Positions 1-64,000 of a stretch of 64,000 nt of DNA are shown here, one piece after another. Below the pieces are notes generated by a model. The model was not told the DNA's origin. It searched no databases and saw nothing but the letters and a program-made list of their open reading frames with translations. The stretch lies in the sequence record OR776998; one strand, written 5' to 3'. Positions within the stretch are counted from its first letter, which is position 1. Each line of letters starts with the position of its first letter. Source of the stretch: Escherichia phage YX22. The position numbers and the translations under genes are program-made.

Positions 1-1504
1 CACGGCGCAGCTGCTTGATGTTGTCAACGATTTCGTCGGCCTGCTTGCGCATGGCATCCAGTTCAGCATCCAACACAGCAATGTCAGCAACCAGCTTGTC
101 GTCCTGAGCCTTGTGATCATCGATCAGGACATTGATATCGGCGGTAACTTTGTCCAGTTGATCTAACTTCGACTGTAGTTCCTGGATCTGAGGATTGTAC
201 TCACTCTCAATCCGCGCCTTGGTGTCATCAGACACCAGTTGGGTACATGTTGGGCAAGTCCCCATATCGTGGAAGCGCTTGATGGCCGACTGATGCCCCT
301 CCATTTCAGTCTGGAACTTGATACGGAAGTTCTCACCCTGCTGGCGGCGCTGAATAGCAGCGTTCAGGGTGTCCAGGTTTGTGTTGCGCTCGGTGAGCAG
401 GGTGTTCTTGCGTTCGGCCACTGTAAAGGCGCGGTCACGCAAGACCTGAAGATCATGCTCCGCAGTAGACACTTCGATGCGCTCATAATCGTCAGCCTTG
501 TCCTGCGCGGCGTCCTTCACCGCCTGGATCTTGGCATCAAAGTCTTTCTTGACAGCCTCGATCTCCACCATGGATTCATCATGCAGGCGGCTTTCTACCG
601 TCTTCATTTCCTGGGTGGCTTCAAACTCCACAGCCGTGAGGCGGGTGCGCTCTTCATTCTGGGCGGCGATGTCAGCGTCTAGGGAAGTCAGGGCTTCCTG
701 TTGCTGTACAAGGATATCGGCCGACTGCTGTTGGATAAGGGCATTGGACCGCTCTATCTGCTGTAGCTGCTTCTTCTTGTTGGTGCGGTCAACAACCTTC
801 AACGCACATTCATTCGCTATCGTGTCCAGCTTTTCGTTCGCTTTCTTGATGGCAGCCTTGACATCTTCGTTCATCAGGCTGAAGAAGCCCAAGTCCCAGA
901 TAGTCTCCACCATGGCGCGGCGGTCGGCTGTGTACATCTCCGTGAACGGAATGAACTTCTCTTTGCCCAGCACCAGAGAGTTCTCAAACATCTTCTGGTC
1001 CACGCCGATGAGGTTCACGATGTACTTGTTCATGTCGGCTTTGGCTGCTTCGTTATCGATCTGCAACCACTTGCCGTCCACCATCTGGTAGACTTCAACA
1101 AAGTCAGGTTTAATGCCACGGCGAACCTTCCATTCGCTACCACGGCAGGCAAACTCCACCTCACCCACACATTCCTTGCGGCTCTGTGAGTTAACCAGAC
1201 CTGCCTTCTTCTCCTTCTTGCTGTATGTGTCGTTGTACAGTACGAAAAACAGCAGCCATACCAGCATCGTGGATTTACCCGCGCCGTTGTCATCAGACGT
1301 AACAAGGGTGGCCGGGTTGCGCTGATAATCAATCTCCATGAACTGATTGCCGATGGAGCGGAAGTTCTTGGCGCGGCCTTTGCGGAAGGTCAGTTTGTGT
1401 GTAACAACGTTACGCACTTCAAATGGGACTTCAACCTCGACCGGGGCGTCGGCTTCCTTCAAAAGATTACCAAATTTGGTCAAGATATCTGTGCTCTGAG
1501 TCAT
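1..1504 (-). CDS. 46: gp46-like recombination endonuclease ATPase subunit (SbcC/Rad50 family), N-terminal part; gene runs off the window start
   Basis: Own translation from ATG at 1502-1504 on minus strand: MTQSTDILTKFGNLLKEADAPVEVEVPFEVRNVV...TSDDNGAGKSTMLV (Walker A), then Q/E/L-rich coiled coil. No stop before position 1, so absent from the ORF track. Lies 2 nt downstream of the gp47 stop. Confidence 0.8.
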   Translation of the reverse strand, partial: MTQSTDILTKFGNLLKEADAPVEVEVPFEVRNVVTHKLTFRKGRAKNFRSIGNQFMEIDYQRNPATLVTSDDNGAGKSTMLVWLLFFVLYNDTYSKKEKKAGLVNSQSRKECVGEVEFACRGSEWKVRRGIKPDFVEVYQMVDGKWLQIDNEAAKADMNKYIVNLIGVDQKMFENSLVLGKEKFIPFTEMYTADRRAMVETIWDLGFFSLMNEDVKAAIKKANEKLDTIANECALKVVDRTNKKKQLQQIERSNALIQQQSADILVQQQEALTSLDADIAAQNEERTRLTAVEFEATQEMKTVESRLHDESMVEIEAVKKDFDAKIQAVKDAAQDKADDYERIEVSTAEHDLQVLRDRAFTVAERKNTLLTERNTNLDTLNAAIQRRQQGENFRIKFQTEMEGHQSAIKRFHDMGTCPTCTQLVSDDTKARIESEYNPQIQELQSKLDQLDKVTADINVLIDDHKAQDDKLVADIAVLDAELDAMRKQADEIVDNIKQLRR

Positions 1505-1505
1505 G

Positions 1506-2621
1506 TTATGCATCCAGTTTGTTCAGGCGTTGTTGGGCAGCATTATAGAAGTGCTCTGCCAGTTTACAGACGTTGTCGGGGCGCTGAATGTTGTTCCCGG
1601 CGCGGATATCCTTCTTCAGGACTTCCACCGCATCGGTCGCCACCATCTCTTCGGTGACCTCAACCTTCTCGGCAGCAACAGTAATCGTCCGGTCGATGAA
1701 GTTGTAGTCAATGCACTTACAGCGCTTCATGGCATCATAGAACTTTTCATAATGCTTAGCATTGTCACGGTTCTGTACAATAACCTTAACAATTTGCCCT
1801 TCAATACCCAAGCCTGTGTTCAACCATTCCGGGTCGATCCAATTACCTTCTTCATCAGAGGACAACTTGGTGTAATCATATTCCACATAGCGGAACAGCG
1901 TCTGGTGCTCGGCGTTCGGGATAAAGATCTCACCACCACGCATGTCGTCCACATAGAAGCCACGGTTAGTGCCGTCTTTGTAGTCTTCCCAGTTCAGGTG
2001 ATATGGAGTCCCAATATATTGAATGTTACCTTCCATCGAACGGGTATGGAAATGGCCCGTGTCGACCCTGGTAAACTTGGAAAGCAGAGCAACGTCGATC
2101 TGACCGTGATCACAAGTAGAAGACTGGTACATTTTGAACCCCGCCAGCTCCAGATGCGCAAAACAGTACTCGGCGTCTGTATCTTGTATCGCTTTAATAG
2201 ACGCATCATAGTTCTCCTTGTTGATCCAAGGCAGCAGCAGAGTCTTGACACCCTCGATCATCACTTCGGTCGGTTCGCTGTAATAGCAGTACACATCCGG
2301 GTCGAGTTCGTTCAGGTAGGATGGCCAGTTGATGCGGTTGGACTCTTCCAGGGTGATGTCATGGTTGCCCACGATGCCATTCCACTTGATACCAGCCGCT
2401 TTCAACGCAGGGGTGAGTTCATCCTTCAGCCAGTCTTTGTCGCGCCCGTACATGAATTTGCGGACATCAAACGTATCACCGAACTGCCAGACCTCTTTGA
2501 TATCAGAGTCGGCAAGTTCAGGAATGAAATAATTGATGAGATAGTTCTTGATGAAGTCGCGAACGTATCGAGAACCATTACGGCTCCCGATATGCAGATC
2601 GCCAATTTTAGCAATCGCCAT
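1506..2621 (-). CDS. 47: gp47-like recombination nuclease subunit (Mre11/SbcD calcineurin-like phosphoesterase)
   Basis: 371-aa ORF with phosphoesterase motifs GDLHIG, GDTFD, GNHD and GHFH; ATG start; order 55-47-46 as in T4. Confidence 0.9.
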   Translation of the reverse strand: MAIAKIGDLHIGSRNGSRYVRDFIKNYLINYFIPELADSDIKEVWQFGDTFDVRKFMYGRDKDWLKDELTPALKAAGIKWNGIVGNHDITLEESNRINWPSYLNELDPDVYCYYSEPTEVMIEGVKTLLLPWINKENYDASIKAIQDTDAEYCFAHLELAGFKMYQSSTCDHGQIDVALLSKFTRVDTGHFHTRSMEGNIQYIGTPYHLNWEDYKDGTNRGFYVDDMRGGEIFIPNAEHQTLFRYVEYDYTKLSSDEEGNWIDPEWLNTGLGIEGQIVKVIVQNRDNAKHYEKFYDAMKRCKCIDYNFIDRTITVAAEKVEVTEEMVATDAVEVLKKDIRAGNNIQRPDNVCKLAEHFYNAAQQRLNKLDA

Positions 2622-3399
2622 TGTTCTTTTTCTCCCGTTCTTCTAATCTTTGTTTGAGGGCTTCCCAATCTGGTTCCATCGCACAGATATCATCTTCCAG
2701 ATTGAATTGGGTTTTGCCGAAGTCTTGATCTGAATTGTCTTCGGCCTGCGCTGTTACCGTATTCTTAGCCTGCGCCATGTATTGAAGTATGCCTTTCGCA
2801 ATCTTTTTATTCGATTCTGCGAGACGAGCTGCCTCCACCTTCTCTCGCTCCTTCTGCCTTTGAGCGTCCTTTTTGTTCTCAAAGTTGCCGATACGTTCAC
2901 GGAAGTCCATGCCAATTCCTGTAGCATCAACAAAGACCTCTTGTTGGAAGTCGGGATCGTCTGCCAGGCCTGCGAACCCACCCGCCTCTTCAAATGAGCG
3001 CAATTTAATGTACGTGTGCTCTTCTTCGATATTCAGTTTACGAGCGAATGATCGATCAGCACACATGGTCACCCAAGAGAAGAAGTTGATCTTCCCTTTC
3101 TTTCCAATGTGTTCGACGTCAAATGTGTGGAGGTAACGCAGGATGTTGACGATTGCTTCAGAGACCATGTCTTCACGGAAGGGATAATCGCGATAGTTGT
3201 AGCGGGTACTCATCTTGGTGATGATGCGCTGGACCTGCAGAGCAACATAGTTGGGGATCTTTGGAAGCCTGGTGCCCTCAGCAAGTGCTTTCTTGCGAGC
3301 AGGGATCCAATCACGAAGGATACTAATGACACGCTCGTTGTCTTCGTCCGTGAAATATTTGACGACATTCTCCCCTCTGTCCACGAAGTTCATTCCCAT
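2608..3399 (-). CDS. 55: gp55-like late-transcription sigma factor
   Basis: Segment ITKMSTRYNYRDYPFREDMVSEAIVNILRYLHTFD matches the T4 gp55 core pattern (RFNFSGY...FD) recalled from memory; position upstream of 47/46; GAGG about 9 nt upstream of the ATG. Confidence 0.7.
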   Translation of the reverse strand: MGMNFVDRGENVVKYFTDEDNERVISILRDWIPARKKALAEGTRLPKIPNYVALQVQRIITKMSTRYNYRDYPFREDMVSEAIVNILRYLHTFDVEHIGKKGKINFFSWVTMCADRSFARKLNIEEEHTYIKLRSFEEAGGFAGLADDPDFQQEVFVDATGIGMDFRERIGNFENKKDAQRQKEREKVEAARLAESNKKIAKGILQYMAQAKNTVTAQAEDNSDQDFGKTQFNLEDDICAMEPDWEALKQRLEEREKKNNGDC

Positions 3400-3410
3400 T
3401 ATGATAGTCC

Positions 3411-3938
3411 TCAGATACCGATAAATTCATCAAAAGATCCAACAACCTTCTTCACCGAGATCTTGTCATTCTCAATCAGGAAGTTGCTGTCGTTTTTGGC
3501 TGCTGTAGCCCAGTCATCGGCAAGTTCGTTGCCTTCGTGTCCCGCATGACCCTTAACCCATTTTAGTTCAACATCACAAATTGAACAAACGAGATCATAG
3601 ATTCTGAACAGATCTTTGATGAGTTCAACGTTCTTTTCTGGGAAACCCTGATACTCCCACTTCGTTCGCCATTCGGTGACACTCTTGATGGCATATTGGC
3701 TGTCAGACCAAATTGTTGCCTTTGGTATTCTGCGCTCACCCTTTCCTGAGAATGCCCACAGTAGCTTCAATGCGTTGGTCACACCCAACAACTCGGCGAT
3801 ATTGTTAGTGGACGGGGGAGGTAGATGACCGAAGAACACCTTCCATTGCATACCCGTTATTGGCCTGATGACAAATGCCCAGCCTGCGGCCTGGTTGGTC
3901 TTCGGGTTAGAACCCCCGTCAGAATAAATTTCTATCAT
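3411..3938 (-). CDS. Ribonuclease HI (RNase H type 1 fold)
   Basis: Internal ATG at 3938 gives MIEIYSDGGS...; motifs SDGGS, NNIAELLGV, SDSQYA and WVKGHAGHEGNELADDWA closely match E. coli RNase HI (TDGS, TDSQYV, WVKGHAGHPENERCDELA). The upstream part of the 207-aa track ORF is probably not translated. Confidence 0.85.
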   Translation of the reverse strand: MIEIYSDGGSNPKTNQAAGWAFVIRPITGMQWKVFFGHLPPPSTNNIAELLGVTNALKLLWAFSGKGERRIPKATIWSDSQYAIKSVTEWRTKWEYQGFPEKNVELIKDLFRIYDLVCSICDVELKWVKGHAGHEGNELADDWATAAKNDSNFLIENDKISVKKVVGSFDEFIGI

Positions 3939-3940
3939 GA

Positions 3941-3952
3941 TATAAATATCCC
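3941..3952 (+). promoter_or_regulatory. Late-promoter-like element TATAAATATCCC on plus strand
   Basis: Exact T4 late core TATAAATA followed by CCC, about 32 nt upstream of the plus-strand ATG at 3984 (RBS AGAGGAA). Confidence 0.5.
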
Positions 3953-3983
3953 AAACTGGTTTTATAGAAAGAGGAATGAAACT

Positions 3984-4751
3984 ATGGCACCCCGCGCATA
4001 TCGTTTCAGTCTCACCGCCCCGCAGATTGAGCAATTGCTCCTCTCTATCTATGATGCTATCAAGTCAGAAGATATCATCTATGATTATGCTGCAGGTGGG
4101 ACTGCTGGACAAGTCGCAGCAGCTTCTGCTGTCAAGAACATGTGGTTGAAGCTCAACGAGATGGTGACAGGCCAAGGTCTCAAAGATGCCATCAACGATG
4201 CAGAAGACAGCAACGTGTTCACCGACTATTATAAGTCTTTACTGGATCGCGAAGGCTGGAAATTTATTGGATCTCCAGCAGATGAACTTCAGCGAGGCGA
4301 CATCGATACCTCGAACTTCAAAGGTGGTGAGGTCATTCTACTTCAGAAGAACGCTTCAGGCAACCCAGAATTCCAATACTGGAAGCGAACCCCTGTTGCT
4401 GGGGGTGATCCTACCTTTGCATGGGCTTCGGTCTATGAAGGGAACTCTAATGATTCCAGCATAGAGATTCCCGTGGTTGGCACCAGCGTACTCAAGGACA
4501 TCCCCAAGGCACTCTTCCATATGATCGAGTTCAGAGTGCATGTCTACGATGAGACACTGGGTCATTGGCAAGACACCGACGGGAAGGTGGGGTATCGTGG
4601 CGAGGATCTGATCTACAGTGTATACAACCATATTCAGACCAAACCTCTCGCCACCATTGACTTCAGCCAAGATACGGACAATATGACGGTTTCTGTGACG
4701 TCGTTGGAACCGAATGTCAAGTGCCATCTGTCCTTCGTTGCGGGTTACTAA
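3984..4751 (+). CDS. Hypothetical protein, probably late-expressed (possible virion protein)
   Basis: Internal ATG at 3984 (MAPRAYRFSLTAPQIEQ...) preceded by AGAGGAA and the late-promoter-like element. Protein-like composition, while the N-terminal extension of the track ORF is antisense to the RNase HI gene. Lone plus-strand gene in a minus-strand block. Confidence 0.55.
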   Translation: MAPRAYRFSLTAPQIEQLLLSIYDAIKSEDIIYDYAAGGTAGQVAAASAVKNMWLKLNEMVTGQGLKDAINDAEDSNVFTDYYKSLLDREGWKFIGSPADELQRGDIDTSNFKGGEVILLQKNASGNPEFQYWKRTPVAGGDPTFAWASVYEGNSNDSSIEIPVVGTSVLKDIPKALFHMIEFRVHVYDETLGHWQDTDGKVGYRGEDLIYSVYNHIQTKPLATIDFSQDTDNMTVSVTSLEPNVKCHLSFVAGY

Positions 4752-6466
4752 ACCTCAAACACGGCATCAGTGAACCAAGCGGGGAAGAACTCTGGGTTGC
4801 GCATCATCAGTGATTCAAAAGAAGAATCAAGGATGTACGTCGCAGCCCAGTCATTCACGCCCCTGACCGAACGCCCACACATCTGAACGATACGCAGTAC
4901 CGCCATCCTGAAGTACGCCGATGGGTCCACACTGTTGACGTGGGCCACCAGAGGATCACCAAGGTAATCATATGGCACCTTGATCAAGATCTGAAATCGA
5001 CTATAATCGCCTTTGAAGTCATACCCCTCTTCCATGGACGGACTGGCGATGACACAAGGTGTCTTCGTCCTGAACGCGTGTTCCATGATGTCCATCAGAG
5101 CCTTACGAGTACGAGGAACGTGAATCATATTCCGGTACTTACTGAACTTTTGTAGAGCCAGGGCGCGGTCATAACTGACTGTGTGAATGATGCCAGACTG
5201 CCCAGGGTGGAACGCGATAATTTCATCCACGTATTCAGCCAGCTTCTTCATCTCGTAGTCACCCATGTTCGCTGTCATCTTCATGATGGGCATGTAGTTG
5301 ACTTTCCGGTTCTCAATCGGGATAGGGTTGCCGATCTGTATCTTGTGGTACTCACCCTCGCGGATACCCAGTGACCGGGCGTACGAGTCAATCCCGCAAA
5401 TGGTAGCCGACATGTGAACGTGGTAGTCACCCTTGCGGAACAGGCCGAACTGGGATACATCAGAGGCGATGACAGGCTTGAACTGAATCATACCCTTGTC
5501 CTTCTCCTGTACGATGAAAGTGCTGGCGTTGGTCTGCCCCATGATACCACAGTAGTCGCTGAGGTTGTGAAGAGTATCAATAATATCAGACAGCTTCATC
5601 ACCTGGGCTTCAGTCAGGCGCTCGTCCTCTACCAGTTCCTCAAGAGTTTCCAACAGGGCTTCAACCTTGCCGTGCAGTTCATCAAATATCGCATGCATCT
5701 CACCAGACAGGGAATACAGCTTGCCCAATTCATAGTTATCTGTGCGGATGATGATATCCTTGATGGTCTCCACGATAGGCACTCCCTCGGGGATCGTAAG
5801 CAACCCTTCCACAGCCTTTATGTTGTATTCCATGATAGTATGCTCTAGGAGCGTAGAGGGCATCTTATGACACTCGTCAAGGATCAGCATATCGGCACGG
5901 TTTTCCGGCTTCATACAAATCGTCGTACACATCTCCACCATCATGGCGGCGTTGGTGCAGCGCAGGGAGGAGACGTCGGTCCACTGTCTACGCGCCTGAA
6001 CATATGGGCAACGATTCTTACTACAGTGGCCATCACGGCATGCCATACGGCACTGAATGGCGTTGTAGTATAGGTCGGGACTGATGTGGCAACGATAGTT
6101 CTTCTTGCCCTTCAGGATGTCTATCGCCACGGCTTTCTCTGCTGCATACTGATCCTGTAAACCTTTGGTCGGCGTCGTGATAGACGTGCGGAACTGACCA
6201 TACGGGTTGTGCTCAAGAACCAAATGGCGAAGCACGTTATGGATGGTAGTGCCGATGAGGGATTTACCTACACCAGTCGGAGCCTCGATGATCACGTGTT
6301 TGAATTTCTTATTCACAAGGGCATCGATGGCTTCAACGATGCATTCCATCTGGCCGGGGTTGGCGGTGTCATACGGGAAGAACTCAGTGGCAAGAGATTT
6401 GATGCGGTCTATGCTGACTGGTCCGACGCCGTCAAGCGCCTTGGTATATTGGTTGAATGCTGTCAC
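4748..6466 (-). CDS. DinG/XPD (Rad3)-family SF2 helicase with Fe-S cluster domain
   Basis: 572 aa; Walker A IIEAPTGVGKS; DEAH-like box ILDECH; four Cys in CHISPD...QCRMACRDGHCSKNRCPY typical of the XPD/DinG 4Fe-4S insert. Start codon is GTG at 6464-6466 preceded by strong SD AGGAGGA. Confidence 0.85.
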   Translation of the reverse strand: MTAFNQYTKALDGVGPVSIDRIKSLATEFFPYDTANPGQMECIVEAIDALVNKKFKHVIIEAPTGVGKSLIGTTIHNVLRHLVLEHNPYGQFRTSITTPTKGLQDQYAAEKAVAIDILKGKKNYRCHISPDLYYNAIQCRMACRDGHCSKNRCPYVQARRQWTDVSSLRCTNAAMMVEMCTTICMKPENRADMLILDECHKMPSTLLEHTIMEYNIKAVEGLLTIPEGVPIVETIKDIIIRTDNYELGKLYSLSGEMHAIFDELHGKVEALLETLEELVEDERLTEAQVMKLSDIIDTLHNLSDYCGIMGQTNASTFIVQEKDKGMIQFKPVIASDVSQFGLFRKGDYHVHMSATICGIDSYARSLGIREGEYHKIQIGNPIPIENRKVNYMPIMKMTANMGDYEMKKLAEYVDEIIAFHPGQSGIIHTVSYDRALALQKFSKYRNMIHVPRTRKALMDIMEHAFRTKTPCVIASPSMEEGYDFKGDYSRFQILIKVPYDYLGDPLVAHVNSVDPSAYFRMAVLRIVQMCGRSVRGVNDWAATYILDSSFESLMMRNPEFFPAWFTDAVFEV

Positions 6467-6516
6467 TTTCTTCCTCCTATGGGATTCGCCTTTAGTTTAA
6501 CCGATTCCCAGGAACG

Positions 6517-6552
6517 AAAAAGCCGGAGTACAATGCTCCGGCTTTCTCTTTT
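6517..6552. terminator. Bidirectional rho-independent terminator hairpin
   Basis: AGCCGGAG-tacaatg-CTCCGGCT stem-loop flanked by A-run upstream and T-run downstream; sits between the DinG start region and the HU gene 3' end. Confidence 0.6.
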
Positions 6553-6595
6553 GCCATGCCCTGTATTGCAGAGCCTGGCCGCGCGTCAGATAGAA

Positions 6596-6874
6596 TTACT
6601 TGCCGTTGGCAGCGTTCTTCAGACCTTCGCCCACTTTGAATTTCACAACGTTTTTCGCCGCGATCTGAATGGTCTGGCCGTTCAGAGGGTTGCGACCTTC
6701 ACGCGCTTCTTGGTGTTTCACTTCGAATGCACCGAAGCCGACCAGCTGTACAGATGCGCCTGCAGCAACTGCAGTTTTAACACCATCGATAAAGGATGCC
6801 ACTACTTTCTCCGCTTCGCCTTTGGTGATATTCTGGGTCGAAGCAATGTGGGCAACAAATTCAGTACGATTCAT
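6596..6874 (-). CDS. HU/IHF-family histone-like DNA-binding protein
   Basis: 92 aa, MNRTEFVAHIASTQNITKGEAEKVV...GFGAFEV...RNPLNGQTIQIAAKNVVKFKVGEGLK; canonical HU arm and fold signature; GGAG 9 nt upstream of ATG. Confidence 0.9.
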   Translation of the reverse strand: MNRTEFVAHIASTQNITKGEAEKVVASFIDGVKTAVAAGASVQLVGFGAFEVKHQEAREGRNPLNGQTIQIAAKNVVKFKVGEGLKNAANGK

Positions 6875-6967
6875 CTGGATTTCTCCGTTGAGTTAATGTT
6901 TACTTTCATGTTCACTACAAGAGGACTACATCTTACCTAACAAAACATATTGAATAAAGCGAAATTA

Positions 6968-7216
6968 TTAGCCTTTCGCCACGTCTTCAGTCGTCATCGT
7001 GCCATAACATCCACAGCGTTCACAAATCACTCTGACGCAAGGCTTAAAAGTCTGAATATTAGTCACAGGAACGTTCACCGCCTTTGAAGAAACTTGCATT
7101 TCGCGGACTTCAACCCGTTGTTCGGCCAGGCGCTCATCGTCCAAGAAGGTGATCGTCTTGTGAGGACAACGCATTGACGATTCACCAACCCAGATTATTG
7201 CCATGTTGGGACTCAT
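6968..7216 (-). CDS. Hypothetical small protein with Cys cluster (possible zinc ribbon)
   Basis: 82 aa ORF, ATG start, CxxC-like C-terminal cysteines (CVRVICERCGC); stop overlaps the upstream gene by 1 nt. Confidence 0.4.
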   Translation of the reverse strand: MSPNMAIIWVGESSMRCPHKTITFLDDERLAEQRVEVREMQVSSKAVNVPVTNIQTFKPCVRVICERCGCYGTMTTEDVAKG

Positions 7217-7491
7217 TATTTGACCTCCGATTTGGAGATTAACAATTCCATCTCCGGGCGACCAATGACAGTCTCAACTTTGTCTTCTTCAACCATCATT
7301 TCATTCAGAAGATCGTACCCCAGGACTTGTACACCAAAAGACTTTTTATTCAGTTCTGCCTCAATATCGAGAACTCGCTGAACCGTCAGGCCACCGGAAG
7401 AGAACGGGACCGGATAGAAAGCAGAACACACTTGCGTGCTCCCATTTACGCTGTAACGAACCAGCAAGACATCACACCATACACCAGCCAT
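7216..7491 (-). CDS. Hypothetical protein
   Basis: 91 aa ORF, ATG start, tightly packed in the minus-strand operon. Confidence 0.4.
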   Translation of the reverse strand: MAGVWCDVLLVRYSVNGSTQVCSAFYPVPFSSGGLTVQRVLDIEAELNKKSFGVQVLGYDLLNEMMVEEDKVETVIGRPEMELLISKSEVK

Positions 7492-7492
7492 G

Positions 7493-8155
7493 TCACACCT
7501 CCACCGCGTGAGACTTCAGAAGTTCATCAATCTCTTTCTGTCCCATGTATGAGAACGGGGTGCGCTGGTAGAACGCCCAGAGTACTAACTGGACAACAGC
7601 ACGGGAACGGGTTTCGGCCGTCATCACCAGGCCACTGAAATGAGGAGACTCAGCTGTCCATTGTATCTCTTCGCCCAGGTCTTGATTACAGGTCACCGAG
7701 ATGCGGAACTTGTTGCACAGATTGTCGACCTCTTTGTACGCATCGGTAGACACACGAAGTTGTTCCGCATGTGCCCACGGAGTTGTGACGATTCTTTCAC
7801 CCATCACTTTATCAGAGATAAACCAATCAATACATTCGGTAAACTCACTAAAATGGTCGATACGATAAATGCAGTCTCCCCCTTCCATAGAACGCATGGC
7901 ATGATAGCGAGCGTCGATTTCGTTGTTGTGCATCGCGTTGAAGTCGATGAACACGCGACGCGCCAGCACAACATCTTCTGGTTGAAGTGCCAGGAAATCG
8001 TTCAGGCGGCTATAATGGAGGATATTGGAACCGTCGTGGCCACGTGTGCAATATGCGTAATAGCTACCGATACGGGCGTGGGCAATATAAGACAACGGGG
8101 CGAAGAATAATCCGTCAGGATCAGGACCGACGATAATAGAATAAAGTTTTTCCAT
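7493..8155 (-). CDS. Hypothetical protein
   Basis: Internal ATG at 8155 (MEKLYSIIVGPDPDG...) preceded by GAGTGACTATATC; 220 aa; no recognisable motif. Confidence 0.5.
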   Translation of the reverse strand: MEKLYSIIVGPDPDGLFFAPLSYIAHARIGSYYAYCTRGHDGSNILHYSRLNDFLALQPEDVVLARRVFIDFNAMHNNEIDARYHAMRSMEGGDCIYRIDHFSEFTECIDWFISDKVMGERIVTTPWAHAEQLRVSTDAYKEVDNLCNKFRISVTCNQDLGEEIQWTAESPHFSGLVMTAETRSRAVVQLVLWAFYQRTPFSYMGQKEIDELLKSHAVEV

Positions 8156-8211
8156 GATATAGTCACTCAAATGAAAGGGCAGCTTTATGATAAGCCGCCC
8201 GAGGTTATTGA

Positions 8212-9078
8212 TTATTGGAAATCGCCAACATACATGTTCAGCTTGTCGTCCCAATTCAGAACGACACGGATCGTTCCAGTATCTTCTGGGAAGGTCAGTT
8301 TGTCACACATGGCGCGATTAACATAAGTCCCGCTCTGGTTGACGTTGTAGTCCTTGCCTTGCATGATACCAAAACGCTTGAAGTCGCGAGTGACCATCAT
8401 GTTCAGAGTTGTCCAAGGGATTGTATCGCGCAGGGCTTTGCACAGGACGATCTTGCCATCCGACCTGAACGACACAAACAGCTCGTTGGCGACACGACGG
8501 CGAGTAGGCGGTTCAAGTTCACGCAGGGAAATGAATTGTGAATTCTTTACCTTTTCTGCCAGCGCCTGTACTTCTGCTGGATCCGGCTTGAACGGCTCCA
8601 CTGAAGAGTCAGACTTCATCACAACGTCACCCTTGCGCTTCTCAACCAATTGCTCCACAGCCTTTTGACTCACGGGAGGGAGGTATTTGGACTTAGGAAC
8701 AACCGCTGGCTTGATGACAGGGCTTGCATCTGGTTTCGCCTTTGGAGTACTCCGAGCCGCACGCAGCTTTTCCTGGGCTTCCAGAATGCGCTCTTGACGA
8801 GAAAGCGGAGCCTTTGGGGTGATCTTCGTACTGAAGTCAGAAACGCCGACCCAGTCACCCTGGTCGTTGCGCTTGGCGACCAGGGTCAGTTTGTGGATGA
8901 TACCCTGAAGTTTGCTCTCACGTAAGTTGTCGGCATACCAGAACTTCGCACCCATCTCGAACTTCTCGGCGAAGATCACGCGAGCGTCTTCGTGTACCAA
9001 CATAACTTTGGCTGCGTTGGGGGCAAAAGTCTTATTCTTTTCGATAATCGCCGCAGCGATTGTTTTGGTCAGGAGCAT
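8212..9078 (-). CDS. Hypothetical protein
   Basis: Track ORF starts at GTG (9081); adjacent ATG at 9078 (MLLTKTIAAA...) with AAGGA upstream; about 288 aa; K/P-rich central linker. Confidence 0.5.
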   Translation of the reverse strand: MLLTKTIAAAIIEKNKTFAPNAAKVMLVHEDARVIFAEKFEMGAKFWYADNLRESKLQGIIHKLTLVAKRNDQGDWVGVSDFSTKITPKAPLSRQERILEAQEKLRAARSTPKAKPDASPVIKPAVVPKSKYLPPVSQKAVEQLVEKRKGDVVMKSDSSVEPFKPDPAEVQALAEKVKNSQFISLRELEPPTRRRVANELFVSFRSDGKIVLCKALRDTIPWTTLNMMVTRDFKRFGIMQGKDYNVNQSGTYVNRAMCDKLTFPEDTGTIRVVLNWDDKLNMYVGDFQ

Positions 9079-9117
9079 CACAGTGTATTCCTTCAGTTCA
9101 CAATGTAGGGCTAAATT

Positions 9118-9444
9118 TTAACCCGAAACTTTATTTTGAAATCCGACAAAGTCCTGGGCAATTCCCCGGCAATACATCAGGTCTTTCTTCGTTTGTGGAC
9201 TGTTGTCAGCCGCAGTCAGCATCATGGGAAGATCCAGCGCATTCTCTATCTGATCAACACTGAACAGATCAAGGCGCTTCAGCTCTCCCTCGAAGTCAGA
9301 CAGGAGGATAGATGTGTCTTTGTCATCTGGGTGGAACTGCTGATACGTCTCCATCCATGCCACACATGTGTTCAGTTTGGACGGTGGCGCAGCGTTTACA
9401 CACCCGGCTATCAGTACCAACAAGAGCAGGATTTTACATTTCAT
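9118..9444 (-). CDS. Putative lipoprotein
   Basis: ATG at 9444 gives MKCKILLLLVLIAGCVNA: signal peptide with lipobox IAGC; 108 aa. Confidence 0.5.
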   Translation of the reverse strand: MKCKILLLLVLIAGCVNAAPPSKLNTCVAWMETYQQFHPDDKDTSILLSDFEGELKRLDLFSVDQIENALDLPMMLTAADNSPQTKKDLMYCRGIAQDFVGFQNKVSG

Positions 9445-10130
9445 CACTCGTTCTCCTTCATCATATTGTCGCAGTCAACACGAGTCTGCTGGAGTTCGCG
9501 CGACATGCGGGGATCATCAAGGTTCACGCTCAGATTCGTGGCCAGGTCTTTCAGACCGTTCTGAACCCTGTCTTCAAAGTAATAATCGTTCTCAACCAGC
9601 CAGGCTCTGAGACCGAGAGCGCGAGTACGCCATTCCTTCTTCAGGACGCGATCAGAGGTCTGCGTAGCGCTGTATTCGAATACTTTGATGCACTGGTTGC
9701 CATCGTTGATAAGGTTCAGGTGGCGGCGACCAACCTGCACACCCTTCTGTAATGCCGGAGAAGGGAGCGAACGGCACTGTCTTACGGTCATTCGGCCTTG
9801 GGTGCCCATTCGGCCAGTCATGATCAAATCGCCAGCCTCCATGCCGCCTCGATTAAATTCATCGTCATTGAGGTAGCCCTTGAGGTTATAGGCTCCCTGT
9901 TTGTAACGGTTGAACTCAATTCCGGCATTGACGACAGCAGTGGAGACGTTGCCTGTGTTCCAGAGTTCAGCGAAGTTCTCTATGGAACCAGACTTGTCGA
10001 TGGCAACCGCCTGAGAGAACCCAGCACAATAGGAAAGGTCGGACCACAGTTTATCACCTGTGGAGTTCAGCTTGGCAGCGGCGGGTAATGCCAGACCAGC
10101 CAGCACAACCCCGAGGATTAAACGTTTCAT
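9444..10130 (-). CDS. Putative secreted/periplasmic protein
   Basis: Internal ATG at 10130 gives MKRLILGVVLAGLALPAAA (cleavable signal peptide); 228 aa; 1-nt stop/start overlap with the downstream lipoprotein gene. Confidence 0.5.
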   Translation of the reverse strand: MKRLILGVVLAGLALPAAAKLNSTGDKLWSDLSYCAGFSQAVAIDKSGSIENFAELWNTGNVSTAVVNAGIEFNRYKQGAYNLKGYLNDDEFNRGGMEAGDLIMTGRMGTQGRMTVRQCRSLPSPALQKGVQVGRRHLNLINDGNQCIKVFEYSATQTSDRVLKKEWRTRALGLRAWLVENDYYFEDRVQNGLKDLATNLSVNLDDPRMSRELQQTRVDCDNMMKENE

Positions 10131-10209
10131 GGCGATTCTCCTTATTTCATTGGATGAAATGATAGGCGGCTCACCATAATGAGTAAAGGGATTCAATAAA
10201 CTATCGTAT

Positions 10210-10659
10210 TCAGAAACGGGTGTCGCTGACCGTTCTGTATCGCACACCCTGAAACTGTTTAGCGAGTTTAACAAATTCCATCGCTGGCAAATCAACTTTG
10301 TAGACCTTCATGCGCTGTTTGCCGTCCATGTTCAACGCAGCGACAAATCGGTGAGAACCGTCAACAACGTAATTGTCAGAAGACACCCAAACTCGACCCA
10401 TAGGTTTCTTATTTCTGATCTGCTTCATGATCTTCCAGACCTTCATTTTATTGATTTCGTTCTGGGTAAGACGAAGCATTTTGATGGGCACTTGCACAGC
10501 ATCTATGGACACGCCGTTGTCTTCAAGATATTTGTGAAAATCTTCTTGTTTGTCGGCATCGATTTGTGGCATAGAAGAACGAGAAAGCCCGAGGTTCCCA
10601 ACAGGAATCCTCAGGCCGTTAATGATGTTCAACCAGTCAATAAAAGATGTAAGGAACAT
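10210..10659 (-). CDS. ParB-like nuclease (ParB/Srx N-terminal domain) protein
   Basis: 149 aa; VQVPIKMLRLTQNEIN...YVVDGSHRFVAA resembles the ParB N-terminal domain signature (DGxHR); GAGG 7 nt upstream of ATG. Confidence 0.45.
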   Translation of the reverse strand: MFLTSFIDWLNIINGLRIPVGNLGLSRSSMPQIDADKQEDFHKYLEDNGVSIDAVQVPIKMLRLTQNEINKMKVWKIMKQIRNKKPMGRVWVSSDNYVVDGSHRFVAALNMDGKQRMKVYKVDLPAMEFVKLAKQFQGVRYRTVSDTRF

Positions 10660-10691
10660 GACATACCTCGGGATATAGGGTTATCCCTTAG

Positions 10692-10883
10692 TTAGCGCAT
10701 CCATCGATCCTTTCTCTCTTTCTCCTTGCGTTCGCGACGTTTCTGGTCGGATCGGAATAACCAATAGAAGAAGTTCCCACCCAAGATGAAAACCACCGCG
10801 ATTATTACTAGGACACCCTTCACAATTTCCCAAACCAATTCTTTATCCAAATTATACCTCGTCTTCTTCAGGTCCACCGTCAA
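10692..10883 (-). CDS. Possible small membrane protein (TTG start)
   Basis: 63 aa ORF with hydrophobic helix VLVIIAVVFILGGNFFYWLF and basic tail; first codon is TTG, no SD, overlaps the upstream gene by 32 nt. Confidence 0.25.
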   Translation of the reverse strand: MTVDLKKTRYNLDKELVWEIVKGVLVIIAVVFILGGNFFYWLFRSDQKRRERKEKERKDRWMR

Positions 10884-11139
10884 TCAGGATACGAGCGGCG
10901 TCGAAAGTTTCCCCGCCCGTGTTCAACAGCTTGGTTAGATCATCAAGAGTACCGACAGGACCAAGATCAGCCTGGCGGAGAACGAACTCGAGAAGCCCGT
11001 AGAGCGCTGATTGGAATCGGCTGTTATCGATATCGTTCTTTATTACCATCAGGCGCAAGATGTTCTCTGACTGAGTATGGTCAACACACGCCTTGTCTCT
11101 GATCATCTCCTTGATAGAACTTCTCTCTGATGGTGTCAT
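10852..11139 (-). CDS. Hypothetical protein
   Basis: 95 aa, ATG start forming an ATGA overlap with the stop of the upstream gene. Confidence 0.4.
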   Translation of the reverse strand: MTPSERSSIKEMIRDKACVDHTQSENILRLMVIKNDIDNSRFQSALYGLLEFVLRQADLGPVGTLDDLTKLLNTGGETFDAARILIDGGPEEDEV

Positions 11140-11510
11140 AACGTACCCCCGACAGAGATCAAGAACTCTTCTTGCATGGTCTTGACCGGGTGGTGGTTGC
11201 GGGTTTCGAACATGAAGCCCCAGCCACCGTCGGCGACGTTGCCAAAGGTCTTGACGCCAAAGGACTTCGTCCCGTTAGAGCAGGAATAGATGTCCAGGAC
11301 GTATGGGCTGCCCTGATTGTCGATCCCACGATTCACGTCGTCTGATACGCAGCGCTCAATCATCTTCCCGTTCTTATACAGAACGAGGTCTTGGCCATAC
11401 GCCTTGAAAGCATAAACACCGTTGGTAGACACTCCGGTGATGACAGGAGGGGCGGAAACAGCAGCAAAGGAAGCGCCCAGCAGGGCAACAGCGAGGATTA
11501 ACTTTTTCAT
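11136..11510 (-). CDS. Putative secreted protein
   Basis: Internal ATG at 11510 gives MKKLILAVALLGASFAAVSA (signal peptide) immediately after GAGACTATATC; 124 aa. Confidence 0.5.
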   Translation of the reverse strand: MKKLILAVALLGASFAAVSAPPVITGVSTNGVYAFKAYGQDLVLYKNGKMIERCVSDDVNRGIDNQGSPYVLDIYSCSNGTKSFGVKTFGNVADGGWGFMFETRNHHPVKTMQEEFLISVGGTL

Positions 11511-11569
11511 GATATAGTCTCTTGGTTTCAAATAGACGGGGTAATCATACCCCGCCCAAAGTTATAGAA

Positions 11570-11809
11570 TTAACTGATGTGCTTCAGAAGAGCGAAGAGG
11601 ATCACAGCCTTGGCCTTTACCTTTCCTACGATGCCTGTCTCGACATCAACTTCTTCAGCAACCCAATCTTTTCCCTTCTTGCTGATGATAACGTCACGGC
11701 GCTGTGCGTAGACTTCTTTGGTCGCATACACACGACGGAACCCTTTAGCGCGGAGCAATCCCCAATTGCGATCAATCTCTACTGAAGTTTCGACCATTTT
11801 GTTCTTCAT
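11570..11809 (-). CDS. Hypothetical protein
   Basis: 79 aa ORF, ATG preceded by AGATTATATC. Confidence 0.4.
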   Translation of the reverse strand: MKNKMVETSVEIDRNWGLLRAKGFRRVYATKEVYAQRRDVIISKKGKDWVAEEVDVETGIVGKVKAKAVILFALLKHIS

Positions 11810-11890
11810 GATATAATCTTACCTTTCAACCCGGTGAACCCATCGTTCGCCAGTTATTGAATAATAGGACATTCCTTAGAGGAAGTAAAC

Positions 11891-11927
11891 CCCCTAAAAG
11901 TAAAAATCCCCAACGTTTTGTTGGGGA
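11891..11927 (-). terminator. Rho-independent terminator downstream of the ACP-like gene
   Basis: On the minus strand: stem TCCCCAAC/GTTGGGGA with 5-nt loop followed by TTTTTACTTTT. Confidence 0.6.
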
Positions 11928-11933
11928 CTTCTG

Positions 11934-12257
11934 TTATTTGCGCAGGGCAACCACGAGTTCAGCGAGTTCACCCATGGTCGGGTCATCACCTTTACTACCC
12001 AGCCAACCGTCGTCGATTTCGACCTGAAACTCTTCTTCTAGTTCCATTACGATTTCGATGGCATCCAGTTCGTCACCGCCGAGGTCTTTCTTGGTACGGA
12101 GGCCAGCCAGCTTGTCCAGGGCGTCCTCGTTCTGAGATGCCACGTCGTCCAGCAATTTGCGCTTGTCATCGTCACGCCACAGATCCAAGTTCAGATTGTC
12201 AGTGGCGTACTGAGCCAGATGACGCATGACTTCAACATATGTTGGTTTGCTGCTCAT
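11934..12257 (-). CDS. Acyl carrier protein-like protein with Ser-to-Glu substitution at the phosphopantetheine attachment site
   Basis: 107 aa; C-terminal 55 aa align with E. coli AcpP helix II: phage DLGGDELDAIEIVMELEEEFQVEIDD versus AcpP [26 protein letters not shown]. Codon checked by hand: gac gaa ctg gat = D E L D. SD GGGAGAAG 6 nt upstream of ATG. Confidence 0.65.
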   Translation of the reverse strand: MSSKPTYVEVMRHLAQYATDNLNLDLWRDDDKRKLLDDVASQNEDALDKLAGLRTKKDLGGDELDAIEIVMELEEEFQVEIDDGWLGSKGDDPTMGELAELVVALRK

Positions 12258-12299
12258 GCTACTTCTCCCAAAGAAAGGCGGGTTGCCCCGCCCGTTGGA

Positions 12300-14501
12300 T
12301 TATATTTTGATTTCTTTCTCTGTCAGTTCGGCAGTGACCTTGTACTTCACCCCATCCACTTCAACTTCCATGGTGGACTCTTCCAGGTCGAGGTCGGTGA
12401 ACCAGCCATGGCCAGCAACGATACCATACACCACTTTAGACAGTGTCTTGTTCAGGGCGCGGACTTCGGTGATGGCCGCCTTGGCAGCAGCGTCGATCCA
12501 GTTTTCGATCAGATGTTTCTGTAAGGATTCAGGCACGGCAGTGATCATAGGAGACTTCACGAATGCTTCGTACTCCTTCAGCGCATTGGCGATGAACAAG
12601 TCACCAGCATTGAGTTTCTTGTTCTCGGCAATCTTCTTCTGTACCGCTGCGATAGACGGTAGAGATGAAGCGCCAGCGATCTTCACGTTCAGCTCACGGC
12701 TCATGTAGAAGTCGGTAGACTCTTTGGTCTCAGTCTTCGGTGAGAAGCCGTAATCGCGGATGCCGTAGGAGGACAGGAACTCGGCCGCCTCAGCGCCGTA
12801 CTGTACTGCCAAGCCTTTGGCGTTACCCTTACCAACCAGGGCGTCTCGATAGAACTTCAGCACCTTCTGCTTGCCTTTCAGGGCTTCCAGACGGACATTA
12901 TCCGCAAAGAACTGAGCAGCACTGATGTTCTTGACCATGGCGCGGTTGACCAGCGGTACGCTTTCCAGGTTCAGGACAAACACTTCCGGACCACCAAACA
13001 CGTGGACACCCATTTCGATCAGCTTATGCACGACTTCGATATCAGCCTTGAACGGCAGAGTCTTCACGTTAATGATACCGTCTTTGACGATGGTGTAGTT
13101 GCGCCACTGGAAAGTATCCAGTTCTTCAGGCAGACCGAACTTCTTCTGTGCGAATTCAGGCACAGCCACAGTACCGTGTTGAATTGTACGCACACTGATG
13201 TTCGGGCGCTCGGAGTTATAGACCAAATCGCTGATTGGCACAACACCCAGGTCGTTGGTAGGTTCGAACGTCGGGTTCCACTCTTCGTGTTCTGCCAGCT
13301 TGAGAGCCAGTGCTTTACGCTCTTCTTTGGACTGAGCGTTCGCGATCTGTTCTGCCAGCTTGTCTTCGGTGTCGTCGGTTTTCTGCACAGTACCGCGCCC
13401 GATGCTCTTATAGGAGAACATCGGATGCTTGGTAGCAACAGGCACACCAGCTTCAGCCAGGTACGTCAGCACATCAACGACGGTGGTCGCATCTTCAGCC
13501 GGAACCAGGTCATAGTCAATACCGTCAACGCCGCGCAGCTGGTCGTCAACAATCGCCTGAACCAGATCGTTCTTGATGTTGGAGTAGTCCTGCTTGGTGA
13601 AGCAGTTGCTGTACTGTTTGATGAAGCGAACGTCGCCCGTTTTCTTCAGTGCAGCCCACACCAGGTCCGCGTCCATGATGTGTACGCCGTAGAACGCCAG
13701 CACGTATGCCGCCTGGATGTCCGCCAGCGCATCAAGCTGGTCGATCATGTTAGGGTTTACAACCCACAGCTTGGTGACGCTCTCAGGGATGCTCACATAG
13801 CCGACCGGGTGAGAGTCATCGTCCTGCACCGCCAGTACTGTTGCCACACCGTTTTCGACGTAGATGGCATGGGTGTAGATGACTGGGACATCAACTTTCA
13901 CCTTCGGCACTGATGACTTCAGCACGTTTTCCAGTTCGGTCTGGTATTCGGTCTGACCTTCAGCAAACACGTGGGTCGCACCGGAGCGCTCAGACATCAG
14001 AGCTAGCAGTTCGCGGTTACAGTACCAGCCATATTCGATAAATGTAATGTTATCGAAAGCAAATGGCAGGGTCTCAGCAACCAGTAGAATTTCGTTGGTA
14101 CGCCAGCAGTTGTCATACCCGTCAGTCATGAACGCCAGGTTGTTGACATAGCCAGGTTTCTTCAGGTCACGCGCAGTATCCATCGCCAGTTTCAATGGCT
14201 CAACGAAACCAGTACAGCCGGATGGTTGCAGGAAACGGTCGATCAGTTTGTTCAGCTCGCTCAGGTCAGACGCAGCACTAACCTGGCGGCCAGCGAACAC
14301 AGTACCAAAGTCGCCTTTGGAGGAGAAATACAGAACGCTCACAGTGTCTTCCGGCTTCACCAGGGATGGCAGGTTCTCCTTCAGGTGCTTGCGGACTTCA
14401 GGGAGCGCACGGTACATAGAGCCGGAAATGTCTACAACGATTACATGGTTGGACGGAGCAGCAGTCGCAACCGCATTCTTAAATTCTAATGATTCAATCA
14501 T
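12300..14501 (-). CDS. von Willebrand factor A (vWA/MIDAS) domain protein, 733 aa
   Basis: ATG at 14501 (MIESLEFKNAV...); N-terminal vWA signature VIVVDISGSM (DxSxS MIDAS), G/T-containing loop, FMTDGYDN; roughly 500 aa C-terminal region of unknown fold. Confidence 0.7.
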   Translation of the reverse strand: MIESLEFKNAVATAAPSNHVIVVDISGSMYRALPEVRKHLKENLPSLVKPEDTVSVLYFSSKGDFGTVFAGRQVSAASDLSELNKLIDRFLQPSGCTGFVEPLKLAMDTARDLKKPGYVNNLAFMTDGYDNCWRTNEILLVAETLPFAFDNITFIEYGWYCNRELLALMSERSGATHVFAEGQTEYQTELENVLKSSVPKVKVDVPVIYTHAIYVENGVATVLAVQDDDSHPVGYVSIPESVTKLWVVNPNMIDQLDALADIQAAYVLAFYGVHIMDADLVWAALKKTGDVRFIKQYSNCFTKQDYSNIKNDLVQAIVDDQLRGVDGIDYDLVPAEDATTVVDVLTYLAEAGVPVATKHPMFSYKSIGRGTVQKTDDTEDKLAEQIANAQSKEERKALALKLAEHEEWNPTFEPTNDLGVVPISDLVYNSERPNISVRTIQHGTVAVPEFAQKKFGLPEELDTFQWRNYTIVKDGIINVKTLPFKADIEVVHKLIEMGVHVFGGPEVFVLNLESVPLVNRAMVKNISAAQFFADNVRLEALKGKQKVLKFYRDALVGKGNAKGLAVQYGAEAAEFLSSYGIRDYGFSPKTETKESTDFYMSRELNVKIAGASSLPSIAAVQKKIAENKKLNAGDLFIANALKEYEAFVKSPMITAVPESLQKHLIENWIDAAAKAAITEVRALNKTLSKVVYGIVAGHGWFTDLDLEESTMEVEVDGVKYKVTAELTEKEIKI

Positions 14502-14709
14502 TGTTCTCTTCGCCTTGTGCGTAAGGGTTAAGTTCAGACTCATCAGCGGCTTCGATGCGCGTCTTTACAGAGTCCAGCATATTGTTGATAAACTCACGAG
14601 ACTGCTCCAGCTGAGCCAAGAGCACATCCTTTGGAGCATAGTTCTGAATGCAAGCCGGAATACTTTCAGACGTCGCCTTCAGGTCGGTAAAACATTCTTT
14701 CAGTATCAT
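14494..14709 (-). CDS. Hypothetical small acidic protein
   Basis: 71 aa ORF with ATG start; first gene of the three-gene cassette; its stop lies 2 nt before the vWA start. Confidence 0.4.
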   Translation of the reverse strand: MILKECFTDLKATSESIPACIQNYAPKDVLLAQLEQSREFINNMLDSVKTRIEAADESELNPYAQGEENND

Positions 14710-14774
14710 TTGATCTCACTTAACAGAGACGACGCCCTGTTGGGATTTAAAGCGGTCTTCACAGACATCAGGTT

Positions 14775-14802
14775 TCCCTCAAAACAGGGGAGTCTCCTCC
14801 CC
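14775..14802 (-). terminator. Hairpin terminator immediately downstream of the NAMPT-like gene
   Basis: On the minus strand: GGGGAG-GAGA-CTCCCC stem-loop followed by TGTTTTGAGG; separates the NAD operon from the vWA/ACP-like cassette. Confidence 0.55.
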
Positions 14803-14810
14803 TTCGGTTA

Positions 14811-16475
14811 TCAGATTTGTGAGGCCAGTTCTGTCACCAGAGGAGCGGCACGAACACGCGCATCTTCCAGAGTTTGGGTGTTGAAGAACTCGCCATCACG
14901 ATACACCAATTGGTGCTGGTTGTCGGCGTCTTGCACCTGATCAAAAGTGATACCGTCAACCAACACTAGTTTACCCTGAGGGTCTTTAATGACTTTAAGG
15001 AAACCACGCGCAGACTTTTTAGTCCCGCCTTTATCGGTCTTCGGCTCTTTGAAGATCTCACGGAATTCACCGTTCACTTTACCAGCCGTGGCTTTCACTG
15101 CTGTGCCAGTACTGTCACGGGTGTTCATCTGGTAGGTGTAGGAACCGATACCGAACACCGCGTTGATGGAAGCGAAGTTCCGGTCAGCCAGACGGCTAAA
15201 GATCTGGTCTTCACGCGCCAGGGTGATAGAATCACCGTAGATCAGGCCGATGTGCTCATCCAACAGGAAGTGCCCAGTTTCAGTCTGGGTGCCACCAAAG
15301 ATCTCCCACAGGCGCTGGATAGAGCCGACCGCTTCTGAACGGCTGATGATATTACGGTCATCTGCCATCAGAGAGTTGATCGTGCCTTCGCCTGTGATCA
15401 GGTGATAGGTGTTCGTCTCTTCGATGTGGATAACTTCGGTGCTGCTAGACACGCCGCTGATGTTCAGCGTAGCGCGGTCTTTGAACCCCTCGATGCGGTA
15501 GCCGCCGACGATGTGTACAGGGTCGCCCGAGTCAGGGCGGATCACGACTTTACCATTGCGCGCCATGATAATGTCTTTCAGGCGAGGGAGATAGTCGTCG
15601 ATGACCTGCCAGTAATCCCACGCATCAGACACGATGCTGACGATGCCATCAGGATACACGTCCTGCACCAGGCGGCGGAAGGTTTCGAATTCACCATCCT
15701 TCGTGCCCATACACATCACGGCGTGTTCGGTAGCCGCAACAGAACCAGCAACGACATAATCTTCGTCGATGTCTGCGCCATAATACTCTTCTACGAAGTC
15801 CAGGGCAGGGTTGGTATCGGTGCCTTTGAAGAACACCAGATGACCGGAACCGGAAGACGCGGCATCATGCCACCCGCTCATACCACGAAAGGAGAAGTCG
15901 TGGCCTTGGTAGTCGATGAACCAATGGTCCGGTGATACTCCCGTAGCGAGGGCAGCTTTCACCATCAGTGCCTTGTAATGCAGAGCGATGGTGGCGTTCG
16001 TCATCGGCTTCCAGATCTCAGAGCTGAACACAGTCTCCAGATAGTTGGTCAACCAGTAGAACTCCGGCAGGGTATTGAACATCACATACACCGGAACGCC
16101 ATACGGGCACATGGTGCCTTCAGGCAGCGCACGGACTTCGATAGGCAGGTAGCCGAGGTCATGCAGGGCTTCAATATGCTCTGTGCCGACGCGGCCTGGA
16201 CCCAGGACTTTGTTCATGCGACGGGCATACTTCTTCAGCACCTTGTCCTTCGGGCGCTGGAAGAATGCTTCGTCAAACAGTTCGTGGAACCAGGTCATGA
16301 AGCCCTGGATGCCCCAGACCACCACGCCGTTCTTCGGCAGGTGAGAGTTGAACAGTTTGTTAGAGCGCGGAGTTCCGTTGGAGAACACCAGCTCACTGCC
16401 TTCAGGGAACTGATAGATGTGCCCCGATTTGTAGAAGTCGATCGCATGGATTGGGTCTAAGTGGCGCATGCTCAT
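14811..16475 (-). CDS. Nicotinamide phosphoribosyltransferase family protein (NadV/NAMPT-like; candidate Namat of a NAD+ reconstitution pathway)
   Basis: 554 aa with NAMPT-like length and conserved blocks (FKGTDT, GSYTYQ, GLIYGDSIT); ATG start overlaps the stop of the Prs-like gene (ATGA). Confidence 0.8.
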   Translation of the reverse strand: MSMRHLDPIHAIDFYKSGHIYQFPEGSELVFSNGTPRSNKLFNSHLPKNGVVVWGIQGFMTWFHELFDEAFFQRPKDKVLKKYARRMNKVLGPGRVGTEHIEALHDLGYLPIEVRALPEGTMCPYGVPVYVMFNTLPEFYWLTNYLETVFSSEIWKPMTNATIALHYKALMVKAALATGVSPDHWFIDYQGHDFSFRGMSGWHDAASSGSGHLVFFKGTDTNPALDFVEEYYGADIDEDYVVAGSVAATEHAVMCMGTKDGEFETFRRLVQDVYPDGIVSIVSDAWDYWQVIDDYLPRLKDIIMARNGKVVIRPDSGDPVHIVGGYRIEGFKDRATLNISGVSSSTEVIHIEETNTYHLITGEGTINSLMADDRNIISRSEAVGSIQRLWEIFGGTQTETGHFLLDEHIGLIYGDSITLAREDQIFSRLADRNFASINAVFGIGSYTYQMNTRDSTGTAVKATAGKVNGEFREIFKEPKTDKGGTKKSARGFLKVIKDPQGKLVLVDGITFDQVQDADNQHQLVYRDGEFFNTQTLEDARVRAAPLVTELASQI

Positions 16476-17326
16476 TTTACACGTCCTGTATTTTCAGTTT
16501 TGAAAGGAAGCCCGTCGGCGGTGATGTTCTCCCACCAGACAGTGTCGGCATACACAGCATCATAGATCCCGTCGAAAACAGAGAGACCTTTGCTGAAGAT
16601 GCCATGGGTAACGAAGAGCGTCATGTGCTTAGGCTTGTGCTTCTGAAGCTCTTTGCCTAACTCAACGAACGTGCGCCCACCGTCGCAGATATCATCGACC
16701 ACCACCAGATAGCGGTCTTTGATCAGTTCAGGGTTCGTAATACTCACCCCAATGATCTCACCAGTCTTGGTGTCACGGTTCTTGTGACCGTAGACAACAG
16801 GAACACCGTCCAACGACAGACTGAGGGCTTCGGTCTTCTTAGCCGCGCCGCCGTCAGGGGCTACCAACACAGCGTTGTTCCCACGGATGAACCAGCCCAG
16901 ATACTGACGCACGATGTAATCTTGCGGGACAACATGGACGTTGTTGATCAGAGAAGACACAACATGGCTGTGAGGATCTTTGATCGCCACGCGGTCAAAG
17001 TTCATGCTATTGATGAACTCAGCCGCCCACTTCACAGACAGAGGCTCACCGAAGTCACAATGGCGGTCCTGGCGAGCATACGGGAAGTAAGGGATATACG
17101 CATGGAATGTCGTCAGACGGTCCACGTTACTCAGACCACGAACGGCGTTTACCAGAAGCGCCAGCTCAATGAAGTCGGCTGATGATTTGATGTGAGCATC
17201 AATCACCACGTTCTGAACGTGGCCGATAGGGATACCAGACTTTTGGATCTTAATATGTTCCTCACCACCTGGGAAGGTGAAGTGTTTGTAGAACACATCT
17301 TGGTCGTTCAATTTCAAACGAAACAT
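16472..17326 (-). CDS. Ribose-phosphate pyrophosphokinase (Prs) family protein (candidate Adps of a NAD+ reconstitution pathway)
   Basis: 284 aa; PRPP-binding signature LVVVDDICDGGRTF and Prs-like N-terminal half; translationally coupled to the NAMPT-like gene. Confidence 0.8.
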   Translation of the reverse strand: MFRLKLNDQDVFYKHFTFPGGEEHIKIQKSGIPIGHVQNVVIDAHIKSSADFIELALLVNAVRGLSNVDRLTTFHAYIPYFPYARQDRHCDFGEPLSVKWAAEFINSMNFDRVAIKDPHSHVVSSLINNVHVVPQDYIVRQYLGWFIRGNNAVLVAPDGGAAKKTEALSLSLDGVPVVYGHKNRDTKTGEIIGVSITNPELIKDRYLVVVDDICDGGRTFVELGKELQKHKPKHMTLFVTHGIFSKGLSVFDGIYDAVYADTVWWENITADGLPFKTENTGRVK

Positions 17327-17335
17327 AATGCAGCC

Positions 17336-17668
17336 TCATGGTGTATTGTACAGCCGTATTATACTGTGATACACAAATTGAAACGCCCAGCATTTACGCT
17401 GGACGTTATTGATATTGAAAAGGTTTTGACAAACTCGGGATTTGGAGGAAGCGCCCTTCCATGTCTGACGTTTGTAGTGGGAAGCCATGGCCATCGACCC
17501 GGCGTATTGCGTTTCACCCCTGACTACCACAGCCACAACCAGCTTATGTCGCAACAGGAAGTCCAGACCTGACTTAGACGGGATATCGCCAATGCTCAGT
17601 GGACCACGATTGTACAGGGCATACATGGTGTCAAGCGCCGCCCCGGTAAAGATAATCTCTTTAGACAT
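17336..17668 (-). CDS. Hypothetical protein
   Basis: Internal ATG at 17668 (MSKEIIFTGAALDTMYALYNRG...), 110 aa. Confidence 0.4.
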   Translation of the reverse strand: MSKEIIFTGAALDTMYALYNRGPLSIGDIPSKSGLDFLLRHKLVVAVVVRGETQYAGSMAMASHYKRQTWKGASSKSRVCQNLFNINNVQRKCWAFQFVYHSIIRLYNTP

Positions 17669-17675
17669 GGCGGTC

Positions 17676-17981
17676 TCACTTAAACGAGTCAACGATGGAT
17701 GTAAGAATTTCGGGGGTGGGTTTGGCGTCTTGTGGTTCACGGAAACCCACCTTTGCGATGCGGCCCAAGATATTGTACACTTCGCGCGGAAGGGTGTCTA
17801 CGACCGTGTCCGACATGAACGCCACGTCTTCTTGGATGGCGTTGTATTCGGCCAGTTTAGCCAGTTCTGATCCTACCAGGGACTTCAGCTTTTGCAATGG
17901 GTCGTTGCAATAGTTGAGACGGTTGCAGTTGGTGAGCGCCTGAGTTAGATTCTCAAACGCTTCTTGTATTTCCTTTGACAT
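17676..17981 (-). CDS. Hypothetical protein
   Basis: Internal ATG at 17981 (MSKEIQEAFENL...), 101 aa. Confidence 0.4.
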   Translation of the reverse strand: MSKEIQEAFENLTQALTNCNRLNYCNDPLQKLKSLVGSELAKLAEYNAIQEDVAFMSDTVVDTLPREVYNILGRIAKVGFREPQDAKPTPEILTSIVDSFK

Positions 17982-18363
17982 TGATATGTGCCTCGTATTG
18001 TTGACAGACAACAACTACTTTACGGCACATGTCGATATCGAACAAGCCAATATGACACTCTTTCTTAGTGATGCCCAGCTTATGCGCCAGCCAACTATAA
18101 GCGTCGCTCCTGCTCCTCTCTCCGCTTTTCCACAATGGGTCAAACGATCTATGGGCTTTTTGCTTCTCGGCACGGAGAGCGGCATTCGCCATCCTTCCCA
18201 GAGGCTGCCTGCCGTCGCCATGGGCATGGCAACCGACACGGGCATCACACGGGGTGCAAACCCAGAACCTCAGATTGCGGAGGTCAGGGCGATGAGGGTA
18301 GAGAACATCACCACCGACGAATTCGGCTGGGAGGCCACAGTAATCACATATAACAGGTTTCAT
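17953..18363 (-). CDS. Hypothetical zinc-finger protein
   Basis: Internal ATG at 18363 (MKPVICDYCG...WVCTPCDARVGCHAHG...): two CxxC pairs plus His; 136 aa. Confidence 0.45.
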   Translation of the reverse strand: MKPVICDYCGLPAEFVGGDVLYPHRPDLRNLRFWVCTPCDARVGCHAHGDGRQPLGRMANAALRAEKQKAHRSFDPLWKSGERSRSDAYSWLAHKLGITKKECHIGLFDIDMCRKVVVVCQQYEAHINVKGNTRSV

Positions 18364-18370
18364 ATTCTTT

Positions 18371-18399
18371 GTCCAAAAGAAACCCCGCACATGGCGGGG
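18371..18399 (-). terminator. Rho-independent terminator
   Basis: Stem CCCCGC/GCGGGG with 5-nt loop; T-run on the minus strand downstream (TTTCTTTTGG). Confidence 0.55.
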
Positions 18400-18423
18400 T
18401 TGCTCAGGCCGAGGCCAACAGGG

Positions 18424-18795
18424 TTATTTCAGCAGCGCTTCCAGTTCTTCAACAGATTTGCTTTCCAGCTCTTGCTGTTTCTTACGCTGGATCAGCTCCA
18501 GGATAATCTGGTTGTTCGCCTTACGCTCTGCCGCTTCTCTGCTGTCGTCACGTTCTTTCAGCTTAACGCCGATGATGTGCTTGACAACGTCGAAGCGCAG
18601 CTGCAGTTCGGAGTCAACGTTGCTTTTGGTGCCAATGAAATCTTCTTCATCGGTTTCTGCTGCTTTCACCTGACGGCTCAGACCTTTCGCCATTTCGTTC
18701 AGGGCAGTCAGGCTCAGGTCCCAGACCTGCTCAACAGACAGCAGACCTTTGTTAGACTCGAAGCGCAGTTTCAGACGGGTTGCTTTATCAAACAT
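18424..18795 (-). CDS. Hypothetical protein
   Basis: 123 aa, ATG start, charged helical composition. Confidence 0.45.
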   Translation of the reverse strand: MFDKATRLKLRFESNKGLLSVEQVWDLSLTALNEMAKGLSRQVKAAETDEEDFIGTKSNVDSELQLRFDVVKHIIGVKLKERDDSREAAERKANNQIILELIQRKKQQELESKSVEELEALLK

Positions 18796-18839
18796 TTTAC
18801 TATCCTCAATGATGAATGGGTCACAATTTCAAATCAGGT

Positions 18840-20858
18840 TTAGAACACAACTTTCACAGTGCGGTTGAACGAACCGCTCACCTTCACGAACACGTGGTTG
18901 CGTTGGGTGGTAGAGAATCCCAGACCGGACAGCTGCTCAGTGCTTGGCTGTACTTTAATCTTACCACCTAACATTTCAAAAACCTTGCGGTGTTTATCAA
19001 GTTCCGGCTTCAGATATTCGTTATAGAAACCACGGGTGCCGACAGGGTTAGCACAACCTTCCAGGATGAAGAACACGTGCTTGTTGCCAGTCTGCTCGCC
19101 GTCCCAATGGTTTGGTGAGTTCAGAACCAGCTGTACCTTCTGGAAGACGGAGGTCTTGATGCCCCAGATTTCCTGAGAGCGAGCGTCGTCTTTCAGGGTA
19201 GAACGGATGTCTACCACTTGTCCAGCGCGGACATCAATCACAACAGCCAGAGTGCGATCTTTGTGCTTCAGGCCAGGATGCGAAAAACGCTTGGTCTGGC
19301 CTTTGTATTCAACTTCGATTTCGAAACCAACGTCACAGGTTTCACGCTTGTTGAAGTTAGTGACATAGAACTCGTACAGACCATCACGCAGCTTGCGTTC
19401 ATCGCTGAAGAAGATGTTCTCCACCGGGCGGCGGTTGGGATCAATGCCGTCCATACCGTTCATGTCGATATCCAGGGTTGCGCCAGTTGCCGAACGACGG
19501 TTGTGATAATACACGTGGTTGTGAAGAGGATCGTTCAGGCTCAGATCCAGATCGTCGTTGTTATGCCAAGCCAGTGACACACGGAGGAAGCTGTCGACAT
19601 TGCCGCCTGCGGTCTTCACGCGCTCTTTGATGGAGTCGGCCACTTCGCCATTGTACGACCAGCTGAAGCCGTTGTTCCACTTGAACAGGTTAGGAGCGCC
19701 TGCGGTGGCCGGAGCGATCAGGGACATCAGGTTGCCAATGTGAGAGTTTTCGACCAGCACTTCCAGGGAATGCGCCTTTGGCAACACGTTGGTCAGGAAG
19801 TCGTCGATCGTGATCTCTTCAACCTTGTCCAGGGACTTGGTCGGAGTCTTCACTTCAGACGCCAGCTGAGCAAACGGGTCCATCTTCTTCTGAGCTGCTA
19901 GGTCGGCGAACAGAACGTTGTTGATGGTCAGATCGTCATACACGGCATAACGGCGACCCAGTGAATCAGTCAGACCCAGCGCTTCGACTTCTTTCTGCGC
20001 GTTTTCAATCATCGACTTCGTGACCAGCGCGGTTGGGCGCTTGTAGTTCGTCGGAGCGACTTTGGCTTCAAAGGACTTCACGGCGGTTTCCAGATCCCGA
20101 CCTTCATTGAGGTCTACCAGCAGAGAGCCAATCACGGTATTACGAATGCCGTGAGGGGTATGACCGTTTGCACGGTAGCCAGTGCGCCAAGCCCACAGAG
20201 CGCGTTTCTCTTCTGCAGTTTGTTCGTACAGGGTCTTGTTCACCACGAACGCCTGCACTGCCGCTTTGTGCTCTTCACCGCGATACAGAGAATTCTGGTC
20301 AATCAATTCCAGAACGATTTCAGCCGATTCCAGAGACAGTTCACGCAGGCCGCGCTCAAACACTTCAATCGCCTGGCGGATTTCACCCTTCTTAGAAGCG
20401 ATGGTATCTGCCCGCAGAACATAGCTGCTCAGCAGGTCGGTGTGGAAGTGGTTGTAGGTGCGGACAATACCGTCTTTCATTTCGTGATTCGACCCAACAC
20501 CAACTTTCTTGGTGTCGTTGAAGTACACATCGACGATTGCGTGCTGCTTAACATATGCTGACAGCGCCGCAGCGACAACGTCGTATTCGTTACCCAGCTG
20601 AATGTTATCCCAGATAGAGATCACGTTCAGGTCGGAGTCGATGGTGACCACACCGCCGATATTACGGATGAATTGTTTACAGCAGGTACAGTCGTGCTCG
20701 GTACGCTCACGATAAAGCGGGTTAGTGCCAGCAGGGAAAGAAGACAGATACAGATCCCACAGAGCATCTTTATCGATGTTGGTCATGAACAGACCAGTTG
20801 CTGACATGGCCAGCACATTGTTGTTAACAGCTACTGCGAAGGGCTTAAATTCTGACAT
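18840..20858 (-). CDS. Hypothetical large protein (672 aa), function unassigned
   Basis: Long minus-strand ORF with ATG start and protein-like composition; the matching plus-strand ORFs look like antisense artefacts. No motif assigned with confidence. Confidence 0.6.
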   Translation of the reverse strand: MSEFKPFAVAVNNNVLAMSATGLFMTNIDKDALWDLYLSSFPAGTNPLYRERTEHDCTCCKQFIRNIGGVVTIDSDLNVISIWDNIQLGNEYDVVAAALSAYVKQHAIVDVYFNDTKKVGVGSNHEMKDGIVRTYNHFHTDLLSSYVLRADTIASKKGEIRQAIEVFERGLRELSLESAEIVLELIDQNSLYRGEEHKAAVQAFVVNKTLYEQTAEEKRALWAWRTGYRANGHTPHGIRNTVIGSLLVDLNEGRDLETAVKSFEAKVAPTNYKRPTALVTKSMIENAQKEVEALGLTDSLGRRYAVYDDLTINNVLFADLAAQKKMDPFAQLASEVKTPTKSLDKVEEITIDDFLTNVLPKAHSLEVLVENSHIGNLMSLIAPATAGAPNLFKWNNGFSWSYNGEVADSIKERVKTAGGNVDSFLRVSLAWHNNDDLDLSLNDPLHNHVYYHNRRSATGATLDIDMNGMDGIDPNRRPVENIFFSDERKLRDGLYEFYVTNFNKRETCDVGFEIEVEYKGQTKRFSHPGLKHKDRTLAVVIDVRAGQVVDIRSTLKDDARSQEIWGIKTSVFQKVQLVLNSPNHWDGEQTGNKHVFFILEGCANPVGTRGFYNEYLKPELDKHRKVFEMLGGKIKVQPSTEQLSGLGFSTTQRNHVFVKVSGSFNRTVKVVF

Positions 20859-20973
20859 GGTGTAGTCTTCCTGTTTCAGTTCAAATGTGCGCCCCGTTTG
20901 CCAGGGCGCTTCGTTTAAGTGAGGTCAATAATACGTTGAAAAGAGTTATTGAAGAACGAAGTAAAGGGAATCT

Positions 20974-22194
20974 TTATTCAGGTTTCTTCAAACGGTCCAG
21001 CAAATTGACGGAACCACGTTTGAGCACGACTTCATCACAGCGCTTTTTGTATTCCCCACCGCCGTCATATCCAACCTTCCCGCGCGGTTTTTTACCTTTC
21101 TGTATGGCCTCTACACAACGGGTGTACTTGCTCAGTTCACAGAACATGTTCTCCAGCTGCATAACGTTCATGCACTGATCTACAGGCTCTTCGGCCGACC
21201 AGAATTTCTCGCGAACATACCCATATTGGGAGTACACTGCGTCCTGGTTGTCCCGTAGCCAGAAGATGCATTCTTCGTGGGTCATGCCATCTTTGTCCTG
21301 GAACATCAGATCAATCCCTGCGCGACAGCCTGGTCCAGCAACCGTGAAGTGGTTCTCACTGAAAGGATATCCAGGAATGTACGTGAAATCAACCCAGATC
21401 TGGTAGGCCAGGAATGGACCAAGCCCTTCGATGTCGTCATACATGCGCTGGTATACTTCCAGAGGAGTACCAAGGCGCAGCAAGTCATGGAAATAGTTTG
21501 GATACTTGTTGGCGAATGCCTTCAGGGAACGGATAACACGCATTGGCATGTACGGCTCCCAGCCTTCTATGGTGTAGAAGTCCGGCTCTGCTTCAGCAAT
21601 AGCCTTGGCTTCCTTATAATCCATGTTCTGGGTCGAACCGTCCTTACAGATCAGGTTCACCATCATCCCACCGAAGCGCTGCTCTTTGTGGTTGACAACC
21701 AACTCAGGGAAAGCCAGGCATTGCTTCAGACCACCTGTGTTGAAGGCATTGGTGAATACTTTACCGCCGTCGGCCTCGAACTTCTGAAGTCGTTCGCGGG
21801 TTGCGTCAAGGTTGATCTTGGCGAATTCTTTGATCGTCATCGCGCCGCCGATAGCCTGAATTGGATCCCAGAGGTTGAACATGCGAAACATCACGCAGTT
21901 GAACATCTTGTCGGCCATACCCAGAGCATCGTTGTTGACGATGTTGTTGATCAGGTTGAGAGACTGCCTGTCGTGCTCTCTCCGGACGTTACAGAACTTG
22001 ACCTGCCGTAATATGGAATTATCAGTCCAAGGAGCAGGAAGGCGCTGGACGTCCTTCTTGACGTGGATCTGATAACGATCGCGCATCCATTCGTAAGACA
22101 GGCAGGTATGGGTCGGACTGAGAACCGGTTTGGCCGACTTTATCTTTTCTTCACGGACACCGCAGTACGGGACGTCTAGGGCTTTATCTTTCAT
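20974..22194 (-). CDS. Hypothetical protein (406 aa), function unassigned
   Basis: Long ORF with ATG start; no confident motif; possibly a nucleotide or DNA-modification enzyme (speculative). Confidence 0.55.
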   Translation of the reverse strand: MKDKALDVPYCGVREEKIKSAKPVLSPTHTCLSYEWMRDRYQIHVKKDVQRLPAPWTDNSILRQVKFCNVRREHDRQSLNLINNIVNNDALGMADKMFNCVMFRMFNLWDPIQAIGGAMTIKEFAKINLDATRERLQKFEADGGKVFTNAFNTGGLKQCLAFPELVVNHKEQRFGGMMVNLICKDGSTQNMDYKEAKAIAEAEPDFYTIEGWEPYMPMRVIRSLKAFANKYPNYFHDLLRLGTPLEVYQRMYDDIEGLGPFLAYQIWVDFTYIPGYPFSENHFTVAGPGCRAGIDLMFQDKDGMTHEECIFWLRDNQDAVYSQYGYVREKFWSAEEPVDQCMNVMQLENMFCELSKYTRCVEAIQKGKKPRGKVGYDGGGEYKKRCDEVVLKRGSVNLLDRLKKPE

Positions 22195-22262
22195 GGTATC
22201 CTCTTAAAATACGAAAACAGAGGCCATTATAGCCTCTGTTGTTTAGTGAACAACTGTATATC

Positions 22263-23135
22263 TTAATCGATACGGGTCAATTGGGTGATAGATGATTGCA
22301 CTGGGCTGGCCACATAGATACGGACGTTGGCTTTCCATTCACCCCAGATCAACGGCAGAGTTGGGAAGTTGTCTTCATTGAAAACAAACACGGGAATGTA
22401 GCTCTCGACTGTTTCGCCAGAGAACGCCTGGAAGCCCATCTTGGTGTATCCCACGATCTCGTCAATAAAATCGAACGGAGCGAAGGCAACACCAGCGTGT
22501 TCGTTAGAACCGAGCTGGCCTGGAATGGCCGTACCCGTCAGAATGATTTCAGTGATCTGGCGCTTAGGCTCGGCGGTCAACATATCAGAGAAGTCAGGCT
22601 CTTTGAAGGTTGCCATGTTCTTCAGGAACTTGCCAGCCGGGTATTCTTTGCCGTCGACGGTGATGGTGTCCACCACTTTGATGCACGCCTGAGGGAATTC
22701 CCCTTCGATGCGTAGACTTTCGCGTGGGAATCCTTTGTTGTAGTAGTAATCCAGTGCTGGCACAACTTCACCTTCATTGCGAATGAACTTGCTCATGTTA
22801 GAGGCATACACGCGCTGTAAGCATTCGTCGCCGTCGAAACCAGCAATATGAGCCAAACCGTCGTTGACTGTTGTGATGTCGCCCTGGGCATCCATGATCT
22901 GGCGCATAATGTCTTTGATGTCGACAACAACAGGTTCTTTCAGGACTCGCGGAGATGCAGTGAACTCAATTTTCACCTCGTGGTCGAAATACGCCGCTTC
23001 CAGCAGTTCACGGGTTTCTTCCAGCACCAGTTTCGCCTGATTGCGGATCTTACCAAAGTCGGGCGATGTGACGTCGCCCTTTGCATTACCGAAAGCCAGA
23101 TTCAGATTCACGTTCTTGGAAAATGTAGTTGTCAT
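22263..23135 (-). CDS. Hypothetical protein (290 aa)
   Basis: ORF with ATG start; acidic helical N-terminus (LVLEETRELLEAAYFDHE). Confidence 0.5.
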   Translation of the reverse strand: MTTTFSKNVNLNLAFGNAKGDVTSPDFGKIRNQAKLVLEETRELLEAAYFDHEVKIEFTASPRVLKEPVVVDIKDIMRQIMDAQGDITTVNDGLAHIAGFDGDECLQRVYASNMSKFIRNEGEVVPALDYYYNKGFPRESLRIEGEFPQACIKVVDTITVDGKEYPAGKFLKNMATFKEPDFSDMLTAEPKRQITEIILTGTAIPGQLGSNEHAGVAFAPFDFIDEIVGYTKMGFQAFSGETVESYIPVFVFNEDNFPTLPLIWGEWKANVRIYVASPVQSSITQLTRID

Positions 23136-23151
23136 GATTTAGCGACTCCAG

Positions 23152-23616
23152 TTATTCGCTTTTTGCCTTCGTAGGCCGGATGATGTATTTTGGAACCAGT
23201 TTCCATTCAGGAACCTGATCGTGTTTAACCACTTTAATGCGAGACATATCGGCTGCTTCAGTGACCTGCTCAGGATGAATGACCTTCACCATGTTCCACT
23301 GCTCCAGCAGCTTGATGATTCGGTTCATCCTCAGGACATCTTCGCGGTTAAATCCGTTGTAATGCCCGTCCAGCATAAATAGATGCTTGAAGTGGACGAT
23401 ATAATACTTGCCACACTTATGAAGAATATGGCAAGTCTGATACAGAGTATTCGGCTCTTGGCGCGTGTTTACCCCAATTCGACTCAGTGTTTCCTTGATC
23501 CCCAGGAATATACCTGGCCGATCTTGGTTCAATTGAACTTCAACCATACAATCAACGATGCTGGCCTCATCGTTGACTGCTGAAATATTCAATATGTCTA
23601 GCGTATTACGCGCCAT
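23152..23616 (-). CDS. regA: RegA translational repressor
   Basis: 154 aa; LYQTCHILHKCGKYYIVHFKHLFMLDG and C-terminal EWKLVPKYI match T4 RegA (LYQSCHILQKKGLYYIVHFKEMLRMDG ... EWKLVPKYTIGN); lies downstream of 62 as in T4. Confidence 0.9.
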   Translation of the reverse strand: MARNTLDILNISAVNDEASIVDCMVEVQLNQDRPGIFLGIKETLSRIGVNTRQEPNTLYQTCHILHKCGKYYIVHFKHLFMLDGHYNGFNREDVLRMNRIIKLLEQWNMVKVIHPEQVTEAADMSRIKVVKHDQVPEWKLVPKYIIRPTKAKSE

Positions 23617-23645
23617 GACTCATTCCCCTTTTACAATAGTTTGAA

Positions 23646-24068
23646 CTATTTAGCCTTGCGCGGTTTCGCTTTGGCGTTCAGCTCAGTGCGTCTCATCTTC
23701 TCGCGTATCTCGGCCAGGACTTCCTTCGGCAAGAAACGGACGTACTCCGATGCCTTCTCCATGCTGATGTAGAAGTACTCTGAGAGTAACTTCACGTCAG
23801 GATCAATCGGACCTTTCTTAGACCATTTGTCGTAGCGTTTCCGAGCCGGAATGGTGTAAAAGGCATATGACCATTGCATCCATGGAGTGATAGCATGTAG
23901 CTTATTCATCTGTTGCGCAGCCACTAGAGTGTCTTTGCTCTGAGCTAAACCACGCCGCGTCATAAACGGGTCGAATCCTTTCAACACTTCTGGGTCATCA
24001 GACCGCAAAAGGTTTTCTTTGCTGCTGTTCAGAGCAGCCAGGTAATCGAACAATCCAAGGGCGGCCAT
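23646..24068 (-). CDS. 62: Clamp-loader small subunit gp62
   Basis: Internal ATG at 24068 (MAALGLFDY...); PARKRYDKWSKK matches T4 gp62 PRGKRYGKWAK; sits between 44 and regA. Confidence 0.75.
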   Translation of the reverse strand: MAALGLFDYLAALNSSKENLLRSDDPEVLKGFDPFMTRRGLAQSKDTLVAAQQMNKLHAITPWMQWSYAFYTIPARKRYDKWSKKGPIDPDVKLLSEYFYISMEKASEYVRFLPKEVLAEIREKMRRTELNAKAKPRKAK

Positions 24069-24072
24069 AATA

Positions 24073-25062
24073 TCACTTCCACTTGATGTTGAGCATGACA
24101 TTGGTCAGGAAAAACACAGCATGCAGCCAGACATCGCCGACTTGACGGTGTTCAATCTGAGACTGACCACATACGCATACTAGATCAGGGATAGACTCAT
24201 TCTGAACCAACATTTGCTTCTCTTTATCCTGTGGTACACAGAACTGGAAGAAGCGGGAATAGAAGTCTTCAGTGATATAGTTCTGGTTGTCGGTCACCCA
24301 CTGCTTCATCCCAGCCCAGTCATTATCCTTCAACATATTCACCAACATGCCCATATCGGCCGATTTTAACACAGCCAGTGCACGTTCGTCGATCTTGCCG
24401 TAAGTGGTGACGTTATCCTGTAGAACACCCATGATGCGGCGGTTATCAGGGAAATGGCGCTTGACAATAGCAGCCAACACAGGAGGGTCATACTCAACAC
24501 CTTCGCAGCGAAGGATTTCAGCACAGCGGCGCATGAACTGAAGTTTGACCTCATCAGCCTCGGTCTCATTCCAGATAAAGTCGATTTCACGGCAACGAGA
24601 GCGCAGAGGTTCGTTCACACGTTGCTTGGCGTTGGTGGTCAAGATGAATGAACAGTTCTTGGAGACCTTCTCCACAATACCCTTCAGCGACTCCTGTGCC
24701 GCCATAGACAGACGCTCTACTTCGTCGAGGATAACGACTTTGCGGCCACCGAATACGCTCACACCAGTAGAGTACTGAATCACGCGGTCACGGATAACGT
24801 CGATGCTGTTGTCCAGGGATGCGTTGATCATCAGTGGTTGCTTACAACCGATTTCATTACACACGGCCAGGGCGGAGGTAGTCTTGCCAGTACCAGGCTG
24901 AGGGGAGTAGAACAGCATAGACGGGATGTTGCCGTTGCCGCTGGTGATGTAGCCATGGATTTTAGCGCGGACGTCTTGAGGGATGATAATCTCGTCCAGG
25001 TTGTCAGGGCGGAAACGGTTCTCCCAGGCGTACTGGTCTTTTACAATCGTGATATTAGACAT
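24073..25062 (-). CDS. 44: Clamp-loader large subunit gp44 (AAA+ ATPase)
   Basis: 329 aa; Walker A SPQPGTGKTTSALAV; Walker B ILDEVE; its ATG overlaps the stop of the upstream homing endonuclease gene by 1 nt. Confidence 0.9.
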   Translation of the reverse strand: MSNITIVKDQYAWENRFRPDNLDEIIIPQDVRAKIHGYITSGNGNIPSMLFYSPQPGTGKTTSALAVCNEIGCKQPLMINASLDNSIDVIRDRVIQYSTGVSVFGGRKVVILDEVERLSMAAQESLKGIVEKVSKNCSFILTTNAKQRVNEPLRSRCREIDFIWNETEADEVKLQFMRRCAEILRCEGVEYDPPVLAAIVKRHFPDNRRIMGVLQDNVTTYGKIDERALAVLKSADMGMLVNMLKDNDWAGMKQWVTDNQNYITEDFYSRFFQFCVPQDKEKQMLVQNESIPDLVCVCGQSQIEHRQVGDVWLHAVFFLTNVMLNIKWK

Positions 25063-25718
25063 TATGTATTTCCATGATATAGTTTACAGAACAGAACCCA
25101 AGCGTCGTCATCATACGGGTTCCAGCCCTCTTTGAATTTGTTTAACATACTCGTTGCGGTGTTCTCTTTGATAGAGAACAAACGGGCAATTCTATGGCAC
25201 CCATCACCAGTAGAAACCCAGTGATCATACACTACCCCAGCCTTTAACCACATCGGTCTGGTGTTGTGTAGCAGCGCAGCCCCGGTGTCCCAGGGTTTTA
25301 TTCCTGCGGCGGGGTGGCTTTTACCAGTTCTTCCGTGCATGGGATGAAGATTCCCAGACTTACCCTTCAACCAACTCGAGACACCAACTCGGTGATGTTT
25401 GGGTCCCGCTGACCTACCGTTGGCGATACCACAACCCAGTGGCTGAAATGATTTGTTTAAACATTTTGGGTGATCAATGTTCTCACTAATCAACTGCTGC
25501 TCTCTCCAATATGCTTCTTCTGGGGAGTCAAACAGTTCTACGAATTCTACATCAAAGAAATCAGAACCTTTCTTAGATATGATTTCCTTGACTGTTTGTG
25601 AAGAAGTGAAATATGAAGTGAACAATTGTAAAGGATGTGCACCCAATTTCGTTCTAGAACCAAAATAGAAAGAACCATCCTTCCCTAACAAATGATATAC
25701 AAACGGTTGGTTCCTCAT
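25062..25718 (-). CDS. GIY-YIG family homing endonuclease (Seg-like), free-standing between genes 45 and 44
   Basis: ATG at 25718 preceded by GAGG (5-nt spacer); N-terminal PFVYHLLGKDGSFYFGSRT (GIY...YIG module); C-terminal basic G/K/H-rich repeats resembling NUMOD-like DNA-binding motifs; T4 has rpbA at this position. Confidence 0.65.
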   Translation of the reverse strand: MRNQPFVYHLLGKDGSFYFGSRTKLGAHPLQLFTSYFTSSQTVKEIISKKGSDFFDVEFVELFDSPEEAYWREQQLISENIDHPKCLNKSFQPLGCGIANGRSAGPKHHRVGVSSWLKGKSGNLHPMHGRTGKSHPAAGIKPWDTGAALLHNTRPMWLKAGVVYDHWVSTGDGCHRIARLFSIKENTATSMLNKFKEGWNPYDDDAWVLFCKLYHGNT

Positions 25719-25751
25719 TTCAGCCTCGTGTAGAAGAATCATTTCAAATAG

Positions 25752-25770
25752 GCGGGGAACGCCCCCGCCC
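25752..25770 (-). terminator. Hairpin between gene 45 and the homing endonuclease gene
   Basis: Stem GGCGGGG/CCCCGCC with 5-nt loop, followed on the minus strand by TATTTGAAATG; a TGcTATAAT-like -10 sequence sits just upstream on the minus strand (about 25775-25786). Confidence 0.5.
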
Positions 25771-25799
25771 ACACATTATAGCATCAGGCTGGAGATTGA

Positions 25800-26468
25800 T
25801 TACTCAATCTGTGCGCCGACGAAGTAATTGATCGTCGCGTCGGATGATTGGAAGTTCACCATCTGTAGATCAGCACATGCACGCAGAGTGTAGTTGCCTT
25901 CGATCATTTTCAGGTTGGCAACATCCAGCGGCATTACGAAGTCCGGCAGCGCGGTTTCGCCCAGCTCAACAGTGTAGTTGTTGGAGTTGTCCAGGGTAGT
26001 GGTGGTTGCAACCAGGCGTGTTTTGCCACCCTGAGCAACCAGGCGCACAGTCTTGTGTCCGAGGGTAGAACAGGCGCGGGTCAGTTCTTTCATCTTCTCT
26101 GGAGTGATGATCGCTTCAAAGTCGACAGACGGCAGCTCAATGGTGTCAGCCGGAACAACAGTGAGTTCTTTAGCAGAACGCCAGAATTGCAGCTGAGAAC
26201 TTTCGCCCTTCAACAGGATGTAGTCCTGATGGAATTCGGCTTTGGCACCTTTGAAGGAAGGTAGGCGCTGGATGGCCAGAAGTTTGGTCAGGTCCAGAAT
26301 CGGGAACTCAAACGGGAAGTCTTCTTCGATCTGCGCCACGGCGATCACAGTAGAAGAATCATTAATACTGCGCAGCATCTTGCCCGGTGTCAGAACGATA
26401 GATGGGTTGATGGTCTCAAAGTTGGCCAGCAACTGAAGTGTACGTTCGGAGAGAGTGATCTCTTGCAT
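25800..26468 (-). CDS. 45: Sliding clamp gp45
   Basis: 222 aa; begins MQEITLSERTLQLLANFETINPSIVL, parallel to T4 gp45 (MKLSKDTTALLKNFATINSGIML); length and position agree. Confidence 0.9.
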   Translation of the reverse strand: MQEITLSERTLQLLANFETINPSIVLTPGKMLRSINDSSTVIAVAQIEEDFPFEFPILDLTKLLAIQRLPSFKGAKAEFHQDYILLKGESSQLQFWRSAKELTVVPADTIELPSVDFEAIITPEKMKELTRACSTLGHKTVRLVAQGGKTRLVATTTTLDNSNNYTVELGETALPDFVMPLDVANLKMIEGNYTLRACADLQMVNFQSSDATINYFVGAQIE

Positions 26469-26578
26469 TTGTATGTATCCTCAAAATATAGTGGGGGTTC
26501 AAGTCATGTTTGACGAAATCTAGTATCGCTGTGTTTTGCTTATAGAACAAGTGGCAAATTGCGCTACGCGTTATTAAT

Positions 26579-26595
26579 AAATGCCTTCGGCATTT
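26579..26595. other. Small hairpin (AAATGCC-ttc-GGCATTT) in the gene 45 upstream region
   Basis: Perfect 7-bp inverted repeat in the AT-rich intergenic region. Confidence 0.4.
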
Positions 26596-26600
26596 ATGGA

Positions 26601-26650
26601 CTTTATTAAAGATAATAACCTTTATTAAAGATAATAATCTTTATTAATCC
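26601..26650. repeat. Tandem direct repeat, 19-bp unit CTTTATTAAAGATAATAA(C/T), about 2.6 copies
   Basis: Read directly: ctttattaaagataataac ctttattaaagataataat ctttattaatcc, inside the 360-bp AT-rich intergenic region upstream of gene 45. Confidence 0.8.
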
Positions 26651-26829
26651 TATTCGCTTCGCTCATAAAACAAATACTCGTTGTTCGCTAACGCTCACAA
26701 CTCGTATAATACCACGCCATTGTTCAACAAGAAAGCAGTTTTTATTCAACAGCAAAATTAATTTATTTGGTCTAAACATGCACGCGAAATAATATGTATG
26801 TCATGTTAACCAACACACGAGAGTAATAT

Positions 26830-27201
26830 ATGAAACAGTTCGTAGGATTATACGCAGTTGGGTGTAGTAAGCCAGACGCCAACCTCACCACAGGTCAATT
26901 TATCACAGGCACCCCAGTTTATCTGACACAGCTGGCGTCAGACAAGAACTTACCATCGGAGCCGCGATTTGTCCCCCTTGGCTTGATGACAGGCCTGAAA
27001 GTTGGTCTGTATGTTGGCGTTGTGACGTTTGATAACGGCATCGAAGCGAAGGTTCTGCCATTCCAATTGAACAGCGAACAAATGCTGAAGGATACGATCA
27101 GTGAACACCTGAACGCACAATGTCTGGCTTCTCTGGACAAATTGTTCGGTGTAGTAACTGATGAAGGCGAGGCCACCCCCGCCTATGTGAATCAAGATTA
27201 A
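26830..27201 (+). CDS. Hypothetical protein (plus strand)
   Basis: 123 aa ORF with ATG start and GAGAG upstream; convergent with uvsW; minus-strand ORFs over this span look like antisense artefacts. Confidence 0.5.
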   Translation: MKQFVGLYAVGCSKPDANLTTGQFITGTPVYLTQLASDKNLPSEPRFVPLGLMTGLKVGLYVGVVTFDNGIEAKVLPFQLNSEQMLKDTISEHLNAQCLASLDKLFGVVTDEGEATPAYVNQD

Positions 27202-28706
27202 TCGTGATTACCCAGCGCCACCTTCATGAACTCCACAGGGTGGCGCTCTGCCAGGTAAAACTTGTAACGCTCGTGAGAGTGCCTAAGAGCGTGGTTCGTG
27301 CTGGCGTTGTACGATGCATCATCCACTAAGTCCCATATCCACGCGACGTCCTTAGAGGAGTGCTGACGCATCAGACGACCCAATGTCTGTATGACGCGGA
27401 TATATGACTTGCTCGGGTGTGCCAGTACAAGGTGGTGTAGCTTCTTGATCGACACTCCCTGCTGCATTGTCCCGTATGATGCCAACAGGGTGATGTCCTC
27501 TCCATCCTCCATCGCTTTCTGTATGCGGCGGCGGTCTTCGATCTTTACTTCCCCGTTGATGACAAACACGTTGGGCTTGACCGCGCTCAGCATATCATAC
27601 ACGACCATCATGTGACCATCAATACGTTCGAACATGATGGCCACGTTTCCTTTCAGATTCAGTGCCATCTTGGCGATCAGTTCGTTGCGGGACTGGTGTG
27701 TGATAAGGTATTCTATTTCCTTGGAATAATCCCCGTCCAGACCAACAGCATCCGCCGGAGTGTGCTTCAGCTGGATCATCTTCACTTTGATGTCAGTGGC
27801 GTACCCGAGATTGATAAGATCGCGAGCCGTGATGATCTTATGGTACGCCCCGAAGTGAGCCACCACCTGAAGCCCGGCAACTTTGGTATTCGCCAGCGTA
27901 CCTGTAACCCCCAGGCGCTGGTCGGCATAGATGCAGTTGTTTAGGATGTAAGACAGTTTCTCAGACTTGGAGGTGTGCACTTCATCCACCACGATATCAC
28001 CGAACTGGTGGAACCATTCCTTCGGCTGGTCTTGAATGCCTTGCCATGTACTGATGACGATTGGTTTGCTGATATCCTTTGTCGCGCCCTCAAAAATCAG
28101 CTGGGTGTTAACAACGGGCTTCCAATCACTGCCATGTGCATACTCTTCGAAGTTGTCGTACAGCTGAGTGACTAGGTGGATTGACGGCACCACGATAAGC
28201 GTCTTCAGAGGACTTTCGAGAGCTTCTCTGCGCCGCCTGTAGTACCGCGCCATGACATACAGAATAAAGGACTTACCGGCACTCGTAGCCAGTTCACAGA
28301 CGCATCTGGTTTGACGCATAGCCTTGGCGATGGTGTCGTACTGGTAGTCACGAGTCTCGGCATCGATATATTCGTGATTTTCGGTGCGGATCTTTGGATG
28401 CAGACTGTCGATGAAGTCACGGATTTCTTCATCTGGGATGTCCTGAATGTACTTCAGTGCCGGATCCAGTTCAATGGTGTATCCGTTGTTCTTACAGAAC
28501 TTAAATACCTCAAACAGCAGACCGATATCGATTAGACCAGATGACTTGGTAAATAGGCGGACAACCCCGTCCCATTTAGAAAAGGGGTTGGGAACGAAGT
28601 TCGGGTCTTCGAATTTGAAGTAGTCATTAAGTTCTTCCCTGATAGAAAGATCTGCGATGCAACGCATGCGGACTTCGTTAACCTTAACAATCTGAATGTC
28701 TGCCAT
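27198..28706 (-). CDS. uvsW: UvsW-like SF2 DNA helicase
   Basis: Internal ATG at 28706 (MADIQIVKVNEVRM...); Walker A ELATSAGKSF; DEVH box VVDEVH; C-terminal WDLVDD as in T4 UvsW (WDLIDD); SD GGGAG 7 nt upstream. Confidence 0.85.
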   Translation of the reverse strand: MADIQIVKVNEVRMRCIADLSIREELNDYFKFEDPNFVPNPFSKWDGVVRLFTKSSGLIDIGLLFEVFKFCKNNGYTIELDPALKYIQDIPDEEIRDFIDSLHPKIRTENHEYIDAETRDYQYDTIAKAMRQTRCVCELATSAGKSFILYVMARYYRRRREALESPLKTLIVVPSIHLVTQLYDNFEEYAHGSDWKPVVNTQLIFEGATKDISKPIVISTWQGIQDQPKEWFHQFGDIVVDEVHTSKSEKLSYILNNCIYADQRLGVTGTLANTKVAGLQVVAHFGAYHKIITARDLINLGYATDIKVKMIQLKHTPADAVGLDGDYSKEIEYLITHQSRNELIAKMALNLKGNVAIMFERIDGHMMVVYDMLSAVKPNVFVINGEVKIEDRRRIQKAMEDGEDITLLASYGTMQQGVSIKKLHHLVLAHPSKSYIRVIQTLGRLMRQHSSKDVAWIWDLVDDASYNASTNHALRHSHERYKFYLAERHPVEFMKVALGNHD

Positions 28707-28725
28707 ACAAAATCTCCCAAGGATT

Positions 28726-28738
28726 ATGGGGTATTTAG
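28726..28738 (-). promoter_or_regulatory. Late-promoter-like element CACTAAATACCCCAT (minus strand)
   Basis: Variant of the T4 late core; about 25 nt upstream of the uvsW start (T4 uvsW is late-expressed). Confidence 0.5.
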
Positions 28739-29481
28739 TGATCCGGCCAGACTCCGTTTTGTTCTTTATCCATGCGATGATACAGACGAACACGCTCAAA
28801 CATCTTTGTCAGAATGTCATCACGGTTGAACTCAATGACGGTTGGTAGAGGGGAAGACTCGTTGGCGATCACGTTGATGAGGCGGGTGATCTTGACGCCG
28901 AACATCTGCTGGAACATGACCGAATATAAGCATAGCTGGATACTGTAATCCTCGATCATGCCCCGCGTCTTCATGGTGTTCGATGTCTTGAAGTCGATGA
29001 CAGCAGGTTTACCCTCATAAACCCCGATAAGGTCTACACGACCTGCAAGACCAAGCACCTCGCTATATAATGGGATCTCCTGAGCATAGATCTTTGTCAT
29101 CTTGTTCAGGTAAGGGAACAGCTGCTTGAACATGAACATGTATTCGCCAGCCGCTTCCAACACTTCTTTCATTGGGCGGTTCTTTAGATACAGTTCACAC
29201 GCAAGGTGCAGCTTCTCCCCTCGGTCAGCACAGCGCATGGTCTCAAGGTCAGCGGCCTCTGCGCCCAGCTTCTTCCTCCAAGACTCAAGCCATTCATGAT
29301 CTCCAGTGCGTCCCAGCATAGTCGTGACGGATGTCAGTTTTACACCAGACGGTGAAACGTAATGACGACCATTCTCCGTCGTAACACACTCCAGTTCCTT
29401 GTAAGGAAGTTCGTATTGCTGGAATGTGTAATGACGGTTTTCGAAGTCGTTCAGCTTGCGTAGATCTTGGAGGGATGCCAT
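28735..29481 (-). CDS. PD-(D/E)XK superfamily nuclease (RecB/Cas4-like fold)
   Basis: 248 aa; GRVDLIGVYEGKPAVIDFKTSN carries the D...E-x-K catalytic signature; lies between uvsY and uvsW. Confidence 0.5.
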   Translation of the reverse strand: MASLQDLRKLNDFENRHYTFQQYELPYKELECVTTENGRHYVSPSGVKLTSVTTMLGRTGDHEWLESWRKKLGAEAADLETMRCADRGEKLHLACELYLKNRPMKEVLEAAGEYMFMFKQLFPYLNKMTKIYAQEIPLYSEVLGLAGRVDLIGVYEGKPAVIDFKTSNTMKTRGMIEDYSIQLCLYSVMFQQMFGVKITRLINVIANESSPLPTVIEFNRDDILTKMFERVRLYHRMDKEQNGVWPDH

Positions 29482-29496
29482 TATGTGTGATCCTCG

Positions 29497-29949
29497 TTAT
29501 ACACCATCAATATATTTTCTCCACTCAATAGCATTTTTCACTTCGTATCCCAGTTTGTTCAGGCGATCCAAACAAGTCTCTATGAACTTGACTTTTGCTT
29601 TTTGTTCTTGTAACAGAACAGACAACTCCACATAGTCATCGTCTGCTTTGACCCATGTATCTAGGTCAGACTTCAGGGGGCGAACCTTCAGGGGGCGCTC
29701 TGCGTAGATGTTAGGGGGTAACTCCCCTGCATAGTAGCGGCGCAGATAGAGATCGATCTGGCGGAAGCGCCCGTTGAGAAATTCAAGATAACGCCCCTCG
29801 CGCAGATAATGCCGCTGTACAGCCATCCAAGAGCGCCCGATTTTCAGTGAGATCTGGTCAAGGTTCATGTCTTCTGGGTCCACTGTGATCAGCGGCTCCA
29901 GTTCGTTCATGATGTCCTCGGTAGCCATTGTCTGTAGTTGTTCTTTCAT
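29497..29949 (-). CDS. uvsY: UvsY-like recombination mediator
   Basis: 150 aa; LYLRRYYAGELP and C-terminal KFIETCLDRLNKLGYEVKNAIEWRKY parallel T4 UvsY (RLDYYSGRGDGDEF ... GILLDFCSGALDAIKSRGFAIKHIQDMR). Confidence 0.65.
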   Translation of the reverse strand: MKEQLQTMATEDIMNELEPLITVDPEDMNLDQISLKIGRSWMAVQRHYLREGRYLEFLNGRFRQIDLYLRRYYAGELPPNIYAERPLKVRPLKSDLDTWVKADDDYVELSVLLQEQKAKVKFIETCLDRLNKLGYEVKNAIEWRKYIDGV

Positions 29950-29979
29950 AAAATATCCCAGCTTGTCAATGTCATAGAA

Positions 29980-30492
29980 TTATACCGCATTTCGCGGATT
30001 AGAATCAATCGCCTTCCCACCAGATAGTGGAACCAGCTGTTGGAACTTGAAGGTCACTGTCGTCACCAGCTGAGGTACAGCTGCGTCTACGTCCACCAGT
30101 ACGTTGTCCAAAGCAGTCGGGCGGGCTTCCTCCAGCACGAGAGTGAGGCCAATCGGTCGGTTGAGGTTATCCAGCAATTCAATGGTAATGTCCTTGCTGA
30201 CAGGCAAATCCTTGCCGACGTTGCTGGTAATCCATTGGTGGATCTGTAACCATGATTTCCAGTCCTCGTCTATAACGAAAGTAAATACGACGGGATCATA
30301 GGTTAAACGCTCTGAAGGTATAGAAACCAACACGTCACCAGGAGACGGACCATCGATGCCTTCGGAGTACACCCCTGGTATACTGAAGTCGTGGATGTTA
30401 CGGGTTAGGAGTACAAGGTCTCCGATAGTCAGACGCCACTTATCGGACGCCGCGAAATTAGGGTTTTCGTTCTTAAATTGTACGTTGGACAT
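29980..30492 (-). CDS. Hypothetical protein, possibly structural; start uncertain (alternative ATG at 30765)
   Basis: Internal ATG at 30492 (MSNVQFKNENPNFAASDKW...) with AAAGGTG 7 nt upstream; the reading frame stays open to 30795, so a longer product of up to 261 aa is possible. Confidence 0.45.
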   Translation of the reverse strand: MSNVQFKNENPNFAASDKWRLTIGDLVLLTRNIHDFSIPGVYSEGIDGPSPGDVLVSIPSERLTYDPVVFTFVIDEDWKSWLQIHQWITSNVGKDLPVSKDITIELLDNLNRPIGLTLVLEEARPTALDNVLVDVDAAVPQLVTTVTFKFQQLVPLSGGKAIDSNPRNAV

Positions 30493-30763
30493 AATAGCAC
30501 CTTTGCTGTGGAGATATTTTGTGACCCTGATGCGCGGGATCAGTAGATTGTTGTTGGCATGCTCGATGCTCTTGTTTACGAGCTGTCGCATCTTTGTCAC
30601 GCCAATAATTTCTGTTTCCGAACTCTGGAACCCAGAAGTGCGCACTGTACCTGTGACGTTGTCGGCCAGCGTTCCCACTTGTAACAAGGGTATGCTGGAC
30701 ATCATCGTGCAAGAGTTCCAGCCCTTCCAGAAGCTCGTACCTTTAGGTTGCTTTGATGAGAAC

Positions 30764-31171
30764 ATGAGCACCCTCAAGCCATACTGGAAGACCACAATTC
30801 CTCTCCTGCGGCATGGCGATGAAGGGAAGATTCCATACCTATCAGCAAGTATTTATTACTCTCAGAATAACAGCATCATTATCACTTTTAATCCATCATT
30901 CCATGCCAAGCTGAAGCAACACATGGTTGGGCGACTGGATACAACATCAGATATAATCGTGACGTTCAAGATCATGAATGACTCAGATAAACCAGTACGA
31001 ATCGCAACTCAGGGTGTGTTCGTTAACAACGACGCGGTTGGAAATGGGATGAGTATCTTTGAAGTTAACCCAGGGGGAACGATCTTGATCAGACTGAGTA
31101 ATGTGGGTGTGAACTCCCTGCTGTTGGATGGCATCGAACCAGTGGGAGTTCTTCCGGCGCGGGAGCACTGA
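30764..31171 (+). CDS. Hypothetical protein (plus strand), 135 aa
   Basis: ATG at 30764-30766 (MSTLKPYWKTTIPLL...); the upstream part of the track ORF is antisense to the preceding gene; convergent with the 31172-31900 gene. Confidence 0.45.
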   Translation: MSTLKPYWKTTIPLLRHGDEGKIPYLSASIYYSQNNSIIITFNPSFHAKLKQHMVGRLDTTSDIIVTFKIMNDSDKPVRIATQGVFVNNDAVGNGMSIFEVNPGGTILIRLSNVGVNSLLLDGIEPVGVLPAREH

Positions 31172-31900
31172 TTACTTCAGCGCGTTCTTCAGATTATCGG
31201 AACCAATGCTGTTGATGACACCTCCGGCGCAGATATCTTTCGCCCACTCTGATATCACGTTGGCAAAAGAGAAGTTAAGACACTTACCAACCATGTCTTG
31301 GATATGGGCTAACTCTGCTGCAATACCGTTCGTGATGTCTTGAGCAATAGAGGCTACTGATGCGACAGCAGTGTCGATGGCTTGAGTAACTTCAGCAGCC
31401 AGTGCCCGAATAGCATCAAGACCAGCACTGACACCCTGAGCTACCAACTCAGCCAGCTCATTCATCTTGTTTGTGATAGTTGTGAGAACACTTTGCATGG
31501 TGTTGATCCACTGTTTGCCGAGGTTCTGAATAACCCCAAATGCATTATTGATCAGATCACAGTTGTTCGGTTCTCGACCTATAGACTTCAGGGCGGACTT
31601 ATACGACACAGATGTACCGATGCGGGAATATGCCTCGTTCACTGACTGGTCGCCATAGTTGTTCAAAGTAGTGATGCTGTTGTTGGCTGAGTTGAACATT
31701 GCTGTAGATTCGTTGAGTTTGGCTGTAGTCAACCCACCTGCCGTCAGCGCTTCCTGAATCTGCGCATTTCCGGTGTTAGCCAGTGACGCTGTAGTCGCCT
31801 TACCACTGGTGATTAACCCCTGTGAGGCGCTGCTGAGGGACGGGAGAGGATTGGTAAAGGCGTTGCCCTGTGATAGGGCGTCATAGATCTGTGCGTTCAT
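31172..31900 (-). CDS. Hypothetical protein, S/T/A/N-rich (possible virion protein), late-expressed
   Basis: Internal ATG at 31900 (MNAQIYDALSQGNAFT...) lies downstream of the late-promoter element at 31921-31934; low-complexity, helix-rich sequence. Confidence 0.5.
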   Translation of the reverse strand: MNAQIYDALSQGNAFTNPLPSLSSASQGLITSGKATTASLANTGNAQIQEALTAGGLTTAKLNESTAMFNSANNSITTLNNYGDQSVNEAYSRIGTSVSYKSALKSIGREPNNCDLINNAFGVIQNLGKQWINTMQSVLTTITNKMNELAELVAQGVSAGLDAIRALAAEVTQAIDTAVASVASIAQDITNGIAAELAHIQDMVGKCLNFSFANVISEWAKDICAGGVINSIGSDNLKNALK

Positions 31901-31920
31901 AAGAAAATACCCCCATGGAT

Positions 31921-31934
31921 GATGGGGGTATTTA
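31921..31934 (-). promoter_or_regulatory. Late-promoter-like element CCCTAAATACCCCCAT within an 11-bp inverted repeat
   Basis: aaataccccca-tggatga-tgggggtattt (31904-31932) read directly; the promoter core is one arm. Confidence 0.5.
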
Positions 31935-32150
31935 GGGATCATGGTAGTTTGTAAACGAAGTTGGACCAGAACTTACGAACAAACTTCTTGACATAAACCA
32001 TTCGGTTGGCGTATTCCCCATCCTTCAGGTCATTGTAGGTCTCAATCCCTACCGCGCCCAAGAAGTACGCCGTGAAGATGTAACAGAACAGATTGATGAC
32101 GACAAACATGATGTATCTCCGCTGTGTATACTCAAATTATTTATGATATG

Positions 32151-32573
32151 TTACAAAAGGCGCTTGGTCTTCGGCTTACCCATTAGAGTGATATCCACAG
32201 GGAGGCCAGCTTTCTTGCAACGGTTGATCATGTCCAGGGTGCCAGTGGACGAACCATCCCACATCGCAATCGGATACACTTCCAGCTTGGTCTGCCTGAC
32301 GAGATCCAATGCCTTGTCTAACATGTCCTGATTGCGTTTGTTGCCCATCCCTTTCCCATACTTTTCATAATAGCTCGGAGGTATTGGCATAGGAGTGATA
32401 TGAACATAATTGATTTCAGCCCAGTCACGGCAAATCTTGTCCACACCAGAGGCTTCACCCTCAATCAGTGTATAGACCTCATGAGGATCGAGGAGTTCGT
32501 CCAGCTTGGCGAATACCTTATCCCGCTCGGTGATTGAGCGGGAACCCGTAATGAGAACGATATACTTCTTCAT
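32151..32573 (-). CDS. SLOG-like (DUF2493-type) Rossmann protein
   Basis: Internal ATG at 32573 (MKKYIVLITGSRSITERD...EGEASGVDKICRDWA): ITGSR and EGxxxGxD pattern typical of SLOG/LOG-like nucleotide-binding proteins; assignment by motif only. Confidence 0.45.
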   Translation of the reverse strand: MKKYIVLITGSRSITERDKVFAKLDELLDPHEVYTLIEGEASGVDKICRDWAEINYVHITPMPIPPSYYEKYGKGMGNKRNQDMLDKALDLVRQTKLEVYPIAMWDGSSTGTLDMINRCKKAGLPVDITLMGKPKTKRLL

Positions 32574-32578
32574 AGAAC

Positions 32579-32923
32579 TCACAGCGCCCCAAGATTGCCG
32601 ATTACGTACAGGGAGCACAGAGGAGTGCCTGACGAACGCGGTTCGATCGTCATCCCGCTCAGGCGGATCAGTTCCAGTAAGCCGTCAGTGGTCTGATACG
32701 CGCGTGTCGAACCGTTCGGTCGATATAGCTCCAGCTCAGTTCGCCCTTCCTTTATTGCATTTCGAATGCGAGTGAACACGCTGTGGTCGCCGAACTTCTG
32801 TTTCAGAAGATCCAGCTTGGTGACCAGGCGGCGCGTTTTGCGTGGCTTGCGCTCACTCGGCTTTTCGAATTTGACGATGTGGGGGATCTCCACGGATTTG
32901 TTCAGTTTGGTGTCTGCTGCCAT
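32579..32923 (-). CDS. Hypothetical basic protein
   Basis: 114 aa, ATG start. Confidence 0.4.
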   Translation of the reverse strand: MAADTKLNKSVEIPHIVKFEKPSERKPRKTRRLVTKLDLLKQKFGDHSVFTRIRNAIKEGRTELELYRPNGSTRAYQTTDGLLELIRLSGMTIEPRSSGTPLCSLYVIGNLGAL

Positions 32924-33076
32924 GGTAAAGTCCTCTATTTGTAGGGGATAGGGTATGCGGTTAACATACCCTGTTCAAAGGTTTAGAACAAATTGCTGCA
33001 ATGTTACTTTGTAACGAGATTGGTGATAGTCCCTTCATTTCAGAGTCAGTGTTGTGCTGCTTATGGAATGAAGTAT

Positions 33077-33105
33077 ACGGGGTTTATTGAAGAATTAAAC
33101 CCCGT
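33077..33105. other. Perfect 10-bp stem hairpin (ACGGGGTTTA/TAAACCCCGT, 9-nt loop)
   Basis: Read directly; followed on the plus strand by an AT-rich tract; intergenic between 32579-32923 and 33126-33362. Confidence 0.5.
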
Positions 33106-33125
33106 TTATTGAATAAATTTAAAAT

Positions 33126-33362
33126 TTATTTGAAGCGATCAGGAAGGGTGTCGTGAACCTCGGCGCTCAGCACCAGAAACTTACCATCCGTCGTTGGGAA
33201 GCAATAGTCTTTCTTGATGTGACGCAAGTGTTCAGCTACAGCTGCCACGCAGTCATCTGTCACGTCGGTCTTCTCACCAACCCACATGCTGGTTTTGGTG
33301 TTCAACCTGCCCTGGAATATAGTACCAGTGAGAGGACTTGCGCCGATCTTTTTGATAATCAT
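33126..33362 (-). CDS. Hypothetical protein
   Basis: 78 aa, ATG start. Confidence 0.4.
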   Translation of the reverse strand: MIIKKIGASPLTGTIFQGRLNTKTSMWVGEKTDVTDDCVAAVAEHLRHIKKDYCFPTTDGKFLVLSAEVHDTLPDRFK

Positions 33363-33370
33363 GTTTAACC

Positions 33371-33814
33371 TCAGTTGTTAATGCGGAACAGTTGTGGATA
33401 ACCACCTGGATGCCCTTCTCCGGTCACGAAGACCTCGTACCGGGCACCTTTAACCAAACCGGGCAAATTGCCTGAGTCGAGTAGATATCGGATTTTATCC
33501 ATAGTGTCCATCCAGGACTTAGCAGGTTCAGCTTCAGCCTCTCCACGATTGAGGACGAGTTCACCTTCAGAATAATACTTCCCGCTGTCCTTCATGTAGT
33601 ACAGCTTGATATGGATATACTGAGGGGATGGAACTTCTGTCCAACCCTCATCGTTCAAATCCTGGCGATCATTGTCGAAACTCTGAAAATCAACATCACC
33701 ACATGCCAGGCGATAATCTTTGAATTTACGGAAACCTTCCACCTTGTCCCCAACGGAGCTACGGAAGAACTGTTTCTTGGCGGGACTAATGAAAATGAAA
33801 TTCTTGTTACACAT
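33371..33814 (-). CDS. Hypothetical protein
   Basis: Internal ATG at 33814 (MCNKNFIFISPAKK...), 147 aa. Confidence 0.4.
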   Translation of the reverse strand: MCNKNFIFISPAKKQFFRSSVGDKVEGFRKFKDYRLACGDVDFQSFDNDRQDLNDEGWTEVPSPQYIHIKLYYMKDSGKYYSEGELVLNRGEAEAEPAKSWMDTMDKIRYLLDSGNLPGLVKGARYEVFVTGEGHPGGYPQLFRINN

Positions 33815-33831
33815 GATATAGATCCTTCCTT

Positions 33832-34056
33832 TCAAAGAATGTTGTGTTCGTCGATATCGGACTGCGTTGCAATCTCCCAGCGGACGACATTTTCGGTTGT
33901 GACGAAATCACGGTTCAGGTGAGAGGCTGGCACATACACCATCGTGTCGACCATGAAGTAACACTGCTCATTGTTACAAGAATCAACGTAAACCTCGATG
34001 AGGCGCACCTCGGCAACACCGGCTTTCGGCTTCTTCACGATCTTTTTCAAGTACAT
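33832..34056 (-). CDS. Hypothetical protein
   Basis: Internal ATG at 34056 (MYLKKIVKKPK...), 74 aa. Confidence 0.35.
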   Translation of the reverse strand: MYLKKIVKKPKAGVAEVRLIEVYVDSCNNEQCYFMVDTMVYVPASHLNRDFVTTENVVRWEIATQSDIDEHNIL

Positions 34057-34080
34057 GGTACAACCCTCGGATAGTAGACG

Positions 34081-34113
34081 GGGCAATAATACCTCTCACC
34101 CCGTTATTGAAAA
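34081..34113 (-). promoter_or_regulatory. Repeated promoter-like element (copy 1)
   Basis: Minus strand TTCAATAACGGGGTGAGAGGTATTATTGCC; second copy at 34345-34383; each sits just upstream of a small-gene start. Confidence 0.4.
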
Positions 34114-34116
34114 CTG

Positions 34117-34317
34117 TTATCCTTCTTGTTCTTCCCAACCCCATTCATCTTCCCAAGACTGGCGAGGTGTCTTGCCCGCTTCGTAGTCATCACGCCAGGC
34201 GTCGGCGTCGGCGGCTGAACCACCCTGGCTTTTCGCGACTTTACATAATACGTCGTGCCACTCACGGAAGGTGGAGTTGGCGACTGTGGTGTTTACAGAA
34301 TCTTCTTTCAGGCTCAT
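34117..34317 (-). CDS. Hypothetical acidic, W-rich small protein
   Basis: 66 aa, ATG start. Confidence 0.4.
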   Translation of the reverse strand: MSLKEDSVNTTVANSTFREWHDVLCKVAKSQGGSAADADAWRDDYEAGKTPRQSWEDEWGWEEQEG

Positions 34318-34344
34318 TGCGATTTCCTCGATTAATAGAGAGGG

Positions 34345-34383
34345 TAATGATACCTTTCGCCCCGTTATTGAAATGTTCTTTTA
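34345..34383 (-). promoter_or_regulatory. Repeated promoter-like element (copy 2)
   Basis: Minus strand TTCAATAACGGGGCGAAAGGTATCATTACC, about 45 nt upstream of the ATG at 34317. Confidence 0.4.
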
Positions 34384-35853
34384 GTTCAAGACATATTTGA
34401 TCAGTCCACAATTCCAAATCCTGACCAACCCGGCTTCGGTTGCTAATTGGCTTTCTGTTTTGCCTTCTACGTCATACCCCATGCGAGCAAATGAACCTTT
34501 TCTGAAACCGAATTTGTGCTCACGCATAAATGTGCCAGGCTTGTGATATTTGTAGTCTGGCTTCTGTACTTCCTCTTCTACGAATCCGTGGGATAGGTAA
34601 ATGTTGGACAACCTGCTTACAACACACCTATCCCCAAAGGAATAGATTTTGGTGCCGGTAAATTTTCTTCTGAAGTGTGAAAGAAGTTTACTGAATGCCC
34701 CGTGGCAATCATTAGAGGCAAATCTGACTAATTCCAGGCCATCTTTCCTTTTAGTGAATAGCATCACGGCTTGTATGGCCCCACTCTTGTCAATTAACGA
34801 CAAATGGTGGGTGGAAGAAACGGAACCTTGTATGTGGTGGTTGTCTAAAAACTCCCTCAAGCCGCTTATATTTCCCCAAACGACTTTGTGTTGGCGAGCA
34901 TATGACGCAGGCGTTTTAATTCCAAGTTTAGCTTTCAGAAGAGATTTTACCACTTCCTGTTTCTCAACCCATTCATCTTCCCAGATGTGGATCAACTGGA
35001 TACCCTGAGTTTCACATATTTCAGTCTTTTCCAGGTGATAATGTTTCTCTTTAAAAACTTCTGAATGCCAGTACAGGCCATTAAATTCAATCGCCAATTT
35101 GTGTTCAGGGCAATAGATATCCAGTTGTTTACCGGATAATATACTGTAATCAGAAACAGTGTTTACAACTCCCATTGATGTGAGAAACTCGGATATTTCC
35201 TTTTCATAAGAAGATTTCTTGTTCCTGATAGAACCATTGCTGAACAACGCACGTTTTAGTATGTTCGAATTTTTCATAGGGTTGTCAACACCATAACGTT
35301 CTTGTAACGTTGCCAACGCCTTCTCCCTCACACCAGGTAATTGTAGTGTGGAGCAGCTTCCGTATTTGGATATATTCGAAGTCTCTATGGCTTTCCGACC
35401 AATCCCACCTTTACACATAGAAACCTGATAACATTCTTCAGAACAATATGTTCTGTAATCTTTATTATTGATGTAAAAGTTGGTTTCCTTGGAACACACC
35501 GGGCATATTTTCACGGTTCTATTGTACAGCCAAGCTGTGACTTTACAAGCCAAATCTTGTAGGGTGTTGTGGGTATTGGCGAACACTAAAAGGTCTACAT
35601 TGATGTGCTTCATAAGCAGTTCAGATTTGCATTTTTGGATATCCAATTTGTTGTTCTTGGTAAACATATATTTGTAGAAAAATTGGCGATATGATTCCTC
35701 GTCAGACAATTCATTCACTGCTTCAAGGAAACCTTCCGGGAGGTTCTTTAGGGTGTTCGATGCGAAGGTCTTGCAAGCATCTGAACAAAATTTCTTATCT
35801 TTCCTGGATGCTTTGAACTGTTCATGGCAGACACTACAGATTACCTGATACAT
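34381..35853 (-). CDS. Putative homing endonuclease with Vsr-like PD-(D/E)XK domain and N-terminal zinc fingers
   Basis: ATG at 35853 with SD GGAGGAG; N-terminal CxxC...CxxC pairs (CSVCHEQ...CSDACK; CPVCSKE...CSEECY); central DIYCPEHKLAIEFNGLYWHSE resembles the Vsr/DUF559 motif (FVDGCFWH); inserted just downstream of gp23. Confidence 0.55.
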   Translation of the reverse strand: MYQVICSVCHEQFKASRKDKKFCSDACKTFASNTLKNLPEGFLEAVNELSDEESYRQFFYKYMFTKNNKLDIQKCKSELLMKHINVDLLVFANTHNTLQDLACKVTAWLYNRTVKICPVCSKETNFYINNKDYRTYCSEECYQVSMCKGGIGRKAIETSNISKYGSCSTLQLPGVREKALATLQERYGVDNPMKNSNILKRALFSNGSIRNKKSSYEKEISEFLTSMGVVNTVSDYSILSGKQLDIYCPEHKLAIEFNGLYWHSEVFKEKHYHLEKTEICETQGIQLIHIWEDEWVEKQEVVKSLLKAKLGIKTPASYARQHKVVWGNISGLREFLDNHHIQGSVSSTHHLSLIDKSGAIQAVMLFTKRKDGLELVRFASNDCHGAFSKLLSHFRRKFTGTKIYSFGDRCVVSRLSNIYLSHGFVEEEVQKPDYKYHKPGTFMREHKFGFRKGSFARMGYDVEGKTESQLATEAGLVRIWNCGLIKYVLN

Positions 35854-35900
35854 AATTATTCTCCTCCATATGGTATCTAGTATAACCTGTTCGATAATAT

Positions 35901-35930
35901 GAACAAATAAAAACCCCGCCGAAGCGGGGT
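35901..35930 (-). terminator. Rho-independent terminator after gp23
   Basis: Minus strand: ACCCCGC-ttcg-GCGGGGT followed by TTTTATTTG. Confidence 0.7.
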
Positions 35931-35957
35931 TTGTCAGGGTTAAGGACAACTATTCGA

Positions 35958-37280
35958 TTAGAAAAGTCCTTTAATTAACCCTTTGCGGAAATACACGTTG
36001 GTGTCCTTGGCGATACCATCCGCAGTCACATAGACCTGTGGATCCTGGTTCGCTGGGATCTGAACGAATGGGTTAGCACAAATCCCGTAGCGGGTCTTGA
36101 ACGCCATACGTGGTGCGAAGGTGGTTTCACCCTGGGTGCGGTACATTTCCAGCGGTACATACGGTGCGAAGAAGATACCAGCATCCAGCGCGGTTGCGCC
36201 TTTGTATGCCAGGGTGATGTATTCTGCTACTGCATACGGGTCGATGTAGACACGCATACCGTTAGACAGCACACCAGCGAAGGTCTGGCCAGTCGGATCA
36301 ATCGCCAGCTTGGTGTTTTCCTGCAGCGCCGGAGCATAATCCAGCATGCCGGACATCGCCAGAGCGGATGCTACGTTCGGGGAGCACAGAACACGGTTGC
36401 CTTTACCACGACGGGTGTCAACACCGATGCCGTTCGCTTCGACTTCCAGCATGAAAGTCATGTACTTCCATTTTTCCAGCGCCCAACGACCGGAGATGTC
36501 AGTGGAGATATCTACGATACCGTTGGTGCCGAATTTTTTGAAGCGTACTGCGCTGAAGTTCATGGTGCGGATAAACTCACGGTTCATCTCTGCCTGAATT
36601 TCAGTTACCATCACGTCGGACAGGATGCTGTCAACGTCTTCGCCGTGGATCGCCATCATGTCCTGGCGCAGTTCGTGGCTGTAGTCAGCGTACAGGCCGC
36701 GAGACTTCGCAGTCACGGTTGCTTTCTGAACGGTGATACCAACACGTGCCCATGGGTTGGTGGTGGTGCCCAGCAGTTCAGCGTCGGAGGTTGACATGCC
36801 TTTACCGATGGTGGTGGTAGCAGCGCCGGAACCTTCGATTTCAGTCTGGGAGAAGCCAGATGGGTCGCCAGCCTGTGCAGTATCGTCACCGGAGTAACCG
36901 GAGTTGGCTTCGTTCATGAACAGCTCAGCGCGGGACTGGGCAGTGTTGGAGCCGTCTGCAACGCCCTGGCGAGCACGCAGTGCGAAGATCTGACCGTCAG
37001 GACCAGACAGCGGCTGAACGCCGAAGAAGTCCATCGCGATGTTGACCGGAGCCAGACGTTTGGCCATGTCGATCAGGACTGGCTGCCATTTGCCCACAGA
37101 GGCGTTCACGGAGCCAGGAGCGTCGGATTCGCCCAGGTTTTTGGCGTTCCACTCAGCCTGGTTTTGCAGCAGACGGACGGCAACGTTTTCGGCAGAAAGC
37201 GGCTGGATGCTTTCAGATTCTTTCTGAAGAACTGGCAGCCACTGCTCGCGCATTTGTTCGGTAACAAGTTTCTTAGCCAT
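35958..37280 (-). CDS. 23: Major capsid protein gp23
   Basis: ATG at 37280 (MAKKLVTEQMREQWLPVL...), 440 aa; position downstream of the scaffold and protease genes as in T4; size and composition fit a T4-type capsid protein. Confidence 0.85.
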   Translation of the reverse strand: MAKKLVTEQMREQWLPVLQKESESIQPLSAENVAVRLLQNQAEWNAKNLGESDAPGSVNASVGKWQPVLIDMAKRLAPVNIAMDFFGVQPLSGPDGQIFALRARQGVADGSNTAQSRAELFMNEANSGYSGDDTAQAGDPSGFSQTEIEGSGAATTTIGKGMSTSDAELLGTTTNPWARVGITVQKATVTAKSRGLYADYSHELRQDMMAIHGEDVDSILSDVMVTEIQAEMNREFIRTMNFSAVRFKKFGTNGIVDISTDISGRWALEKWKYMTFMLEVEANGIGVDTRRGKGNRVLCSPNVASALAMSGMLDYAPALQENTKLAIDPTGQTFAGVLSNGMRVYIDPYAVAEYITLAYKGATALDAGIFFAPYVPLEMYRTQGETTFAPRMAFKTRYGICANPFVQIPANQDPQVYVTADGIAKDTNVYFRKGLIKGLF

Positions 37281-37371
37281 GATGGTCATTCCTTACATTG
37301 ATATTCAGTTAAGTTGAAATTACTTAGTAGTTCAAAATCAAGCCCCCTTTCGAGGGCTGTGGCTGCTAAAA

Positions 37372-38223
37372 TTAGCCGTTGATGCCGAAGCGACGATTAT
37401 AGTCGGCCAACTGACGCTTGATAGATTCTTTCAGCTCTTTGTCTGTTTCATCTTCATCGTCATCTTCATCGCCTTCTTTCTTAGGCTTTTTGCCTTCGGC
37501 TTTAACATCTTTGTTGTCGTCATCGCCGTCTTTTCCGCCGACTTTGTCCTGGAAGTCATCGTCATCGTCATCGCCTTCTTTCTTCACGGACTTACCTTCT
37601 ACCAGGTTGCGGAAGGTGTGTACGCGGGAAGCGAATTCGCTTTCGGTGGTGAACTGCACCGCTTCCAGCAGATTGACAACCGTTGCTTTCTTGGTATCGA
37701 CCATACCTTCACAGATACGGGCGATCACAGAGTCACGCAGAGTCGCATTCGCGGCTTCTTTGATTTGACGGTTTTCGCTTTCAGCAGCCGCAGCGCGTTG
37801 TTCTGCTTCGGCCAGGCGGGCAGTCAACGCAGCGATCTGGCCGTTTTCGTCGGTGGCAAAGTTAATACCAGCTTCTTTCAGAACACCAGTCAGGCCAGTC
37901 AGCAGGTTTTCAGCCGCTTCACGTTTGATCTGAGCATCGATTGCAGGAGCGTTCTTGTTAGCCCACTCTTCTACAACAGCATTCAGGAAGCCATCGACTT
38001 TCGTCGCGATTTCCATCAAGTGAGACTCTTTCAGCTGAGCAATCTCAGCCTGATGAGCTTCAACCAGACGCAGGCGCTCAATATTGGCAGCGTTTTCGGT
38101 TTCTTGAATAGCGGTCAGGCGAGCGGCTTCTACTTTAGATTCCAGCAGACCAGACACTTTATCCAAGAAGTCGGTGCTGAGGCCGTTAACGCCCTCAAAC
38201 AGTTTTTGCAATTCAGGTTTCAT
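37372..38223 (-). CDS. 22: Prohead core scaffold protein gp22
   Basis: 283 aa, coiled-coil with a very acidic D/E/K-rich C-terminal stretch (KEGDDDDDDFQDK...); sits between gp21 and gp23. Confidence 0.8.
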   Translation of the reverse strand: MKPELQKLFEGVNGLSTDFLDKVSGLLESKVEAARLTAIQETENAANIERLRLVEAHQAEIAQLKESHLMEIATKVDGFLNAVVEEWANKNAPAIDAQIKREAAENLLTGLTGVLKEAGINFATDENGQIAALTARLAEAEQRAAAAESENRQIKEAANATLRDSVIARICEGMVDTKKATVVNLLEAVQFTTESEFASRVHTFRNLVEGKSVKKEGDDDDDDFQDKVGGKDGDDDNKDVKAEGKKPKKEGDEDDDEDETDKELKESIKRQLADYNRRFGING

Positions 38224-38250
38224 GATTGTTTCCTTCTGAACGATTTTCAG

Positions 38251-38258
38251 TATTTAGT
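38251..38258 (-). promoter_or_regulatory. Late-promoter-like element (CACTAAATACTG) upstream of gp22
   Basis: CTAAATA core about 28 nt upstream of the gp22 ATG. Confidence 0.4.
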
Positions 38259-38268
38259 GAGGCTGAAT

Positions 38269-38937
38269 TCAGCCCAGATGTTTCAATGCGATATCGAGGC
38301 GGCGCAGGAAGTCGTCTTCTAACTGAATATTGGTTTTCACCAATGAATCGACCACATGCCCCTTAATGTCCTTAGGAACCCAAATTCCTGAAGATTCATC
38401 AAGCTGCCATTCCACAGATTCGCTCACAGCCTTTACATAACAAACTTGTCCAGAAGGACGGTCGACTGCATCAACAGCAGTGAGCATAAAGCCGGGTTGA
38501 ACGTCATCATAGCCGTTCACTGACTTGGTCTCACCAAGGCCACGTGTAGACACGGCCAGGTTGAAGTCTGCTTCAGCCAGAGCACGAATGATCTGACCTT
38601 TCGGTGTATTCAGGATCCGCGCTCGACCGATAGCGTTGGTGCCTTCCCAGCGCAAAGATTCGGTTTTGAGTGCAGCGTGTTCGATATCGGGGAAAGGATA
38701 ATCCGGATGCTTGAGTTCACCGATTGCACGACGATCCTGGATATACTCTTTGTCGTATGCTTCGACAGCAGGGATACCCACCTTTTGGAGATCGTAGTTG
38801 CGACCATTACGGTTCACCTGGTTACACATCACGAATGGACCTTCGATGTACATGGCCTTGCCGCCAGTAGCCGTGGCCGCTTCACCAATCTGAAGGTCTT
38901 TCCCTATCGCAGTGATCTCACGCAACAGTTTCATCAT
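38269..38937 (-). CDS. 21: Prohead protease gp21
   Basis: 222 aa; position between the gp68-like and gp22 genes; T4 gp21 is about 212 aa. Confidence 0.75.
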   Translation of the reverse strand: MMKLLREITAIGKDLQIGEAATATGGKAMYIEGPFVMCNQVNRNGRNYDLQKVGIPAVEAYDKEYIQDRRAIGELKHPDYPFPDIEHAALKTESLRWEGTNAIGRARILNTPKGQIIRALAEADFNLAVSTRGLGETKSVNGYDDVQPGFMLTAVDAVDRPSGQVCYVKAVSESVEWQLDESSGIWVPKDIKGHVVDSLVKTNIQLEDDFLRRLDIALKHLG

Positions 38938-38944
38938 TCGCTCC

Positions 38945-39250
38945 TTAACTCAGCCCCATCATACGACGGAACTTCATTGCTTTTTTCTTACGACGCTCGA
39001 TTTTGCGCTGGTATCCCATACCCATGCGTTTCTTGGCTCGGATCGCCTTGCGGTTGCCCAGCTTGCGAGTACGGCGCTCACTGGCGACCATCACTTCACA
39101 ACGGGAACCATCCGCAGACAGTTTGAAACCAGGAGCACACTGCAGACGGCGACGGCGTTTGCCTTTTGCGTTCACCTTGTCAATGACTTTCTGCTCATCC
39201 ATGCGGGAAGCCAGGAAATCAGCGAACGTTGCAACTTCTTCGATTTCCAT
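38945..39250 (-). CDS. 68: Prohead core protein, gp68-like (highly basic)
   Basis: 101 aa, R/K-rich C-terminus; position 20-67-68-21 as in T4. Confidence 0.55.
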   Translation of the reverse strand: MEIEEVATFADFLASRMDEQKVIDKVNAKGKRRRRLQCAPGFKLSADGSRCEVMVASERRTRKLGNRKAIRAKKRMGMGYQRKIERRKKKAMKFRRMMGLS

Positions 39251-39262
39251 GATACATTCCTC

Positions 39263-39433
39263 TTACTGGTCGTCGCCGAAAGGACCCATGTCTTGGCTCA
39301 GGGAGTTCAAGACATATTCAGTACCCTGCTGGACCAGTTCTTGGGCGCGAGCGGATAGCTCCATTTCGCATTCAGCAGCAGCGGCATCAGTATCACCAGC
39401 GATGATTGCTTTTACCAGATCGATAGCGGCCAT
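39263..39433 (-). CDS. 67: Prohead core protein, gp67-like (small acidic)
   Basis: Internal ATG at 39433 (MAAIDLVKAIIAGDTDAAAAE...) with AGAGGA 7 nt upstream; about 56 aa. Confidence 0.5.
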   Translation of the reverse strand: MAAIDLVKAIIAGDTDAAAAECEMELSARAQELVQQGTEYVLNSLSQDMGPFGDDQ

Positions 39434-39470
39434 GTTCATATCCTCTAAATGTTTTCTATACTTAGTCGAA

Positions 39471-41165
39471 TTATTCTTCACCACCAGGAGGGTTAGTCGC
39501 TGGGATGACGTTAGGTCTGAATTTCAGTGGACTGACTTCCCCGCTGCCGAAGCCGCCGGACTCATCTGCCTGTACTTCAGGATATTTGCCTTCTTTCTTC
39601 TCTTTCGCGATCTTCTCTTGCTGGTCTTTGATGTCTTCATCAGACATGCGCAGCAGATTGCGTTGAGCAAAATCGATAGAGAAGAGAGTGCCGATATATG
39701 GTTCGATCTGACCGAGAGCCGCCATACGCTGCGACAAGATTTCGTTCTCTTGTTGTTCACGGATGAAGCTGTCAGAAGTGAATTCGAACTTGACGAACGG
39801 CTTGATCTTCTCATTCCAGTCAGCCTGGTCTGTAATGCCTTTTAATATCAGATGGCGACGCAGAAGTTCCAGGAAGATACCAGAAGAATAACGACGGCGC
39901 AGGCTCGCACAGAACTTGTTGAAGCGCAATTCTTCCTGCGTAATTTCAGCAAGATTGGAACCACCGATGTTGATGGAACCTTCCTCTTGCAGGCGGCTCT
40001 TAGGGATCATCAGAGCCTCGTAGAGTTTCTCGCGGAAGTATACCACATGATCCATTTGACCCAGTTGGTCGCCACCGCCTACGTTGGAGATCTCGGTTGC
40101 GTTCTGTCCTTCGCGACGTGGTAGCCAGTAGTCCTCAGCGATACCCATCAAATGAGTGTTACCAGCCACCTTACCAGTGGTGCGATCATACGCCAGACGG
40201 TTCTTGAATTTGCCCATCATGGCTTGCATGTATTCTTCGGCCGACTTCTTACCCAGCGTACCCACGTCGAGATAGAACGCTCGCTTCTCAGGAGCACGTG
40301 TGATCGCATAGATCACCGTTGCATCTTCAGTTGTAACAAGGTTGTTCAGGGGACGGATAGCTGGGTTCAGCAGGCTTGGTACAACCCCATTCGCCAGAGG
40401 CTCTTCACCACTGTCCAGATACACTATGCTCTCATCATCAAACACCAGCTCTTGCTGTGACGGTTGGAAGTTCTGAGACGTACCGGACTGGCCAGTGAAT
40501 TGGTTGCGGTTGTAGTTCGGGTTGTAGTAGTATTGAAGTTTTACGTCATTGATGACTTCGATACCGTCGCGCATCGCTTTTTGAACGATGTACACTGGGC
40601 GGATACAGCGTGAGTCCATCATGATGAGTTTGGCGATACCCGCTTTCTTGTTCTTCGGGTCCACTACAACGTGGAATGCCTGACGGCCTTCAATATACCA
40701 TTTGCGGATCTTCTGATACGCCGTGTTGTCAAAGTCAAGGAGATGCATGATCTCTTTGAATGCGTCAGTGATCTTCTCTTTGACTTCGTCTGTGATGCCA
40801 TCTACCTTTTCCAGGTTGATGGTTACAGGAGTCTCTTCCTCTTCACAGGTGACGATGTCGTTGACAATGATATCCACAGCTTTACGAATCTCAGGCTGCT
40901 GAGCCATAGACTGGTACTCTTCGACCAGCTGTTTGACGTTGAGCAACTCATTCTCAACACCAACGAAATTGAATGTGTTCGCGCCGCCCTGGAGGATGAT
41001 CGAGCCATCCTGAGAATCGTCCAGCGCAACAACAGTCGCTTTTGAAAGCAACTTCTCTTCTTGGTTCGTGACCATCTTGTCGGTATCAATCGGCGCTTCT
41101 ACTTTGCCGCCTCTACCGAACAGGCCGAAGAACCCATTTCCGAATGCACCATTTCCGAATGCCAT
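39471..41165 (-). CDS. 20: Portal vertex protein gp20
   Basis: 564 aa, ATG start; size and position (upstream of 67/68/21/22/23, downstream of 19) as in T4. Confidence 0.85.
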   Translation of the reverse strand: MAFGNGAFGNGFFGLFGRGGKVEAPIDTDKMVTNQEEKLLSKATVVALDDSQDGSIILQGGANTFNFVGVENELLNVKQLVEEYQSMAQQPEIRKAVDIIVNDIVTCEEEETPVTINLEKVDGITDEVKEKITDAFKEIMHLLDFDNTAYQKIRKWYIEGRQAFHVVVDPKNKKAGIAKLIMMDSRCIRPVYIVQKAMRDGIEVINDVKLQYYYNPNYNRNQFTGQSGTSQNFQPSQQELVFDDESIVYLDSGEEPLANGVVPSLLNPAIRPLNNLVTTEDATVIYAITRAPEKRAFYLDVGTLGKKSAEEYMQAMMGKFKNRLAYDRTTGKVAGNTHLMGIAEDYWLPRREGQNATEISNVGGGDQLGQMDHVVYFREKLYEALMIPKSRLQEEGSINIGGSNLAEITQEELRFNKFCASLRRRYSSGIFLELLRRHLILKGITDQADWNEKIKPFVKFEFTSDSFIREQQENEILSQRMAALGQIEPYIGTLFSIDFAQRNLLRMSDEDIKDQQEKIAKEKKEGKYPEVQADESGGFGSGEVSPLKFRPNVIPATNPPGGEE

Positions 41166-41199
41166 GATTAAGTCCTCAACATTTTCTTGTAATTAGTGA

Positions 41200-41217
41200 G
41201 GGGGAATAAGATCCCCC
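41200..41217 (-). other. Hairpin between gp19 and gp20 (GGGGGA/TCCCCC stem)
   Basis: Read directly; no strong T-run, so more likely an RNA structural element than a terminator. Confidence 0.35.
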
Positions 41218-41230
41218 AGCACTGAGGACA

Positions 41231-41764
41231 TTAGAGAGACTTGTCTGAGATGGCCTGGAAGTAACGCAGGTCAACAGTGAACTGAGTATAAGAGTCCATT
41301 GCAGACATGTCCAGTTCCAGCTGACCGAGGTTCTGAGGCCAGGTGCCCTGAAGGGTCCAGGTCTTGGTGACGTTGTCATTCGCATCCAGCAGTTCCATGA
41401 TTACATCACGGAAATAATCATCTGGGTTAGCAGACGCACGGTTGTTGTTGCTGCCGTTGATGTACTGCTGCCAGACTTCGAATGCGTTGTACGGGGCGTT
41501 GTCCACGACGTTGATGAACGTCACAGGCAGCGCCTCGAAACGACGGTCACCTGGGAATGGAAGTTCACGACCACCCCATGGGACGAGTATTTCTCCGAGC
41601 TGGCCTGTTGGGGTATTTGTGGTCACCGCCAACAGCGAAACATCACGGATAGTATCGCTTCCAGCCACGAAGGAAGGGAAGTTAACAGTCACACGCCAAC
41701 GGTGTTGGCGCTGAACGCCACCCCCGCGTGACATAGCTGCTCTGAATTCATTAACTGTAGCCAT
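41231..41764 (-). CDS. 19: Tail tube protein gp19
   Basis: 177 aa; size and position between sheath and portal genes as in T4. Confidence 0.8.
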   Translation of the reverse strand: MATVNEFRAAMSRGGGVQRQHRWRVTVNFPSFVAGSDTIRDVSLLAVTTNTPTGQLGEILVPWGGRELPFPGDRRFEALPVTFINVVDNAPYNAFEVWQQYINGSNNNRASANPDDYFRDVIMELLDANDNVTKTWTLQGTWPQNLGQLELDMSAMDSYTQFTVDLRYFQAISDKSL

Positions 41765-41784
41765 TATAGATTCTCCAGAAAGAG

Positions 41785-42498
41785 TTACACAATTCTAATT
41801 AGCTGCCAACCCGTCGTGTTCAAACGCTCTGCGGTCGCAGTTTTCCTATGATACACAGACGGTGGTGGAACTGGAATACCCTTGTCGATGTAATCATAGA
41901 GTGCTGAATATTTAAGTCCCAACCTCTCCACATATTCACGACAGTTCCCGTGGATTTCGTGTTCTTCACCGGAAGGAGATACCAATTTGAATCGCTTTGC
42001 ATGACCGTTGTTCTTGCCCTTTCTGATTCCAGTTTCAATGCATTTTCGACTAAATGATAATTTACCTTCTTCTTTCCATTCAACCCCGATCCGACAGCTA
42101 ATGATTTCTCCTGTTTTCCACCGTGGATCATCGCAATCAACTAAACCGAGATGTTCACCAGTAGAAGTCAAAACTGCTCCGTGTTTATTGGAAAATGTGG
42201 ACCCGTCTCCACCCCAGGTCTTGTTGTACCCTTTCTGAGTTGACATGTGGGTTCCGTGTTGCTTTATAAGAATGATTTCCAATTCTTTTAGATCTTCCAG
42301 GGATTTGGTCTGGGCTAACACTTGAACAGAAAAGGACTCTTCTCCGTACTTTCTTATTGCTTGGTGAATAAAGTAATCAGATCCCTTCTGAGCACTATTG
42401 CAGTGCTCCCACCACCTTTGCATAGGGTCTCTCGTCGTTATCCCAATATAGGCTTTCTGATTTACTAGATTTGTAATTTTGTAAACACTTCCGATCAT
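41785..42498 (-). CDS. GIY-YIG family homing endonuclease, free-standing between gp18 and gp19
   Basis: 237 aa; N-terminal SVYKITNLVNQKAYIGITTRD...RWWEH is a textbook GIY-YIG module; C-terminal basic region. Confidence 0.8.
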   Translation of the reverse strand: MIGSVYKITNLVNQKAYIGITTRDPMQRWWEHCNSAQKGSDYFIHQAIRKYGEESFSVQVLAQTKSLEDLKELEIILIKQHGTHMSTQKGYNKTWGGDGSTFSNKHGAVLTSTGEHLGLVDCDDPRWKTGEIISCRIGVEWKEEGKLSFSRKCIETGIRKGKNNGHAKRFKLVSPSGEEHEIHGNCREYVERLGLKYSALYDYIDKGIPVPPPSVYHRKTATAERLNTTGWQLIRIV

Positions 42499-42580
42499 TT
42501 CGATGCTCTCTCAGTAAAATCGTTCCATTTTAACCCGCGAGAGACCATTGAAATGCCCTCCGAAGAGGGCATGGGGTAAA

Positions 42581-44476
42581 TTAAGAAGCGGCTACGATAC
42601 CACCACCGGATTCGATCTCACTGAATTCCATGTCTGGACGCACGGAAGCAAAATCAAGATACACCCAATTTATACTGTATTCTGGTTTCAGCCAGATACC
42701 CGCGACCATGGTGTTGGCTGCGATAACATCAGCGGTGTTGTTGTCCTCGTCACACTTCACCATCCCGTCATAGATCGCGCCCATGTTGGCCAACTGGCGG
42801 ATATATGGGCGGACAGCGTTGCTGAACAACCCACGAGTGAATGCATCGTTGTTCTCACCAAGGTAGTATTTGGCGATGGCTGCGATGTTCTGCTCTGCCA
42901 TAATGAACAGACCACGAACGTTGATGCGGTCGAACGCAGATGGGCGGGTCAGACCAGTCTTGTCGCCGTACAACACGATGCCTTCGTTGGAGAAGGTGAC
43001 GATGCTGTTTATCTGGTTGCGATACAGCACAGCACGCTCATCAGAAGACGCAGACCACGCCATTCGATTATAGTTGTTGTATTTACCACGGTTGTGGAAC
43101 GCCGGAGATTTGTAGATACCCGCGATTTCAATGCTTCGCGCCCAAACACCTGCGGTGCCACCACAAGCCGGAATCCAACGCATTTTGTCGTTGTACTTGT
43201 CGTACACATACGCCCAGTTGTCATCCATGAAGAAGTAGGAGGAGTCGCGAACAAGGCTTTCACGCCAGGCCACAACATCATCCATCTCACGGCCACGGTT
43301 TCCGACGACCGTATCGCGAAGAGGAGACACGAAGGACACTGTGTCTTTACGCTCAGTGGACAGGTCGATCAGTGCCTGCTGCTCAATCAGTTCTTCACAG
43401 AAACCGAACACTGGCTTGGCATCATACGCTTCGGCGTTGTTCAGTGCCTGGATAGCCGCAACACGGTTCCCAGTGTAATCGTCTACACCACCTTCGAGTT
43501 CAATCACACCAGCAGCCAGGGTAGTGGCGAAGGTGTACACCCAATTTGAGTTGCCGTTGATCACGTCTTTGAAGTACGCATTGGATCCATCAGATTTCTT
43601 AGAACCCTGAGCGGTCTGCACCAGTTCATACTTCTCGATGATCGTACCGGAAGCACCAACAGTGGTGACGGCAGCGGTAGCAGTCAGACCATTCGCGTCT
43701 GGAACAATCGCAGTCGCAGCCTGAGGACCGATTGCTTTGTGAGTGACGGTGACGGTGTTGGACTTCACGACAACAGAAGAATACACGTCAGTCAGAGCCG
43801 TCAACGCAGTGCCGATTTTGGTCGCCAGGGTGGCCGGGGTGTCAGTGTCAGTGTACGCCACGTCTTCGCCAGCAACAGAGATTGAGCCTGCACCAGTAGC
43901 CGTACCGGATACAGAGATACGATCAACCTGACCAACAGCACCGGAAGAATCTGTGATGCGACCTACTTTGTCAACGATGGCGATATGGTACTCGCCATCC
44001 TGCGGAGCATATGCGAAGTTGTTACGGAATTCCCAGGTCGGGAACAGCGCAGCGTCACAGATGTTCACAGCAATGTCGTTACCCAGAGAGCCAGCATAGC
44101 GGCCTGTCCAGGTAATAGACGCAGATGGGGACGCAGTTTCGAAGTCTAGTTTGTTGCGGATAAGGATTGCAGTCTGACCTTTGGTTACAGCGTTGCGTGC
44201 CGCCGGACCGACCACACGGGTCACCCATGCAACAGAGCTGTAAGACAGGAAGTCAGCAATCACCAAGAAGTCGGTGGCAGTTGCATCGTTTGGCTTGAAG
44301 AATTTCTTCACCAGACCAGTTTCGCCACCAGTGACCAACACAGGGAGTTCTGCTTCACCCCATTGGAATTTGCCGACAGTCGCACCCTGAACAACAACGG
44401 ATGGAGACGTCTGAAGCGTGGCATCACGCTCAGTCCACTGTACGGACGGCGCAACGCTGAAGCTTTGAGTTGCCAT
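42581..44476 (-). CDS. 18: Tail sheath protein gp18
   Basis: Internal ATG at 44476 (MATQSFSVAPSVQW...); C-terminal motifs YDKYNDKMRW, VLYGDKTGLTRPSAFDRINVRGLF and NDAFTR match T4 gp18 (YDKYNDVNRW, VLYGDKTATSVPSPFDRINVRRLF, NNAFTR). Confidence 0.9.
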   Translation of the reverse strand: MATQSFSVAPSVQWTERDATLQTSPSVVVQGATVGKFQWGEAELPVLVTGGETGLVKKFFKPNDATATDFLVIADFLSYSSVAWVTRVVGPAARNAVTKGQTAILIRNKLDFETASPSASITWTGRYAGSLGNDIAVNICDAALFPTWEFRNNFAYAPQDGEYHIAIVDKVGRITDSSGAVGQVDRISVSGTATGAGSISVAGEDVAYTDTDTPATLATKIGTALTALTDVYSSVVVKSNTVTVTHKAIGPQAATAIVPDANGLTATAAVTTVGASGTIIEKYELVQTAQGSKKSDGSNAYFKDVINGNSNWVYTFATTLAAGVIELEGGVDDYTGNRVAAIQALNNAEAYDAKPVFGFCEELIEQQALIDLSTERKDTVSFVSPLRDTVVGNRGREMDDVVAWRESLVRDSSYFFMDDNWAYVYDKYNDKMRWIPACGGTAGVWARSIEIAGIYKSPAFHNRGKYNNYNRMAWSASSDERAVLYRNQINSIVTFSNEGIVLYGDKTGLTRPSAFDRINVRGLFIMAEQNIAAIAKYYLGENNDAFTRGLFSNAVRPYIRQLANMGAIYDGMVKCDEDNNTADVIAANTMVAGIWLKPEYSINWVYLDFASVRPDMEFSEIESGGGIVAAS

Positions 44477-44516
44477 AATCTTATTCCTTCTCTGTAGAGT
44501 TTCGCTCAATTTGAAA

Positions 44517-44526
44517 GATATTTAGT
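44517..44526 (-). promoter_or_regulatory. Late-promoter-like element (GATCACTAAATATC) upstream of gp18
   Basis: CTAAATAT core about 45 nt upstream of the gp18 ATG, between the gp17 stop and the gp18 start. Confidence 0.45.
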
Positions 44527-44528
44527 GA

Positions 44529-46739
44529 TCACCGTCTCAGCCATTCTTCCATAGACATACCAGAGCGTTCATCATAAACCTGAATTCCACCGAACCCTGA
44601 GATGTTCTCCACAGAGTGAGGATCTGGCGTCGACATCATACCCCCAAATGGTAGCATCTGAGATTCTTCCATCGCAGACAACCGTCCTCTCATGTCCACA
44701 GAGATATTTGAATTGGTGAGATCACTAAACCATTCTTGTTTCACCGCCCATGCATACAACACGAGGGGCATTACACAGTCATCATGACAACCATCATCGG
44801 CTTCATACCTTGTTCCAGTCCATACGAATGTACTGAGTTCATCTATCGTGTCCTGGTCATCTATCACCAGCATTTCACGTTCAATCAGGGCTTTCAGGTT
44901 GGCACAGCCGTTTGTGCGCACCTTCTTGTTGGTATTGATACCAGGTTCAGGGCGGCGACCACCGATTCTCTTGCCTGTACCCTTGGTATCTGTTGTGGTG
45001 AAGATGATCTCTGGATATTCAATTTCTTGGTATAGAATTGTGATTACCTGACCACCCACGTCGTTGTTGGTCTCGACTAGCATCGGGCACGTTCCATACT
45101 TCTCACCCATATCGGCGATTGTGTACGCATACATCATTGGAGGTATCGTGTTATTTCGATACTTGGCTGCGATCTTGTGAGGATAGTCTGTGATGTCGAT
45201 AATGGTCAGCACAGAATAATCCCCTTCGACACCCTTGCCTGTATCTGCGATACCCATATAGATGCGCTTAGGATCGTAGTCGTGATAAATCTTGGTGAAC
45301 TCGTTCGGCTCCTGATACAGCTTCGAGGTCATCTTGTCCAGACACTTGGCAGGTATCAGTGATCCCACAGAACCACGGAACTTAATGCCAAATTCTTGAT
45401 CGAAACGTGCATCACCCAGCTTCGCCCTTTGTTTGGATTCCCAGTCTGGATCTTTGGTGTACGTTGGAACACGATACCATGGGACCTCGGTGAGTTTGAA
45501 GTCGTTGTATTGTGGGTGTTCTGGGTTCGCCTTGGTGACGATGTCGTAGAACAACCCGCGCTGACCTTTCGGCGTACTGGTCAGAATACAACGTGAAGTC
45601 TCTGCAGATGCAATCGCCGGGAATGTAGACTCCCAGAATTCAAAGTCGTTTTCAATGAACGCCACTTCGTCCACATACAGGAGCGATACAGATCGACCAC
45701 GGATGGAGTCGGAAGATGTCGCATAGGCGTAGATCTTTGATCCGTTTTCGAACTCTATCAGCGTGGAACCGAACTTCTCACAACCCTGTTGGAGGAAGAA
45801 TGGCAAATCTTGATATGCTTTGCGAATACGATCTAGGATTTCAATCGCCTGCTTCTCTTTGTTCGCCAGTACTGCGATCTCTTTGTCGGAGTGGAACATC
45901 GCATACCAGAGCAGGAACGCTGCCACGACAGTCGTGTTGTGGCTGAGGAAGCCGTTGGTGTAGTAGCGCTGATCACTAGATTTCACCTGTAGGTCATACA
46001 TGTGATGCGTCTCACCAGTCTGCCAAACCTCACGGATTTCTTCTGGACCTTCTGACGTCATGATGTATGACCCAGCATTCAGGTCTTTGGCAAATATCTC
46101 CTTCATTTCCGGAGTGAAGAATATATGTTCGTCGGCCACGTTAATTCGCCGCCCAGTAACAGTCACAATAACGAATTCCGCATATTTCTTCGTCTTATGC
46201 GCTGCGATAACCGGAACCCAGCCACTATCGGATTGCACAAAGTAACGTTTGCCGAAGCGGCTGTCCACGAACTTGTCATGGTTGCCAATGGTATTCAGCG
46301 GCACAGCGTGGTTGACGTCCTCGAAGCGGCTGTGAAGCTCCCCTATGGTCAGGAGCAACTGCTCTTGGCTGAGAGTATCGTAAACTGTGACAAGCGTGTC
46401 ACCTTTTACACATTTCCCAGACTGACGAGCCTGGACGACCGCATTGAATCGATAGTCCTGGAAGTCATGGAACAACTGCTTCTGGTAATCGTGCATGTCA
46501 AAGAGGATGAAGCCTTTATCGATGGTCGTGATCTTGTAGTAGTTGGCGGCGAAGTAATGGGCGTCCATCGCACACTCGACGAACTCCGATTCTTGTTCGT
46601 CGGTTAGCATCAACTCCACACGAGGTGCACGCACAGACGGCTTGCGCATGAACGTTTGGTCCATACGCAGTCTGACGTCTTCTGTCTTAAACCCCGTCTT
46701 GAGCGGGGCGTATTCTACATCACGCTTCTGATACGCCAT
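44529..46739 (-). CDS. 17: Terminase large subunit gp17, interrupted by a mini-intein
   Basis: Track ORF starts at GTG (46748); ATG at 46739 (MAYQKRDV...) with AAGGAAGAAGGTG upstream. Exteins join as ARQSGK|TTVVAAFLLW, matching T4 gp17 Walker A SRQLGKTTVVAIFLAHF; C-terminal nuclease region matches T4 (HDDCVMPLVLY versus HDDLVMSLVIF). Confidence 0.9.
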   Translation of the reverse strand: MAYQKRDVEYAPLKTGFKTEDVRLRMDQTFMRKPSVRAPRVELMLTDEQESEFVECAMDAHYFAANYYKITTIDKGFILFDMHDYQKQLFHDFQDYRFNAVVQARQSGKCVKGDTLVTVYDTLSQEQLLLTIGELHSRFEDVNHAVPLNTIGNHDKFVDSRFGKRYFVQSDSGWVPVIAAHKTKKYAEFVIVTVTGRRINVADEHIFFTPEMKEIFAKDLNAGSYIMTSEGPEEIREVWQTGETHHMYDLQVKSSDQRYYTNGFLSHNTTVVAAFLLWYAMFHSDKEIAVLANKEKQAIEILDRIRKAYQDLPFFLQQGCEKFGSTLIEFENGSKIYAYATSSDSIRGRSVSLLYVDEVAFIENDFEFWESTFPAIASAETSRCILTSTPKGQRGLFYDIVTKANPEHPQYNDFKLTEVPWYRVPTYTKDPDWESKQRAKLGDARFDQEFGIKFRGSVGSLIPAKCLDKMTSKLYQEPNEFTKIYHDYDPKRIYMGIADTGKGVEGDYSVLTIIDITDYPHKIAAKYRNNTIPPMMYAYTIADMGEKYGTCPMLVETNNDVGGQVITILYQEIEYPEIIFTTTDTKGTGKRIGGRRPEPGINTNKKVRTNGCANLKALIEREMLVIDDQDTIDELSTFVWTGTRYEADDGCHDDCVMPLVLYAWAVKQEWFSDLTNSNISVDMRGRLSAMEESQMLPFGGMMSTPDPHSVENISGFGGIQVYDERSGMSMEEWLRR
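45936..46412 (-). mobile_element. Mini-intein (159 aa, Hint domain only) inserted in the terminase Walker A motif
   Basis: Begins with Cys immediately after GK (CVKGDTLV...) and ends with HN before Thr (...GFLSHN|TTVV); block-B-like GRRINVADEHIFF; no endonuclease domain by length. Confidence 0.8.
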
Positions 46740-47427
46740 TGTCTTCACCTTCTTCCTTCGGCTGCGGCTCGGCCTGAACGTCGATTACATCTTCTTCGGG
46801 TTCAGGTCCTTTGGACGCAGCTTTCGCTGCAGCACGTTCTTCAGCACGTTTACGGGCGTCTTCGATGGTCTTCAGTAGATCACGGGAAGACCTGGCCTGT
46901 TTACCGACGTTGACCGTGGTTGTGCCATCAGGGGACGTGGTGACCTCGACGGTTGTTTCATCTCCAGGAGGTGGCTCTCTGTCGCCCGTGACCGCCTTGA
47001 TAGTTTTCTGGTTCTCCATCAGGTCTTTGTTCAGGCCGCGCATGAGTTCACCCAACTCTTTGAAGACTGTAAAGGCACGGGGTGCTTCAGTCGTCGTCGC
47101 AAGTTTGGCTGCCTGTCCCATCATGAACATCGTGGCTTCCTGCATGGCATAAGTCGTGTCACGGATGCGTTTGTAGTCGGTGGTGGCATCAGTGTCTTCG
47201 AAGTCTGGAACCTTAGACTCCTTGGGCTTCAGCTCTTCTGGGTCCAATGAAGGAGGAAACACCACAGGCTCATACCCCGCAGGCTTTTCACCCAACCATT
47301 CGCCTGTATCCGGATCGTAATCTTTTCCGGCCATAGGCGAGGTCTTCTCCATGACTTCTTGAGCGACCTCATCCCGCGCTTGGATAGCACTGAGGGTGGA
47401 TAATAGGCGTTCTGACATAGCACTCAT
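46720..47427 (-). CDS. 16: Terminase small subunit gp16
   Basis: Track ORF starts at TTG (47433); ATG at 47427 (MSAMSERLL...) with GGAG 8 nt upstream; central DYKRIRDTTYAMQEATMFMMGQAAKLA parallels T4 gp16; overlaps the gp17 start. Confidence 0.7.
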   Translation of the reverse strand: MSAMSERLLSTLSAIQARDEVAQEVMEKTSPMAGKDYDPDTGEWLGEKPAGYEPVVFPPSLDPEELKPKESKVPDFEDTDATTDYKRIRDTTYAMQEATMFMMGQAAKLATTTEAPRAFTVFKELGELMRGLNKDLMENQKTIKAVTGDREPPPGDETTVEVTTSPDGTTTVNVGKQARSSRDLLKTIEDARKRAEERAAAKAASKGPEPEEDVIDVQAEPQPKEEGEDNGVSEA

Positions 47428-47429
47428 AA

Positions 47430-48125
47430 TCAATCTCCAGGATGATGTACACCGTCTTTGTCAACACGGAACCACTCCGGCAGTTCCGTCCACGGTGTTT
47501 TCAAATCATTAGACATTTCGATAATTATCTCTTTGATCCCGTTAGGATCCCCGCCTCCCTCGTTGTCCACCCAATAGTCATACCCGTAGATGAAGCCGCT
47601 CAGCTGGAACATGAAGGAGCAGTCGACGTGTGGTGAATCAGAAGCATCCCCTTCCCAGTTATCGGACATCTGGTGGCTGACCAGTTGGATCTTGATCTTC
47701 TGGTCTTGCTGTAGTGTATCGTTGTCCTTGATACCACAGTCTAGAGAGGGAGTGAATACCGAATAAACCTGCTCTAGCACCTGTAACATCTCAACTAATT
47801 TCTTGGTTCGGATATTGTACTCAAAATCGATAATCAGGGGGATTCGCTGCTTCGCCCCTGCTGTTGGTGTCGATTGTCGATTGTGGTACGTCTTCGTCAC
47901 CTGTTTGTTGATCTCAAACTGACCAAAAGAGAAGGTCGCAAATGGAAGCATGTTGGACGGCACGTTCCTGTTGAGGTCATTGCGTCTCCCGATGGCCATG
48001 TGTAATGGGACTTCCATAAGACCACGCTCTGTGTTCACCTTCAGATCAGACATAATGGTGGCAAACAGATTGATGTATTTCATCAATGAATCATGGTAGA
48101 AGTAATTTTCAAATGGTCTGGCCAT
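47430..48125 (-). CDS. 15: Tail sheath stabiliser/tail completion protein gp15
   Basis: 231 aa; N-terminal FYHDSLMKYINLFATIMSDL parallels T4 gp15 (FYNSSFRRYATLMGDLFSNI); position 13-14-15-16. Confidence 0.7.
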   Translation of the reverse strand: MARPFENYFYHDSLMKYINLFATIMSDLKVNTERGLMEVPLHMAIGRRNDLNRNVPSNMLPFATFSFGQFEINKQVTKTYHNRQSTPTAGAKQRIPLIIDFEYNIRTKKLVEMLQVLEQVYSVFTPSLDCGIKDNDTLQQDQKIKIQLVSHQMSDNWEGDASDSPHVDCSFMFQLSGFIYGYDYWVDNEGGGDPNGIKEIIIEMSNDLKTPWTELPEWFRVDKDGVHHPGD

Positions 48126-48127
48126 GA

Positions 48128-48778
48128 TTATTCTCCAAAGTCGATCTTCATATCGTCTGTTGCAAGCCCCTTCTCAAGATCATCTGCTAAAGCATTGTCA
48201 GTCTGTAGAGAAGAATCCTTGTACACGTCCGGTTCGTTCTCTTCGTCCAAGATGGACAGACGTTTGTCGATATCGTCGATCTCCGGAACGCCCGTATCGA
48301 AGTTTTCGTTGCCGTACTGGAACAACGTGCACGGCAGAGAGAACGTATACCATTTGCCAAATTGCATGAAGTCTTCATCGTTGTTCGGGTTGTTGACCTT
48401 GAAGATCTTGTTCGCCAGTGGTAGATAGATCAGGTCACCTTCCTGAGGTTGTTGTTCAATCCCAACACCGTTGCCTATCACCTCGGCAAATCGGCGGCGC
48501 GAGATAGAGAACGTCACTTCGTCTTGCAATTGGATACCCCCAAACTTCTCCCACATCTGGGTGTTGAAGCCCTGATAATCCTGCATGTACGCTTCGATGT
48601 CGAACGCCTGGTCGAATCTGTGGTTAGCATCGTTGGTGATAGGAAATTTTTCAACGATGGAACGGGGTATATACTTGATGTCTATCCCGCGCAACTCAAT
48701 CATTTCCTGTACCAAATCTTCAATCAGCTTCTGTGTGCCTTGGTGATTGGTGGCGTTGAAATATTTAGAAGTGGCCAT
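48128..48778 (-). CDS. 14: Neck protein gp14
   Basis: 216 aa; assigned mainly by conserved position between 13 and 15. Confidence 0.6.
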   Translation of the reverse strand: MATSKYFNATNHQGTQKLIEDLVQEMIELRGIDIKYIPRSIVEKFPITNDANHRFDQAFDIEAYMQDYQGFNTQMWEKFGGIQLQDEVTFSISRRRFAEVIGNGVGIEQQPQEGDLIYLPLANKIFKVNNPNNDEDFMQFGKWYTFSLPCTLFQYGNENFDTGVPEIDDIDKRLSILDEENEPDVYKDSSLQTDNALADDLEKGLATDDMKIDFGE

Positions 48779-48799
48779 ATCGATACCCTCAATTTTGAA

Positions 48800-48810
48800 G
48801 GTATTTAGTC
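48800..48810 (-). promoter_or_regulatory. Late-promoter-like element (CGACTAAATACC) upstream of gp14
   Basis: CTAAATAC core about 25 nt upstream of the gp14 ATG. Confidence 0.45.
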
Positions 48811-48837
48811 GAAGTTTATTCTTTTGAGGAATAGCTC

Positions 48838-49050
48838 ATGCAAGTGGAAGACATCAAAGAAGTTCGCAGCGGTCGTCGCGTCCGAATCATCTGTGTGGAC
48901 GCCAAGATTGGAGGTGGTGATTACGACATCGTCGGTCTGGTGAAAGAAGTAGATGGCACAGACTTCATTGAGTGGTGGAACTCCAAAGATAAGACAGAAG
49001 ACGGTCTGCTGCGTGGTAGTGGCGACGGAAACCTGGATTTGAAAATCTAA
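48838..49050 (+). CDS. Hypothetical small protein (plus strand) between gp14 and gp13
   Basis: 70 aa ORF with ATG and GAGGAA 9 nt upstream; glycine-rich. Confidence 0.4.
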   Translation: MQVEDIKEVRSGRRVRIICVDAKIGGGDYDIVGLVKEVDGTDFIEWWNSKDKTEDGLLRGSGDGNLDLKI

Positions 49051-49077
49051 AAGAAGGGCGGGTAATCCCGCCTTTCC

Positions 49078-49836
49078 TTATCCCATGTAGAAGTCGATAG
49101 GGTACTGCTGACCAGTACGCAATTCTTCCTCTAAACGCTCGATCTCCGCTTCAGCCTCACTGAACATACTATCGCCATCCAGCTCGATACCGCCAGGGAG
49201 ACGGATGCCTCTTGCCTTCTTGAGCACTTCTGCCCAGCGGCGCTTGACCAACGCAGTTGCATATGCCTTCAGCCACATATCATTCCATGCTTCTTCATTA
49301 CCCTCAACCTCTGGGTCGATGTTCTGGAAGCATTTGAACGCCAACACCTCGTCCTTTGTCAGGGCGAATTGTGGGTAGAGTTTGCGCTGGAATTTCTTGT
49401 AAACGAAGGTGCGCTTCACGTTCAGCACACTGGTGATGTCAGACAAACGCTGTTGCATTGAAACATAGTCGACCAAGCGGATGGAAACGAGGGCGGCCTT
49501 TGGTACCAACATGGCTTGGGCCATCTGCCATTGAGGGGTTGCCCAGTTACCGATCGATTCAATCGGAGGGCCAACGATGACTTCAACCACGTCGTCGATG
49601 TCTTTGGGGAATTCGATGTAACCGTTGGTGATAGTTTCTTCAGTCACCTGGTGAACAAAGAATGCGTCCTGACTGCCATCACGATGATACTCCCAAAACT
49701 TCTGTAGAGCATCGTCTACAGCATCCGAAACTTGCGTTGGGTCAAGGTTGATCTGAATTACAGGTGCCCCCAATTTCTTGAGAATGTAATTCATAAATCC
49801 TTTACGATCAACAATAGAATTAACGGCCATTGCCAT
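49078..49836 (-). CDS. 13: Neck protein gp13
   Basis: 252 aa; LKKLGAPVIQINLDPTQV, YATALVKRRW and LPGGIELDG parallel T4 gp13 (LRRLGAPIINVELTPDQI, YATALAKE, LPGGVTIDG). Confidence 0.85.
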   Translation of the reverse strand: MAMAVNSIVDRKGFMNYILKKLGAPVIQINLDPTQVSDAVDDALQKFWEYHRDGSQDAFFVHQVTEETITNGYIEFPKDIDDVVEVIVGPPIESIGNWATPQWQMAQAMLVPKAALVSIRLVDYVSMQQRLSDITSVLNVKRTFVYKKFQRKLYPQFALTKDEVLAFKCFQNIDPEVEGNEEAWNDMWLKAYATALVKRRWAEVLKKARGIRLPGGIELDGDSMFSEAEAEIERLEEELRTGQQYPIDFYMG

Positions 49837-50158
49837 TCCCCTTGTTGCTCTGGATATCAGCGACGGTGATACGTAAAGTGCGAACGTCGTCGGATAGACT
49901 GTTGCTATTGAGTTTCAACTCAGCAACGTTCTGCTTGACGTAGTTAACGTCTGTGTTTAACACAGCAATCTTCTCATTCATATCGTTCACCTTGGTGAGG
50001 ATTAGGTCGACCTTGTTGGAGTCACGCTCAACCACATCAAGGCGATTCTCAAATTTACCCATCATCCAAACAACCGAGCCAACAGAGACTATCGTCGCCG
50101 TCAGCACCCCGGTGAGGATCGCTTTCACATCGATCATAGTGTCAGTTTGGGTTGCCAT
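49820..50158 (-). CDS. Membrane-anchored coiled-coil protein (type II topology)
   Basis: Internal ATG at 50158 (MATQTDTMIDVKAILTGVLTATIVSVGSVVWMMG...): one N-terminal TM helix then heptad-like sequence; 112 aa. Confidence 0.45.
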   Translation of the reverse strand: MATQTDTMIDVKAILTGVLTATIVSVGSVVWMMGKFENRLDVVERDSNKVDLILTKVNDMNEKIAVLNTDVNYVKQNVAELKLNSNSLSDDVRTLRITVADIQSNKGNGNGR

Positions 50159-50390
50159 CTTGGCCTCCTGACGGGAGTTCAATCCCGAGGTGTTCCGCCA
50201 TGAGTTGTACCATCGCTGTTAGTTGATCTATTTGCGCTGCCTGCGCTGCAATAGTTCTGTCCTTTTCTTCCTGATTTCGACGAGCGTTCAGTGCTGCCAA
50301 ACCGGCAGCATTGTCTGTGCAGATGATAGCCCCAGGGCAAGAGCTACTTCTCATCATCGATGCATGCCCTTGTACTTTTACACCACGCAT
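50142..50390 (-). CDS. Hypothetical small protein
   Basis: 82 aa, ATG preceded by GAGGATATTATC; overlaps the downstream gene by 16 nt. Confidence 0.4.
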   Translation of the reverse strand: MRGVKVQGHASMMRSSSCPGAIICTDNAAGLAALNARRNQEEKDRTIAAQAAQIDQLTAMVQLMAEHLGIELPSGGQDGNPN

Positions 50391-50439
50391 GATAATATCC
50401 TCTGTTAATGGCGGGGTTGCCCCGCCTTGTTAATACTAC

Positions 50440-53400
50440 TTATGCCAGAGCAATCAAACGGAAATCTTTGAATGACGGCGGTGCTATACGGTTGCCTCTG
50501 ACCAGCAGGCGGATCTTCAGGCCAACGAAAGGATTGGTGCTGTCTACAGTCTTGTCATACTCATATTCGAAGAATGCAGAACCGTCATTGACCAGAGGGG
50601 ATGTCGGTGTCACAGTTTCCCATGCCACATTATCCATCTCCTGACCTGCGCGCAGCAGTTTAACCTGCACAGTCATTGAAGACTGAGAAGGTAGCATCGC
50701 GCCGAAGTATTGCTTCAGAGTGGTGCAAGGGTTATCGAATCCGATATCCTTGGTCACATAGCTGAACACATCTTCAAACGGATCCACACCGTAGGTGTTG
50801 AAGATGATAGTGAAATCATCACCGTCGATCATTGGAGCCGTGTAGACATTACTCTCGTTGCGAGTCATGGTTGCACGAACCTGGAAGTCGCCCACCTGAC
50901 GATAGATACCTTCCGTCGGCAGAGACACGTCCGTATCGGATTCGAACTCAACCCAATCAGAGAATGAGTTGGAGGTCGCATCGCGATAGCGGTATTCCAG
51001 TTTCAACACAGATCCTTCCAGGGCTGAATTGGTGACGCTTGCGTAGAACATGTCTACCAAGTAGTTGCCTAGGAAAGAAGCCGCTTCACCACCAATCTGA
51101 CCGTCGGAGTCGGCGTTGGAACTCAGAACGAATTTGAACGTCGTGAACGTCGCATCAGTCACAGTGTGTTGAGCGTTCAGTTGCTCAGGAGTGAAACCGC
51201 AACCACCCGTCAGACCAGACAGAGTAACACTTTCGCCCGCAGTCAGGCCATGCCCCGGAGCGTACACAGTAACAGTTGAAGAACCATTGACACATTTCAC
51301 GGTGTTCAGACCCAGAGGGCGGATCTTCGGACCGACTTTAGCATCGAAGGTCACGATGTTTGAACCAGCGGAGAAGTTACAGCGATACACACGGAACTTC
51401 ATATCGGCAGTCTGGTTTGGAGTCCAGGTCGTACCATTTGAAGATGTGAAGAACACGCCAGTGTACGGCTGTTTGGCAATGAACTCGTTGGTCAGCAAGT
51501 TCTTCTTGCCCATCTCTGCGATGTATGCGTTGTAGTCCTGAGTGTTGGCCAAGAGAACAATCGCGAACTCAGTCTGCGCCTGCAGATACACAGGATAATC
51601 AAACTTGAACATCGTCGGCACAGAAGAGTCTGTGGAGACGGAAACTTCTGATGGATTCAAAGTCTTACGAGTGACGACAGTCGTCGCTGGCAGACCATTG
51701 CTCATCTCACGGATTTCCAAAGTGATTGGAATATCGCGAGACTTGGTAGAGAAGAACACTTCGATGCCTTCGATGTATTCGCCGCCGATATTGGTGGCAA
51801 CCATAAAGGACTGGGCGATAGGATCTTTCCACTTCGCGACTTCAACCGTCTCTGTTTTGTTTTCCGTAGACTTGGTCGCAGTGTATCCCAGGACGCGGGT
51901 GTTGACATAAGTCTTCTGGATGCCCTGTTTCTTACCGAAGGACTTATGAACAGCCTCAGCATTGGTCAGGGTATCATCAGCAGACTTGCTGTCCACAGGA
52001 CTGTCAGTCAGACGGAAGACATTGTCACCCGTGTTAAACTTGATAGTCTCGTTCTGAGGAACCGCAAACACGCCTTTGATGTTGCCGTTGGCGTCAGTAT
52101 TCAACGCACCACCCAGAGCGCCACCGTTTGGGGTACAGTACGCGCTCACATCACGCCCAGAGAAGAACGGATACACACGAGTGAACGGACGCAGGCCTGT
52201 GGCTTCGAAGTTGATGTTCGTTTTGCGCATGTATGGGATTACCTGCGTTTCAACGATCTGCTCGCCAGTCAGGGTAGTGGTCGTCTTGTCGGTGTACGTG
52301 TACGTGGTGACGTCACGGGTAGACACAGTCGTGCGGTAGCGATAGCCCCACCATACACCACCTGCACCATGCGGTTCCCACACACGCTCAGACACGGACA
52401 CAGTACGCCATGTGCCATACACAGAACCTTCTTTGATCGCACCACGGGTGTTGATCGTTTCGTTGATCACACGTGGAGTAACATAGTAGTTCTCAAACCA
52501 GTAATCAGTAGTTGGGTTCAGTTTCAGGAATCCTTCCCAGTTGAACACCGCATACGGGTTCACGTTGATGGTCGTGGTTGCATAGTCCTGGCGGACAGAG
52601 ATCTCACGGGTGTAGTTGCATACAACCATGCCATCCTGAACGTTGTTCCAACCGACTGGCGTCAGGTCAATCGCGTTCTGCTGAACAAACGGACGCAGAC
52701 GACCATTATCAGTGTCGATTGAACCCACCCAGTCTGCAGACAAATCGTCGATCAGGCGGAAGTCTTTGAACGGGTCTGCTGCGATACCGTTCTTGAAGCG
52801 CGGGTTGCCAGTAATTGGATCGAACACCTGTTGTGACATCGCCGAGGATTCCAGCTGAGACAGTGAGGTGTAATATTCGACATTGGAGATACGGGTCTCC
52901 AGTTTACCGATATCGCGCATCGTGTAGCGGCGGTTGTCGATAGTACGAATCTGGATGTCGTCAATGTTGGCCGTGTAAGGCGGGATCATCAATTCATACA
53001 GGCGCATGCCGTTGTCTGGGATCGCAGGGGAAGCCAGGTTGTTGGAACTCACACCACGAGCAACGTTGAACACACCGTTGTCTGCCAGATACACAGCATC
53101 AATACGAGGCAGATAGTACTCTGCATCTAGGATGATCGCGGTGTTCGGGCGAACCATGTCCGTGTCAGACGCTCCGCTGGTGATCTTGGGACGGAAGTCC
53201 AGACTGTCGGCCAACCCATACACAGTACCAGAACTGGATGAAACATAGTTCGGGATGTCTGGATAGTTGATGGACGAATAGGAGTCCGCTGTGAAGAAAT
53301 CACCAGAGCTGTGAGCGAAATACTGATACACCACCGTGAACGTCCCTGAAATGGCTCCAGTGGACGATATGAGGTTAGAAAGGTAGTATGCCGCATCGCG

Positions 53401-55278
53401 TTGACCACCGTCCAGAGTGAAGTTAGAGGTGACGTCAGCGCCATTTGCGTTCTTCACGCTGATCAGCTTGTAACCATCATGGTTCCCAAGTTGTGCGCTG
53501 GCTGTCGCAGTAAACGTCACAGTCTCGGTGGCTTCGGTAACAGTCTTGGTCTTGATCGTCGCTGTGGTGCGGACCATCAATGCCAACAGGTTGATAGACT
53601 GGTTGGCGTACCCCGCGCCCAGGGAAATCTGCAGTGCTGAACCAACCGGAGTACCAGCCAGAGACAGTCCCGAAGAGATATCAAACTGAGCTGCAGTGCC
53701 ATCTGCTTTCGCTGCGGAGTACAGTGAAAACTCAGGGCTGAAGCTGTAACCCAGAGGAGCAGAAATTGAGCCTGCACCAGCAGCGTTCAACGTGATCTTG
53801 TTTGACCGCAGGACAGTGTAGTTGATGTCGATGGTGCCTGTAGGTGCTAGAGTCTTCACACCAAATACAGGCAGAGGGAAGATCAGGTCAATTGCTGAAC
53901 TCTGACTGAACTGATTGGACTCCAGTTCGCAGGAGAACATCGTTGTACCGCTTTCTTCATAAGCGACTTTGGTAACAGTACCCATGTCCCCAGTCACAAC
54001 CAGGTCGCGCATATACAGACGGAATTCAGTACCAGAGCGCTCTGCCGAAATCAGCAGGGCGGTGGCCTGCACATCGCTGGATGCGTTCAGGAACTTGTAG
54101 CGGATTGTGCGGGAGACAACCGGAACCCCTTTGGAGTTCTTGGACACCAGATAGTTGCCAGTCGAAACAGCCACAGGGTTGTTGTTCAGGATATCAGTGT
54201 CACGGGCTTTGTCAATTATGACCAGCTCTTCGCCGAGGTTTTCGATACGACGACCACGAACGTAGGAAATGCCTGGCTTCATAACCGCCACGAATTTGCT
54301 TTCATCACCACCTTCAGCCGGAGTGTAAACGCCGCCGTTGTTGTTCTGTTTCAGATGTTCGCGCAGGTCGATCTGGTGAGTAGAGACGTTGTAGTCACCA
54401 TTGGTCTCATAGGTACGCTGAGCCATGGCGTCTTCGAGGATGTTGTACGTTGACTGGGTGACCATGGACTGAACACGACCGTCTTTCACCTTCGCCAGTT
54501 CAACGAAGTCGGCCACTTCTTCATCATAACCGTAGCGAGACAACACGAGGTCGACGCGCAGGCGATGCGCACCAGGGGCTTTAGAGTTCGGAGTACCCTG
54601 AGCATTGGAGAACAGACTTTCATCTTCTGCTTCGGTCACGATTGTTTCTGTAACTTTGAAGCCAATGCGGTGAGATGTAGAGTTCGATGCGTTGTCTACG
54701 ATCAGAGTGGCTGGTTCAACATCCAGGAACATACCACGAACGAAATAAACACCCTTTGTCATGCGAGCGACAATCGAACCGCCAACAGTATCGGCCACAC
54801 CATAGCCGACACGGATGAAGTTATCGTTCACGTCATAGGTGTTGAAATATAGATTGTCGCCAGCTTCGAAACCGTCTGAACTACCACTCTCAGTCATCTC
54901 TAAGATGGCATACATTGTATCTGGCTCAGCCGGATAACGTTCCAAGGACAGGACGCGTGCTTTCGCATTGTTGTCCTTGCCCAGAACATAGAGTTCGGAG
55001 ATACCTTCCAGATCAGTGAACTCACTACCACCAGCCAGAGTGAACTTCATGGACACAGCAGTGTTGGTGATCGTTAGGCCGCCGGGGATAACCATTGAAC
55101 CGTCTTTGAACAGATGGTTGCCAAGTTTCTCCAGTTGATCCTGGAAGATGGTCTGCATCTGGTTCAGTTCACGCGTCTGAACTTTGATAGGTGCCGGACG
55201 GAATAGGATGCGCGAAAAACGCTTCTCTGGATTCCAGTCATCCCAATATGGGCGGCGGTTGAGGTTCATTTCTTGCAT
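50440..55278 (-). CDS. Giant virion-associated protein (1612 aa), putative tail fibre/baseplate-associated
   Basis: Internal ATG at 55278 (MQEMNLNRRPYWDDW...) downstream of the late-promoter element at 55312-55321, with GGAG 8 nt upstream; located at the head of the neck/tail late block. Confidence 0.6.
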   Translation of the reverse strand: MQEMNLNRRPYWDDWNPEKRFSRILFRPAPIKVQTRELNQMQTIFQDQLEKLGNHLFKDGSMVIPGGLTITNTAVSMKFTLAGGSEFTDLEGISELYVLGKDNNAKARVLSLERYPAEPDTMYAILEMTESGSSDGFEAGDNLYFNTYDVNDNFIRVGYGVADTVGGSIVARMTKGVYFVRGMFLDVEPATLIVDNASNSTSHRIGFKVTETIVTEAEDESLFSNAQGTPNSKAPGAHRLRVDLVLSRYGYDEEVADFVELAKVKDGRVQSMVTQSTYNILEDAMAQRTYETNGDYNVSTHQIDLREHLKQNNNGGVYTPAEGGDESKFVAVMKPGISYVRGRRIENLGEELVIIDKARDTDILNNNPVAVSTGNYLVSKNSKGVPVVSRTIRYKFLNASSDVQATALLISAERSGTEFRLYMRDLVVTGDMGTVTKVAYEESGTTMFSCELESNQFSQSSAIDLIFPLPVFGVKTLAPTGTIDINYTVLRSNKITLNAAGAGSISAPLGYSFSPEFSLYSAAKADGTAAQFDISSGLSLAGTPVGSALQISLGAGYANQSINLLALMVRTTATIKTKTVTEATETVTFTATASAQLGNHDGYKLISVKNANGADVTSNFTLDGGQRDAAYYLSNLISSTGAISGTFTVVYQYFAHSSGDFFTADSYSSINYPDIPNYVSSSSGTVYGLADSLDFRPKITSGASDTDMVRPNTAIILDAEYYLPRIDAVYLADNGVFNVARGVSSNNLASPAIPDNGMRLYELMIPPYTANIDDIQIRTIDNRRYTMRDIGKLETRISNVEYYTSLSQLESSAMSQQVFDPITGNPRFKNGIAADPFKDFRLIDDLSADWVGSIDTDNGRLRPFVQQNAIDLTPVGWNNVQDGMVVCNYTREISVRQDYATTTINVNPYAVFNWEGFLKLNPTTDYWFENYYVTPRVINETINTRGAIKEGSVYGTWRTVSVSERVWEPHGAGGVWWGYRYRTTVSTRDVTTYTYTDKTTTTLTGEQIVETQVIPYMRKTNINFEATGLRPFTRVYPFFSGRDVSAYCTPNGGALGGALNTDANGNIKGVFAVPQNETIKFNTGDNVFRLTDSPVDSKSADDTLTNAEAVHKSFGKKQGIQKTYVNTRVLGYTATKSTENKTETVEVAKWKDPIAQSFMVATNIGGEYIEGIEVFFSTKSRDIPITLEIREMSNGLPATTVVTRKTLNPSEVSVSTDSSVPTMFKFDYPVYLQAQTEFAIVLLANTQDYNAYIAEMGKKNLLTNEFIAKQPYTGVFFTSSNGTTWTPNQTADMKFRVYRCNFSAGSNIVTFDAKVGPKIRPLGLNTVKCVNGSSTVTVYAPGHGLTAGESVTLSGLTGGCGFTPEQLNAQHTVTDATFTTFKFVLSSNADSDGQIGGEAASFLGNYLVDMFYASVTNSALEGSVLKLEYRYRDATSNSFSDWVEFESDTDVSLPTEGIYRQVGDFQVRATMTRNESNVYTAPMIDGDDFTIIFNTYGVDPFEDVFSYVTKDIGFDNPCTTLKQYFGAMLPSQSSMTVQVKLLRAGQEMDNVAWETVTPTSPLVNDGSAFFEYEYDKTVDSTNPFVGLKIRLLVRGNRIAPPSFKDFRLIALA

Positions 55279-55311
55279 TTTGATGCTCCATCGATAGGTG
55301 CCATTATAGAG

Positions 55312-55321
55312 ATATTTAGTA
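55312..55321 (-). promoter_or_regulatory. Late-promoter-like element (TATACTAAATATC) upstream of the giant structural gene
   Basis: CTAAATAT core about 35 nt upstream of the ATG at 55278. Confidence 0.45.
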
Positions 55322-55384
55322 TACAACCAACCGAGGAATAGAAAGAAATAAGCCCGAAGGGGCTTTGATTATCTTTCTGTGGTT

Positions 55385-55516
55385 ATGGTCATGGATTCGA
55401 GACCTCTGCCATTCATGGTAGATGGTATTCAATTAGGTATGTTTAATATATCAGGTCAGACTATTACCTTAACTGCTGTATCGATTAGGGTAATGCAAAC
55501 AGTAAACTCTATATAA
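55385..55516 (+). CDS. Small plus-strand ORF, truncated paralogue of the 60275-60514 ORF
   Basis: Own translation MVMDSRPLPFMVDGIQLGMFNISGQTITLTAVSIRVMQTVNSI (43 aa, below the ORF-track threshold); C-terminal 35 aa nearly identical to the 60275-60514 product with mostly synonymous nucleotide differences. Confidence 0.4.
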   Translation: MVMDSRPLPFMVDGIQLGMFNISGQTITLTAVSIRVMQTVNSI

Positions 55517-55539
55517 AAAGTATTATTAATAAGTAAAAA

Positions 55540-55569
55540 CAACCCCATAGAAGTGGGGTTGTTTTTAAG
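55540..55569. terminator. Bidirectional terminator hairpin
   Basis: CAACCCCA-tagaag-TGGGGTTG followed by TTTTT on plus, with a T-run on minus as well; sits between the small plus ORF and the end of the 55580-57493 tailspike gene. Confidence 0.65.
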
Positions 55570-55579
55570 TGATTATTAC

Positions 55580-57493
55580 TTACATAACAACTGCGGCAGA
55601 TATGTATCCTGAATCTTGATACGATCCAGAAAGGTCAAAAACTTCTAAGTTAAAAGAGTCAGGGGATGTACTTACGGCATTAATTACTAATTTCCCTCCG
55701 CTAGTGGTATTGCCAACACTGCATAAAACAGCATAAGCAGAGGAGGGCATAGTATTAGATAGGTTGACGGTATATTTACCGGTCCCGGTTTTAGTTACAG
55801 TTGCTCCATCCGCATACACTAACGACCCCGAAATTCCATTAAAATTGATCATTGCCCGTGTACATGCACTCGACCTTTTTGCGACGGTAGACCCAATAAA
55901 TGCGTATTCTTGGGCCTTGTTAATATAAATCTTATTAACAGAAGTGTCAGGTACTTGTAAGACGTTGTCTATAACAACATTACAGGCTGTTGCTCCAGAT
56001 ACGGTAGAGCATCTATCTATCTCATAATTGTCGATATTAATAGCCCTTACAAAACCTATACCCCCAAATGCTGACCAGTTTTGTTTAACAAGAACACCGG
56101 AAATACCGGACAGGAAAATAAGATCGCCTGTCGTATCTTTGCTAAACGTGTTGTTGGTTATTGAAACAGAAGAAGAACGCGGTGAGTGACTATCATCTGC
56201 AACATATACCCTGGCTAAAGAAGAAGCAGTATTCTCTTCAAAGTAGTTACCATCTACCAGTAACTGCTGTGCACCCCCGGCGACAACACCTACGTCATAG
56301 CCCGTGTTTGCTTCAAATAGAGAGTCTCTGACTATGAAATTTCGTACACTACTTGCAGTACCTGAGTCTCCGATAAGAACACCGTTAACACCATCAAAGA
56401 AAGTACAATTATCAACTTTAACTACGTTGATATCTACCTTTGACGTTTTTACACCATTTGCACATTTAGCGAAATAGCATGAAGTTAGTTCAGCTACTCC
56501 GGAAAAATAGTCTGGGCTATCGTAATGTAAATAGACCCCATATCGAGCGTTTCTGACAACGCAATCTTGAAGTTTTAAATACCAAGCCCCACCGAAATCA
56601 AAGCCATCAGATGATGAATCCTGGATATCCAGAAAAAGTCCAGAAATCTTAGCTCCTATCGCACCACCTTGAACCCGAATGGCGGGTGACGCTAACCCGG
56701 TAAACTTAATTACTGAACCTGTTGTTTGGTCATTAACATGTCCAAAACTATTACCAACAATACATAGACTATCAGTGGCAGTTATGATTAAAGTAGAGCT
56801 TATAAGATAAATACCATCCGGTATGTATAAACTCTTTTTCGAATCTATTGCTGCCTGAAACGCGGCGGTATCATCGGTCACACCGTCGCCAACAGCCCCG
56901 AAGTCCTTGACTGACACCAGGTCTTTATTTTTATCATATAGTGTTCGCTTAATGGAGTTGGCCAGAGGTGACTTAAATCCGACCAGACCAGCGCCATCAT
57001 CAGATGCAAGATTGATTCTCAAGGCTGCATCACCAACACTAACCCATTTGCCTAACCCAGTACCACCAGCACTTTCAGGAGTTGAGCCAGAAGAAACGGT
57101 TTTAGGTAACTCGCCATCCCAGCGATACTTACCTGTTGTATGGGTAAGCAATTCATTTTTAACATTAAGTGTAGCACCAGTGTCAAACGACCCAGGCAAT
57201 GTAACGTATTCTTCACGGGATACGGCTAATTCCCCAAGATCTATGGAACCAGCTGAATGTACAAGTACAGCATTAGTACCAAGACTTACAGCAGTAGTTC
57301 CTGCCGGAAGTACAGGTAATGAGTAAGCTCGTTGAGTAGTCTTATCGTAAATGACCTTGTAACCACCTAAGTCTACACCTACAGCAAAGTAGACTACTTC
57401 ATTCTGCTTAACACCAAACTTACGGGCAATGGCTTGCTTATTGGTAAGAATACCAGTGGAGCCTTTACCACCTTGGGAGAACATCTCGTTCAT
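55580..57493 (-). CDS. Tailspike protein with parallel beta-helix (pectate-lyase-like) depolymerase domain
   Basis: 637 aa; N-terminal 150 aa conserved with the 60567-63593 protein (anchor module); C-terminal region has repetitive beta-helix coil signatures (NCTFFDGVNGV, GNYFEEN, ITNNTF). Confidence 0.75.
   Translation of the reverse strand: MNEMFSQGGKGSTGILTNKQAIARKFGVKQNEVVYFAVGVDLGGYKVIYDKTTQRAYSLPVLPAGTTAVSLGTNAVLVHSAGSIDLGELAVSREEYVTLPGSFDTGATLNVKNELLTHTTGKYRWDGELPKTVSSGSTPESAGGTGLGKWVSVGDAALRINLASDDGAGLVGFKSPLANSIKRTLYDKNKDLVSVKDFGAVGDGVTDDTAAFQAAIDSKKSLYIPDGIYLISSTLIITATDSLCIVGNSFGHVNDQTTGSVIKFTGLASPAIRVQGGAIGAKISGLFLDIQDSSSDGFDFGGAWYLKLQDCVVRNARYGVYLHYDSPDYFSGVAELTSCYFAKCANGVKTSKVDINVVKVDNCTFFDGVNGVLIGDSGTASSVRNFIVRDSLFEANTGYDVGVVAGGAQQLLVDGNYFEENTASSLARVYVADDSHSPRSSSVSITNNTFSKDTTGDLIFLSGISGVLVKQNWSAFGGIGFVRAINIDNYEIDRCSTVSGATACNVVIDNVLQVPDTSVNKIYINKAQEYAFIGSTVAKRSSACTRAMINFNGISGSLVYADGATVTKTGTGKYTVNLSNTMPSSAYAVLCSVGNTTSGGKLVINAVSTSPDSFNLEVFDLSGSYQDSGYISAAVVM
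57040..57493 (-). repeat. Diverged direct repeat: tailspike N-terminal anchor module (copy A)
   Basis: Nucleotide and protein similarity to 63125-63593 over about 450 nt, for example shared ELAVSREEYVTLPGSFDTGATLNVKNELLTH. Confidence 0.7.
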
Positions 57494-57550
57494 AACAACC
57501 TCTTTGTTTTTCTAGTAAACCACCCCTTATGGGGGTGGGGGAGTAGTTGA

Positions 57551-60229
57551 TTAGCTTAATGGTTTTACTTCCCATCGCTTGTCATAGTAATGTGCAAAAC
57601 CACAGTAGGATACAGACAGATGAACGATTGCATTTACTAGGCTTGCTGTAGGTAATGCAATTCTGACAAATGTTTTACCGTCACGTACCAGTTTAGTTAC
57701 TGTTACCCCGGAAAGAGATTTATCACCAGCAATCATATTAGACCAGACTGCACCAGAGGCTACATTTTCCTGTGTGCTACCGGATAGCCCAAACAGAATA
57801 CTGCCCCCTGATTCAGTACCAGCCAAACCATTTTTGTTAACTGGAATGATATCTGCACGCCCAGCAACGAAGCAACCATCTGGGATTTTAGTCTCTTCCC
57901 CTACAGCACAGAGAAATATATCCAAAGCCCTGTTCCATGGAACCAGTACAGTAGCTTCCTTGTGGTCAACACTCCGGAAGAACGAACTGCTATTAGAGTG
58001 AATTGCCGACAAAGTAGTGCCTGTATATGAGTTACGACCCTGTACAATATCTTCTCCATATACCCTGCCCCGGTAAAGGTTACCACGGTTATATGTAGAT
58101 ATTGTGTAGGAACCATCGCTAACTTTTAAAAATTCAAAATTACTATTTAATGTAACACTACGCCCAATATACTGGTTACTTGGAGAAGTGGTATTCTCCA
58201 TCAATTTGATAGCATAGTCAGAGTTAACGTAACCACTGTCAAAGATAATCCTACCAGCCTGGTACTCATTAGTAGGTAACTCAATAAAATGAGTTACACC
58301 AGTATTCATTTTAGACTGAATCCAACAAGAAACATCTCTGAATACGATTGTTGTTTGTGCAGCAGGGGAAGCTAACTGTGAGAAGTCTAATGCCACTGGC
58401 CCATTTATCCCTTCAATACCGAAGCCAGAGAATGAGAGGCTACGAATATCTCCATAAAATTTATGAGGTAAAATGCAACCATCTGCTGCAATGTTGCTAG
58501 TAGCAACATACATGACAGGCAATCCATTACTGACTGGCTCATATGTAGTACGGTTAATGGCAGCTCCCCATAAAAAACCAATGTCACAATGGTGTGCCCA
58601 AATAGATGACATATCCGTACTAGTGCTTCCATTGATACCAAAACCATAGGTACAGTCATATGCATACAAATTGGTCATAACACTAACAAAGCAAGCCATA
58701 GGCAAAGCGAACTTATAGTGGTAAAAGTCCACATCATGCACATTAAATGTCTTACCGCCACCACCTATGCCATTGCTTAAATCGAATGAACTAATAACAA
58801 GAGGACTACCTACGTAATCAGAATCAGCATTTCGGAAAGAGAGGCGACCAATAGTAATATTGTGTCCCCATCTGGTAGAGATGAATCCACCCTTACCTGA
58901 TGTATAAATAATACTTTGTCTCTGACCAAGACCCGTAATGGATAGAGATCTGCCAGTCCAACGCTGATTGCTAATATCAATCTGTGTATCACCAATATAC
59001 ATTGGTTGGGTAATTTTGATATTCAACCCATTAGCTACAGCATATGAATAGGTTGCTAACAAAGCATCCCCATCATTGTGCACACCAGTCAGGTCAGCAG
59101 CCCCCATACTTGGTGCTTTAGGATACGGACCGCCCTGAATGGTGCTGCCGTCGATATATGGGGCGTCCATCCACGCACCAAACATAGATGGGGTAACTTC
59201 GGTGCTACCACGTAAATCACGTACCCAACGTTTGCCGGATGCAGTAACAATAGTCATACCATTATCATCTGCTGATGTAACAGATGGTTTATATACAAAA
59301 TACCCGCCACCTAAATCACCGGCATTGGTTGCAATCATACCGTCAGTATGGGCTTCTACGTAAATACGTTGTTCAGCATAGGTAGGCTCAATTGTTCGCA
59401 GTACTGCAATATTGGGGCATGTACCAATCAGCTTACTACCATCAGGCTTGCTCAGGTCTTCTCTGAGACTAGCACCAGAATTTGGGACTTCCATCAAATC
59501 TACGGTAATGTTACCTGGACTGTAGGTTAACTGACCATTAGACACAGAACTAATATAGACATTGGTCGGTAATGAAGGCAGGCCATAAATTTTCTGAGCA
59601 GCTGCATCGAAGATAACTTTCTTGTTATCGAGTACTTGAGATGTATCCGTATTAAGAATTACCTCAGAATCTTTTACATTAGCTGAACGAGCGATTTCTT
59701 GAATACTTCGGTCAAACAACGGACTGATATTCGGTTGTTTAACAGACATTTCAGCGACTACCCAAACGCCTGCAGTCAGCGCAGTTTGTAAAGACACTTT
59801 CCCTGTCGTGCTGTCATAGGAATATTCAATTTCTGGTGTTTTGTACTCACCACCGATATAAAGAGATTGGACTCCATAAGATGTGTAATCAGGAGTGAAC
59901 TCGGTTTCACCTCCTATAGCCTGAAACTTATAGATTCGAATCCCGGTTTTATAATCTTCTGGAGACAGAATCTTATCAAACAGACAGAACACAACGTCAC
60001 CTTTGGATAATGCACACCCGAGATTCAACGTATTTCCATCGATTTCAAAGTTGTCTAACGGAACTTGCATACCACCGTTGATTGTGACTATACCCGTGAC
60101 AGGGTAGAAAGGGAGGGAGATAAACTTCTCTCCGCCCGTTGCTGTGTAAGTGTATGGAATCTGGTGCGGAGCTGTTACGACCGCTCCAAAGATGCTCTCG
60201 ACGTTTCTGGTCATTTGAAGATACCCCAT
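57551..60229 (-). CDS. Tailspike/tail fibre protein (892 aa)
   Basis: Long late ORF preceded by a late-promoter element; G/S/T-rich beta-rich sequence typical of receptor-binding proteins; alternative start at 60214 (MTRNV...). Confidence 0.7.
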   Translation of the reverse strand: MGYLQMTRNVESIFGAVVTAPHQIPYTYTATGGEKFISLPFYPVTGIVTINGGMQVPLDNFEIDGNTLNLGCALSKGDVVFCLFDKILSPEDYKTGIRIYKFQAIGGETEFTPDYTSYGVQSLYIGGEYKTPEIEYSYDSTTGKVSLQTALTAGVWVVAEMSVKQPNISPLFDRSIQEIARSANVKDSEVILNTDTSQVLDNKKVIFDAAAQKIYGLPSLPTNVYISSVSNGQLTYSPGNITVDLMEVPNSGASLREDLSKPDGSKLIGTCPNIAVLRTIEPTYAEQRIYVEAHTDGMIATNAGDLGGGYFVYKPSVTSADDNGMTIVTASGKRWVRDLRGSTEVTPSMFGAWMDAPYIDGSTIQGGPYPKAPSMGAADLTGVHNDGDALLATYSYAVANGLNIKITQPMYIGDTQIDISNQRWTGRSLSITGLGQRQSIIYTSGKGGFISTRWGHNITIGRLSFRNADSDYVGSPLVISSFDLSNGIGGGGKTFNVHDVDFYHYKFALPMACFVSVMTNLYAYDCTYGFGINGSTSTDMSSIWAHHCDIGFLWGAAINRTTYEPVSNGLPVMYVATSNIAADGCILPHKFYGDIRSLSFSGFGIEGINGPVALDFSQLASPAAQTTIVFRDVSCWIQSKMNTGVTHFIELPTNEYQAGRIIFDSGYVNSDYAIKLMENTTSPSNQYIGRSVTLNSNFEFLKVSDGSYTISTYNRGNLYRGRVYGEDIVQGRNSYTGTTLSAIHSNSSSFFRSVDHKEATVLVPWNRALDIFLCAVGEETKIPDGCFVAGRADIIPVNKNGLAGTESGGSILFGLSGSTQENVASGAVWSNMIAGDKSLSGVTVTKLVRDGKTFVRIALPTASLVNAIVHLSVSYCGFAHYYDKRWEVKPLS

Positions 60230-60293
60230 AGAGGATTTGCCAATATGGGGTATTTAGTCTGAACTAATAAATTTATGAACAAAGGTATAACAA
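60218..60293. repeat. Repeated promoter cassette (copy 1), about 75 bp
   Basis: Near-identical to 63597-63672: ...ccaatatggggtatttag(t/g)ctgaactaataaatttatgaacaaaggtataacaag; contains the late-promoter core and a 9-bp inverted repeat ATACCCCAT/ATGGGGTAT spanning the tailspike start codon. Confidence 0.8.
60245..60257 (-). promoter_or_regulatory. Late-promoter-like element CAGACTAAATACCCCAT
   Basis: About 20 nt upstream of the tailspike ATG at 60229. Confidence 0.5.
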
Positions 60294-60514
60294 GGAGAAC
60301 CAATGGAACTACAATAGTAGGTTCAGATGCCAGTACCAAAGTTCAGGGTGTAGATATAGCCAACAGGGATAACGTTTTAGCTACTTACACACTAGGTTCA
60401 GCAGACCCTTTCATGGTGGATGGTATACAGTTAGGTATGTTCAACATATCAGGTCAGACTATTACCTTAACTGCTGTATCAGTAAGGGTAATGCAAACAG
60501 TAAACTCTATATAA
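60275..60514 (+). CDS. Small plus-strand protein (79 aa) embedded between tailspike genes
   Basis: ATG at 60275; C-terminus conserved with the 55385-55516 paralogue, mostly synonymous differences; followed by a plus-strand terminator. Confidence 0.5.
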   Translation: MNKGITRRTNGTTIVGSDASTKVQGVDIANRDNVLATYTLGSADPFMVDGIQLGMFNISGQTITLTAVSVRVMQTVNSI

Positions 60515-60530
60515 AAAGTATTATTAATAA

Positions 60531-60568
60531 GTAAAAACTAACCCCGCCGAAGCGGGGTTTTGTTTATT
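60531..60568. terminator. Bidirectional terminator hairpin (ACCCCGC-cgaa-GCGGGGT)
   Basis: Followed by TTTTGTTTATT on plus and preceded by a T-run on minus; the same stem sequence occurs at 35913-35930. Confidence 0.7.
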
Positions 60569-63500
60569 ACTTCTGTTCAAGAGCAGAAAGTCTGGCTTCG
60601 ATTCTTTCCAGTTTTCTTCGCTGATAAGCAGCTTCAGCAAAGAAAATTCCGTCAGGCCGCACGCCCCACTCCTCACCCTCTTCGTGAATAACCACCTCAG
60701 TGAATACAGGCTCTTCCGTGGTGGTGACATTACCCTCCTCGTCAGTGTGTTCAACGATTTCATTGTGCGAAAATACCATATCGGTCATCCGTGGATACTT
60801 GTCATAGCACAGAACGGCATAACGACAATCCGTACTGTTTTCGTCCATCAGACCATGTGCAATGAATACATCACGAATTTGCTGAGCAATAACCCCGAAG
60901 TGAATACGAGCTTCATTGCCTTTCAGTTGAACAGCATCTAACCACTGGTACATGATGTAGTGAACGTCACCCCAGGCATCCAGGAAAGCATCATCAAAAA
61001 CTACCGGCTCCGTTTTCTTCTCTCCGTTAGAAGTAACAATAGGGTTGCTTCCGAGGTATGCAGTGGTGAAACGGTTGCTGGGCCCACCAAGAGCAATAGC
61101 GTTATCGTTATAAGGCTTAACATCAGCAGTCTGGAACAGGTGCTCAGCTCCGTTGTAAACTATCCTGCGAGAAGCTGTGTTATTCGCACCGTAAAGCGTA
61201 ATCTGTGCACCAGTAGAAGAACTGGTTCCTTCTCCACCGCAAAATATGGTGCGCTGTCCTGCTGGGTTATTAGTAGGTACAGATTTCCCAATAAACCCAT
61301 ACTCGCCTTCCAGTAGCATTTCAGAGCGAATGTTATTACTGGTGCTGGCCCTAAGGGTCACATGACCTAAACCCAAATCTCCTGTAAATTCCATTGGCGC
61401 AGGGACAGTGCGAACCCCATTCGTATCAAAAAACACGGGAACAGCTCTGTCAGGTACAGCACCATATCTGAAATCCCTGGAAACACGATTGTCTGGGCCA
61501 ATCTTCATTTTGTAGCAATACAAATCTGAGGGATGACCATCTGATTTGAATGGGTCTTTCGCTGAGTTATCTCCATATGTCCAGGGGTTCAGATGGTCTT
61601 CCCCACCGAACATGTAATAGATATAACTATCCTTAACAACCACTGAGCCAACACCGACTCCAGAGTTGACAATACCGCCCTGATAAATCTGGTCAGTGAT
61701 ATTCACCCACTGAGTATTATCCAGGTTCCAGGTGTCTAGGTTCACTCGCGTGTAGAACGTTCGTGGATAAGAAGTAAAGTATCGTTGATCAGGTACATTG
61801 GCTTCCCATTCGTTATCAGCACGCTCTGTGGCGAAAATGATTAGTTCATTACCGACTTTAGCGAACGGCAACGTAGAGTGGTGAACATTATTAGGAAATC
61901 TGAGTGATTCCCAAGTCATGCCCAAATCATGACTACGATGCAACGAACTCCCCAAACGATCTGAACGAGTACCACGAGTTAAGACATAAAGAACGCCATC
62001 AAAATATTTAACGCAAGGCTCTGCCGCATCAGGTTCATAATCAGCAGGAATACGACGTTTTTGGTATAAACCCGGGTTATTAAACGCATCCGGGAAATAC
62101 AACATGCCAACTTCACGAGGAGCAACATCACCTTGGTGATACCCCATCATGAATGAATCATTATTGATGGCGGTAAAACTATGAACTTCAGTCACCATTG
62201 GGATTAACCCAAGGCTGGTTTTACGCCACGGCGACTCATGGAACGATGTACCCATATGCCAACGGCTGGTAGAATTATTTTGGTCAAACGCCTGTTGATT
62301 TGGCGTGGTAACTGTGAAAGTGTTGCGGTCAATAACTGAAGTTACAGTCATATTCCCTGAAACTCCAGTCACCCCAGAGTTTGAGAAGTTAACAAAATCC
62401 CCAGCAAAAAGACCGTGTTCAGGGATAGTAATTACAGCCACAGGCTGGTTGGCGGCTTTAGTGATACCGCCTGTCGGATGGTAGTTACGGGACATGGGGC
62501 GATCCCACAACTCACAGGTTACCAGTGCGTTAGATGCCAATGTACGGGTCTCAATCATCGCAAAGAGACGATTACGCATCACCCCCATACTCATGCAGTG
62601 GTAGTTAACTGTCGGATAGTCAGGATGTAGGTCGGTTAACCACTCCGGGGTTGTCCAGGTCTGTCCGTCATCCCCTGAACGAACCCAGGATACATGCAGC
62701 CTGCTAACCCCATGTCTATCACTAGCCATGAACGGACAGTAAATAACATCGTCGTAAACGAACGCTTTATCTTGTGGCCACGCATTGTAATAAGGGGTGT
62801 CCGTTATTTTGAACAGCTCGCCCTGAACAAATTCTTCAGAGGCATAATAAAGCGGCTGACCAGGAATACGCTCATAAACAAAACGAGTGTTGACGAATCG
62901 ACTAATGTCAGGCAAGGATGTGACCTTATATGTCTTCCCATTGCCATTAATTTTCTGACCAACTGGTGCGGCGTTTAATACGCCATTAAGCGCTGAGGTG
63001 TCATCGGTGACCCCATCACCTTTTGCATTCCACCCGCGCGGGTCGAATGTGTCTCTCCATCTTGCGATCTGCAAATCTGGATATTTTGTTGCGCCATCAG
63101 GGTCAGAAAGCTGGCTTCTTAATGAAGCATCACCAACACTAACCCATGCACCAGTTCCAGTGCCACCAGTACTCCCAGGAGTTGAACCAGCTGGAACTGT
63201 TTTAGGGAATTCACCCTCCCAACGATACTTACCCGCTACATGAGTAAGGAGTTCATTTTTAACATTAAGTGTAGCACCAGTATCAAACGACCCAGGTAAA
63301 GTCACATATTCTTCGCGACTTACGGCTAACTCCCCAAGGTCTACAGAACCAGCCGAATGAGCGAGGATTGCCTGTTCGTTCAGACTAACAGCAGTCGTTC
63401 CTGAAACAATACCTGAAGGAAGAGAATAAGCCCGTTGGGTAGACTCATCATAAATTACTTTAAATCCACTGAGATCAATACCAGCAGTGAAATAAACGAC

Positions 63501-63593
63501 TTCGTCTTCTTTGACACCGAAATTTCGAGCGATAGATTGTTTGTTAACTTCTATGGAAGTGGAGCCGCGTGGTTGATTGAATTGAGAAATCAT
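60567..63593 (-). CDS. Tailspike protein with BNR/Asp-box (sialidase-like beta-propeller) domain, 1008 aa
   Basis: N-terminal anchor module shared with the 55580-57493 protein; Asp-box-like motifs SGDDGQTW and SHDLGMTW; late-promoter element upstream. Confidence 0.7.
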   Translation of the reverse strand: MISQFNQPRGSTSIEVNKQSIARNFGVKEDEVVYFTAGIDLSGFKVIYDESTQRAYSLPSGIVSGTTAVSLNEQAILAHSAGSVDLGELAVSREEYVTLPGSFDTGATLNVKNELLTHVAGKYRWEGEFPKTVPAGSTPGSTGGTGTGAWVSVGDASLRSQLSDPDGATKYPDLQIARWRDTFDPRGWNAKGDGVTDDTSALNGVLNAAPVGQKINGNGKTYKVTSLPDISRFVNTRFVYERIPGQPLYYASEEFVQGELFKITDTPYYNAWPQDKAFVYDDVIYCPFMASDRHGVSRLHVSWVRSGDDGQTWTTPEWLTDLHPDYPTVNYHCMSMGVMRNRLFAMIETRTLASNALVTCELWDRPMSRNYHPTGGITKAANQPVAVITIPEHGLFAGDFVNFSNSGVTGVSGNMTVTSVIDRNTFTVTTPNQQAFDQNNSTSRWHMGTSFHESPWRKTSLGLIPMVTEVHSFTAINNDSFMMGYHQGDVAPREVGMLYFPDAFNNPGLYQKRRIPADYEPDAAEPCVKYFDGVLYVLTRGTRSDRLGSSLHRSHDLGMTWESLRFPNNVHHSTLPFAKVGNELIIFATERADNEWEANVPDQRYFTSYPRTFYTRVNLDTWNLDNTQWVNITDQIYQGGIVNSGVGVGSVVVKDSYIYYMFGGEDHLNPWTYGDNSAKDPFKSDGHPSDLYCYKMKIGPDNRVSRDFRYGAVPDRAVPVFFDTNGVRTVPAPMEFTGDLGLGHVTLRASTSNNIRSEMLLEGEYGFIGKSVPTNNPAGQRTIFCGGEGTSSSTGAQITLYGANNTASRRIVYNGAEHLFQTADVKPYNDNAIALGGPSNRFTTAYLGSNPIVTSNGEKKTEPVVFDDAFLDAWGDVHYIMYQWLDAVQLKGNEARIHFGVIAQQIRDVFIAHGLMDENSTDCRYAVLCYDKYPRMTDMVFSHNEIVEHTDEEGNVTTTEEPVFTEVVIHEEGEEWGVRPDGIFFAEAAYQRRKLERIEARLSALEQK
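63125..63593 (-). repeat. Diverged direct repeat: tailspike N-terminal anchor module (copy B)
   Basis: Paralogous to 57040-57493. Confidence 0.7.
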
Positions 63594-63596
63594 GAT

Positions 63597-63672
63597 AATA
63601 CCCCATAAAGGATGACCAATATGGGGTATTTAGGCTGAACTAATAAATTTATGAACAAAGGTATAACAAGAA
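63597..63672. repeat. Repeated promoter cassette (copy 2)
   Basis: Near-identical to 60218-60293; here the small plus ORF is reduced to a 33-codon remnant running into a hairpin. Confidence 0.8.
63621..63633 (-). promoter_or_regulatory. Late-promoter-like element CAGCCTAAATACCCCAT
   Basis: About 30 nt upstream of the tailspike ATG at 63593. Confidence 0.5.
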
Positions 63673-63695
63673 CCCTGCCGAAGAGGGGGTTAGTT

Positions 63696-64000
63696 TTACG
63701 GGTAAGCACTCTCGAACTTACAGAACCAAGTCGTTCCTCCATCAGTTGTTGACAACCTAAAAACTTGTGTTCCAGCTGCTGTCAAAGATGGGGTACTACT
63801 TGCTAATATAACATTTGCACCAAATGTTATTGTTTTAGATGTTGTTGAATAGACAGCCAAAAGAACCTCAACATAACCAATTAGTGTATTTGTTAATACT
63901 GCTGGAGTTATTGTTACATCTCCTGTAACTGTAGCTGCGATGTAAGATGCGTCTGAAAAGTCAGGCGCATAACTTGCTGTTGGCGTCTCGAACTTTGGAT
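63696..64000 (-). CDS. C-terminal end of a further minus-strand gene (probable additional tail fibre/tailspike); start beyond the window end
   Basis: Own translation of the minus strand is open from the window end to TAA at 63696-63698, ending ...TDGGTTWFCKFESAYP; T/S/G-rich like receptor-binding proteins; not in the ORF track because no start lies in the window. Confidence 0.45.
   Translation of the reverse strand, partial: PKFETPTASYAPDFSDASYIAATVTGDVTITPAVLTNTLIGYVEVLLAVYSTTSKTITFGANVILASSTPSLTAAGTQVFRLSTTDGGTTWFCKFESAYP

Follow-up and report, generated by a model that had tools for sequence, protein, structure and literature searches.

In integrin I domains, and in the anthrax toxin receptor CMG2 with protective antigen, a Glu or Asp of the ligand completes the coordination of the MIDAS as its sixth ligand. 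T4 Alt and the internal proteins of T4 are virion proteins with genes outside the structural module, and are injected together with the DNA. In the mitochondrial ACP of Plasmodium (mACP), the serine is replaced by Phe and not by an acidic residue. This serine-less ACP homologue is a pure binding subunit, which binds Isd11-Nfs1 (PMC8547962). MoxR AAA+ ATPases and vWA proteins form chaperone-cochaperone pairs, such as NorQ/NorD and RavA/ViaA; in viruses, MoxR-vWA pairs have been proposed as virion-assembly chaperones of jumbo phages, and are reported to be required for tail assembly of Acidianus two-tailed virus (PMC7824862). In this study, we found that a phage of the Ackermannviridae encodes a vWA/MIDAS protein next to a serine-less ACP-like protein. 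Our best guess, to which we give a probability of roughly 0.4, is that the former is a minor virion adaptor acting through its MIDAS and the latter its non-carrier partner, where the interaction itself is what we infer.

The window analysed here is a stretch of 64,000 nucleotides of Escherichia phage YX22 (OR776998). The window is Agtrevirus-like Ackermannviridae; the region of interest has 97% identity to phage AV101 and is conserved in 180 Ackermannviridae records. Three co-oriented genes had been predicted, and all three ORFs are present on the minus strand at the predicted positions, each with a PHROG match: a small acidic protein (14709-14494; 71 aa, pI 4.3; phrog_20065, E 1e-11), the vWA/MIDAS protein (14501-12300; 733 aa, 81 kDa; phrog_2426 over its full length, E 0), and the ACP-like protein (12257-11934; 107 aa, pI 4.3; phrog_4154, E 6e-57). 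A further in-frame ATG upstream, at 14543, would give a vWA protein of 747 aa; however, 14501 is the better start, because the homologues are 733-734 aa long and begin with MIESL. The stop of the small gene and the start of the vWA gene overlap by 8 nt (ATGATTGA), which suggests translational coupling. The small gene is also conserved across Ackermannviridae relatives, with homologues in AV101, CECAV_050, LIMEstone1 (as the C-terminus of the 180-aa ORF109), Vi01 (an unannotated 56-aa ORF), and Miltonvirus (3M_092).

The vWA domain (aa 1-198; 14501-13908, minus strand, as are all features of this protein) has a Rossmann-like α/β vWA fold and carries a complete DxSxS...T...D motif, consisting of D24-x-S26-x-S28 (14432-14418), T97, and D127. 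These residues line up with the motif of ArnB, and none of them varies among 53 sequences with identities down to 32%. A β-sandwich (aa ~199-249; 13907-13755) is packed directly after the vWA domain, and is followed by a C-terminal α/β module of ~480 aa (aa 250-733; 13754-12303) with the invariant motifs RPN (432-434), DG (474-475), G-x4-GF (580-586), D-x-Y (597-599), and WF (700-701). The AF2 model of the protein has a pLDDT of 87.5; a separate model of the C-terminal module is confident and has no analogue among PDB structures, and a PDB sequence search with the vWA protein gave a best match of only E 0.15. Thus, the predicted combination of a MIDAS-containing vWA domain with about 500 aa of unfamiliar fold was borne out. 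The same order of vWA domain and β-sandwich is found in ArnB of Sulfolobus (PDB 8s05 and 5a8j), 4fx5, ITIH heavy chains, and Sec23/24, but the sequence identity to these proteins is only 11-17%, and the phage protein has no zinc ribbon, no zinc-finger or FHA partner such as ArnA, and none of the helical and gelsolin domains of Sec23/24. It is set further apart by its C-terminal module and by its presence in virions. Full homology to Sec23/24 was rejected, with the match limited to the trunk and the β-sandwich.

The phrog_2426 family comprises 1,026 clusters at 50% identity, all of one architecture, and homologues were found in 185 clusters in one search and in 503 phage records in another. Profile searches place the vWA protein in a very widespread, uncharacterised family, beside whose gene the ACP-like gene stands in Ackermannviridae. 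The 81-kDa MIDAS protein is encoded by Ackermannviridae (Kuttervirus, Agtrevirus, Limestonevirus, and Taipeivirus) as well as by RB16- and Slopekvirus-type T4-like phages, all of which are in wide use, or have been proposed, for therapy and biocontrol. The family thus extends over more than 1,000 sequence clusters, and two-thirds of the protein is without a solved-structure counterpart. The literature found on the three proteins consists of the proteomics tables for LIMEstone1 and Sajous1, with no functional study.

Mass spectrometry of purified LIMEstone1 virions yielded 6 unique peptides of the vWA orthologue, ORF108 (11.4% coverage). This count is on the level of those for the baseplate hub gp27 (6) and the tape measure protein (7), whereas the ACP-like protein was undetected (PMC3296691). 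In Sajous1, the vWA protein gp185 and the ACP-like protein were each detected with 1 peptide, in a preparation in which many non-structural proteins were present as well (PMC10892097). By these published data, the vWA protein is a minor component of LIMEstone1 virions, and its detection there speaks for a role in structure, assembly, or delivery rather than in cytoplasmic anti-defence. In every lineage examined, however, its gene is found away from the structural module, amid early or DNA-metabolism genes. T4 Alt and the internal proteins share this combination of a gene among early or metabolic genes and a protein in the virion, but the phage vWA protein has neither sequence nor fold similarity to them, and its N-terminus, which is part of the vWA fold, lacks, as far as inspection by eye can tell, an obvious motif for capsid targeting or protease cleavage of the T4 type. 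An adhesion module that is virion-associated and metal-dependent could plausibly take part in assembly, in recognition of the host, or in early takeover.

The location of the gene outside the structural module, along with the low peptide counts in Sajous1 (PMC10892097), can also be read in another way, namely that the vWA protein is not structural but acts as an assembly cochaperone of the MoxR-partner type for the complex Ackermannviridae baseplate and tailspike apparatus and is only carried over into virion preparations, with the ACP-like and small proteins as accessories in assembly. The viral MoxR-vWA pairs described above provide a precedent (PMC7824862). Unlike these pairs, however, no MoxR ATPase gene is present near any examined locus (the neighbouring genes in the window and 12 related loci gave no MoxR/AAA+ match), and the vWA protein is itself detected in virions, with 6 unique LIMEstone1 peptides on par with gp27 and the tape measure protein (PMC3296691). 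We therefore regard a cochaperone role as unlikely.

Like AcpP, the ACP-like protein is small and acidic and passes the Pfam threshold (PF00550; 26.0 bits, cut-off 20.8). PDB ACPs match it at E ~6e-6, its DLGGDELDAIE being aligned over their serine-motif segment, so that Glu63 (codon 12071-12069) occupies the position of the phosphopantetheine serine of the D-S-L motif. Among 55 cluster representatives of the family, 48 have Glu, 6 have Asp, and none has Ser at this position (1 gap), whereas the next 64 matches beyond the family, which are true ACPs, have Ser without exception (64/64). The family, which is confined to Ackermannviridae, falls into three subtypes (107 aa; Miltonvirus, 90 aa; Bue1, 99 aa) with a mutual identity of 24-28%, all of which retain D-E-L-D. 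The acidic recognition helix II of ACPs is kept, and across the loop and helix II (DLGGDELDAIEIVMELEEEF) 17 of 28 residues are identical to what we take to be the corresponding segment of E. coli AcpP. In contrast, the N- and C-terminal thirds are divergent, and a motif, W-x-G-x3-DDPT-x-GE, is specific to the family.

Because the cofactor serine is always Glu or Asp, the ACP-like protein is not a carrier, in agreement with the original prediction that it is beyond phosphopantetheinylation; judging from its sequence, it cannot carry acyl groups and can presumably act only as a protein-binding module. The 'acyl carrier protein' label in GenBank and PHROG, as well as the Pfam PP-binding match, would be accounted for by a working acyl or aminoacyl carrier in a phage biosynthetic pathway. 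This is scarcely conceivable with Glu or Asp in 54/54 representatives having a residue at the serine position and with a neighbourhood devoid of synthase, transferase, or PPTase genes, and the label 'acyl carrier protein / auxiliary metabolic gene' used by PHROGs and GenBank is misleading for this family. Rather, the family is a clear example of a carrier protein turned into a binding module by a clean switch from Ser to an acidic residue. Plasmodium mACP has likewise lost the cofactor serine, but it belongs to another lineage and has another partner, and no LYR-type partner was identified in the phage.

In Agtrevirus, Limestonevirus, Kuttervirus, Taipeivirus, and Erwinia phage Bue1, the ACP-like gene directly adjoins the vWA gene; in Miltonvirus, three small genes come between the two, at a distance of ~0.9 kb. 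This proximity persists while the identity of the ACP-like protein falls to ~25%, and the record counts are ~269 for the vWA protein (at least 60% identity) and ~268 for the ACP-like protein. Since gene order is strongly conserved overall in Ackermannviridae (PMC3296691), adjacency by itself is weak evidence of a functional link, and no Rosetta-stone fusion of ACP-like and vWA domains was found among 161 retrieved proteins. Furthermore, a vWA protein with an intact MIDAS, but with no ACP-like gene nearby, is encoded in more than 200 phage records (RB16-like and Slopekvirus-like T4-type, Shewanella, Alishewanella, and Rhizobium phages), in several metagenome contigs, and in one contig that looks bacterial; none of these phage records has a detectable ACP-like gene at any position. 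Therefore, the MIDAS must have another primary ligand. At vWA loci outside Ackermannviridae, no conserved alternative partner was found next to the vWA gene, the neighbours being ligase, helicase, nucleotide-metabolism, or small unknown genes, not NAD genes. Co-occurrence of the two genes, which the original prediction had proposed to survey across phage genomes, is thus observed within Ackermannviridae, but most of the huge vWA family has no ACP-like neighbour.

In a rival reading, the two genes would be independent neighbours, with the vWA protein as an unrelated virion or assembly protein and the ACP-like protein as a host-directed decoy of holo-ACP. The Glu/Asp would then mimic the Ser36 phosphodiester, and helix II would dock on host ACP clients (candidates being fatty-acid and lipid A enzymes, AcpS, MukB, SpoT, and IscS) and sequester or inhibit them in infection. 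The nearness of helix II to that of host AcpP, as we assume the latter to read, in an otherwise divergent protein agrees with such a decoy, as does the strict conservation of the acidic substitution. The two genes are moreover split by a terminator-like hairpin (T2, below) and, in Miltonvirus, by three genes, and the vWA family flourishes elsewhere without an ACP-like gene. The failure to detect the ACP-like protein in LIMEstone1 virions (PMC3296691) and the precedent of serine-less Plasmodium mACP with Isd11 (PMC8547962) point in the same direction. However, a decoy would leave the persistence of the ACP-like gene near the vWA gene down to ~25% identity to be explained solely by backbone synteny, and the ACP-like peptide in Sajous1 virion preparations (PMC10892097) also argues against it. 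On balance, we consider independent neighbours somewhat unlikely.

If the vWA protein is a virion adaptor with the ACP-like protein as its partner, it would be metal-dependent, its MIDAS gripping an acidic side chain of a partner either in virion assembly or once delivered into the host. The dedicated partner in Ackermannviridae would be the ACP-like protein, serving as a cap, a chaperone, or a co-delivered subunit, and the invariant carboxylate that it has in place of the former serine would provide the sixth MIDAS ligand as in integrin I domains and CMG2/anthrax protective antigen. The phage MIDAS is of the same DxSxS...T...D type as in these proteins, and the proposed partner offers an invariant Glu/Asp; unlike in integrin or CMG2, however, the pairing with Glu63 is one that we infer, and ACP-less homologues keep the same MIDAS. 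The small acidic protein, putatively coupled in translation to the vWA protein, may be a third accessory, and hairpin T2 may tune how strongly the vWA and ACP-like genes are expressed relative to each other. For experiments, E63 and the residues of the MIDAS offer a sharp point-mutation handle.

In a more far-reaching version, the MIDAS metal of the vWA protein in the virion would be plugged by the invariant Glu/Asp of its ACP-like partner, and the phage would package or deliver a holo-ACP mimic which engages host ACP-client machinery at the start of infection. This is very unlikely; if true, such a virion-delivered mimic would represent a new class of host-takeover or anti-defence complex, built on a previously unseen fold. 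Examples of the host machinery that the mimic would engage, through the universal ACP recognition helix, are lipid synthesis, MukBEF, and SpoT.

The three genes had been predicted to lie between two hairpin terminators. The flanking hairpins are present, all hairpins described here being on the minus strand. The upstream one, T1, follows nadV (14803-14777; GGGGAGG-AGAC-CUCCCCU then GUUUUG; dG -16.2 kcal/mol, z -2.1); its tail has only 4 U and the terminator scan did not call it, and it is a weak intrinsic-terminator candidate. The downstream one, T3, follows the ACP-like gene (11927-11907; UCCCCAAC-AAAAC-GUUGGGGA then UUUUUACUUUU; dG -18.4 kcal/mol, z -5.2), has a good U tract, with 0/200 shuffles folding equally well, and is the strongest terminator candidate of the three. 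However, the prediction had overlooked T2, between the vWA and ACP-like genes (12293-12276; GGGCGGG-GCAA-CCCGCCU then UUCUUU; z -3.0); AV101, LIMEstone1, CECAV_050, and Vi01 retain both its stem and its U-rich tail. Putative terminators are annotated at the equivalents of T1, T2, and T3 by the authors of the LIMEstone1 record. The terminator scan of the whole region found 8 as compared to 7.6 expected from shuffles, which is no enrichment, and the case for terminators is based instead on intergenic placement and conservation. As for the idea of one functional unit, the togetherness of the vWA and ACP-like genes across Ackermannviridae supports it, but a discrete bracketed unit is contradicted by T2, which splits them.

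The genes lie directly downstream of those for NAMPT (nadV; 16475-14811) and a Prs-like PRPP synthetase (17326-16472), as predicted, and this order is shared by AV101, P46FS4, SKML-39, and Dickeya phages; however, the trio does not adjoin NAD genes in Vi01, CECAV_050, 3M, and Bue1. The trio is a core, syntenic, vertically inherited block of Ackermannviridae, and neither a mobile cassette nor part of an NAD+ operon. The placement shared by these phages, together with the uncharacterised nature of all three proteins, speaks for a host-interaction or anti-defence system functionally tied to NAD+ salvage or reconstitution. Besides the variable linkage, T1 parts nadV from the trio, vWA homologues elsewhere are not beside NAD genes, the three proteins give just noise-level matches in PADLOC-DB (E 0.01 or weaker) and nothing informative in NCBIfam, and the vWA protein is present in virions (PMC3296691). 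Taken together, these make an NAD-linked defence role highly improbable.

Several other signals were considered. A σ70 promoter candidate for the ACP-like gene (12326-12299; 11/12 matches), whose TATAAT is the last vWA codon plus stop (ATA|TAA), was rejected as not conserved, since relatives have ATC|TAA and CTGGCA. The T4-type late promoter TATAAATA was found nowhere near the trio, with 2 occurrences in the window as compared to 0.9 expected. The ACP-like start follows the vWA stop in the same frame, at a distance of 14 codons, and the two also share a frame in LIMEstone1 and CECAV_050 according to annotated coordinates; a read-through fusion was nevertheless rejected, since the frames differ in Vi01 and Bue1, and the frame match is treated as chance. 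Judged by eye, the next gene downstream of the trio (79 aa) also seems to keep its place in Bue1.

The original prediction described three co-oriented genes directly downstream of NAD+ salvage genes, and minus-strand ORFs are indeed present at all three positions in the window. They encode a small acidic protein (71 aa, 14709-14494), a vWA protein (733 aa, 14501-12300), and an ACP-like protein (107 aa, 12257-11934), which in a phage protein family search match phrog_20065 (E 1e-11), phrog_2426 (E 0, full length), and phrog_4154 (E 6e-57), respectively. For the vWA gene, 14501 is the most likely start: it gives a product of 733 aa, in line with the 733-734 aa of homologues, and in ATGATTGA it overlaps the small gene's stop codon. 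The genes have been annotated since 2010-2012. Their region is 97% identical to that of Escherichia phage AV101, and matches 180 Ackermannviridae records of Agtrevirus, Limestonevirus, Kuttervirus, and Taipeivirus.

The 107-aa protein clears the PP-binding threshold. In alignments to solved ACPs its DLGGDELDAIE stretch covers the cofactor-serine segment, and the cofactor serine is therefore Glu63 here, in agreement with the proposal of a serine-less ACP. In a profile search a phage ACP-like family stands apart: its 55 clusters score E 1e-12 or better, and ordinary ACPs score E 6e-7 or weaker. The cofactor position in these clusters is Glu in 48, Asp in 6, a gap in 1, and Ser in none, whereas all of the next 64 matches have Ser. 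The family comprises three subtypes with mutual identity of only 24-28%: the 107-aa type of the window, a 90-aa type with FDELD in Miltonvirus (3M_097), and a 99-aa type with MDELD in Erwinia phage vB_EamM-Bue1 (MG973030, 7316-7615 of the Bue1 locus), an ORF which starts 42 nt past the vWA gene and is not among the gene calls of the collection. D-[E/D]-L-D and an acidic helix II are retained in all three, and helix II with its loop is identical at 17 of 28 positions to what we take to be the corresponding segment of E. coli AcpP. Since Glu or Asp occupies the cofactor position and helix II is kept, the protein, as judged from its sequence, could not be phosphopantetheinylated at the canonical site and appears to retain the ACP docking surface. 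The alignments show a predicted non-carrier in which a carboxylate is obligatory at the former serine position, and labelling the family as acyl carrier protein or auxiliary metabolic gene is misleading. This strict switch from Ser to Glu/Asp, the defining trait of an Ackermannviridae-specific family, appears to be absent from the searchable literature.

The vWA protein belongs to a far larger family, with 185 clusters at 90% identity by word-indexed search and 503 phage records by tblastn. When the C-terminal module was searched alone, 1,026 representative clusters at 50% identity were found, nearly all of them proteins of 680-820 aa with an N-terminal region of ~250-300 aa ahead of the module. 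Homologues at 47-49% identity occur in T4-like Straboviridae and similar large phages (RB16, phiEap-3, PMBT1, JC221, and others), and tblastn also found homologues in Shewanella and Alishewanella phages and more distant ones in Rhizobium phages. A full-length homologue with 33% identity (P0112) lies at 6001-8169 of a bacterial-looking 294-kb contig (ENA ERZ28567121 scaffold_9), surrounded by genes for ankyrin-repeat proteins, MBOAT, GNAT, ClpB, T2SSE ATPase, and RNase II/R with no obvious prophage around it. The same protein is present on a 1.36-Mb contig, and the 294-kb contig may come from a bacterium with an intracellular or symbiotic lifestyle. Fold comparison against PDB representatives found no solved analogue for the C-terminal two-thirds of the vWA protein; neither this nor the size of the family appears to have been remarked on in the searchable literature.

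The LIMEstone1 orthologue ORF108 (81 kDa) was detected among the proteins of purified virions: 6 unique peptides covered 11.4% of it, a yield similar to those of the baseplate hub gp27 and the tape measure protein (PMC3296691). For Sajous1, a single peptide of each of the vWA and ACP-like proteins was reported, from a preparation that held many non-structural proteins as well (PMC10892097). What is shown for the vWA protein is an intact MIDAS together with virion association, the latter already published.

The vWA and ACP-like genes, which had been proposed to act as one unit, co-occur throughout the Ackermannviridae lineages examined, but no ACP-like ORF was found near the vWA gene in any of ten loci scanned outside this family. 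The ACP-like gene directly follows the vWA gene in the window, AV101, LIMEstone1, CECAV_050, Vi01, and Bue1, and lies 0.9 kb downstream of it in Miltonvirus, with three genes intervening; this proximity covers every Ackermannviridae lineage examined. Record counts are nearly equal, ~269 for vWA (60% identity or more) versus ~268 for ACP-like. In vWA-bearing T4-like phage groups tblastn found no ACP-like gene. Co-occurrence is thus shown within one phage family, Ackermannviridae. Against a specific link, however, gene order in Ackermannviridae is conserved in general, a hairpin stands between both genes, and the Miltonvirus genes are not contiguous.

We infer that the vWA protein may act as a metal-dependent adaptor and that, in Ackermannviridae, the ACP-like protein may be its partner, with Glu/Asp63 possibly donated to the MIDAS metal in a manner similar to the ligands of integrin I domains and CMG2. 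The main rival is that the ACP-like protein is a host-directed mimic of holo-ACP, unrelated to the vWA protein, for which the serine-less Plasmodium mACP, purely a binding subunit, provides a precedent (PMC8547962). A role of the vWA protein as a MoxR-type assembly cochaperone (PMC7824862) is weakened because no AAA+ partner was found beside the trio or in the related loci examined. The reading of the trio as an NAD-linked anti-defence system finds no support. NAMPT and Prs-like PRPP synthetase genes do lie immediately upstream in the window, as predicted, but they are not conserved neighbours of the trio and are non-adjacent in Vi01 and CECAV_050. The LIMEstone1 NAD genes beside the trio (7282-9558 of its locus) look eroded or interrupted: the annotated nadV is just 333 bp, and homing endonuclease F-LimVI is close by. 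The trio combines known kinds of protein, a putative MIDAS adaptor and a putative non-carrier ACP scaffold, and gives no evidence of a new system related to defence; it is nonetheless a good, tractable target for study.

Outside Ackermannviridae no alternative conserved neighbour of the vWA gene was found. Its neighbours there are genes for DNA ligase, Dda/Pif1-like helicase, thymidylate synthase, DHFR, dCMP deaminase, and Dam, or small unknown genes. It repeatedly stands behind DNA ligase or Dda/Pif1-like helicase in nucleotide-metabolism clusters (td, frd, dCMP deaminase, Dam), as in Shewanella phage Thanatos-1 (2591-6154 of the locus) and two further loci (L016, 4-6172; L017, 136-6070). Such neighbours might point to a role connected with DNA; a Ku-like fold was not found.

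The trio was thought to be bracketed by terminators. Hairpins do follow nadV (z -2.1, weak U tail) and the ACP-like gene (z -5.2), but a third (z -3.0) separates the ACP-like gene from vWA, so that the bracketing is not a simple one. In relatives this internal hairpin is kept as far as Vi01, and its site was annotated as a terminator by the authors of LIMEstone1. Just ahead of it, at the vWA 3' end, a σ70-like promoter candidate (12299-12326, minus strand, CTGACA-16-TATAAT, 11/12) was rejected; its -10 element is the last vWA codon plus stop, and it is not kept in relatives. The vWA stop and, 14 codons later, the ACP-like start share a frame (12258-12302). According to annotated coordinates they also do so in LIMEstone1 and CECAV_050, but not in Vi01 and Bue1, and the shared frame is probably a coincidence.

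The small gene upstream of vWA is conserved too, including 3M_092 and an unannotated 56-aa ORF of Salmonella phage Vi01 (NC_015296, 2577-2747 of the locus) that directly precedes and overlaps the vWA gene and shares P-x-[DE]-V-L-x2-Q-x-E-x2-R-E-F-x3-M-L ... NNDD with the window protein. LIMEstone1 ORF109 (180 aa; 6697-7239 of the locus) has the look of a fusion, in which an N-terminal part similar to the beginning of the 152-aa Bue1 upstream gene (4471-4929) is joined to the ~45-aa small-protein motif at the C-terminus. The gene preceding vWA would therefore be mosaic. A DUF3268 zinc-finger gene (17953-18390, minus strand, Pfam E 8.5e-38) lies a few kb upstream of the trio in the window, and one is likewise upstream of vWA in Bue1 (2950-3351), which shows extended backbone synteny.

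The remainder of the window carries replication genes followed by a head and tail module, with the structural genes ~20 kb away from the trio. A 149-aa ORF (10210-10659, minus strand), without a match in Pfam, corresponds in position to the 450-bp ORF101/102 of LIMEstone1, which is labelled a confirmed structural protein with 5 peptides in that paper's table; its CECAV_050 equivalent is labelled cytidyltransferase. By position it would be one more case of a virion protein whose gene lies among non-structural ones. The major head protein gene (35958-37289) directly adjoins a homing/HNH endonuclease gene (522 aa, 34381-35949, minus strand, phrog_3339).

Follow-up and report, generated by a model that had tools for sequence, protein, structure and literature searches.

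The DNA considered here, hereafter the window, is a stretch of 64,000 nucleotides of Escherichia phage YX22 (sequence record OR776998). The phage belongs to the Ackermannviridae and is Agtrevirus-like; it is closest to Escherichia phage AV101 (97% identity), and relatives about 90% identical are classed as Agtrevirus. On the minus strand of the window, a block of replication and nucleotide-metabolism genes runs from a PRPP synthetase through NAMPT, a small ORF and a 747-aa vWA-domain protein (12300..14543) to a gene encoding a small acyl carrier protein (ACP)-like product, which is followed by further small ORFs. The vWA protein carries the MIDAS motif D38-x-S40-x-S42, and its predicted model (pLDDT 86) resembles only generic proteins of the vWA and beta-sandwich kinds. 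No gene for fatty acid synthase (FAS), PKS, NRPS or phosphopantetheinyl-transferase functions was found over 50 kb of P46FS4, an annotated relative, or among the immediate neighbours of the ACP-like gene.

The ACP-like ORF (11934..12257, minus strand) opens with ATG, closes with TAA at 11934-11936 and encodes 107 amino acids, the full product being MSSKPTYVEVMRHLAQYATDNLNLDLWRDDDKRKLLDDVASQNEDALDKLAGLRTKKDLGGDELDAIEIVMELEEEFQVEIDDGWLGSKGDDPTMGELAELVVALRK. A Shine-Dalgarno-like element, GGGAGAAG (12262..12269, minus strand), lies 4 nt 5′ of the start codon. The vWA and ACP-like genes have between them a GC-rich hairpin with a U-run (12276..12293, minus strand), which is terminator-like and whose structure is kept among relatives via compensatory changes. 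A second hairpin, tccccaac/gttgggga followed by TTTTT (11902..11927, minus strand), begins 6 nt past the stop codon; it resembles an intrinsic terminator and is kept in most relatives. An apparent sigma-70 promoter just 5′ of the ACP-like gene, CTGACA-16-TATAAT at 12326-12299 with a match of 11/12, was discarded because its TATAAT is an ATA-TAA codon pair unique to the window, relatives having ATCTAA instead. In the window the vWA and ACP-like genes share a reading frame, with one TAA and 14 sense codons between them. Stop-codon readthrough, or a vWA–ACP-like fusion, was considered and likewise discarded, since the length of the spacer in relatives is not divisible by 3, as in L006 with its 44 nt.

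Profile comparisons leave little doubt about the ancestry of the protein. The Pfam PP-binding model (PF00550) matches with 26.0 bits, above its gathering threshold of 20.8, and an hhalign comparison between the family profile and a profile built from 20 genuine ACPs returned a probability of 99.4% (E = 1.2e-21), placing residues 48-107 on ACP positions 25-81. The statistically secure homology thus spans 11937..12116 (minus strand) and takes in the end of loop I, helix II, the helix III region and helix IV; judged by sequence, the C-terminal 60 residues are clearly related to acyl carrier proteins. A phmmer search of PDB sequences retrieved ACPs only, with the phage DLGGDELD aligned onto the DLGADSLD of solved ACPs. 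The most conserved block of the family is helix II, the 'recognition helix', with its flanks (residues 58-81, DLGGDELDAIEIVMELEEEFQVEI; 12015..12086, minus strand), where 16/24 positions are identical to E. coli AcpP. TIGR00517 also supports the relationship (E = 1.3e-8), but as models reserved for true AcpP it and NF002149 are not reached: the 34.6 bits of TIGR00517 lie far under its equivalog cut-off of 70.45 bits, and the 33 bits obtained against NF002149 miss a cut-off of 106 bits. The best match among PDB sequences is the B. subtilis ACP at 29.8 bits, with E. coli AcpP far lower in the ranking at 24.9 bits; by these scores the phage protein is no nearer enterobacterial AcpP than it is to ACPs generally, and they give no sign of host-specific mimicry. 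Over its full length the protein matches PHROG 4154, the Ackermannviridae 'acyl carrier protein' (E = 6.4e-57; protein residues 1-107 on profile positions 1-108 of 108).

Structure prediction agrees with this assignment. An AlphaFold2 model built on a 38-sequence alignment (pLDDT 76) contains helices at residues 7-21, 30-40, 44-51, 55-59, 64-77 and 95-105, and all leading Foldseek matches of the model in the PDB are ACPs, with probabilities up to 0.97 and TM scores up to 0.72 on the target, at weak E-values of ~0.2. A viral structure library gave the ViI 'acyl carrier protein' as the best match (TM 0.85) and further phage ACPs after it. The predicted helix 64-77 begins right after residue 63, in keeping with ACPs, where the cofactor is attached at the start of helix II. 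The protein is therefore predicted to adopt an ACP-type helical-bundle fold, with moderate model confidence. A sequence-only reading of the locus had proposed an ACP-like protein at 11934-12257 and named structure prediction as a check; the profile matches, the ACP-only structural matches and the predicted fold all bear it out. The same reading described a 50-aa N-terminal extension absent from ACPs. Extra material is indeed present, but because a full ACP domain occupies ~77-80 residues it amounts to ~27-30 residues rather than 50, and its N-terminal placement is ambiguous, as the alignments disagree. HMMER local alignments to several ACPs, which are collinear and gap-free from residue 30, and alignment A6, which includes short orthologues and matches residues 28-41 with ACP helix I, suggest an N-terminal extension of 27 residues bearing a conserved amphipathic helix at residues 7-21. 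The MAFFT alignment A2 and the ~100-column Foldseek alignments favour another layout, in which residues 7-21 form helix I itself and an insertion of ~29 residues in loop I follows it.

Whether it is an additional 'helix 0' or helix I before an insertion, the amphipathic N-terminal helix (12195..12239, minus strand) is supported both by AlphaFold2 and by conservation, its conserved positions being Y7, V10, M11, L14, Y17, A18, N21 and L22; the orthologues of phages Bue1 and 3M, at 90-99 aa, lack it. A second distinguishing element is the loop that precedes helix IV, which is 3 residues longer than that of AcpP and bears a DDPT motif (residues 91-94; 11976..11987, minus strand) that is invariant in the core Ackermannviridae. 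DDPT also occurs in the short Glu-type relatives P0052, P0055 and P0056, and similar motifs are found in some Ser-containing ACPs (DDPT in P0065, DDMT in P0061, DDLT in P0058).

The defining residue of an ACP is the serine that bears phosphopantetheine, Ser36 in AcpP. Alignments place Glu63 of the phage protein at this position, its codon GAA lying at 12069-12071 on the minus strand (the plus strand reads ttc), as the sequence-only reading had stated. A tblastn search recovered orthologues of the ACP-like gene in 271 phage records, mostly genomes of ~150-160 kb, from phages of Salmonella, Klebsiella, Escherichia, Dickeya, Shigella, Enterobacter and Serratia. The serine site was surveyed in ~70 orthologues, aligned or motif-scanned, down to ~26% identity; every one has Glu or Asp at this site and none has Ser. 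Among 38 protein clusters down to 56% identity, 36 have Glu and two have Asp. Kuttervirus-type loci at 60-64% identity carry Asp (DLGGDDLDM), metagenomic relatives at 34-50% identity have either Glu or Asp, and Glu is found both in a 99-aa ORF of Erwinia phage Bue1, which is uncalled in the assembly, and in a 90-aa protein of Serratia phage 3M. All four acidic codons are used among the orthologues (GAA 16, GAT 8, GAC 2, GAG 1). A sequencing error or a lone pseudo-variant, both named by the sequence-only reading as outcomes that would refute it, is thereby excluded, and on this distribution of codons and residues the acidic residue is fixed in the family and under selection. In Bue1 and 3M the protein is of canonical ACP length, which implies that the loss of the serine is older than the extra segment of the core genera.

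Phosphopantetheinyl transferases esterify a serine hydroxyl, so that a Glu or Asp at this site cannot be loaded in the normal way. The claim that the protein cannot carry a prosthetic group normally thus holds, and it extends from the phage of the window to all surveyed orthologues. One could still imagine a carrier that works by unconventional chemistry or through another residue, with Glu63, Thr94 or Lys56 modified; databases do annotate the family as 'acyl carrier protein', and T94, K56 and R54 are invariant. Yet ordinary ACPs usually have a Thr as the helix-IV N-cap, the position to which Thr94 corresponds, and no transferase, synthetase or acyl-processing enzyme is conserved alongside the gene, so we consider such a carrier very improbable. 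An ADP-ribosyltransferase gene lies close to the ACP-like gene in some relatives. Its proximity could be taken to favour a modified carrier, but its occurrence is only sporadic.

A different way to account for a lost catalytic serine in a quickly diverging sequence is that an ACP gene was once captured and now survives only as a decaying relic without function. The conservation pattern effectively refutes this idea: the ORF is intact and of constant length in ~270 genomes, with relatives down to ~26% identity, its 28 invariant columns and the acidic residue, upheld with all four codons, have been retained, and the ribosome-binding site and terminator are conserved as well.

Conservation within the protein is far from uniform. 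It is concentrated in helix II (G60, G61, D62, L64, D65, I67, E68, M71 and E74-E76), in the DDPT loop and on one face of the N-terminal helix, while the rest changes fast. In divergent contigs the ACP-like protein is only 34-50% identical, compared with 70-79% for the adjacent vWA, 71-78% for orf79 and 76-85% for orf149. The acidic contact residues of AcpP (D35, D38, E41, E47 and E48) have all been kept, as D62, D65, E68, E74 and E75. Ion pairs between AcpP and AcpS use D35, E41 and E47/E48 (bioRxiv 10.1101/2025.01.28.635281), and the corresponding residues D62, E68, E74 and E75 are all present in the phage protein.

We infer a mechanism based on binding only, because the part of the protein that has been preserved is the partner-recognition helix. 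The reading that we prefer, tentatively and with a probability of roughly 40%, is that the protein is a non-carrier 'pseudo-ACP' that acts by docking its recognition helix onto an ACP-binding partner, and the model leans towards a partner in the host. Such a pseudo-ACP would have retained the ACP fold and the recognition helix while permanently losing the phosphopantetheine serine, which would make acyl shuttling impossible. Its acidic helix II would dock, as in real ACPs, on the basic patch with which the partner binds ACP, and the side chain of Glu63, invariably acidic in the family, would come to lie at the place of the cofactor phosphodiester. Being unloadable, the protein could serve as a dead-end occupant or as a regulator of the partner's ACP site. 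The family-specific N-terminal helix and the DDPT loop would add affinity and specificity, setting the protein apart from the very abundant host AcpP.

A host client of ACP, such as MukB or AcpS, seems slightly more likely as the target than a phage protein. AcpS is a candidate because the ion-pair residues are all retained, and MukB because it accepts apo-ACP: apo- and holo-AcpP stimulate its ATPase to the same degree (PMC8602292), from which it follows that an ACP surface free of cofactor can be functional. Both the identity of the partner and the role of Glu63 as a phosphate mimic are speculative. An acidic residue may be favoured at the N-terminus of this helix for purely structural reasons rather than for phosphate mimicry; Glu and Asp suit such a position, and one viral family has Ala there.

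The sequence-only reading had also raised the possibility of a mimic or decoy of host ACP. In favour of a mimic of host AcpP are the preservation of helix II and its acidic contact residues as the most conserved parts of a fast-diverging protein and the response of MukB to apo-AcpP. Against a simple decoy stand the lack of special closeness to enterobacterial AcpP and the concentration of host AcpP, which is ~100 uM (PMC8602292), so that a decoy acting by simple competition would need high expression or a much higher affinity.

The genomic neighbourhood suggests another type of partner. The ACP-like protein could be dedicated to a phage protein as its subunit or adaptor, the most obvious candidate being the 747-aa vWA protein encoded directly upstream, with the ACP fold serving as a structural module. 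There are precedents for both halves of this idea: mitochondrial ACP is a subunit of complex I and of the NFS1-ISD11 complex, and in integrin I-domains a Glu or Asp of the ligand completes the metal coordination of the MIDAS, a role that an exposed Glu63 or Asp63 could play here. Across 50 vWA homologues the MIDAS residues D38, S40 and S42 do not vary. In 21/21 Ackermannviridae loci examined and in four divergent metagenomic contigs, the vWA gene is the direct upstream neighbour at a distance of ~40 nt, and it is directly upstream in Erwinia phage Bue1 as well. Counted over phage records, vWA genes (at least 60% identity) number 269 and ACP-like genes ~270, a near 1:1 co-occurrence. A phage partner would, moreover, explain the features that distinguish the ACP-like protein from the abundant host AcpP. 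Adjacency is nevertheless weak evidence where synteny is high, as it is throughout the Ackermannviridae, and a conserved terminator-like hairpin separates the two genes. Three genes intervene between them in Serratia phage 3M. The vWA family extends, at 36-49% identity, to Straboviridae (RB43, Miro, Phynn), Pseudomonas phage pf16 and Shewanella phage Thanatos-1, and in these five no ACP-like ORF was found within 3.5-4 kb of the vWA gene. Homologues that occur without an ACP-like ORF, together with the much faster divergence of the ACP-like protein, weaken the case for vWA as an obligate partner. We keep the association as a serious rival to the preferred reading, albeit a rather doubtful one.

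The composition of the protein invites yet another explanation, namely that it is a generic polyanion, either a nucleic-acid mimic or anti-restriction-type decoy or a divalent-cation buffer, and that its ACP ancestry is incidental. The T7 proteins Ocr and gp5.9 are small, strongly acidic DNA mimics from the early region that occupy a binding site on a host protein. The ACP-like protein is likewise strongly acidic, with a pI of 4.26 and a net charge of -14, close in this respect to E. coli AcpP. The location of the gene in a replication and nucleotide-metabolism region would fit, as would its quick divergence, which is often seen in counter-defence proteins. What has been conserved, however, is the ACP recognition helix and the DDPT loop, not the overall charge, and the protein is small and monomer-sized. 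A PADLOC scan of the ACP-like gene and six neighbours gave zero matches, in a library that is made up of defence rather than anti-defence proteins. There is no homology to Ocr or gp5.9, and the phage protein would mimic a protein cofactor carrier and not DNA. Taken together, we regard a generic polyanion as improbable.

ACP-like proteins that lack the serine are not confined to the Ackermannviridae. A HMMER scan of 1.8 billion representative proteins yielded 728 matches, only ~10 of them with E < 1e-10; among the best 150 of the 728, ~35 domains from outside the Ackermannviridae have Glu or Asp at the serine site compared with 130 that have Ser, a Glu/Asp share that is biased upward since the query profile favours Glu at this site. 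One family of 79-aa proteins from viral contigs has Ala at the serine site (DLKGDALDA) and adjoins a MazG gene; one Glu-type ACP-like copy adjoins an AEP primase and another lies in a ThyX/HNH contig. Most ACP-like ORFs in the other viral contigs scanned retain Ser. In the contigs covered here, serine-less ACP-like proteins with Glu, Asp or Ala thus recur in unrelated phage contigs and always outside lipid contexts, and a comparison of the neighbours of the other serine-less viral copies revealed no common partner gene. A bolder generalisation of the preferred reading would be that ACP look-alikes without the serine form a class of phage effectors that recurs and has so far gone unrecognised. 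They would plug into the host ACP hub, of which MukBEF, AcpS, SpoT and IscS are examples, by imitating AcpP with its cofactor; Glu or Asp would replace the phosphodiester, and the Ackermannviridae protein would be the best-conserved example. We offer this as a conjecture and would currently call it unlikely.

Several known systems help to place the family. Its closest relatives in kind are the type II ACPs (E. coli AcpP; PF00550, TIGR00517), with which the phage protein shares the predicted helical ACP fold, the small size, the strong acidity, the 16/24 identities in helix II and the equivalents of D35, D38, E41, E47 and E48. It departs from them in having Glu or Asp in place of Ser36 throughout the phage family, ~27-30 extra residues, a DDPT loop that is 3 residues longer and a genomic context devoid of fatty-acid genes. 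The nearest functional parallel is AcpP as a cofactor-independent subunit of MukB in MukBEF, where an ACP surface works by binding alone (PMC8602292). That mechanism is only proposed for the phage protein, a putative binder, whereas the protein bound to MukB is the host's genuine AcpP. The structurally nearest viral neighbours after the ViI orthologue are other phage 'acyl carrier proteins' (PHROG 5934; for example, those of phiCbK, Olleya phage Harreka_1 and the jumbo phage HRDY3). Most of the viral ACP-like ORFs scanned keep Ser and may be real carriers, unlike PHROG 4154, in which Ser is never found.

The reuse of the fold as a structural or binding module without cofactor has a precedent in the mitochondrial ribosomal protein mL50 (Pfam PF10501, a member of the PP-binding clan), which has an ACP fold and is not a carrier. 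The phage protein differs from mL50 in organism and context, and a Pfam profile search detected no PF10501 match for it. PF10501 was touched only weakly, by one unrelated Asp-type metagenomic protein.

In hundreds of Ackermannviridae genomes, as well as in PHROGs and UniProt, the gene is labelled 'acyl carrier protein', which implies a role in auxiliary lipid metabolism. With the serine absent across the family, this label is almost certainly wrong in the functional sense and likely to be a systematic mis-annotation; a protein that lacks the defining serine and falls under the AcpP equivalog thresholds does not belong among the acyl carrier proteins in a catalogue, and the family is probably one of binding proteins rather than carriers. 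Literature searches on phage ACPs, serine-less ACPs, and the ACP and transcriptomes of Ackermannviridae or Kuttervirus met the gene solely as an entry in tables of annotations or proteomes, one of its peptides having been recorded in a virion preparation (PMC10892097), and we found no description of the missing serine.

Should the protein indeed occupy ACP-binding sites, it would represent a new phage take-over or regulatory factor directed against a highly connected hub protein of bacteria, and it would provide a ready-made probe for interactions of ACP that do not depend on the cofactor. The Ackermannviridae (Kuttervirus, Agtrevirus, Limestonevirus and Taipeivirus) are widely used as candidates for biocontrol and therapy, and the function of a gene that all of them conserve therefore matters in practical terms as well.

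The gene for the 747-aa vWA-domain protein and the ACP-like gene directly downstream of it, in which glutamate occupies the position of the phosphopantetheine serine, are separated by a hairpin (window 12276-12293, minus strand) that recurs at the equivalent position in the relatives L001-L021, L083-L086 and L099. Across these relatives, the stem is preserved via compensatory changes (GGGCGGGG/CCCGCC, GCCGGGG/CCCGGC and GGGGGC/GCCCCC), and a U-rich run follows 3′ of the hairpin. Judged by these sequence features, the element could act as a leaky terminator or, alternatively, in RNA stability or processing, and expression of the vWA and ACP-like genes may therefore be uncoupled. Immediately past the terminator of the ACP-like gene lies a promoter-like TTTACT-N17-TATTAT (window 11861-11889, minus strand). 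Because its 'tttacttc' box is kept in nearly all relatives, this site may be a phage early promoter driving orf79, the next gene after the ACP-like gene (window 11570-11809).

The interval between the ACP-like gene and orf131 is a variable slot among relatives (L002 6559-7065, L083 4029-4535 and L093 26968-27423). Some relatives harbour a Mod-like ADP-ribosyltransferase (PF26816) 3′ of the ACP-like gene, and the annotated relative P46FS4 an endonuclease V (DenV); the window has neither. orf149 (window 10210-10659, minus strand) is 76-99% conserved in every relative, even on the contigs that diverge most, which is unusually high for the region; its match to the 740-position PHROG profile phrog_2859 is limited to the middle (positions 316-467). 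The minus strand of the window also encodes a nicotinamide phosphoribosyltransferase (14811-16475 and upstream; Pfam NAPRTase, 1.3e-31), whose gene is adjoined in relatives by that for a ribose-phosphate pyrophosphokinase. Together, the two enzymes form an NAD+ salvage pair, and pairs of this kind have been proposed to counter NAD-depleting defences.

ACP look-alikes occur in further phages. In Erwinia phage vB_EamM-Bue1 (MG973030; L099), a 99-aa ACP-like ORF with glutamate at the serine site stands straight after the vWA gene (6316-6615); it is missing among the gene calls of the assembly and is therefore an unannotated gene. An Ackermannviridae-type ACP-like gene (60% identity) is also present at 462-770 of the 111-kb record OR844942.1, labelled Enterococcus phage Efm 3-10; the host label or the assembly of this record looks doubtful. 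Short Glu-type ACP-like proteins are encoded on unrelated phage-like contigs (L046 6986-7300, L096 6001-6297 and L088 1825-2085), next to an AEP primase (TOTE-type) gene, ThyX/HNH genes or a CxxCxxCC protein gene, with a lipid-metabolism context in none of the three. A separate viral family of 79 aa, with alanine at the serine site (DLKGDALDA) and an adjoining MazG-domain gene, is found on the IMG/VR contigs L040-L047, L050, L054, L055 and L060 (e.g. L043 6923-7162); as predicted from its sequence, this family too consists of phage proteins that resemble ACPs but are non-loadable.

What the first reader, a model, noticed from the sequence alone, without database searches (positions are those of the whole stretch)
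14811..17326. Overlapping Prs-like and NAMPT-like gene pair: NAD+ salvage or reconstitution operon
A ribose-phosphate pyrophosphokinase homologue (PRPP-binding loop VVVDDICDGGRTF) and a nicotinamide phosphoribosyltransferase homologue are translationally coupled (ATGA overlap at 16472-16475) and end at a hairpin terminator. Such pairs can supply PRPP for nicotinamide salvage, or act as the ADP-ribose pyrophosphate synthetase plus nicotinamide ADPR transferase pair recently described in phages as rebuilding NAD+ from ADPR and nicotinamide to counter NAD+-depleting immunity (Thoeris, DSR, SIR2 systems). No NMNAT gene is visible in this window.
Basis: partly seen in the sequence, partly recalled or inferred. 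Interest (0 to 1): 0.7.

Follow-up and report, generated by a model that had tools for sequence, protein, structure and literature searches.

The report
Phage NARP1 NAD+ rebuilding operon
These two overlapping phage genes are a standard copy of NARP1, a published two-enzyme pathway that rebuilds NAD+ from ADP-ribose and nicotinamide after bacterial defences destroy it, so the finding is real but already known.

Summary
On the minus strand, a 284-aa Prs-like gene (16472-17326) and a 554-aa NAMPT-like gene (14811-16475) overlap by ATGA, and a GC-rich hairpin follows them.

The window comes from an Ackermannviridae (Agtrevirus-like) phage, about 98% identical to Escherichia phages AV101 and LHE287.

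- **Prs-like protein.** It scores below every NCBIfam Prs cutoff, but 183 bits against a profile of four validated Adps, where E. coli Prs scores 88. It has the Bas63 Adps loop DDICDGGRTF, the catalytic Lys, and no Prs C-terminal module.
- **NAMPT-like protein.** Its closest solved structure is SpβL1 Namat. It carries the Namat clamp motif (GSYTYQMNTRD), which Adps-less phage Nampts lack.
- **No NMNAT** was found in the nearest complete genome.
- **Prior listing.** Orthologues about 95% identical in DNA (phage SKML-39) are already listed as an Adps homologue with a neighbouring Namat, and as "Adps-associated" Namat, in Osterman et al.'s tables.

Nothing here is enzymology. No experiment on an Ackermannviridae copy was found.

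Minor variants are Met in place of one clamp aromatic, a 58-aa inserted subdomain shared with Bas63-type Namats, and no Macro or RyR accessory gene.

Verdict: already known, low interest.

The parts
16472..17326 (-). adps: ADP-ribose pyrophosphate synthetase (Prs-like), 284 aa
   Evidence: ORF. Pfam Pribosyltran and Pribosyltran_N. Below all NCBIfam Prs cutoffs. Scores 183 bits against a profile of validated Adps, versus 88 bits for E. coli Prs. The SKML-39 orthologue is listed in Osterman Table S1 with a Namat neighbour.
14811..16475 (-). namat: nicotinamide ADP-ribose transferase (NAMPT-like), 554 aa
   Evidence: ORF. Best PDB sequence hit is SpβL1 Namat 9W5X/9W5W at 1e-134, versus 1.6e-50 for human NAMPT. 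The AF2 model (pLDDT 93.7) has SpβL1 Namat as its best structural match. The SKML-39 orthologue is listed as 'Adps-associated'.
16472..16475 (-). ATGA stop/start overlap between adps and namat (translational coupling)
   Evidence: The same 4-nt overlap is annotated in AV101, SKML-39 and Croc_ER14. Felixounavirus, FADO and ICP1 have 37-180 nt spacers instead.
16484..16487 (-). AGGA Shine-Dalgarno-like element 8 nt upstream of the namat ATG, inside the 3' end of adps
   Evidence: Read directly from the sequence. Its function is inferred.
17334..17337 (-). GAGG Shine-Dalgarno-like element 7 nt upstream of the adps ATG
   Evidence: Read directly from the sequence. Conserved as GAGG or GGGG in relatives. 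Its function is inferred.
17356..17384 (-). Conserved upstream block GTTTCAATTTGTGTATCACAGTATAATAC containing a perfect TATAAT; a candidate promoter
   Evidence: Nearly invariant between the window, SKML-39 and Croc_ER14 while the flanking sequence diverges. The sigma-70 scan did not call it because there is no good -35 element. Its function is inferred.
17387..17402 (-). Hairpin CCAGC-GTAAAT-GCTGG followed by a T-rich stretch, upstream of the candidate promoter; probably the terminator of the preceding gene
   Evidence: Croc_ER14 has a different GC-rich hairpin (CCCCGC...GCGGGG) at the same position.
14786..14803 (-). Hairpin AGGGGAG-GAGA-CUCCCCU, then GUUUUG, starting 8 nt after the namat stop; a probable weak intrinsic terminator
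   Evidence: Fold (52-nt stretch, dG -17.3 kcal/mol, z -2.2). Identical in AV101 and SKML-39. Replaced by a canonical terminator in Croc_ER14. Not called by the scan.
16667..16696 (-). Adps PP loop DDICDGGRTF (residues 211-220)
   Evidence: Identical to the Bas63 Adps loop and present in 102 of 120 closest homologues. E. coli Prs has DDMIDTGGTL.
16781..16783 (-). Adps catalytic Lys182
   Evidence: Aligns with ICP1 Adps K185 and SpβL1 Adps K162. Both are essential by mutagenesis (PMC13586617; Osterman preprint).
15114..15146 (-). Namat selectivity-clamp helix (SCH) motif GSYTYQMNTRD (residues 444-454)
   Evidence: Fits the published Namat signature GSXΦXΦXΦTRD. All 120 closest homologues have GS[YF]TY.[YMFHC].TRD. 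Adps-less phage Nampts have GMGGGLLQ..RD.
16326..16373 (-). Namat selectivity-clamp loop (SCL) TPRSNKLFNSHLPKNG (residues 35-50)
   Evidence: Lys40 aligns with SpβL1 Arg40. The loop resembles the Felixounavirus (Bas63-type) loop TPRSDKWFNSPLAIDG, and Adps-less Nampts have ESRGGKF.
15327..15500 (-). 58-residue insertion (residues 326-383) relative to SpβL1 Namat; a small folded subdomain
   Evidence: Seen as a gap in the PDB alignment. Present and longer in the Felixounavirus Namat, absent in FADO and ICP1. Insert length is bimodal across the family. Block-mean pLDDT 82-96 with three short strands and two helices.

Best explanation
This is a core two-gene NARP1 operon (NAD+ reconstitution pathway 1) of an Ackermannviridae phage. 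The upstream enzyme, Adps, is a trimmed-down Prs-fold pyrophosphokinase. It transfers the beta-gamma pyrophosphate of ATP onto the terminal ribose of ADP-ribose, giving ADPR-PP. The downstream enzyme, Namat, is a NAMPT-fold transferase. It replaces that pyrophosphate with nicotinamide and yields NAD+ directly, so no NMN adenylyltransferase is needed. Both substrates are the products of NAD+-cleaving defences such as SIR2, TIR/Thoeris, DSR and SEFIR. The pathway therefore restores the NAD+ pool during infection and cancels that type of defence. The two genes look like one small transcription unit: a hairpin and a conserved TATAAT-containing block lie upstream, the genes are coupled by an ATGA overlap with an internal AGGA ribosome-binding site, and a hairpin follows. 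Shown here: gene structure, family placement, conserved catalytic and clamp residues, and the absence of NMNAT and accessory genes. Inferred from the published family: the chemistry and the anti-defence role. Inferred from the sequence alone: the transcription signals.
For: 1. Near-identical orthologues are already classed as NARP1. SKML-39 gene 00048 is listed as a Prs/Adps homologue with Namat within 10 genes, and gene 00049 as 'Adps-associated' Namat. The window is 95.5% identical in DNA to SKML-39 and about 98% to AV101 and LHE287.
2. Adps side. The protein scores 107 bits on TIGR01251, below the cutoff of 113, and far below every other Prs model, whereas E. coli Prs scores 423. A profile built only from Bas63, SpβL1, ICP1 and FADO Adps scores the window protein 183 bits and E. 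coli Prs 88. ICP1 Adps residues F18, R87, H121, D161, K185 and D212-D216 are conserved. The PP loop DDICDGGRTF is identical to Bas63. The protein is 284 aa and lacks the Prs C-terminal alpha11-alpha12 module, which PMC13586617 calls a defining Adps signature.
3. Namat side. phmmer gives 453 bits to SpβL1 Namat, 354 to H. ducreyi NadV and 175 to human NAMPT. Foldseek ranks the structures in the same order. Twenty of the 24 mapped catalytic, NAD+-contact and clamp-motif positions of SpβL1 Namat are identical, and the four changes are K40, S416, Y446 and M450. Both the SCH and SCL clamp elements are of the Adps-associated type, not the KVP40/KP27 type.
4. Control on the motif. Two bacterial homologues that carry the motif also sit next to short Prs-like genes.
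5. No NMNAT. None is annotated in AV101, and none appeared in a Pfam scan of its 52 hypothetical proteins of 140-490 aa. Osterman et al. found no phage with both NARP1 and NARP2.
6. The pair with its 4-nt overlap is conserved as a module in several Ackermannviridae while the flanking genes vary.
Against: No enzymology or genetics exists for this pair or for any Ackermannviridae copy; my literature search found none. One of the two SCH aromatic residues that contact adenine in SpβL1 (Tyr396) is Met450 here. The SCL stacking position is Lys40-Leu41 rather than Arg or an aromatic, so the preference for ADPR-PP could be weaker than in SpβL1. Published Namats retain NMN-forming activity with PRPP in vitro, so some ordinary salvage cannot be excluded. 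ICP1 Adps F92 and F223 are Cys90 and Glu222 here, although Bas63 also differs at these positions. The TIGR01251 score is only 6 bits below its cutoff. The NMNAT scan covered only hypothetical proteins of 140-490 aa and showed only the 25 best families.
Confidence: 0.86

Rival explanations
1. This is canonical salvage. The first enzyme is a true PRPP synthetase and the second a true nicotinamide phosphoribosyltransferase (NadV). Together they make NMN, which host NadR or PncC/NadD/NadE convert to NAD+, as a general metabolic boost.
For: GenBank and PHROG annotations call them ribose-phosphate pyrophosphokinase and nicotinamide phosphoribosyltransferase. The second protein passes the NCBIfam NadV-type model NF006629, with 469 bits against a cutoff of 405. 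Namats can make NMN from PRPP in vitro. The E. coli host has its own NMNAT activities (established knowledge).
Against: The first protein fails every Prs model cutoff and matches the Adps profile far better than E. coli Prs does. SpβL1 Adps gave no PRPP-synthetase product in vitro. The second protein has the adenine-clamp motif that is absent from Adps-less phage Nampts, and it is closest to a solved Namat. NF006629 also accepts the KVP40-like Nampt, so it does not discriminate between the two types. In Osterman's phage set, 94% of phages with a KVP40-type Nampt also encode an Nmnat, and none was found here.
Confidence: 0.05
2. This is NARP1 chemistry with relaxed donor specificity. Because the clamp has Met450 and Lys40-Leu41, this Namat may use both ADPR-PP and PRPP at meaningful rates. 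The operon would then serve both as a counter-defence and as constitutive NAD+ or NMN supply for the phage's own needs.
For: Substitutions sit at two adenine-contacting clamp positions. SpβL1 clamp double mutants lose NAD+ synthesis but keep NMN synthesis. The Met variant is fixed in the window's closest relatives and occurs in 13 of 120 homologues.
Against: Single clamp mutations in SpβL1 reduce activity only 1.3-1.7-fold. The other adenine-stacking aromatic (Tyr446) and the TRD motif are intact. Lys-Leu at the SCL is common in the family, seen in 17 of the sequences tabulated. The obligatory Adps partner is retained and translationally coupled.
Confidence: 0.08
3. The pair is a decaying or non-functional remnant.
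For: The type Agtrevirus, Shigella phage Ag3, carries a single chimeric ORF made of Adps residues 1-222 fused to Namat residues 227-554. That ORF would lack essential parts of both enzymes.
Against: Both window ORFs are full length, with all mapped catalytic residues intact. They are 96-99% identical to protein clusters with more than 110 member sequences. The Namat model is confidently folded.
Confidence: 0.01

Closest known systems
NARP1 of Escherichia phage Bas63 (Felixounavirus; genes 79-80), validated by deletion in Osterman et al. 2024
   Same: Same gene order, adps then namat. Identical Adps PP loop DDICDGGRTF. The Bas63 Adps shows the same substitutions relative to ICP1 at the F92 and F223 positions. 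A Felixounavirus Namat used as the Bas63-type stand-in has a Lys-type SCL followed by F, and a large insertion at the same site after RPDSGDP.
   Different: Only about 36% (Adps) and about 46% (Namat) identical. The Felixounavirus pair has a 45-nt spacer, not an ATGA overlap. Its SCH has Tyr where the window has Met450, and its SCL has Trp where the window has Leu41. The insertion is shorter here.
NARP1 of Bacillus phage SpβL1 (Adps and Namat assayed in vitro; Namat crystal structures 9W5X/9W5W)
   Same: Best solved-structure match (1e-134; TM 0.95 over the target). Twenty of the 24 mapped catalytic, NAD+-contact and clamp-motif positions are identical. The catalytic Lys of Adps aligns.
   Different: SpβL1 Adps has DDLSSFGGTF instead of DDICDGGRTF and is only about 32% identical over a partial alignment. 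SpβL1 Namat lacks the 58-aa insertion and has Arg40 and Tyr396 where the window has Lys40 and Met450.
Vibrio phage ICP1 Adps (structures and kinetics, PMC13586617)
   Same: 35% identical over the full length. Acceptor-groove residues and the catalytic beta-hairpin Lys are conserved. The C-terminal alpha11-alpha12 module is likewise missing.
   Different: The ICP1 PP loop is CDGAAS where the window has CDGGRT. ICP1 F92 and F223 are Cys90 and Glu222 here. The ICP1 genes are 180 nt apart.
NARP2 (KVP40 NadV/Nampt plus NatV/Nmnat) and other Adps-less phage Nampts (KP27, Aeromonas L9-6)
   Same: Same NAMPT fold and catalytic core, including the His, the RPDSG motif and the nicotinamide pocket. Same overall purpose of restoring NAD+.
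   Different: These enzymes have GMGGGLLQ..RD and ESRGGKF in place of the adenine clamp. They are 26-32% identical to the window Namat, have no adjacent Adps, and need an Nmnat. The window has the clamp and an Adps, and no Nmnat was found.
Haemophilus ducreyi NadV (9KE8/9KEO), a cellular Nampt
   Same: It is the second-closest solved structure (36% identity). Its SCH-equivalent segment is the same length.
   Different: Its motif is GAQTYQRNTRD, with Gln and Arg at the two adenine-stacking positions, where the window has Tyr and Met. From memory, not tested here: it is reported as a stand-alone gene.
Bacterial NrtR / Prs-like / NadV-like operons ('bacterial NARP1', PMC12774641)
   Same: About 50% identical Namat homologues with the same SCH motif, next to or one gene away from short Prs-like genes.
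   Different: They are chromosomal, lie next to an NrtR-type regulator gene, and are accompanied by an ADP-ribosylglycohydrolase or a KptA-like gene. The gene order varies and there is no overlap.

Membership tests
Adps (NARP1 enzyme 1) | Falls in the phage Adps clade, separate from cellular Prs | tested here: met
   Scores 183 bits on a profile of four validated Adps, versus 88 for E. coli Prs. Below all NCBIfam Prs cutoffs. The top 120 database homologues are all 249-316 aa proteins, many on phage-sized contigs. The SKML-39 orthologue is in Osterman Table S1. I did not build a full tree with many cellular Prs sequences.
Adps (NARP1 enzyme 1) | A Namat homologue in the immediate vicinity (97% of the clade) | tested here: met
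   The Namat gene overlaps the Adps gene by 4 nt.
Adps (NARP1 enzyme 1) | Catalytic beta-hairpin Lys (ICP1 K185, SpβL1 K162) and acceptor-groove residues R87, H121, D161, D212, D213, D216 | tested here: met
   The window has K182, R85, H119, D158, D211, D212 and D215 at these positions.
Adps (NARP1 enzyme 1) | Conserved remodelled PP loop, and loss of the Prs C-terminal alpha11-alpha12 module | tested here: met
   DDICDGGRTF is identical to Bas63 and present in 102 of 120 homologues. The protein ends about 25-30 residues before the E. coli Prs C-terminus.
Adps (NARP1 enzyme 1) | Makes ADPR-PP from ADPR and ATP, and does not make PRPP | not testable with these tools
   This needs purified protein and LC-MS.
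Namat (NARP1 enzyme 2) | [quoted passage not shown] | tested here: inconclusive
   The window has GSYTYQMNTRD. The length, GS, TRD and Tyr at positions 3 and 5 fit. Position 7 is Met rather than an aromatic, as in 13 of 120 homologues.
Namat (NARP1 enzyme 2) | SCL loop with Arg, Lys or Tyr at the third position, supplying a stacking residue | tested here: inconclusive
   Lys40 is at the third position, which fits. The next residue, expected to do the stacking in Lys-type loops, is Leu41 and not aromatic, and Phe42 follows. Lys-Leu is common in the family.
Namat (NARP1 enzyme 2) | Conserved NAMPT-type catalytic core (SpβL1 D13, Y15, F189, R192, D215, catalytic His, R306, D308) | tested here: met
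   The window has D13, Y15, F194, R197, D220, H251, R313 and D315.
Namat (NARP1 enzyme 2) | Closer to validated Namats than to Nampts, and associated with Adps | tested here: met
   453 bits to SpβL1 Namat versus 175 to human NAMPT. 46-49% identity to Adps-associated Namats, including that of the deletion-validated FADO operon, versus 32% to a KVP40-like Nampt. Foldseek gives the same ranking. The SKML-39 orthologue is labelled 'Adps-associated'.
Namat (NARP1 enzyme 2) | Prefers ADPR-PP over PRPP and forms NAD+ directly | not testable with these tools
   This needs a mixed-substrate assay.
Class I PRPP synthetase (Prs) | Passes curated Prs family models and has the C-terminal regulatory and filament module | tested here: not met
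   TIGR01251 gives 107 bits against a cutoff of 113. Other Prs models give 50-93 bits against cutoffs of 296-536. The C-terminal module is absent.
NARP2 (Nampt + Nmnat) | A KVP40-type Nampt without the adenine clamp, plus an Nmnat in the same genome | tested here: not met
   The clamp is present. No CTP_transf_like or NMNAT family appeared among AV101 hypothetical proteins, and none is annotated.
NARP1-AP / RyDEP-extended NARP1 | A Macro-domain phosphatase (Adpp) or an RyR-domain glycosidase within about two genes of the operon | tested here: not met
   Pfam and PHROG scans of four genes on each side found none. The hits were DUF3268, VWA and an ACP-like protein. hmmscan is less sensitive than the HHpred search used in the paper.
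NARP3 (PnuC + NadR) | A PnuC-like transporter plus a NadR-like bifunctional enzyme | tested here: not met
   Neither window protein has these folds.

The most novel reading that the evidence does not exclude
The Ackermannviridae version may be a functionally distinct NARP1 variant. The non-aromatic clamp residues (Met450, Leu41) could change donor selectivity, for example towards real dual use of ADPR-PP and PRPP or use of another ADPR derivative. The 58-residue inserted subdomain, together with strict translational coupling, could mediate a physical Adps-Namat complex that channels the labile ADPR-PP. [quoted passage not shown]
Probability: 0.08. Interest if true: 0.4.

Novelty: already known. 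Interest (0 to 1): 0.14.

Why it matters
NARP1 lets phages survive the many bacterial defences that act by destroying NAD+, including Thoeris, DSR1/2, SIR2-HerA, SEFIR and Kongming. Recognising it in an Ackermannviridae phage matters in practice. It predicts that these broad-host-range phages of E. coli, Salmonella, Shigella and Klebsiella, which are often considered for therapy and biocontrol, resist NAD+-depleting defences. Because the operon has no Adpp phosphatase, it also predicts that they remain sensitive to aRES-type defences. The finding also shows that the GenBank labels 'ribose-phosphate pyrophosphokinase' and 'nicotinamide phosphoribosyltransferase' on these genes are functionally misleading. 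It adds no new biology beyond the published pathway.

Tried and rejected
- **Promoter and terminator scan.** The consensus scan over 14400-18100 called neither the hairpin after namat nor any promoter upstream of adps, and its counts were at chance level. I relied on folding and cross-phage comparison instead.
- **NCBIfam on the second protein.** Model NF006629 accepts both the window protein and a KVP40-like Nampt, so it cannot separate Namat from Nampt.
- **Literature search for experiments.** A search for work on Ackermannviridae NARP1 returned one unrelated paper. A search for PDB codes 9KE8/9KEO returned nothing relevant. Foldseek later identified that entry as H. ducreyi NadV.
- **AV101 annotation as evidence against an NMNAT.** It is too sparse, mostly 'hypothetical protein', so I added a Pfam scan of 52 hypothetical proteins. 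That output lists only 25 of 37 matched families, so weak hits with E above about 5e-4 were not seen.
- **First neighbour scan.** It failed because one coordinate was off by one, and I repeated it.
- **Full phylogeny.** I did not build a tree with many cellular Prs or Nampt sequences, because only E. coli Prs was available as a sequence. I used reciprocal profile scores and Osterman's published tree instead.
- **NARP3, NARP1-AP and RyDEP-extended operons.** Considered and rejected.
Full report
**Observation.** The window carries two minus-strand ORFs at exactly the reported coordinates. One is a 284-aa protein (16472..17326) and the other a 554-aa protein (14811..16475). The plus-strand 'tcat' at 16472-16475 reads ATGA on the minus strand, so the first gene's stop overlaps the second gene's start. 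The quoted loop VVVDDICDGGRTF is present. Pfam gives Pribosyltran and Pribosyltran_N for the first protein and NAPRTase (1.3e-31) for the second. PHROGs gives 'ribose-phosphate pyrophosphokinase' (1e-90) and 'nicotinamide phosphoribosyl transferase' (1e-193). The genes are real and the homologies are far beyond chance.

**Source.** The 2.7-kb region is 98.3-98.4% identical to Escherichia phages LHE287 and AV101 and about 95% identical to Shigella and Salmonella Agtrevirus phages such as SKML-39. Eighty-nine phage records match, from Klebsiella, Salmonella, Dickeya and Shigella hosts among others, and the relatives whose taxonomy I read are Ackermannviridae. The whole window is collinear with AV101 positions 82,328-146,376.

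**What is already known.** Osterman et al. (bioRxiv 10.1101/2024.02.11.579819) described NARP1. Adps is a Prs homologue that pyrophosphorylates ADP-ribose to ADPR-PP. Namat is a NAMPT homologue that joins ADPR-PP to nicotinamide and gives NAD+ directly. Purified SpβL1 Adps gave no PRPP-synthetase product. SpβL1 Namat made only NAD+ when offered PRPP and ADPR-PP together. They found NARP1 in 859 phages. Ninety-seven percent of Adps-clade genes have a Namat neighbour, and no phage has both NARP1 and the Nampt+Nmnat pathway NARP2. Their supplementary tables list SKML-39 gene 00048 among the Prs/Adps homologues with 'Namat within 10 genes: Yes'. They list gene 00049 as 'Adps-associated' Namat. P46FS4 and Klebsiella phage 0507-KN2-1, whose listed sequences closely match the window protein, appear in the same Prs/Adps table. 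The family assignment of this pair is therefore already in the literature at the bioinformatic level. I found no experiment on an Ackermannviridae copy.

**Independent test, Adps.**
- Against NCBIfam, the first protein fails every Prs model. TIGR01251 gives 107 bits against a cutoff of 113, and the others give 50-93 bits against cutoffs of 296-536. E. coli Prs scores 423-533 bits on the models it passes.
- A profile built only from the four experimentally supported Adps proteins (Bas63, SpβL1, ICP1, FADO) contains no close relative of the window protein. It scores the window protein 183 bits and E. coli Prs 88 bits.
- I used the structure-based residue list for ICP1 Adps from PMC13586617. The window protein conserves F18, R85, H119, D158, the catalytic hairpin Lys182 (equivalent to ICP1 K185 and SpβL1 K162), and D211, D212, I213, C214 and D215.
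- Its PP loop DDICDGGRTF is identical to that of Bas63 Adps and occurs in 102 of its 120 closest database homologues. E. coli Prs has DDMIDTGGTL.
- It lacks the C-terminal alpha11-alpha12 module, which that paper calls a defining signature of the Adps family.
- ICP1 F92 and F223 are Cys90 and Glu222 here, but Bas63 has Met and Glu at those positions.

**Independent test, Namat.**
- The closest solved structures by sequence are SpβL1 Namat 9W5X/9W5W (1e-134, 453 bits), then H. ducreyi NadV (354 bits), then human NAMPT (175 bits).
- An AlphaFold2 model built from 71 sequences has mean pLDDT 93.7. Foldseek ranks the same three groups in the same order, with TM 0.95 and 41% identity to Namat.
- I mapped the NAD+-contact list from PMC12774641. 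Twenty of the 24 mapped catalytic, NAD+-contact and clamp-motif positions are identical. The four changes are R40 to K40, A362 to S416, F392 to Y446 and Y396 to M450.
- The published Namat-specific signature GSXΦXΦXΦTRD reads GSYTYQMNTRD here.
- All 120 closest homologues have GS[YF]TY.[YMFHC].TRD, and position 7 is Met in 13 of them.
- Adps-less phage Nampts (a KVP40-like Vibrio phage, KP27 and Aeromonas L9-6) instead have GMGGGLLQ..RD, and ESRGGKF in place of the clamp loop. Every Adps-associated protein I aligned has the Namat-type helix motif or a recognisable variant of it, and those whose N-terminus was available also have the Namat-type loop. Xanthomonas Nampt has GMGGALLQKVDRD, and H. 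ducreyi NadV has GAQTYQRNTRD, without the stacking aromatics.
- As a control on the motif, two chromosomal bacterial homologues that carry it (Fibrella and Chitinophaga) also lie in operons with a short Prs-like gene, next to an NrtR-type regulator gene. PMC12774641 reports such bacterial NARP1 modules.

**Where this copy departs from the prototype.**
- One of the two SCH aromatics that contact adenine is Met450. The clamp-loop residue expected to stack in Lys-type loops is Leu41. Lys-Leu is common in the family, and the combination of Lys-Leu with Met is confined to the window's near relatives.
- Single clamp mutations cost only 1.3-1.7-fold activity in SpβL1. I therefore treat this as a minor variant and score the two clamp features as inconclusive rather than met.
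- A 58-residue insertion (residues 326-383) follows the RPDSGDP strand. It is absent from the SpβL1, FADO and ICP1 Namats and present, and longer, in the Felixounavirus (Bas63-type) Namat. Insert length is bimodal across the family. The model predicts a small folded subdomain.

**Accessory and alternative pathways.**
- No NMNAT is annotated in AV101.
- A Pfam scan of its 52 hypothetical proteins of 140-490 aa showed no cytidylyltransferase or NMNAT family among the 25 best of 37 matched families.
- The only sizeable window-specific segments are a 654-bp insertion, whose ORF looks by eye like a GIY-YIG homing endonuclease, and divergent tailspike regions.
- Four genes on each side of the pair have no Macro domain (the Adpp of NARP1-AP) and no RyR domain (RyDEP).
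- NARP3 is PnuC plus NadR and does not apply.
- This is therefore the core two-gene NARP1. By inference from the aRES paper, that predicts sensitivity to aRES, which makes ADPR-1''-phosphate.

**Operon anatomy.**
- The 4-nt overlap is kept in AV101, SKML-39 and the more distant Klebsiella phage Croc_ER14. Validated or annotated NARP1 operons elsewhere have 37-180-nt spacers.
- An AGGA lies 8 nt before the namat ATG, and a GAGG lies 7 nt before the adps ATG.
- Upstream there is a hairpin followed by the block GTTTCAATTTGTGTATCACAGTATAATAC. The block is nearly invariant in three phages whose flanking sequence diverges. Croc_ER14 has a different GC hairpin at the same place.
- Downstream, the hairpin at 14786-14803 is identical in the close relatives. 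In Croc_ER14 an unrelated canonical terminator replaces it.
- These observations suggest a self-contained transcription unit. That is an inference, because the consensus scans did not call either element.

**Verdict.** The first interpretation, ordinary PRPP and NMN salvage, is disfavoured though not biochemically excluded. The system is already known, and near-identical orthologues are already catalogued as NARP1. The differences from the prototype are small, so interest is low.

Noticed in passing
window 17336-17668 (-): The small gene just upstream of adps (PHROG 15102, unknown function) ends with TGA in AV101. The window has CGA at that codon, so the ORF reads on for 33 more codons through the hairpin and promoter-like region and stops 9 nt before the adps ATG. 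The family profile ends at residue 77, so the extension looks like a stop-codon loss or a sequencing difference.
   Followed up: partly
protein P0129 (Shigella phage Ag3); equivalent to window 14811-17326: The type Agtrevirus Ag3 is annotated with a single 547-aa chimeric ORF made of Adps residues 1-222 joined to Namat residues 227-554. The junction falls at a shared 'FVE' tripeptide, which implies a deletion of roughly 870 bp, or an assembly error, that would inactivate both enzymes. PHROG 12872 (547 positions) appears to be built on this chimera, which explains why both window proteins hit it.
   Followed up: partly
window 25062-25772 (-): A 654-bp segment that is absent from AV101 lies between the clamp-loader and sliding-clamp genes. 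It carries a 236-aa ORF whose N-terminus looks by eye like a GIY-YIG homing endonuclease. I did not run it against any family library.
   Followed up: no
window 12300-14501 (-) and 11934-12257 (-): Downstream of the operon, after a 71-aa gene, lie a 733-aa protein with an N-terminal von Willebrand factor A domain (PHROG 2426, unknown function) and a 107-aa acyl-carrier-protein-like gene (PP-binding; PHROG 4154).
   Followed up: no
window 17953-18363 (-) and 18840-20858 (-): Upstream neighbours are a DUF3268 zinc-finger protein (6.9e-38) and a conserved 672-aa protein with no Pfam match (PHROG 1735).
   Followed up: no
about window 21000-22200 (-); AV101 105024-106223: A 399-aa protein with the 5-hmdU DNA kinase helical domain. 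Other AV101 hypothetical proteins hit the HMUD2, HMUDK_HMUD1 and amino-acid:DNA transferase families, which points to a thymidine hypermodification pathway.
   Followed up: no
AV101 genome, location not determined (not among the ten proteins scanned near the operon): Among AV101 hypothetical proteins there are hits to ART-PolyVal (an ADP-ribosyltransferase, 2.7e-10), DUF3990 and a YAcAr SLOG-family domain (1.3e-10). These are possibly further NAD+- or ADPR-related functions in the same phage.
   Followed up: partly
L012 (Fibrella aestuarina) and L013 (Chitinophaga caseinilytica): Bacterial homologues with the Namat clamp motif lie in a gene cluster that starts with an NrtR-type regulator and includes a short Prs-like gene. 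An ADP-ribosylglycohydrolase and DUF4291 accompany it in Fibrella, and a KptA/Tpt1-like RNA 2'-phosphotransferase in Chitinophaga. This looks like chromosomal NARP1-like modules embedded in ADPR metabolism.
   Followed up: partly
window 55565-59512 and 60562-63126: These segments have no megablast match to AV101 and lie in the tailspike and tail-fibre region, the expected host-range variable cassette of Ackermannviridae. Conversely, AV101 103815-105088 is missing from the window between positions 20981 and 21062.
   Followed up: no
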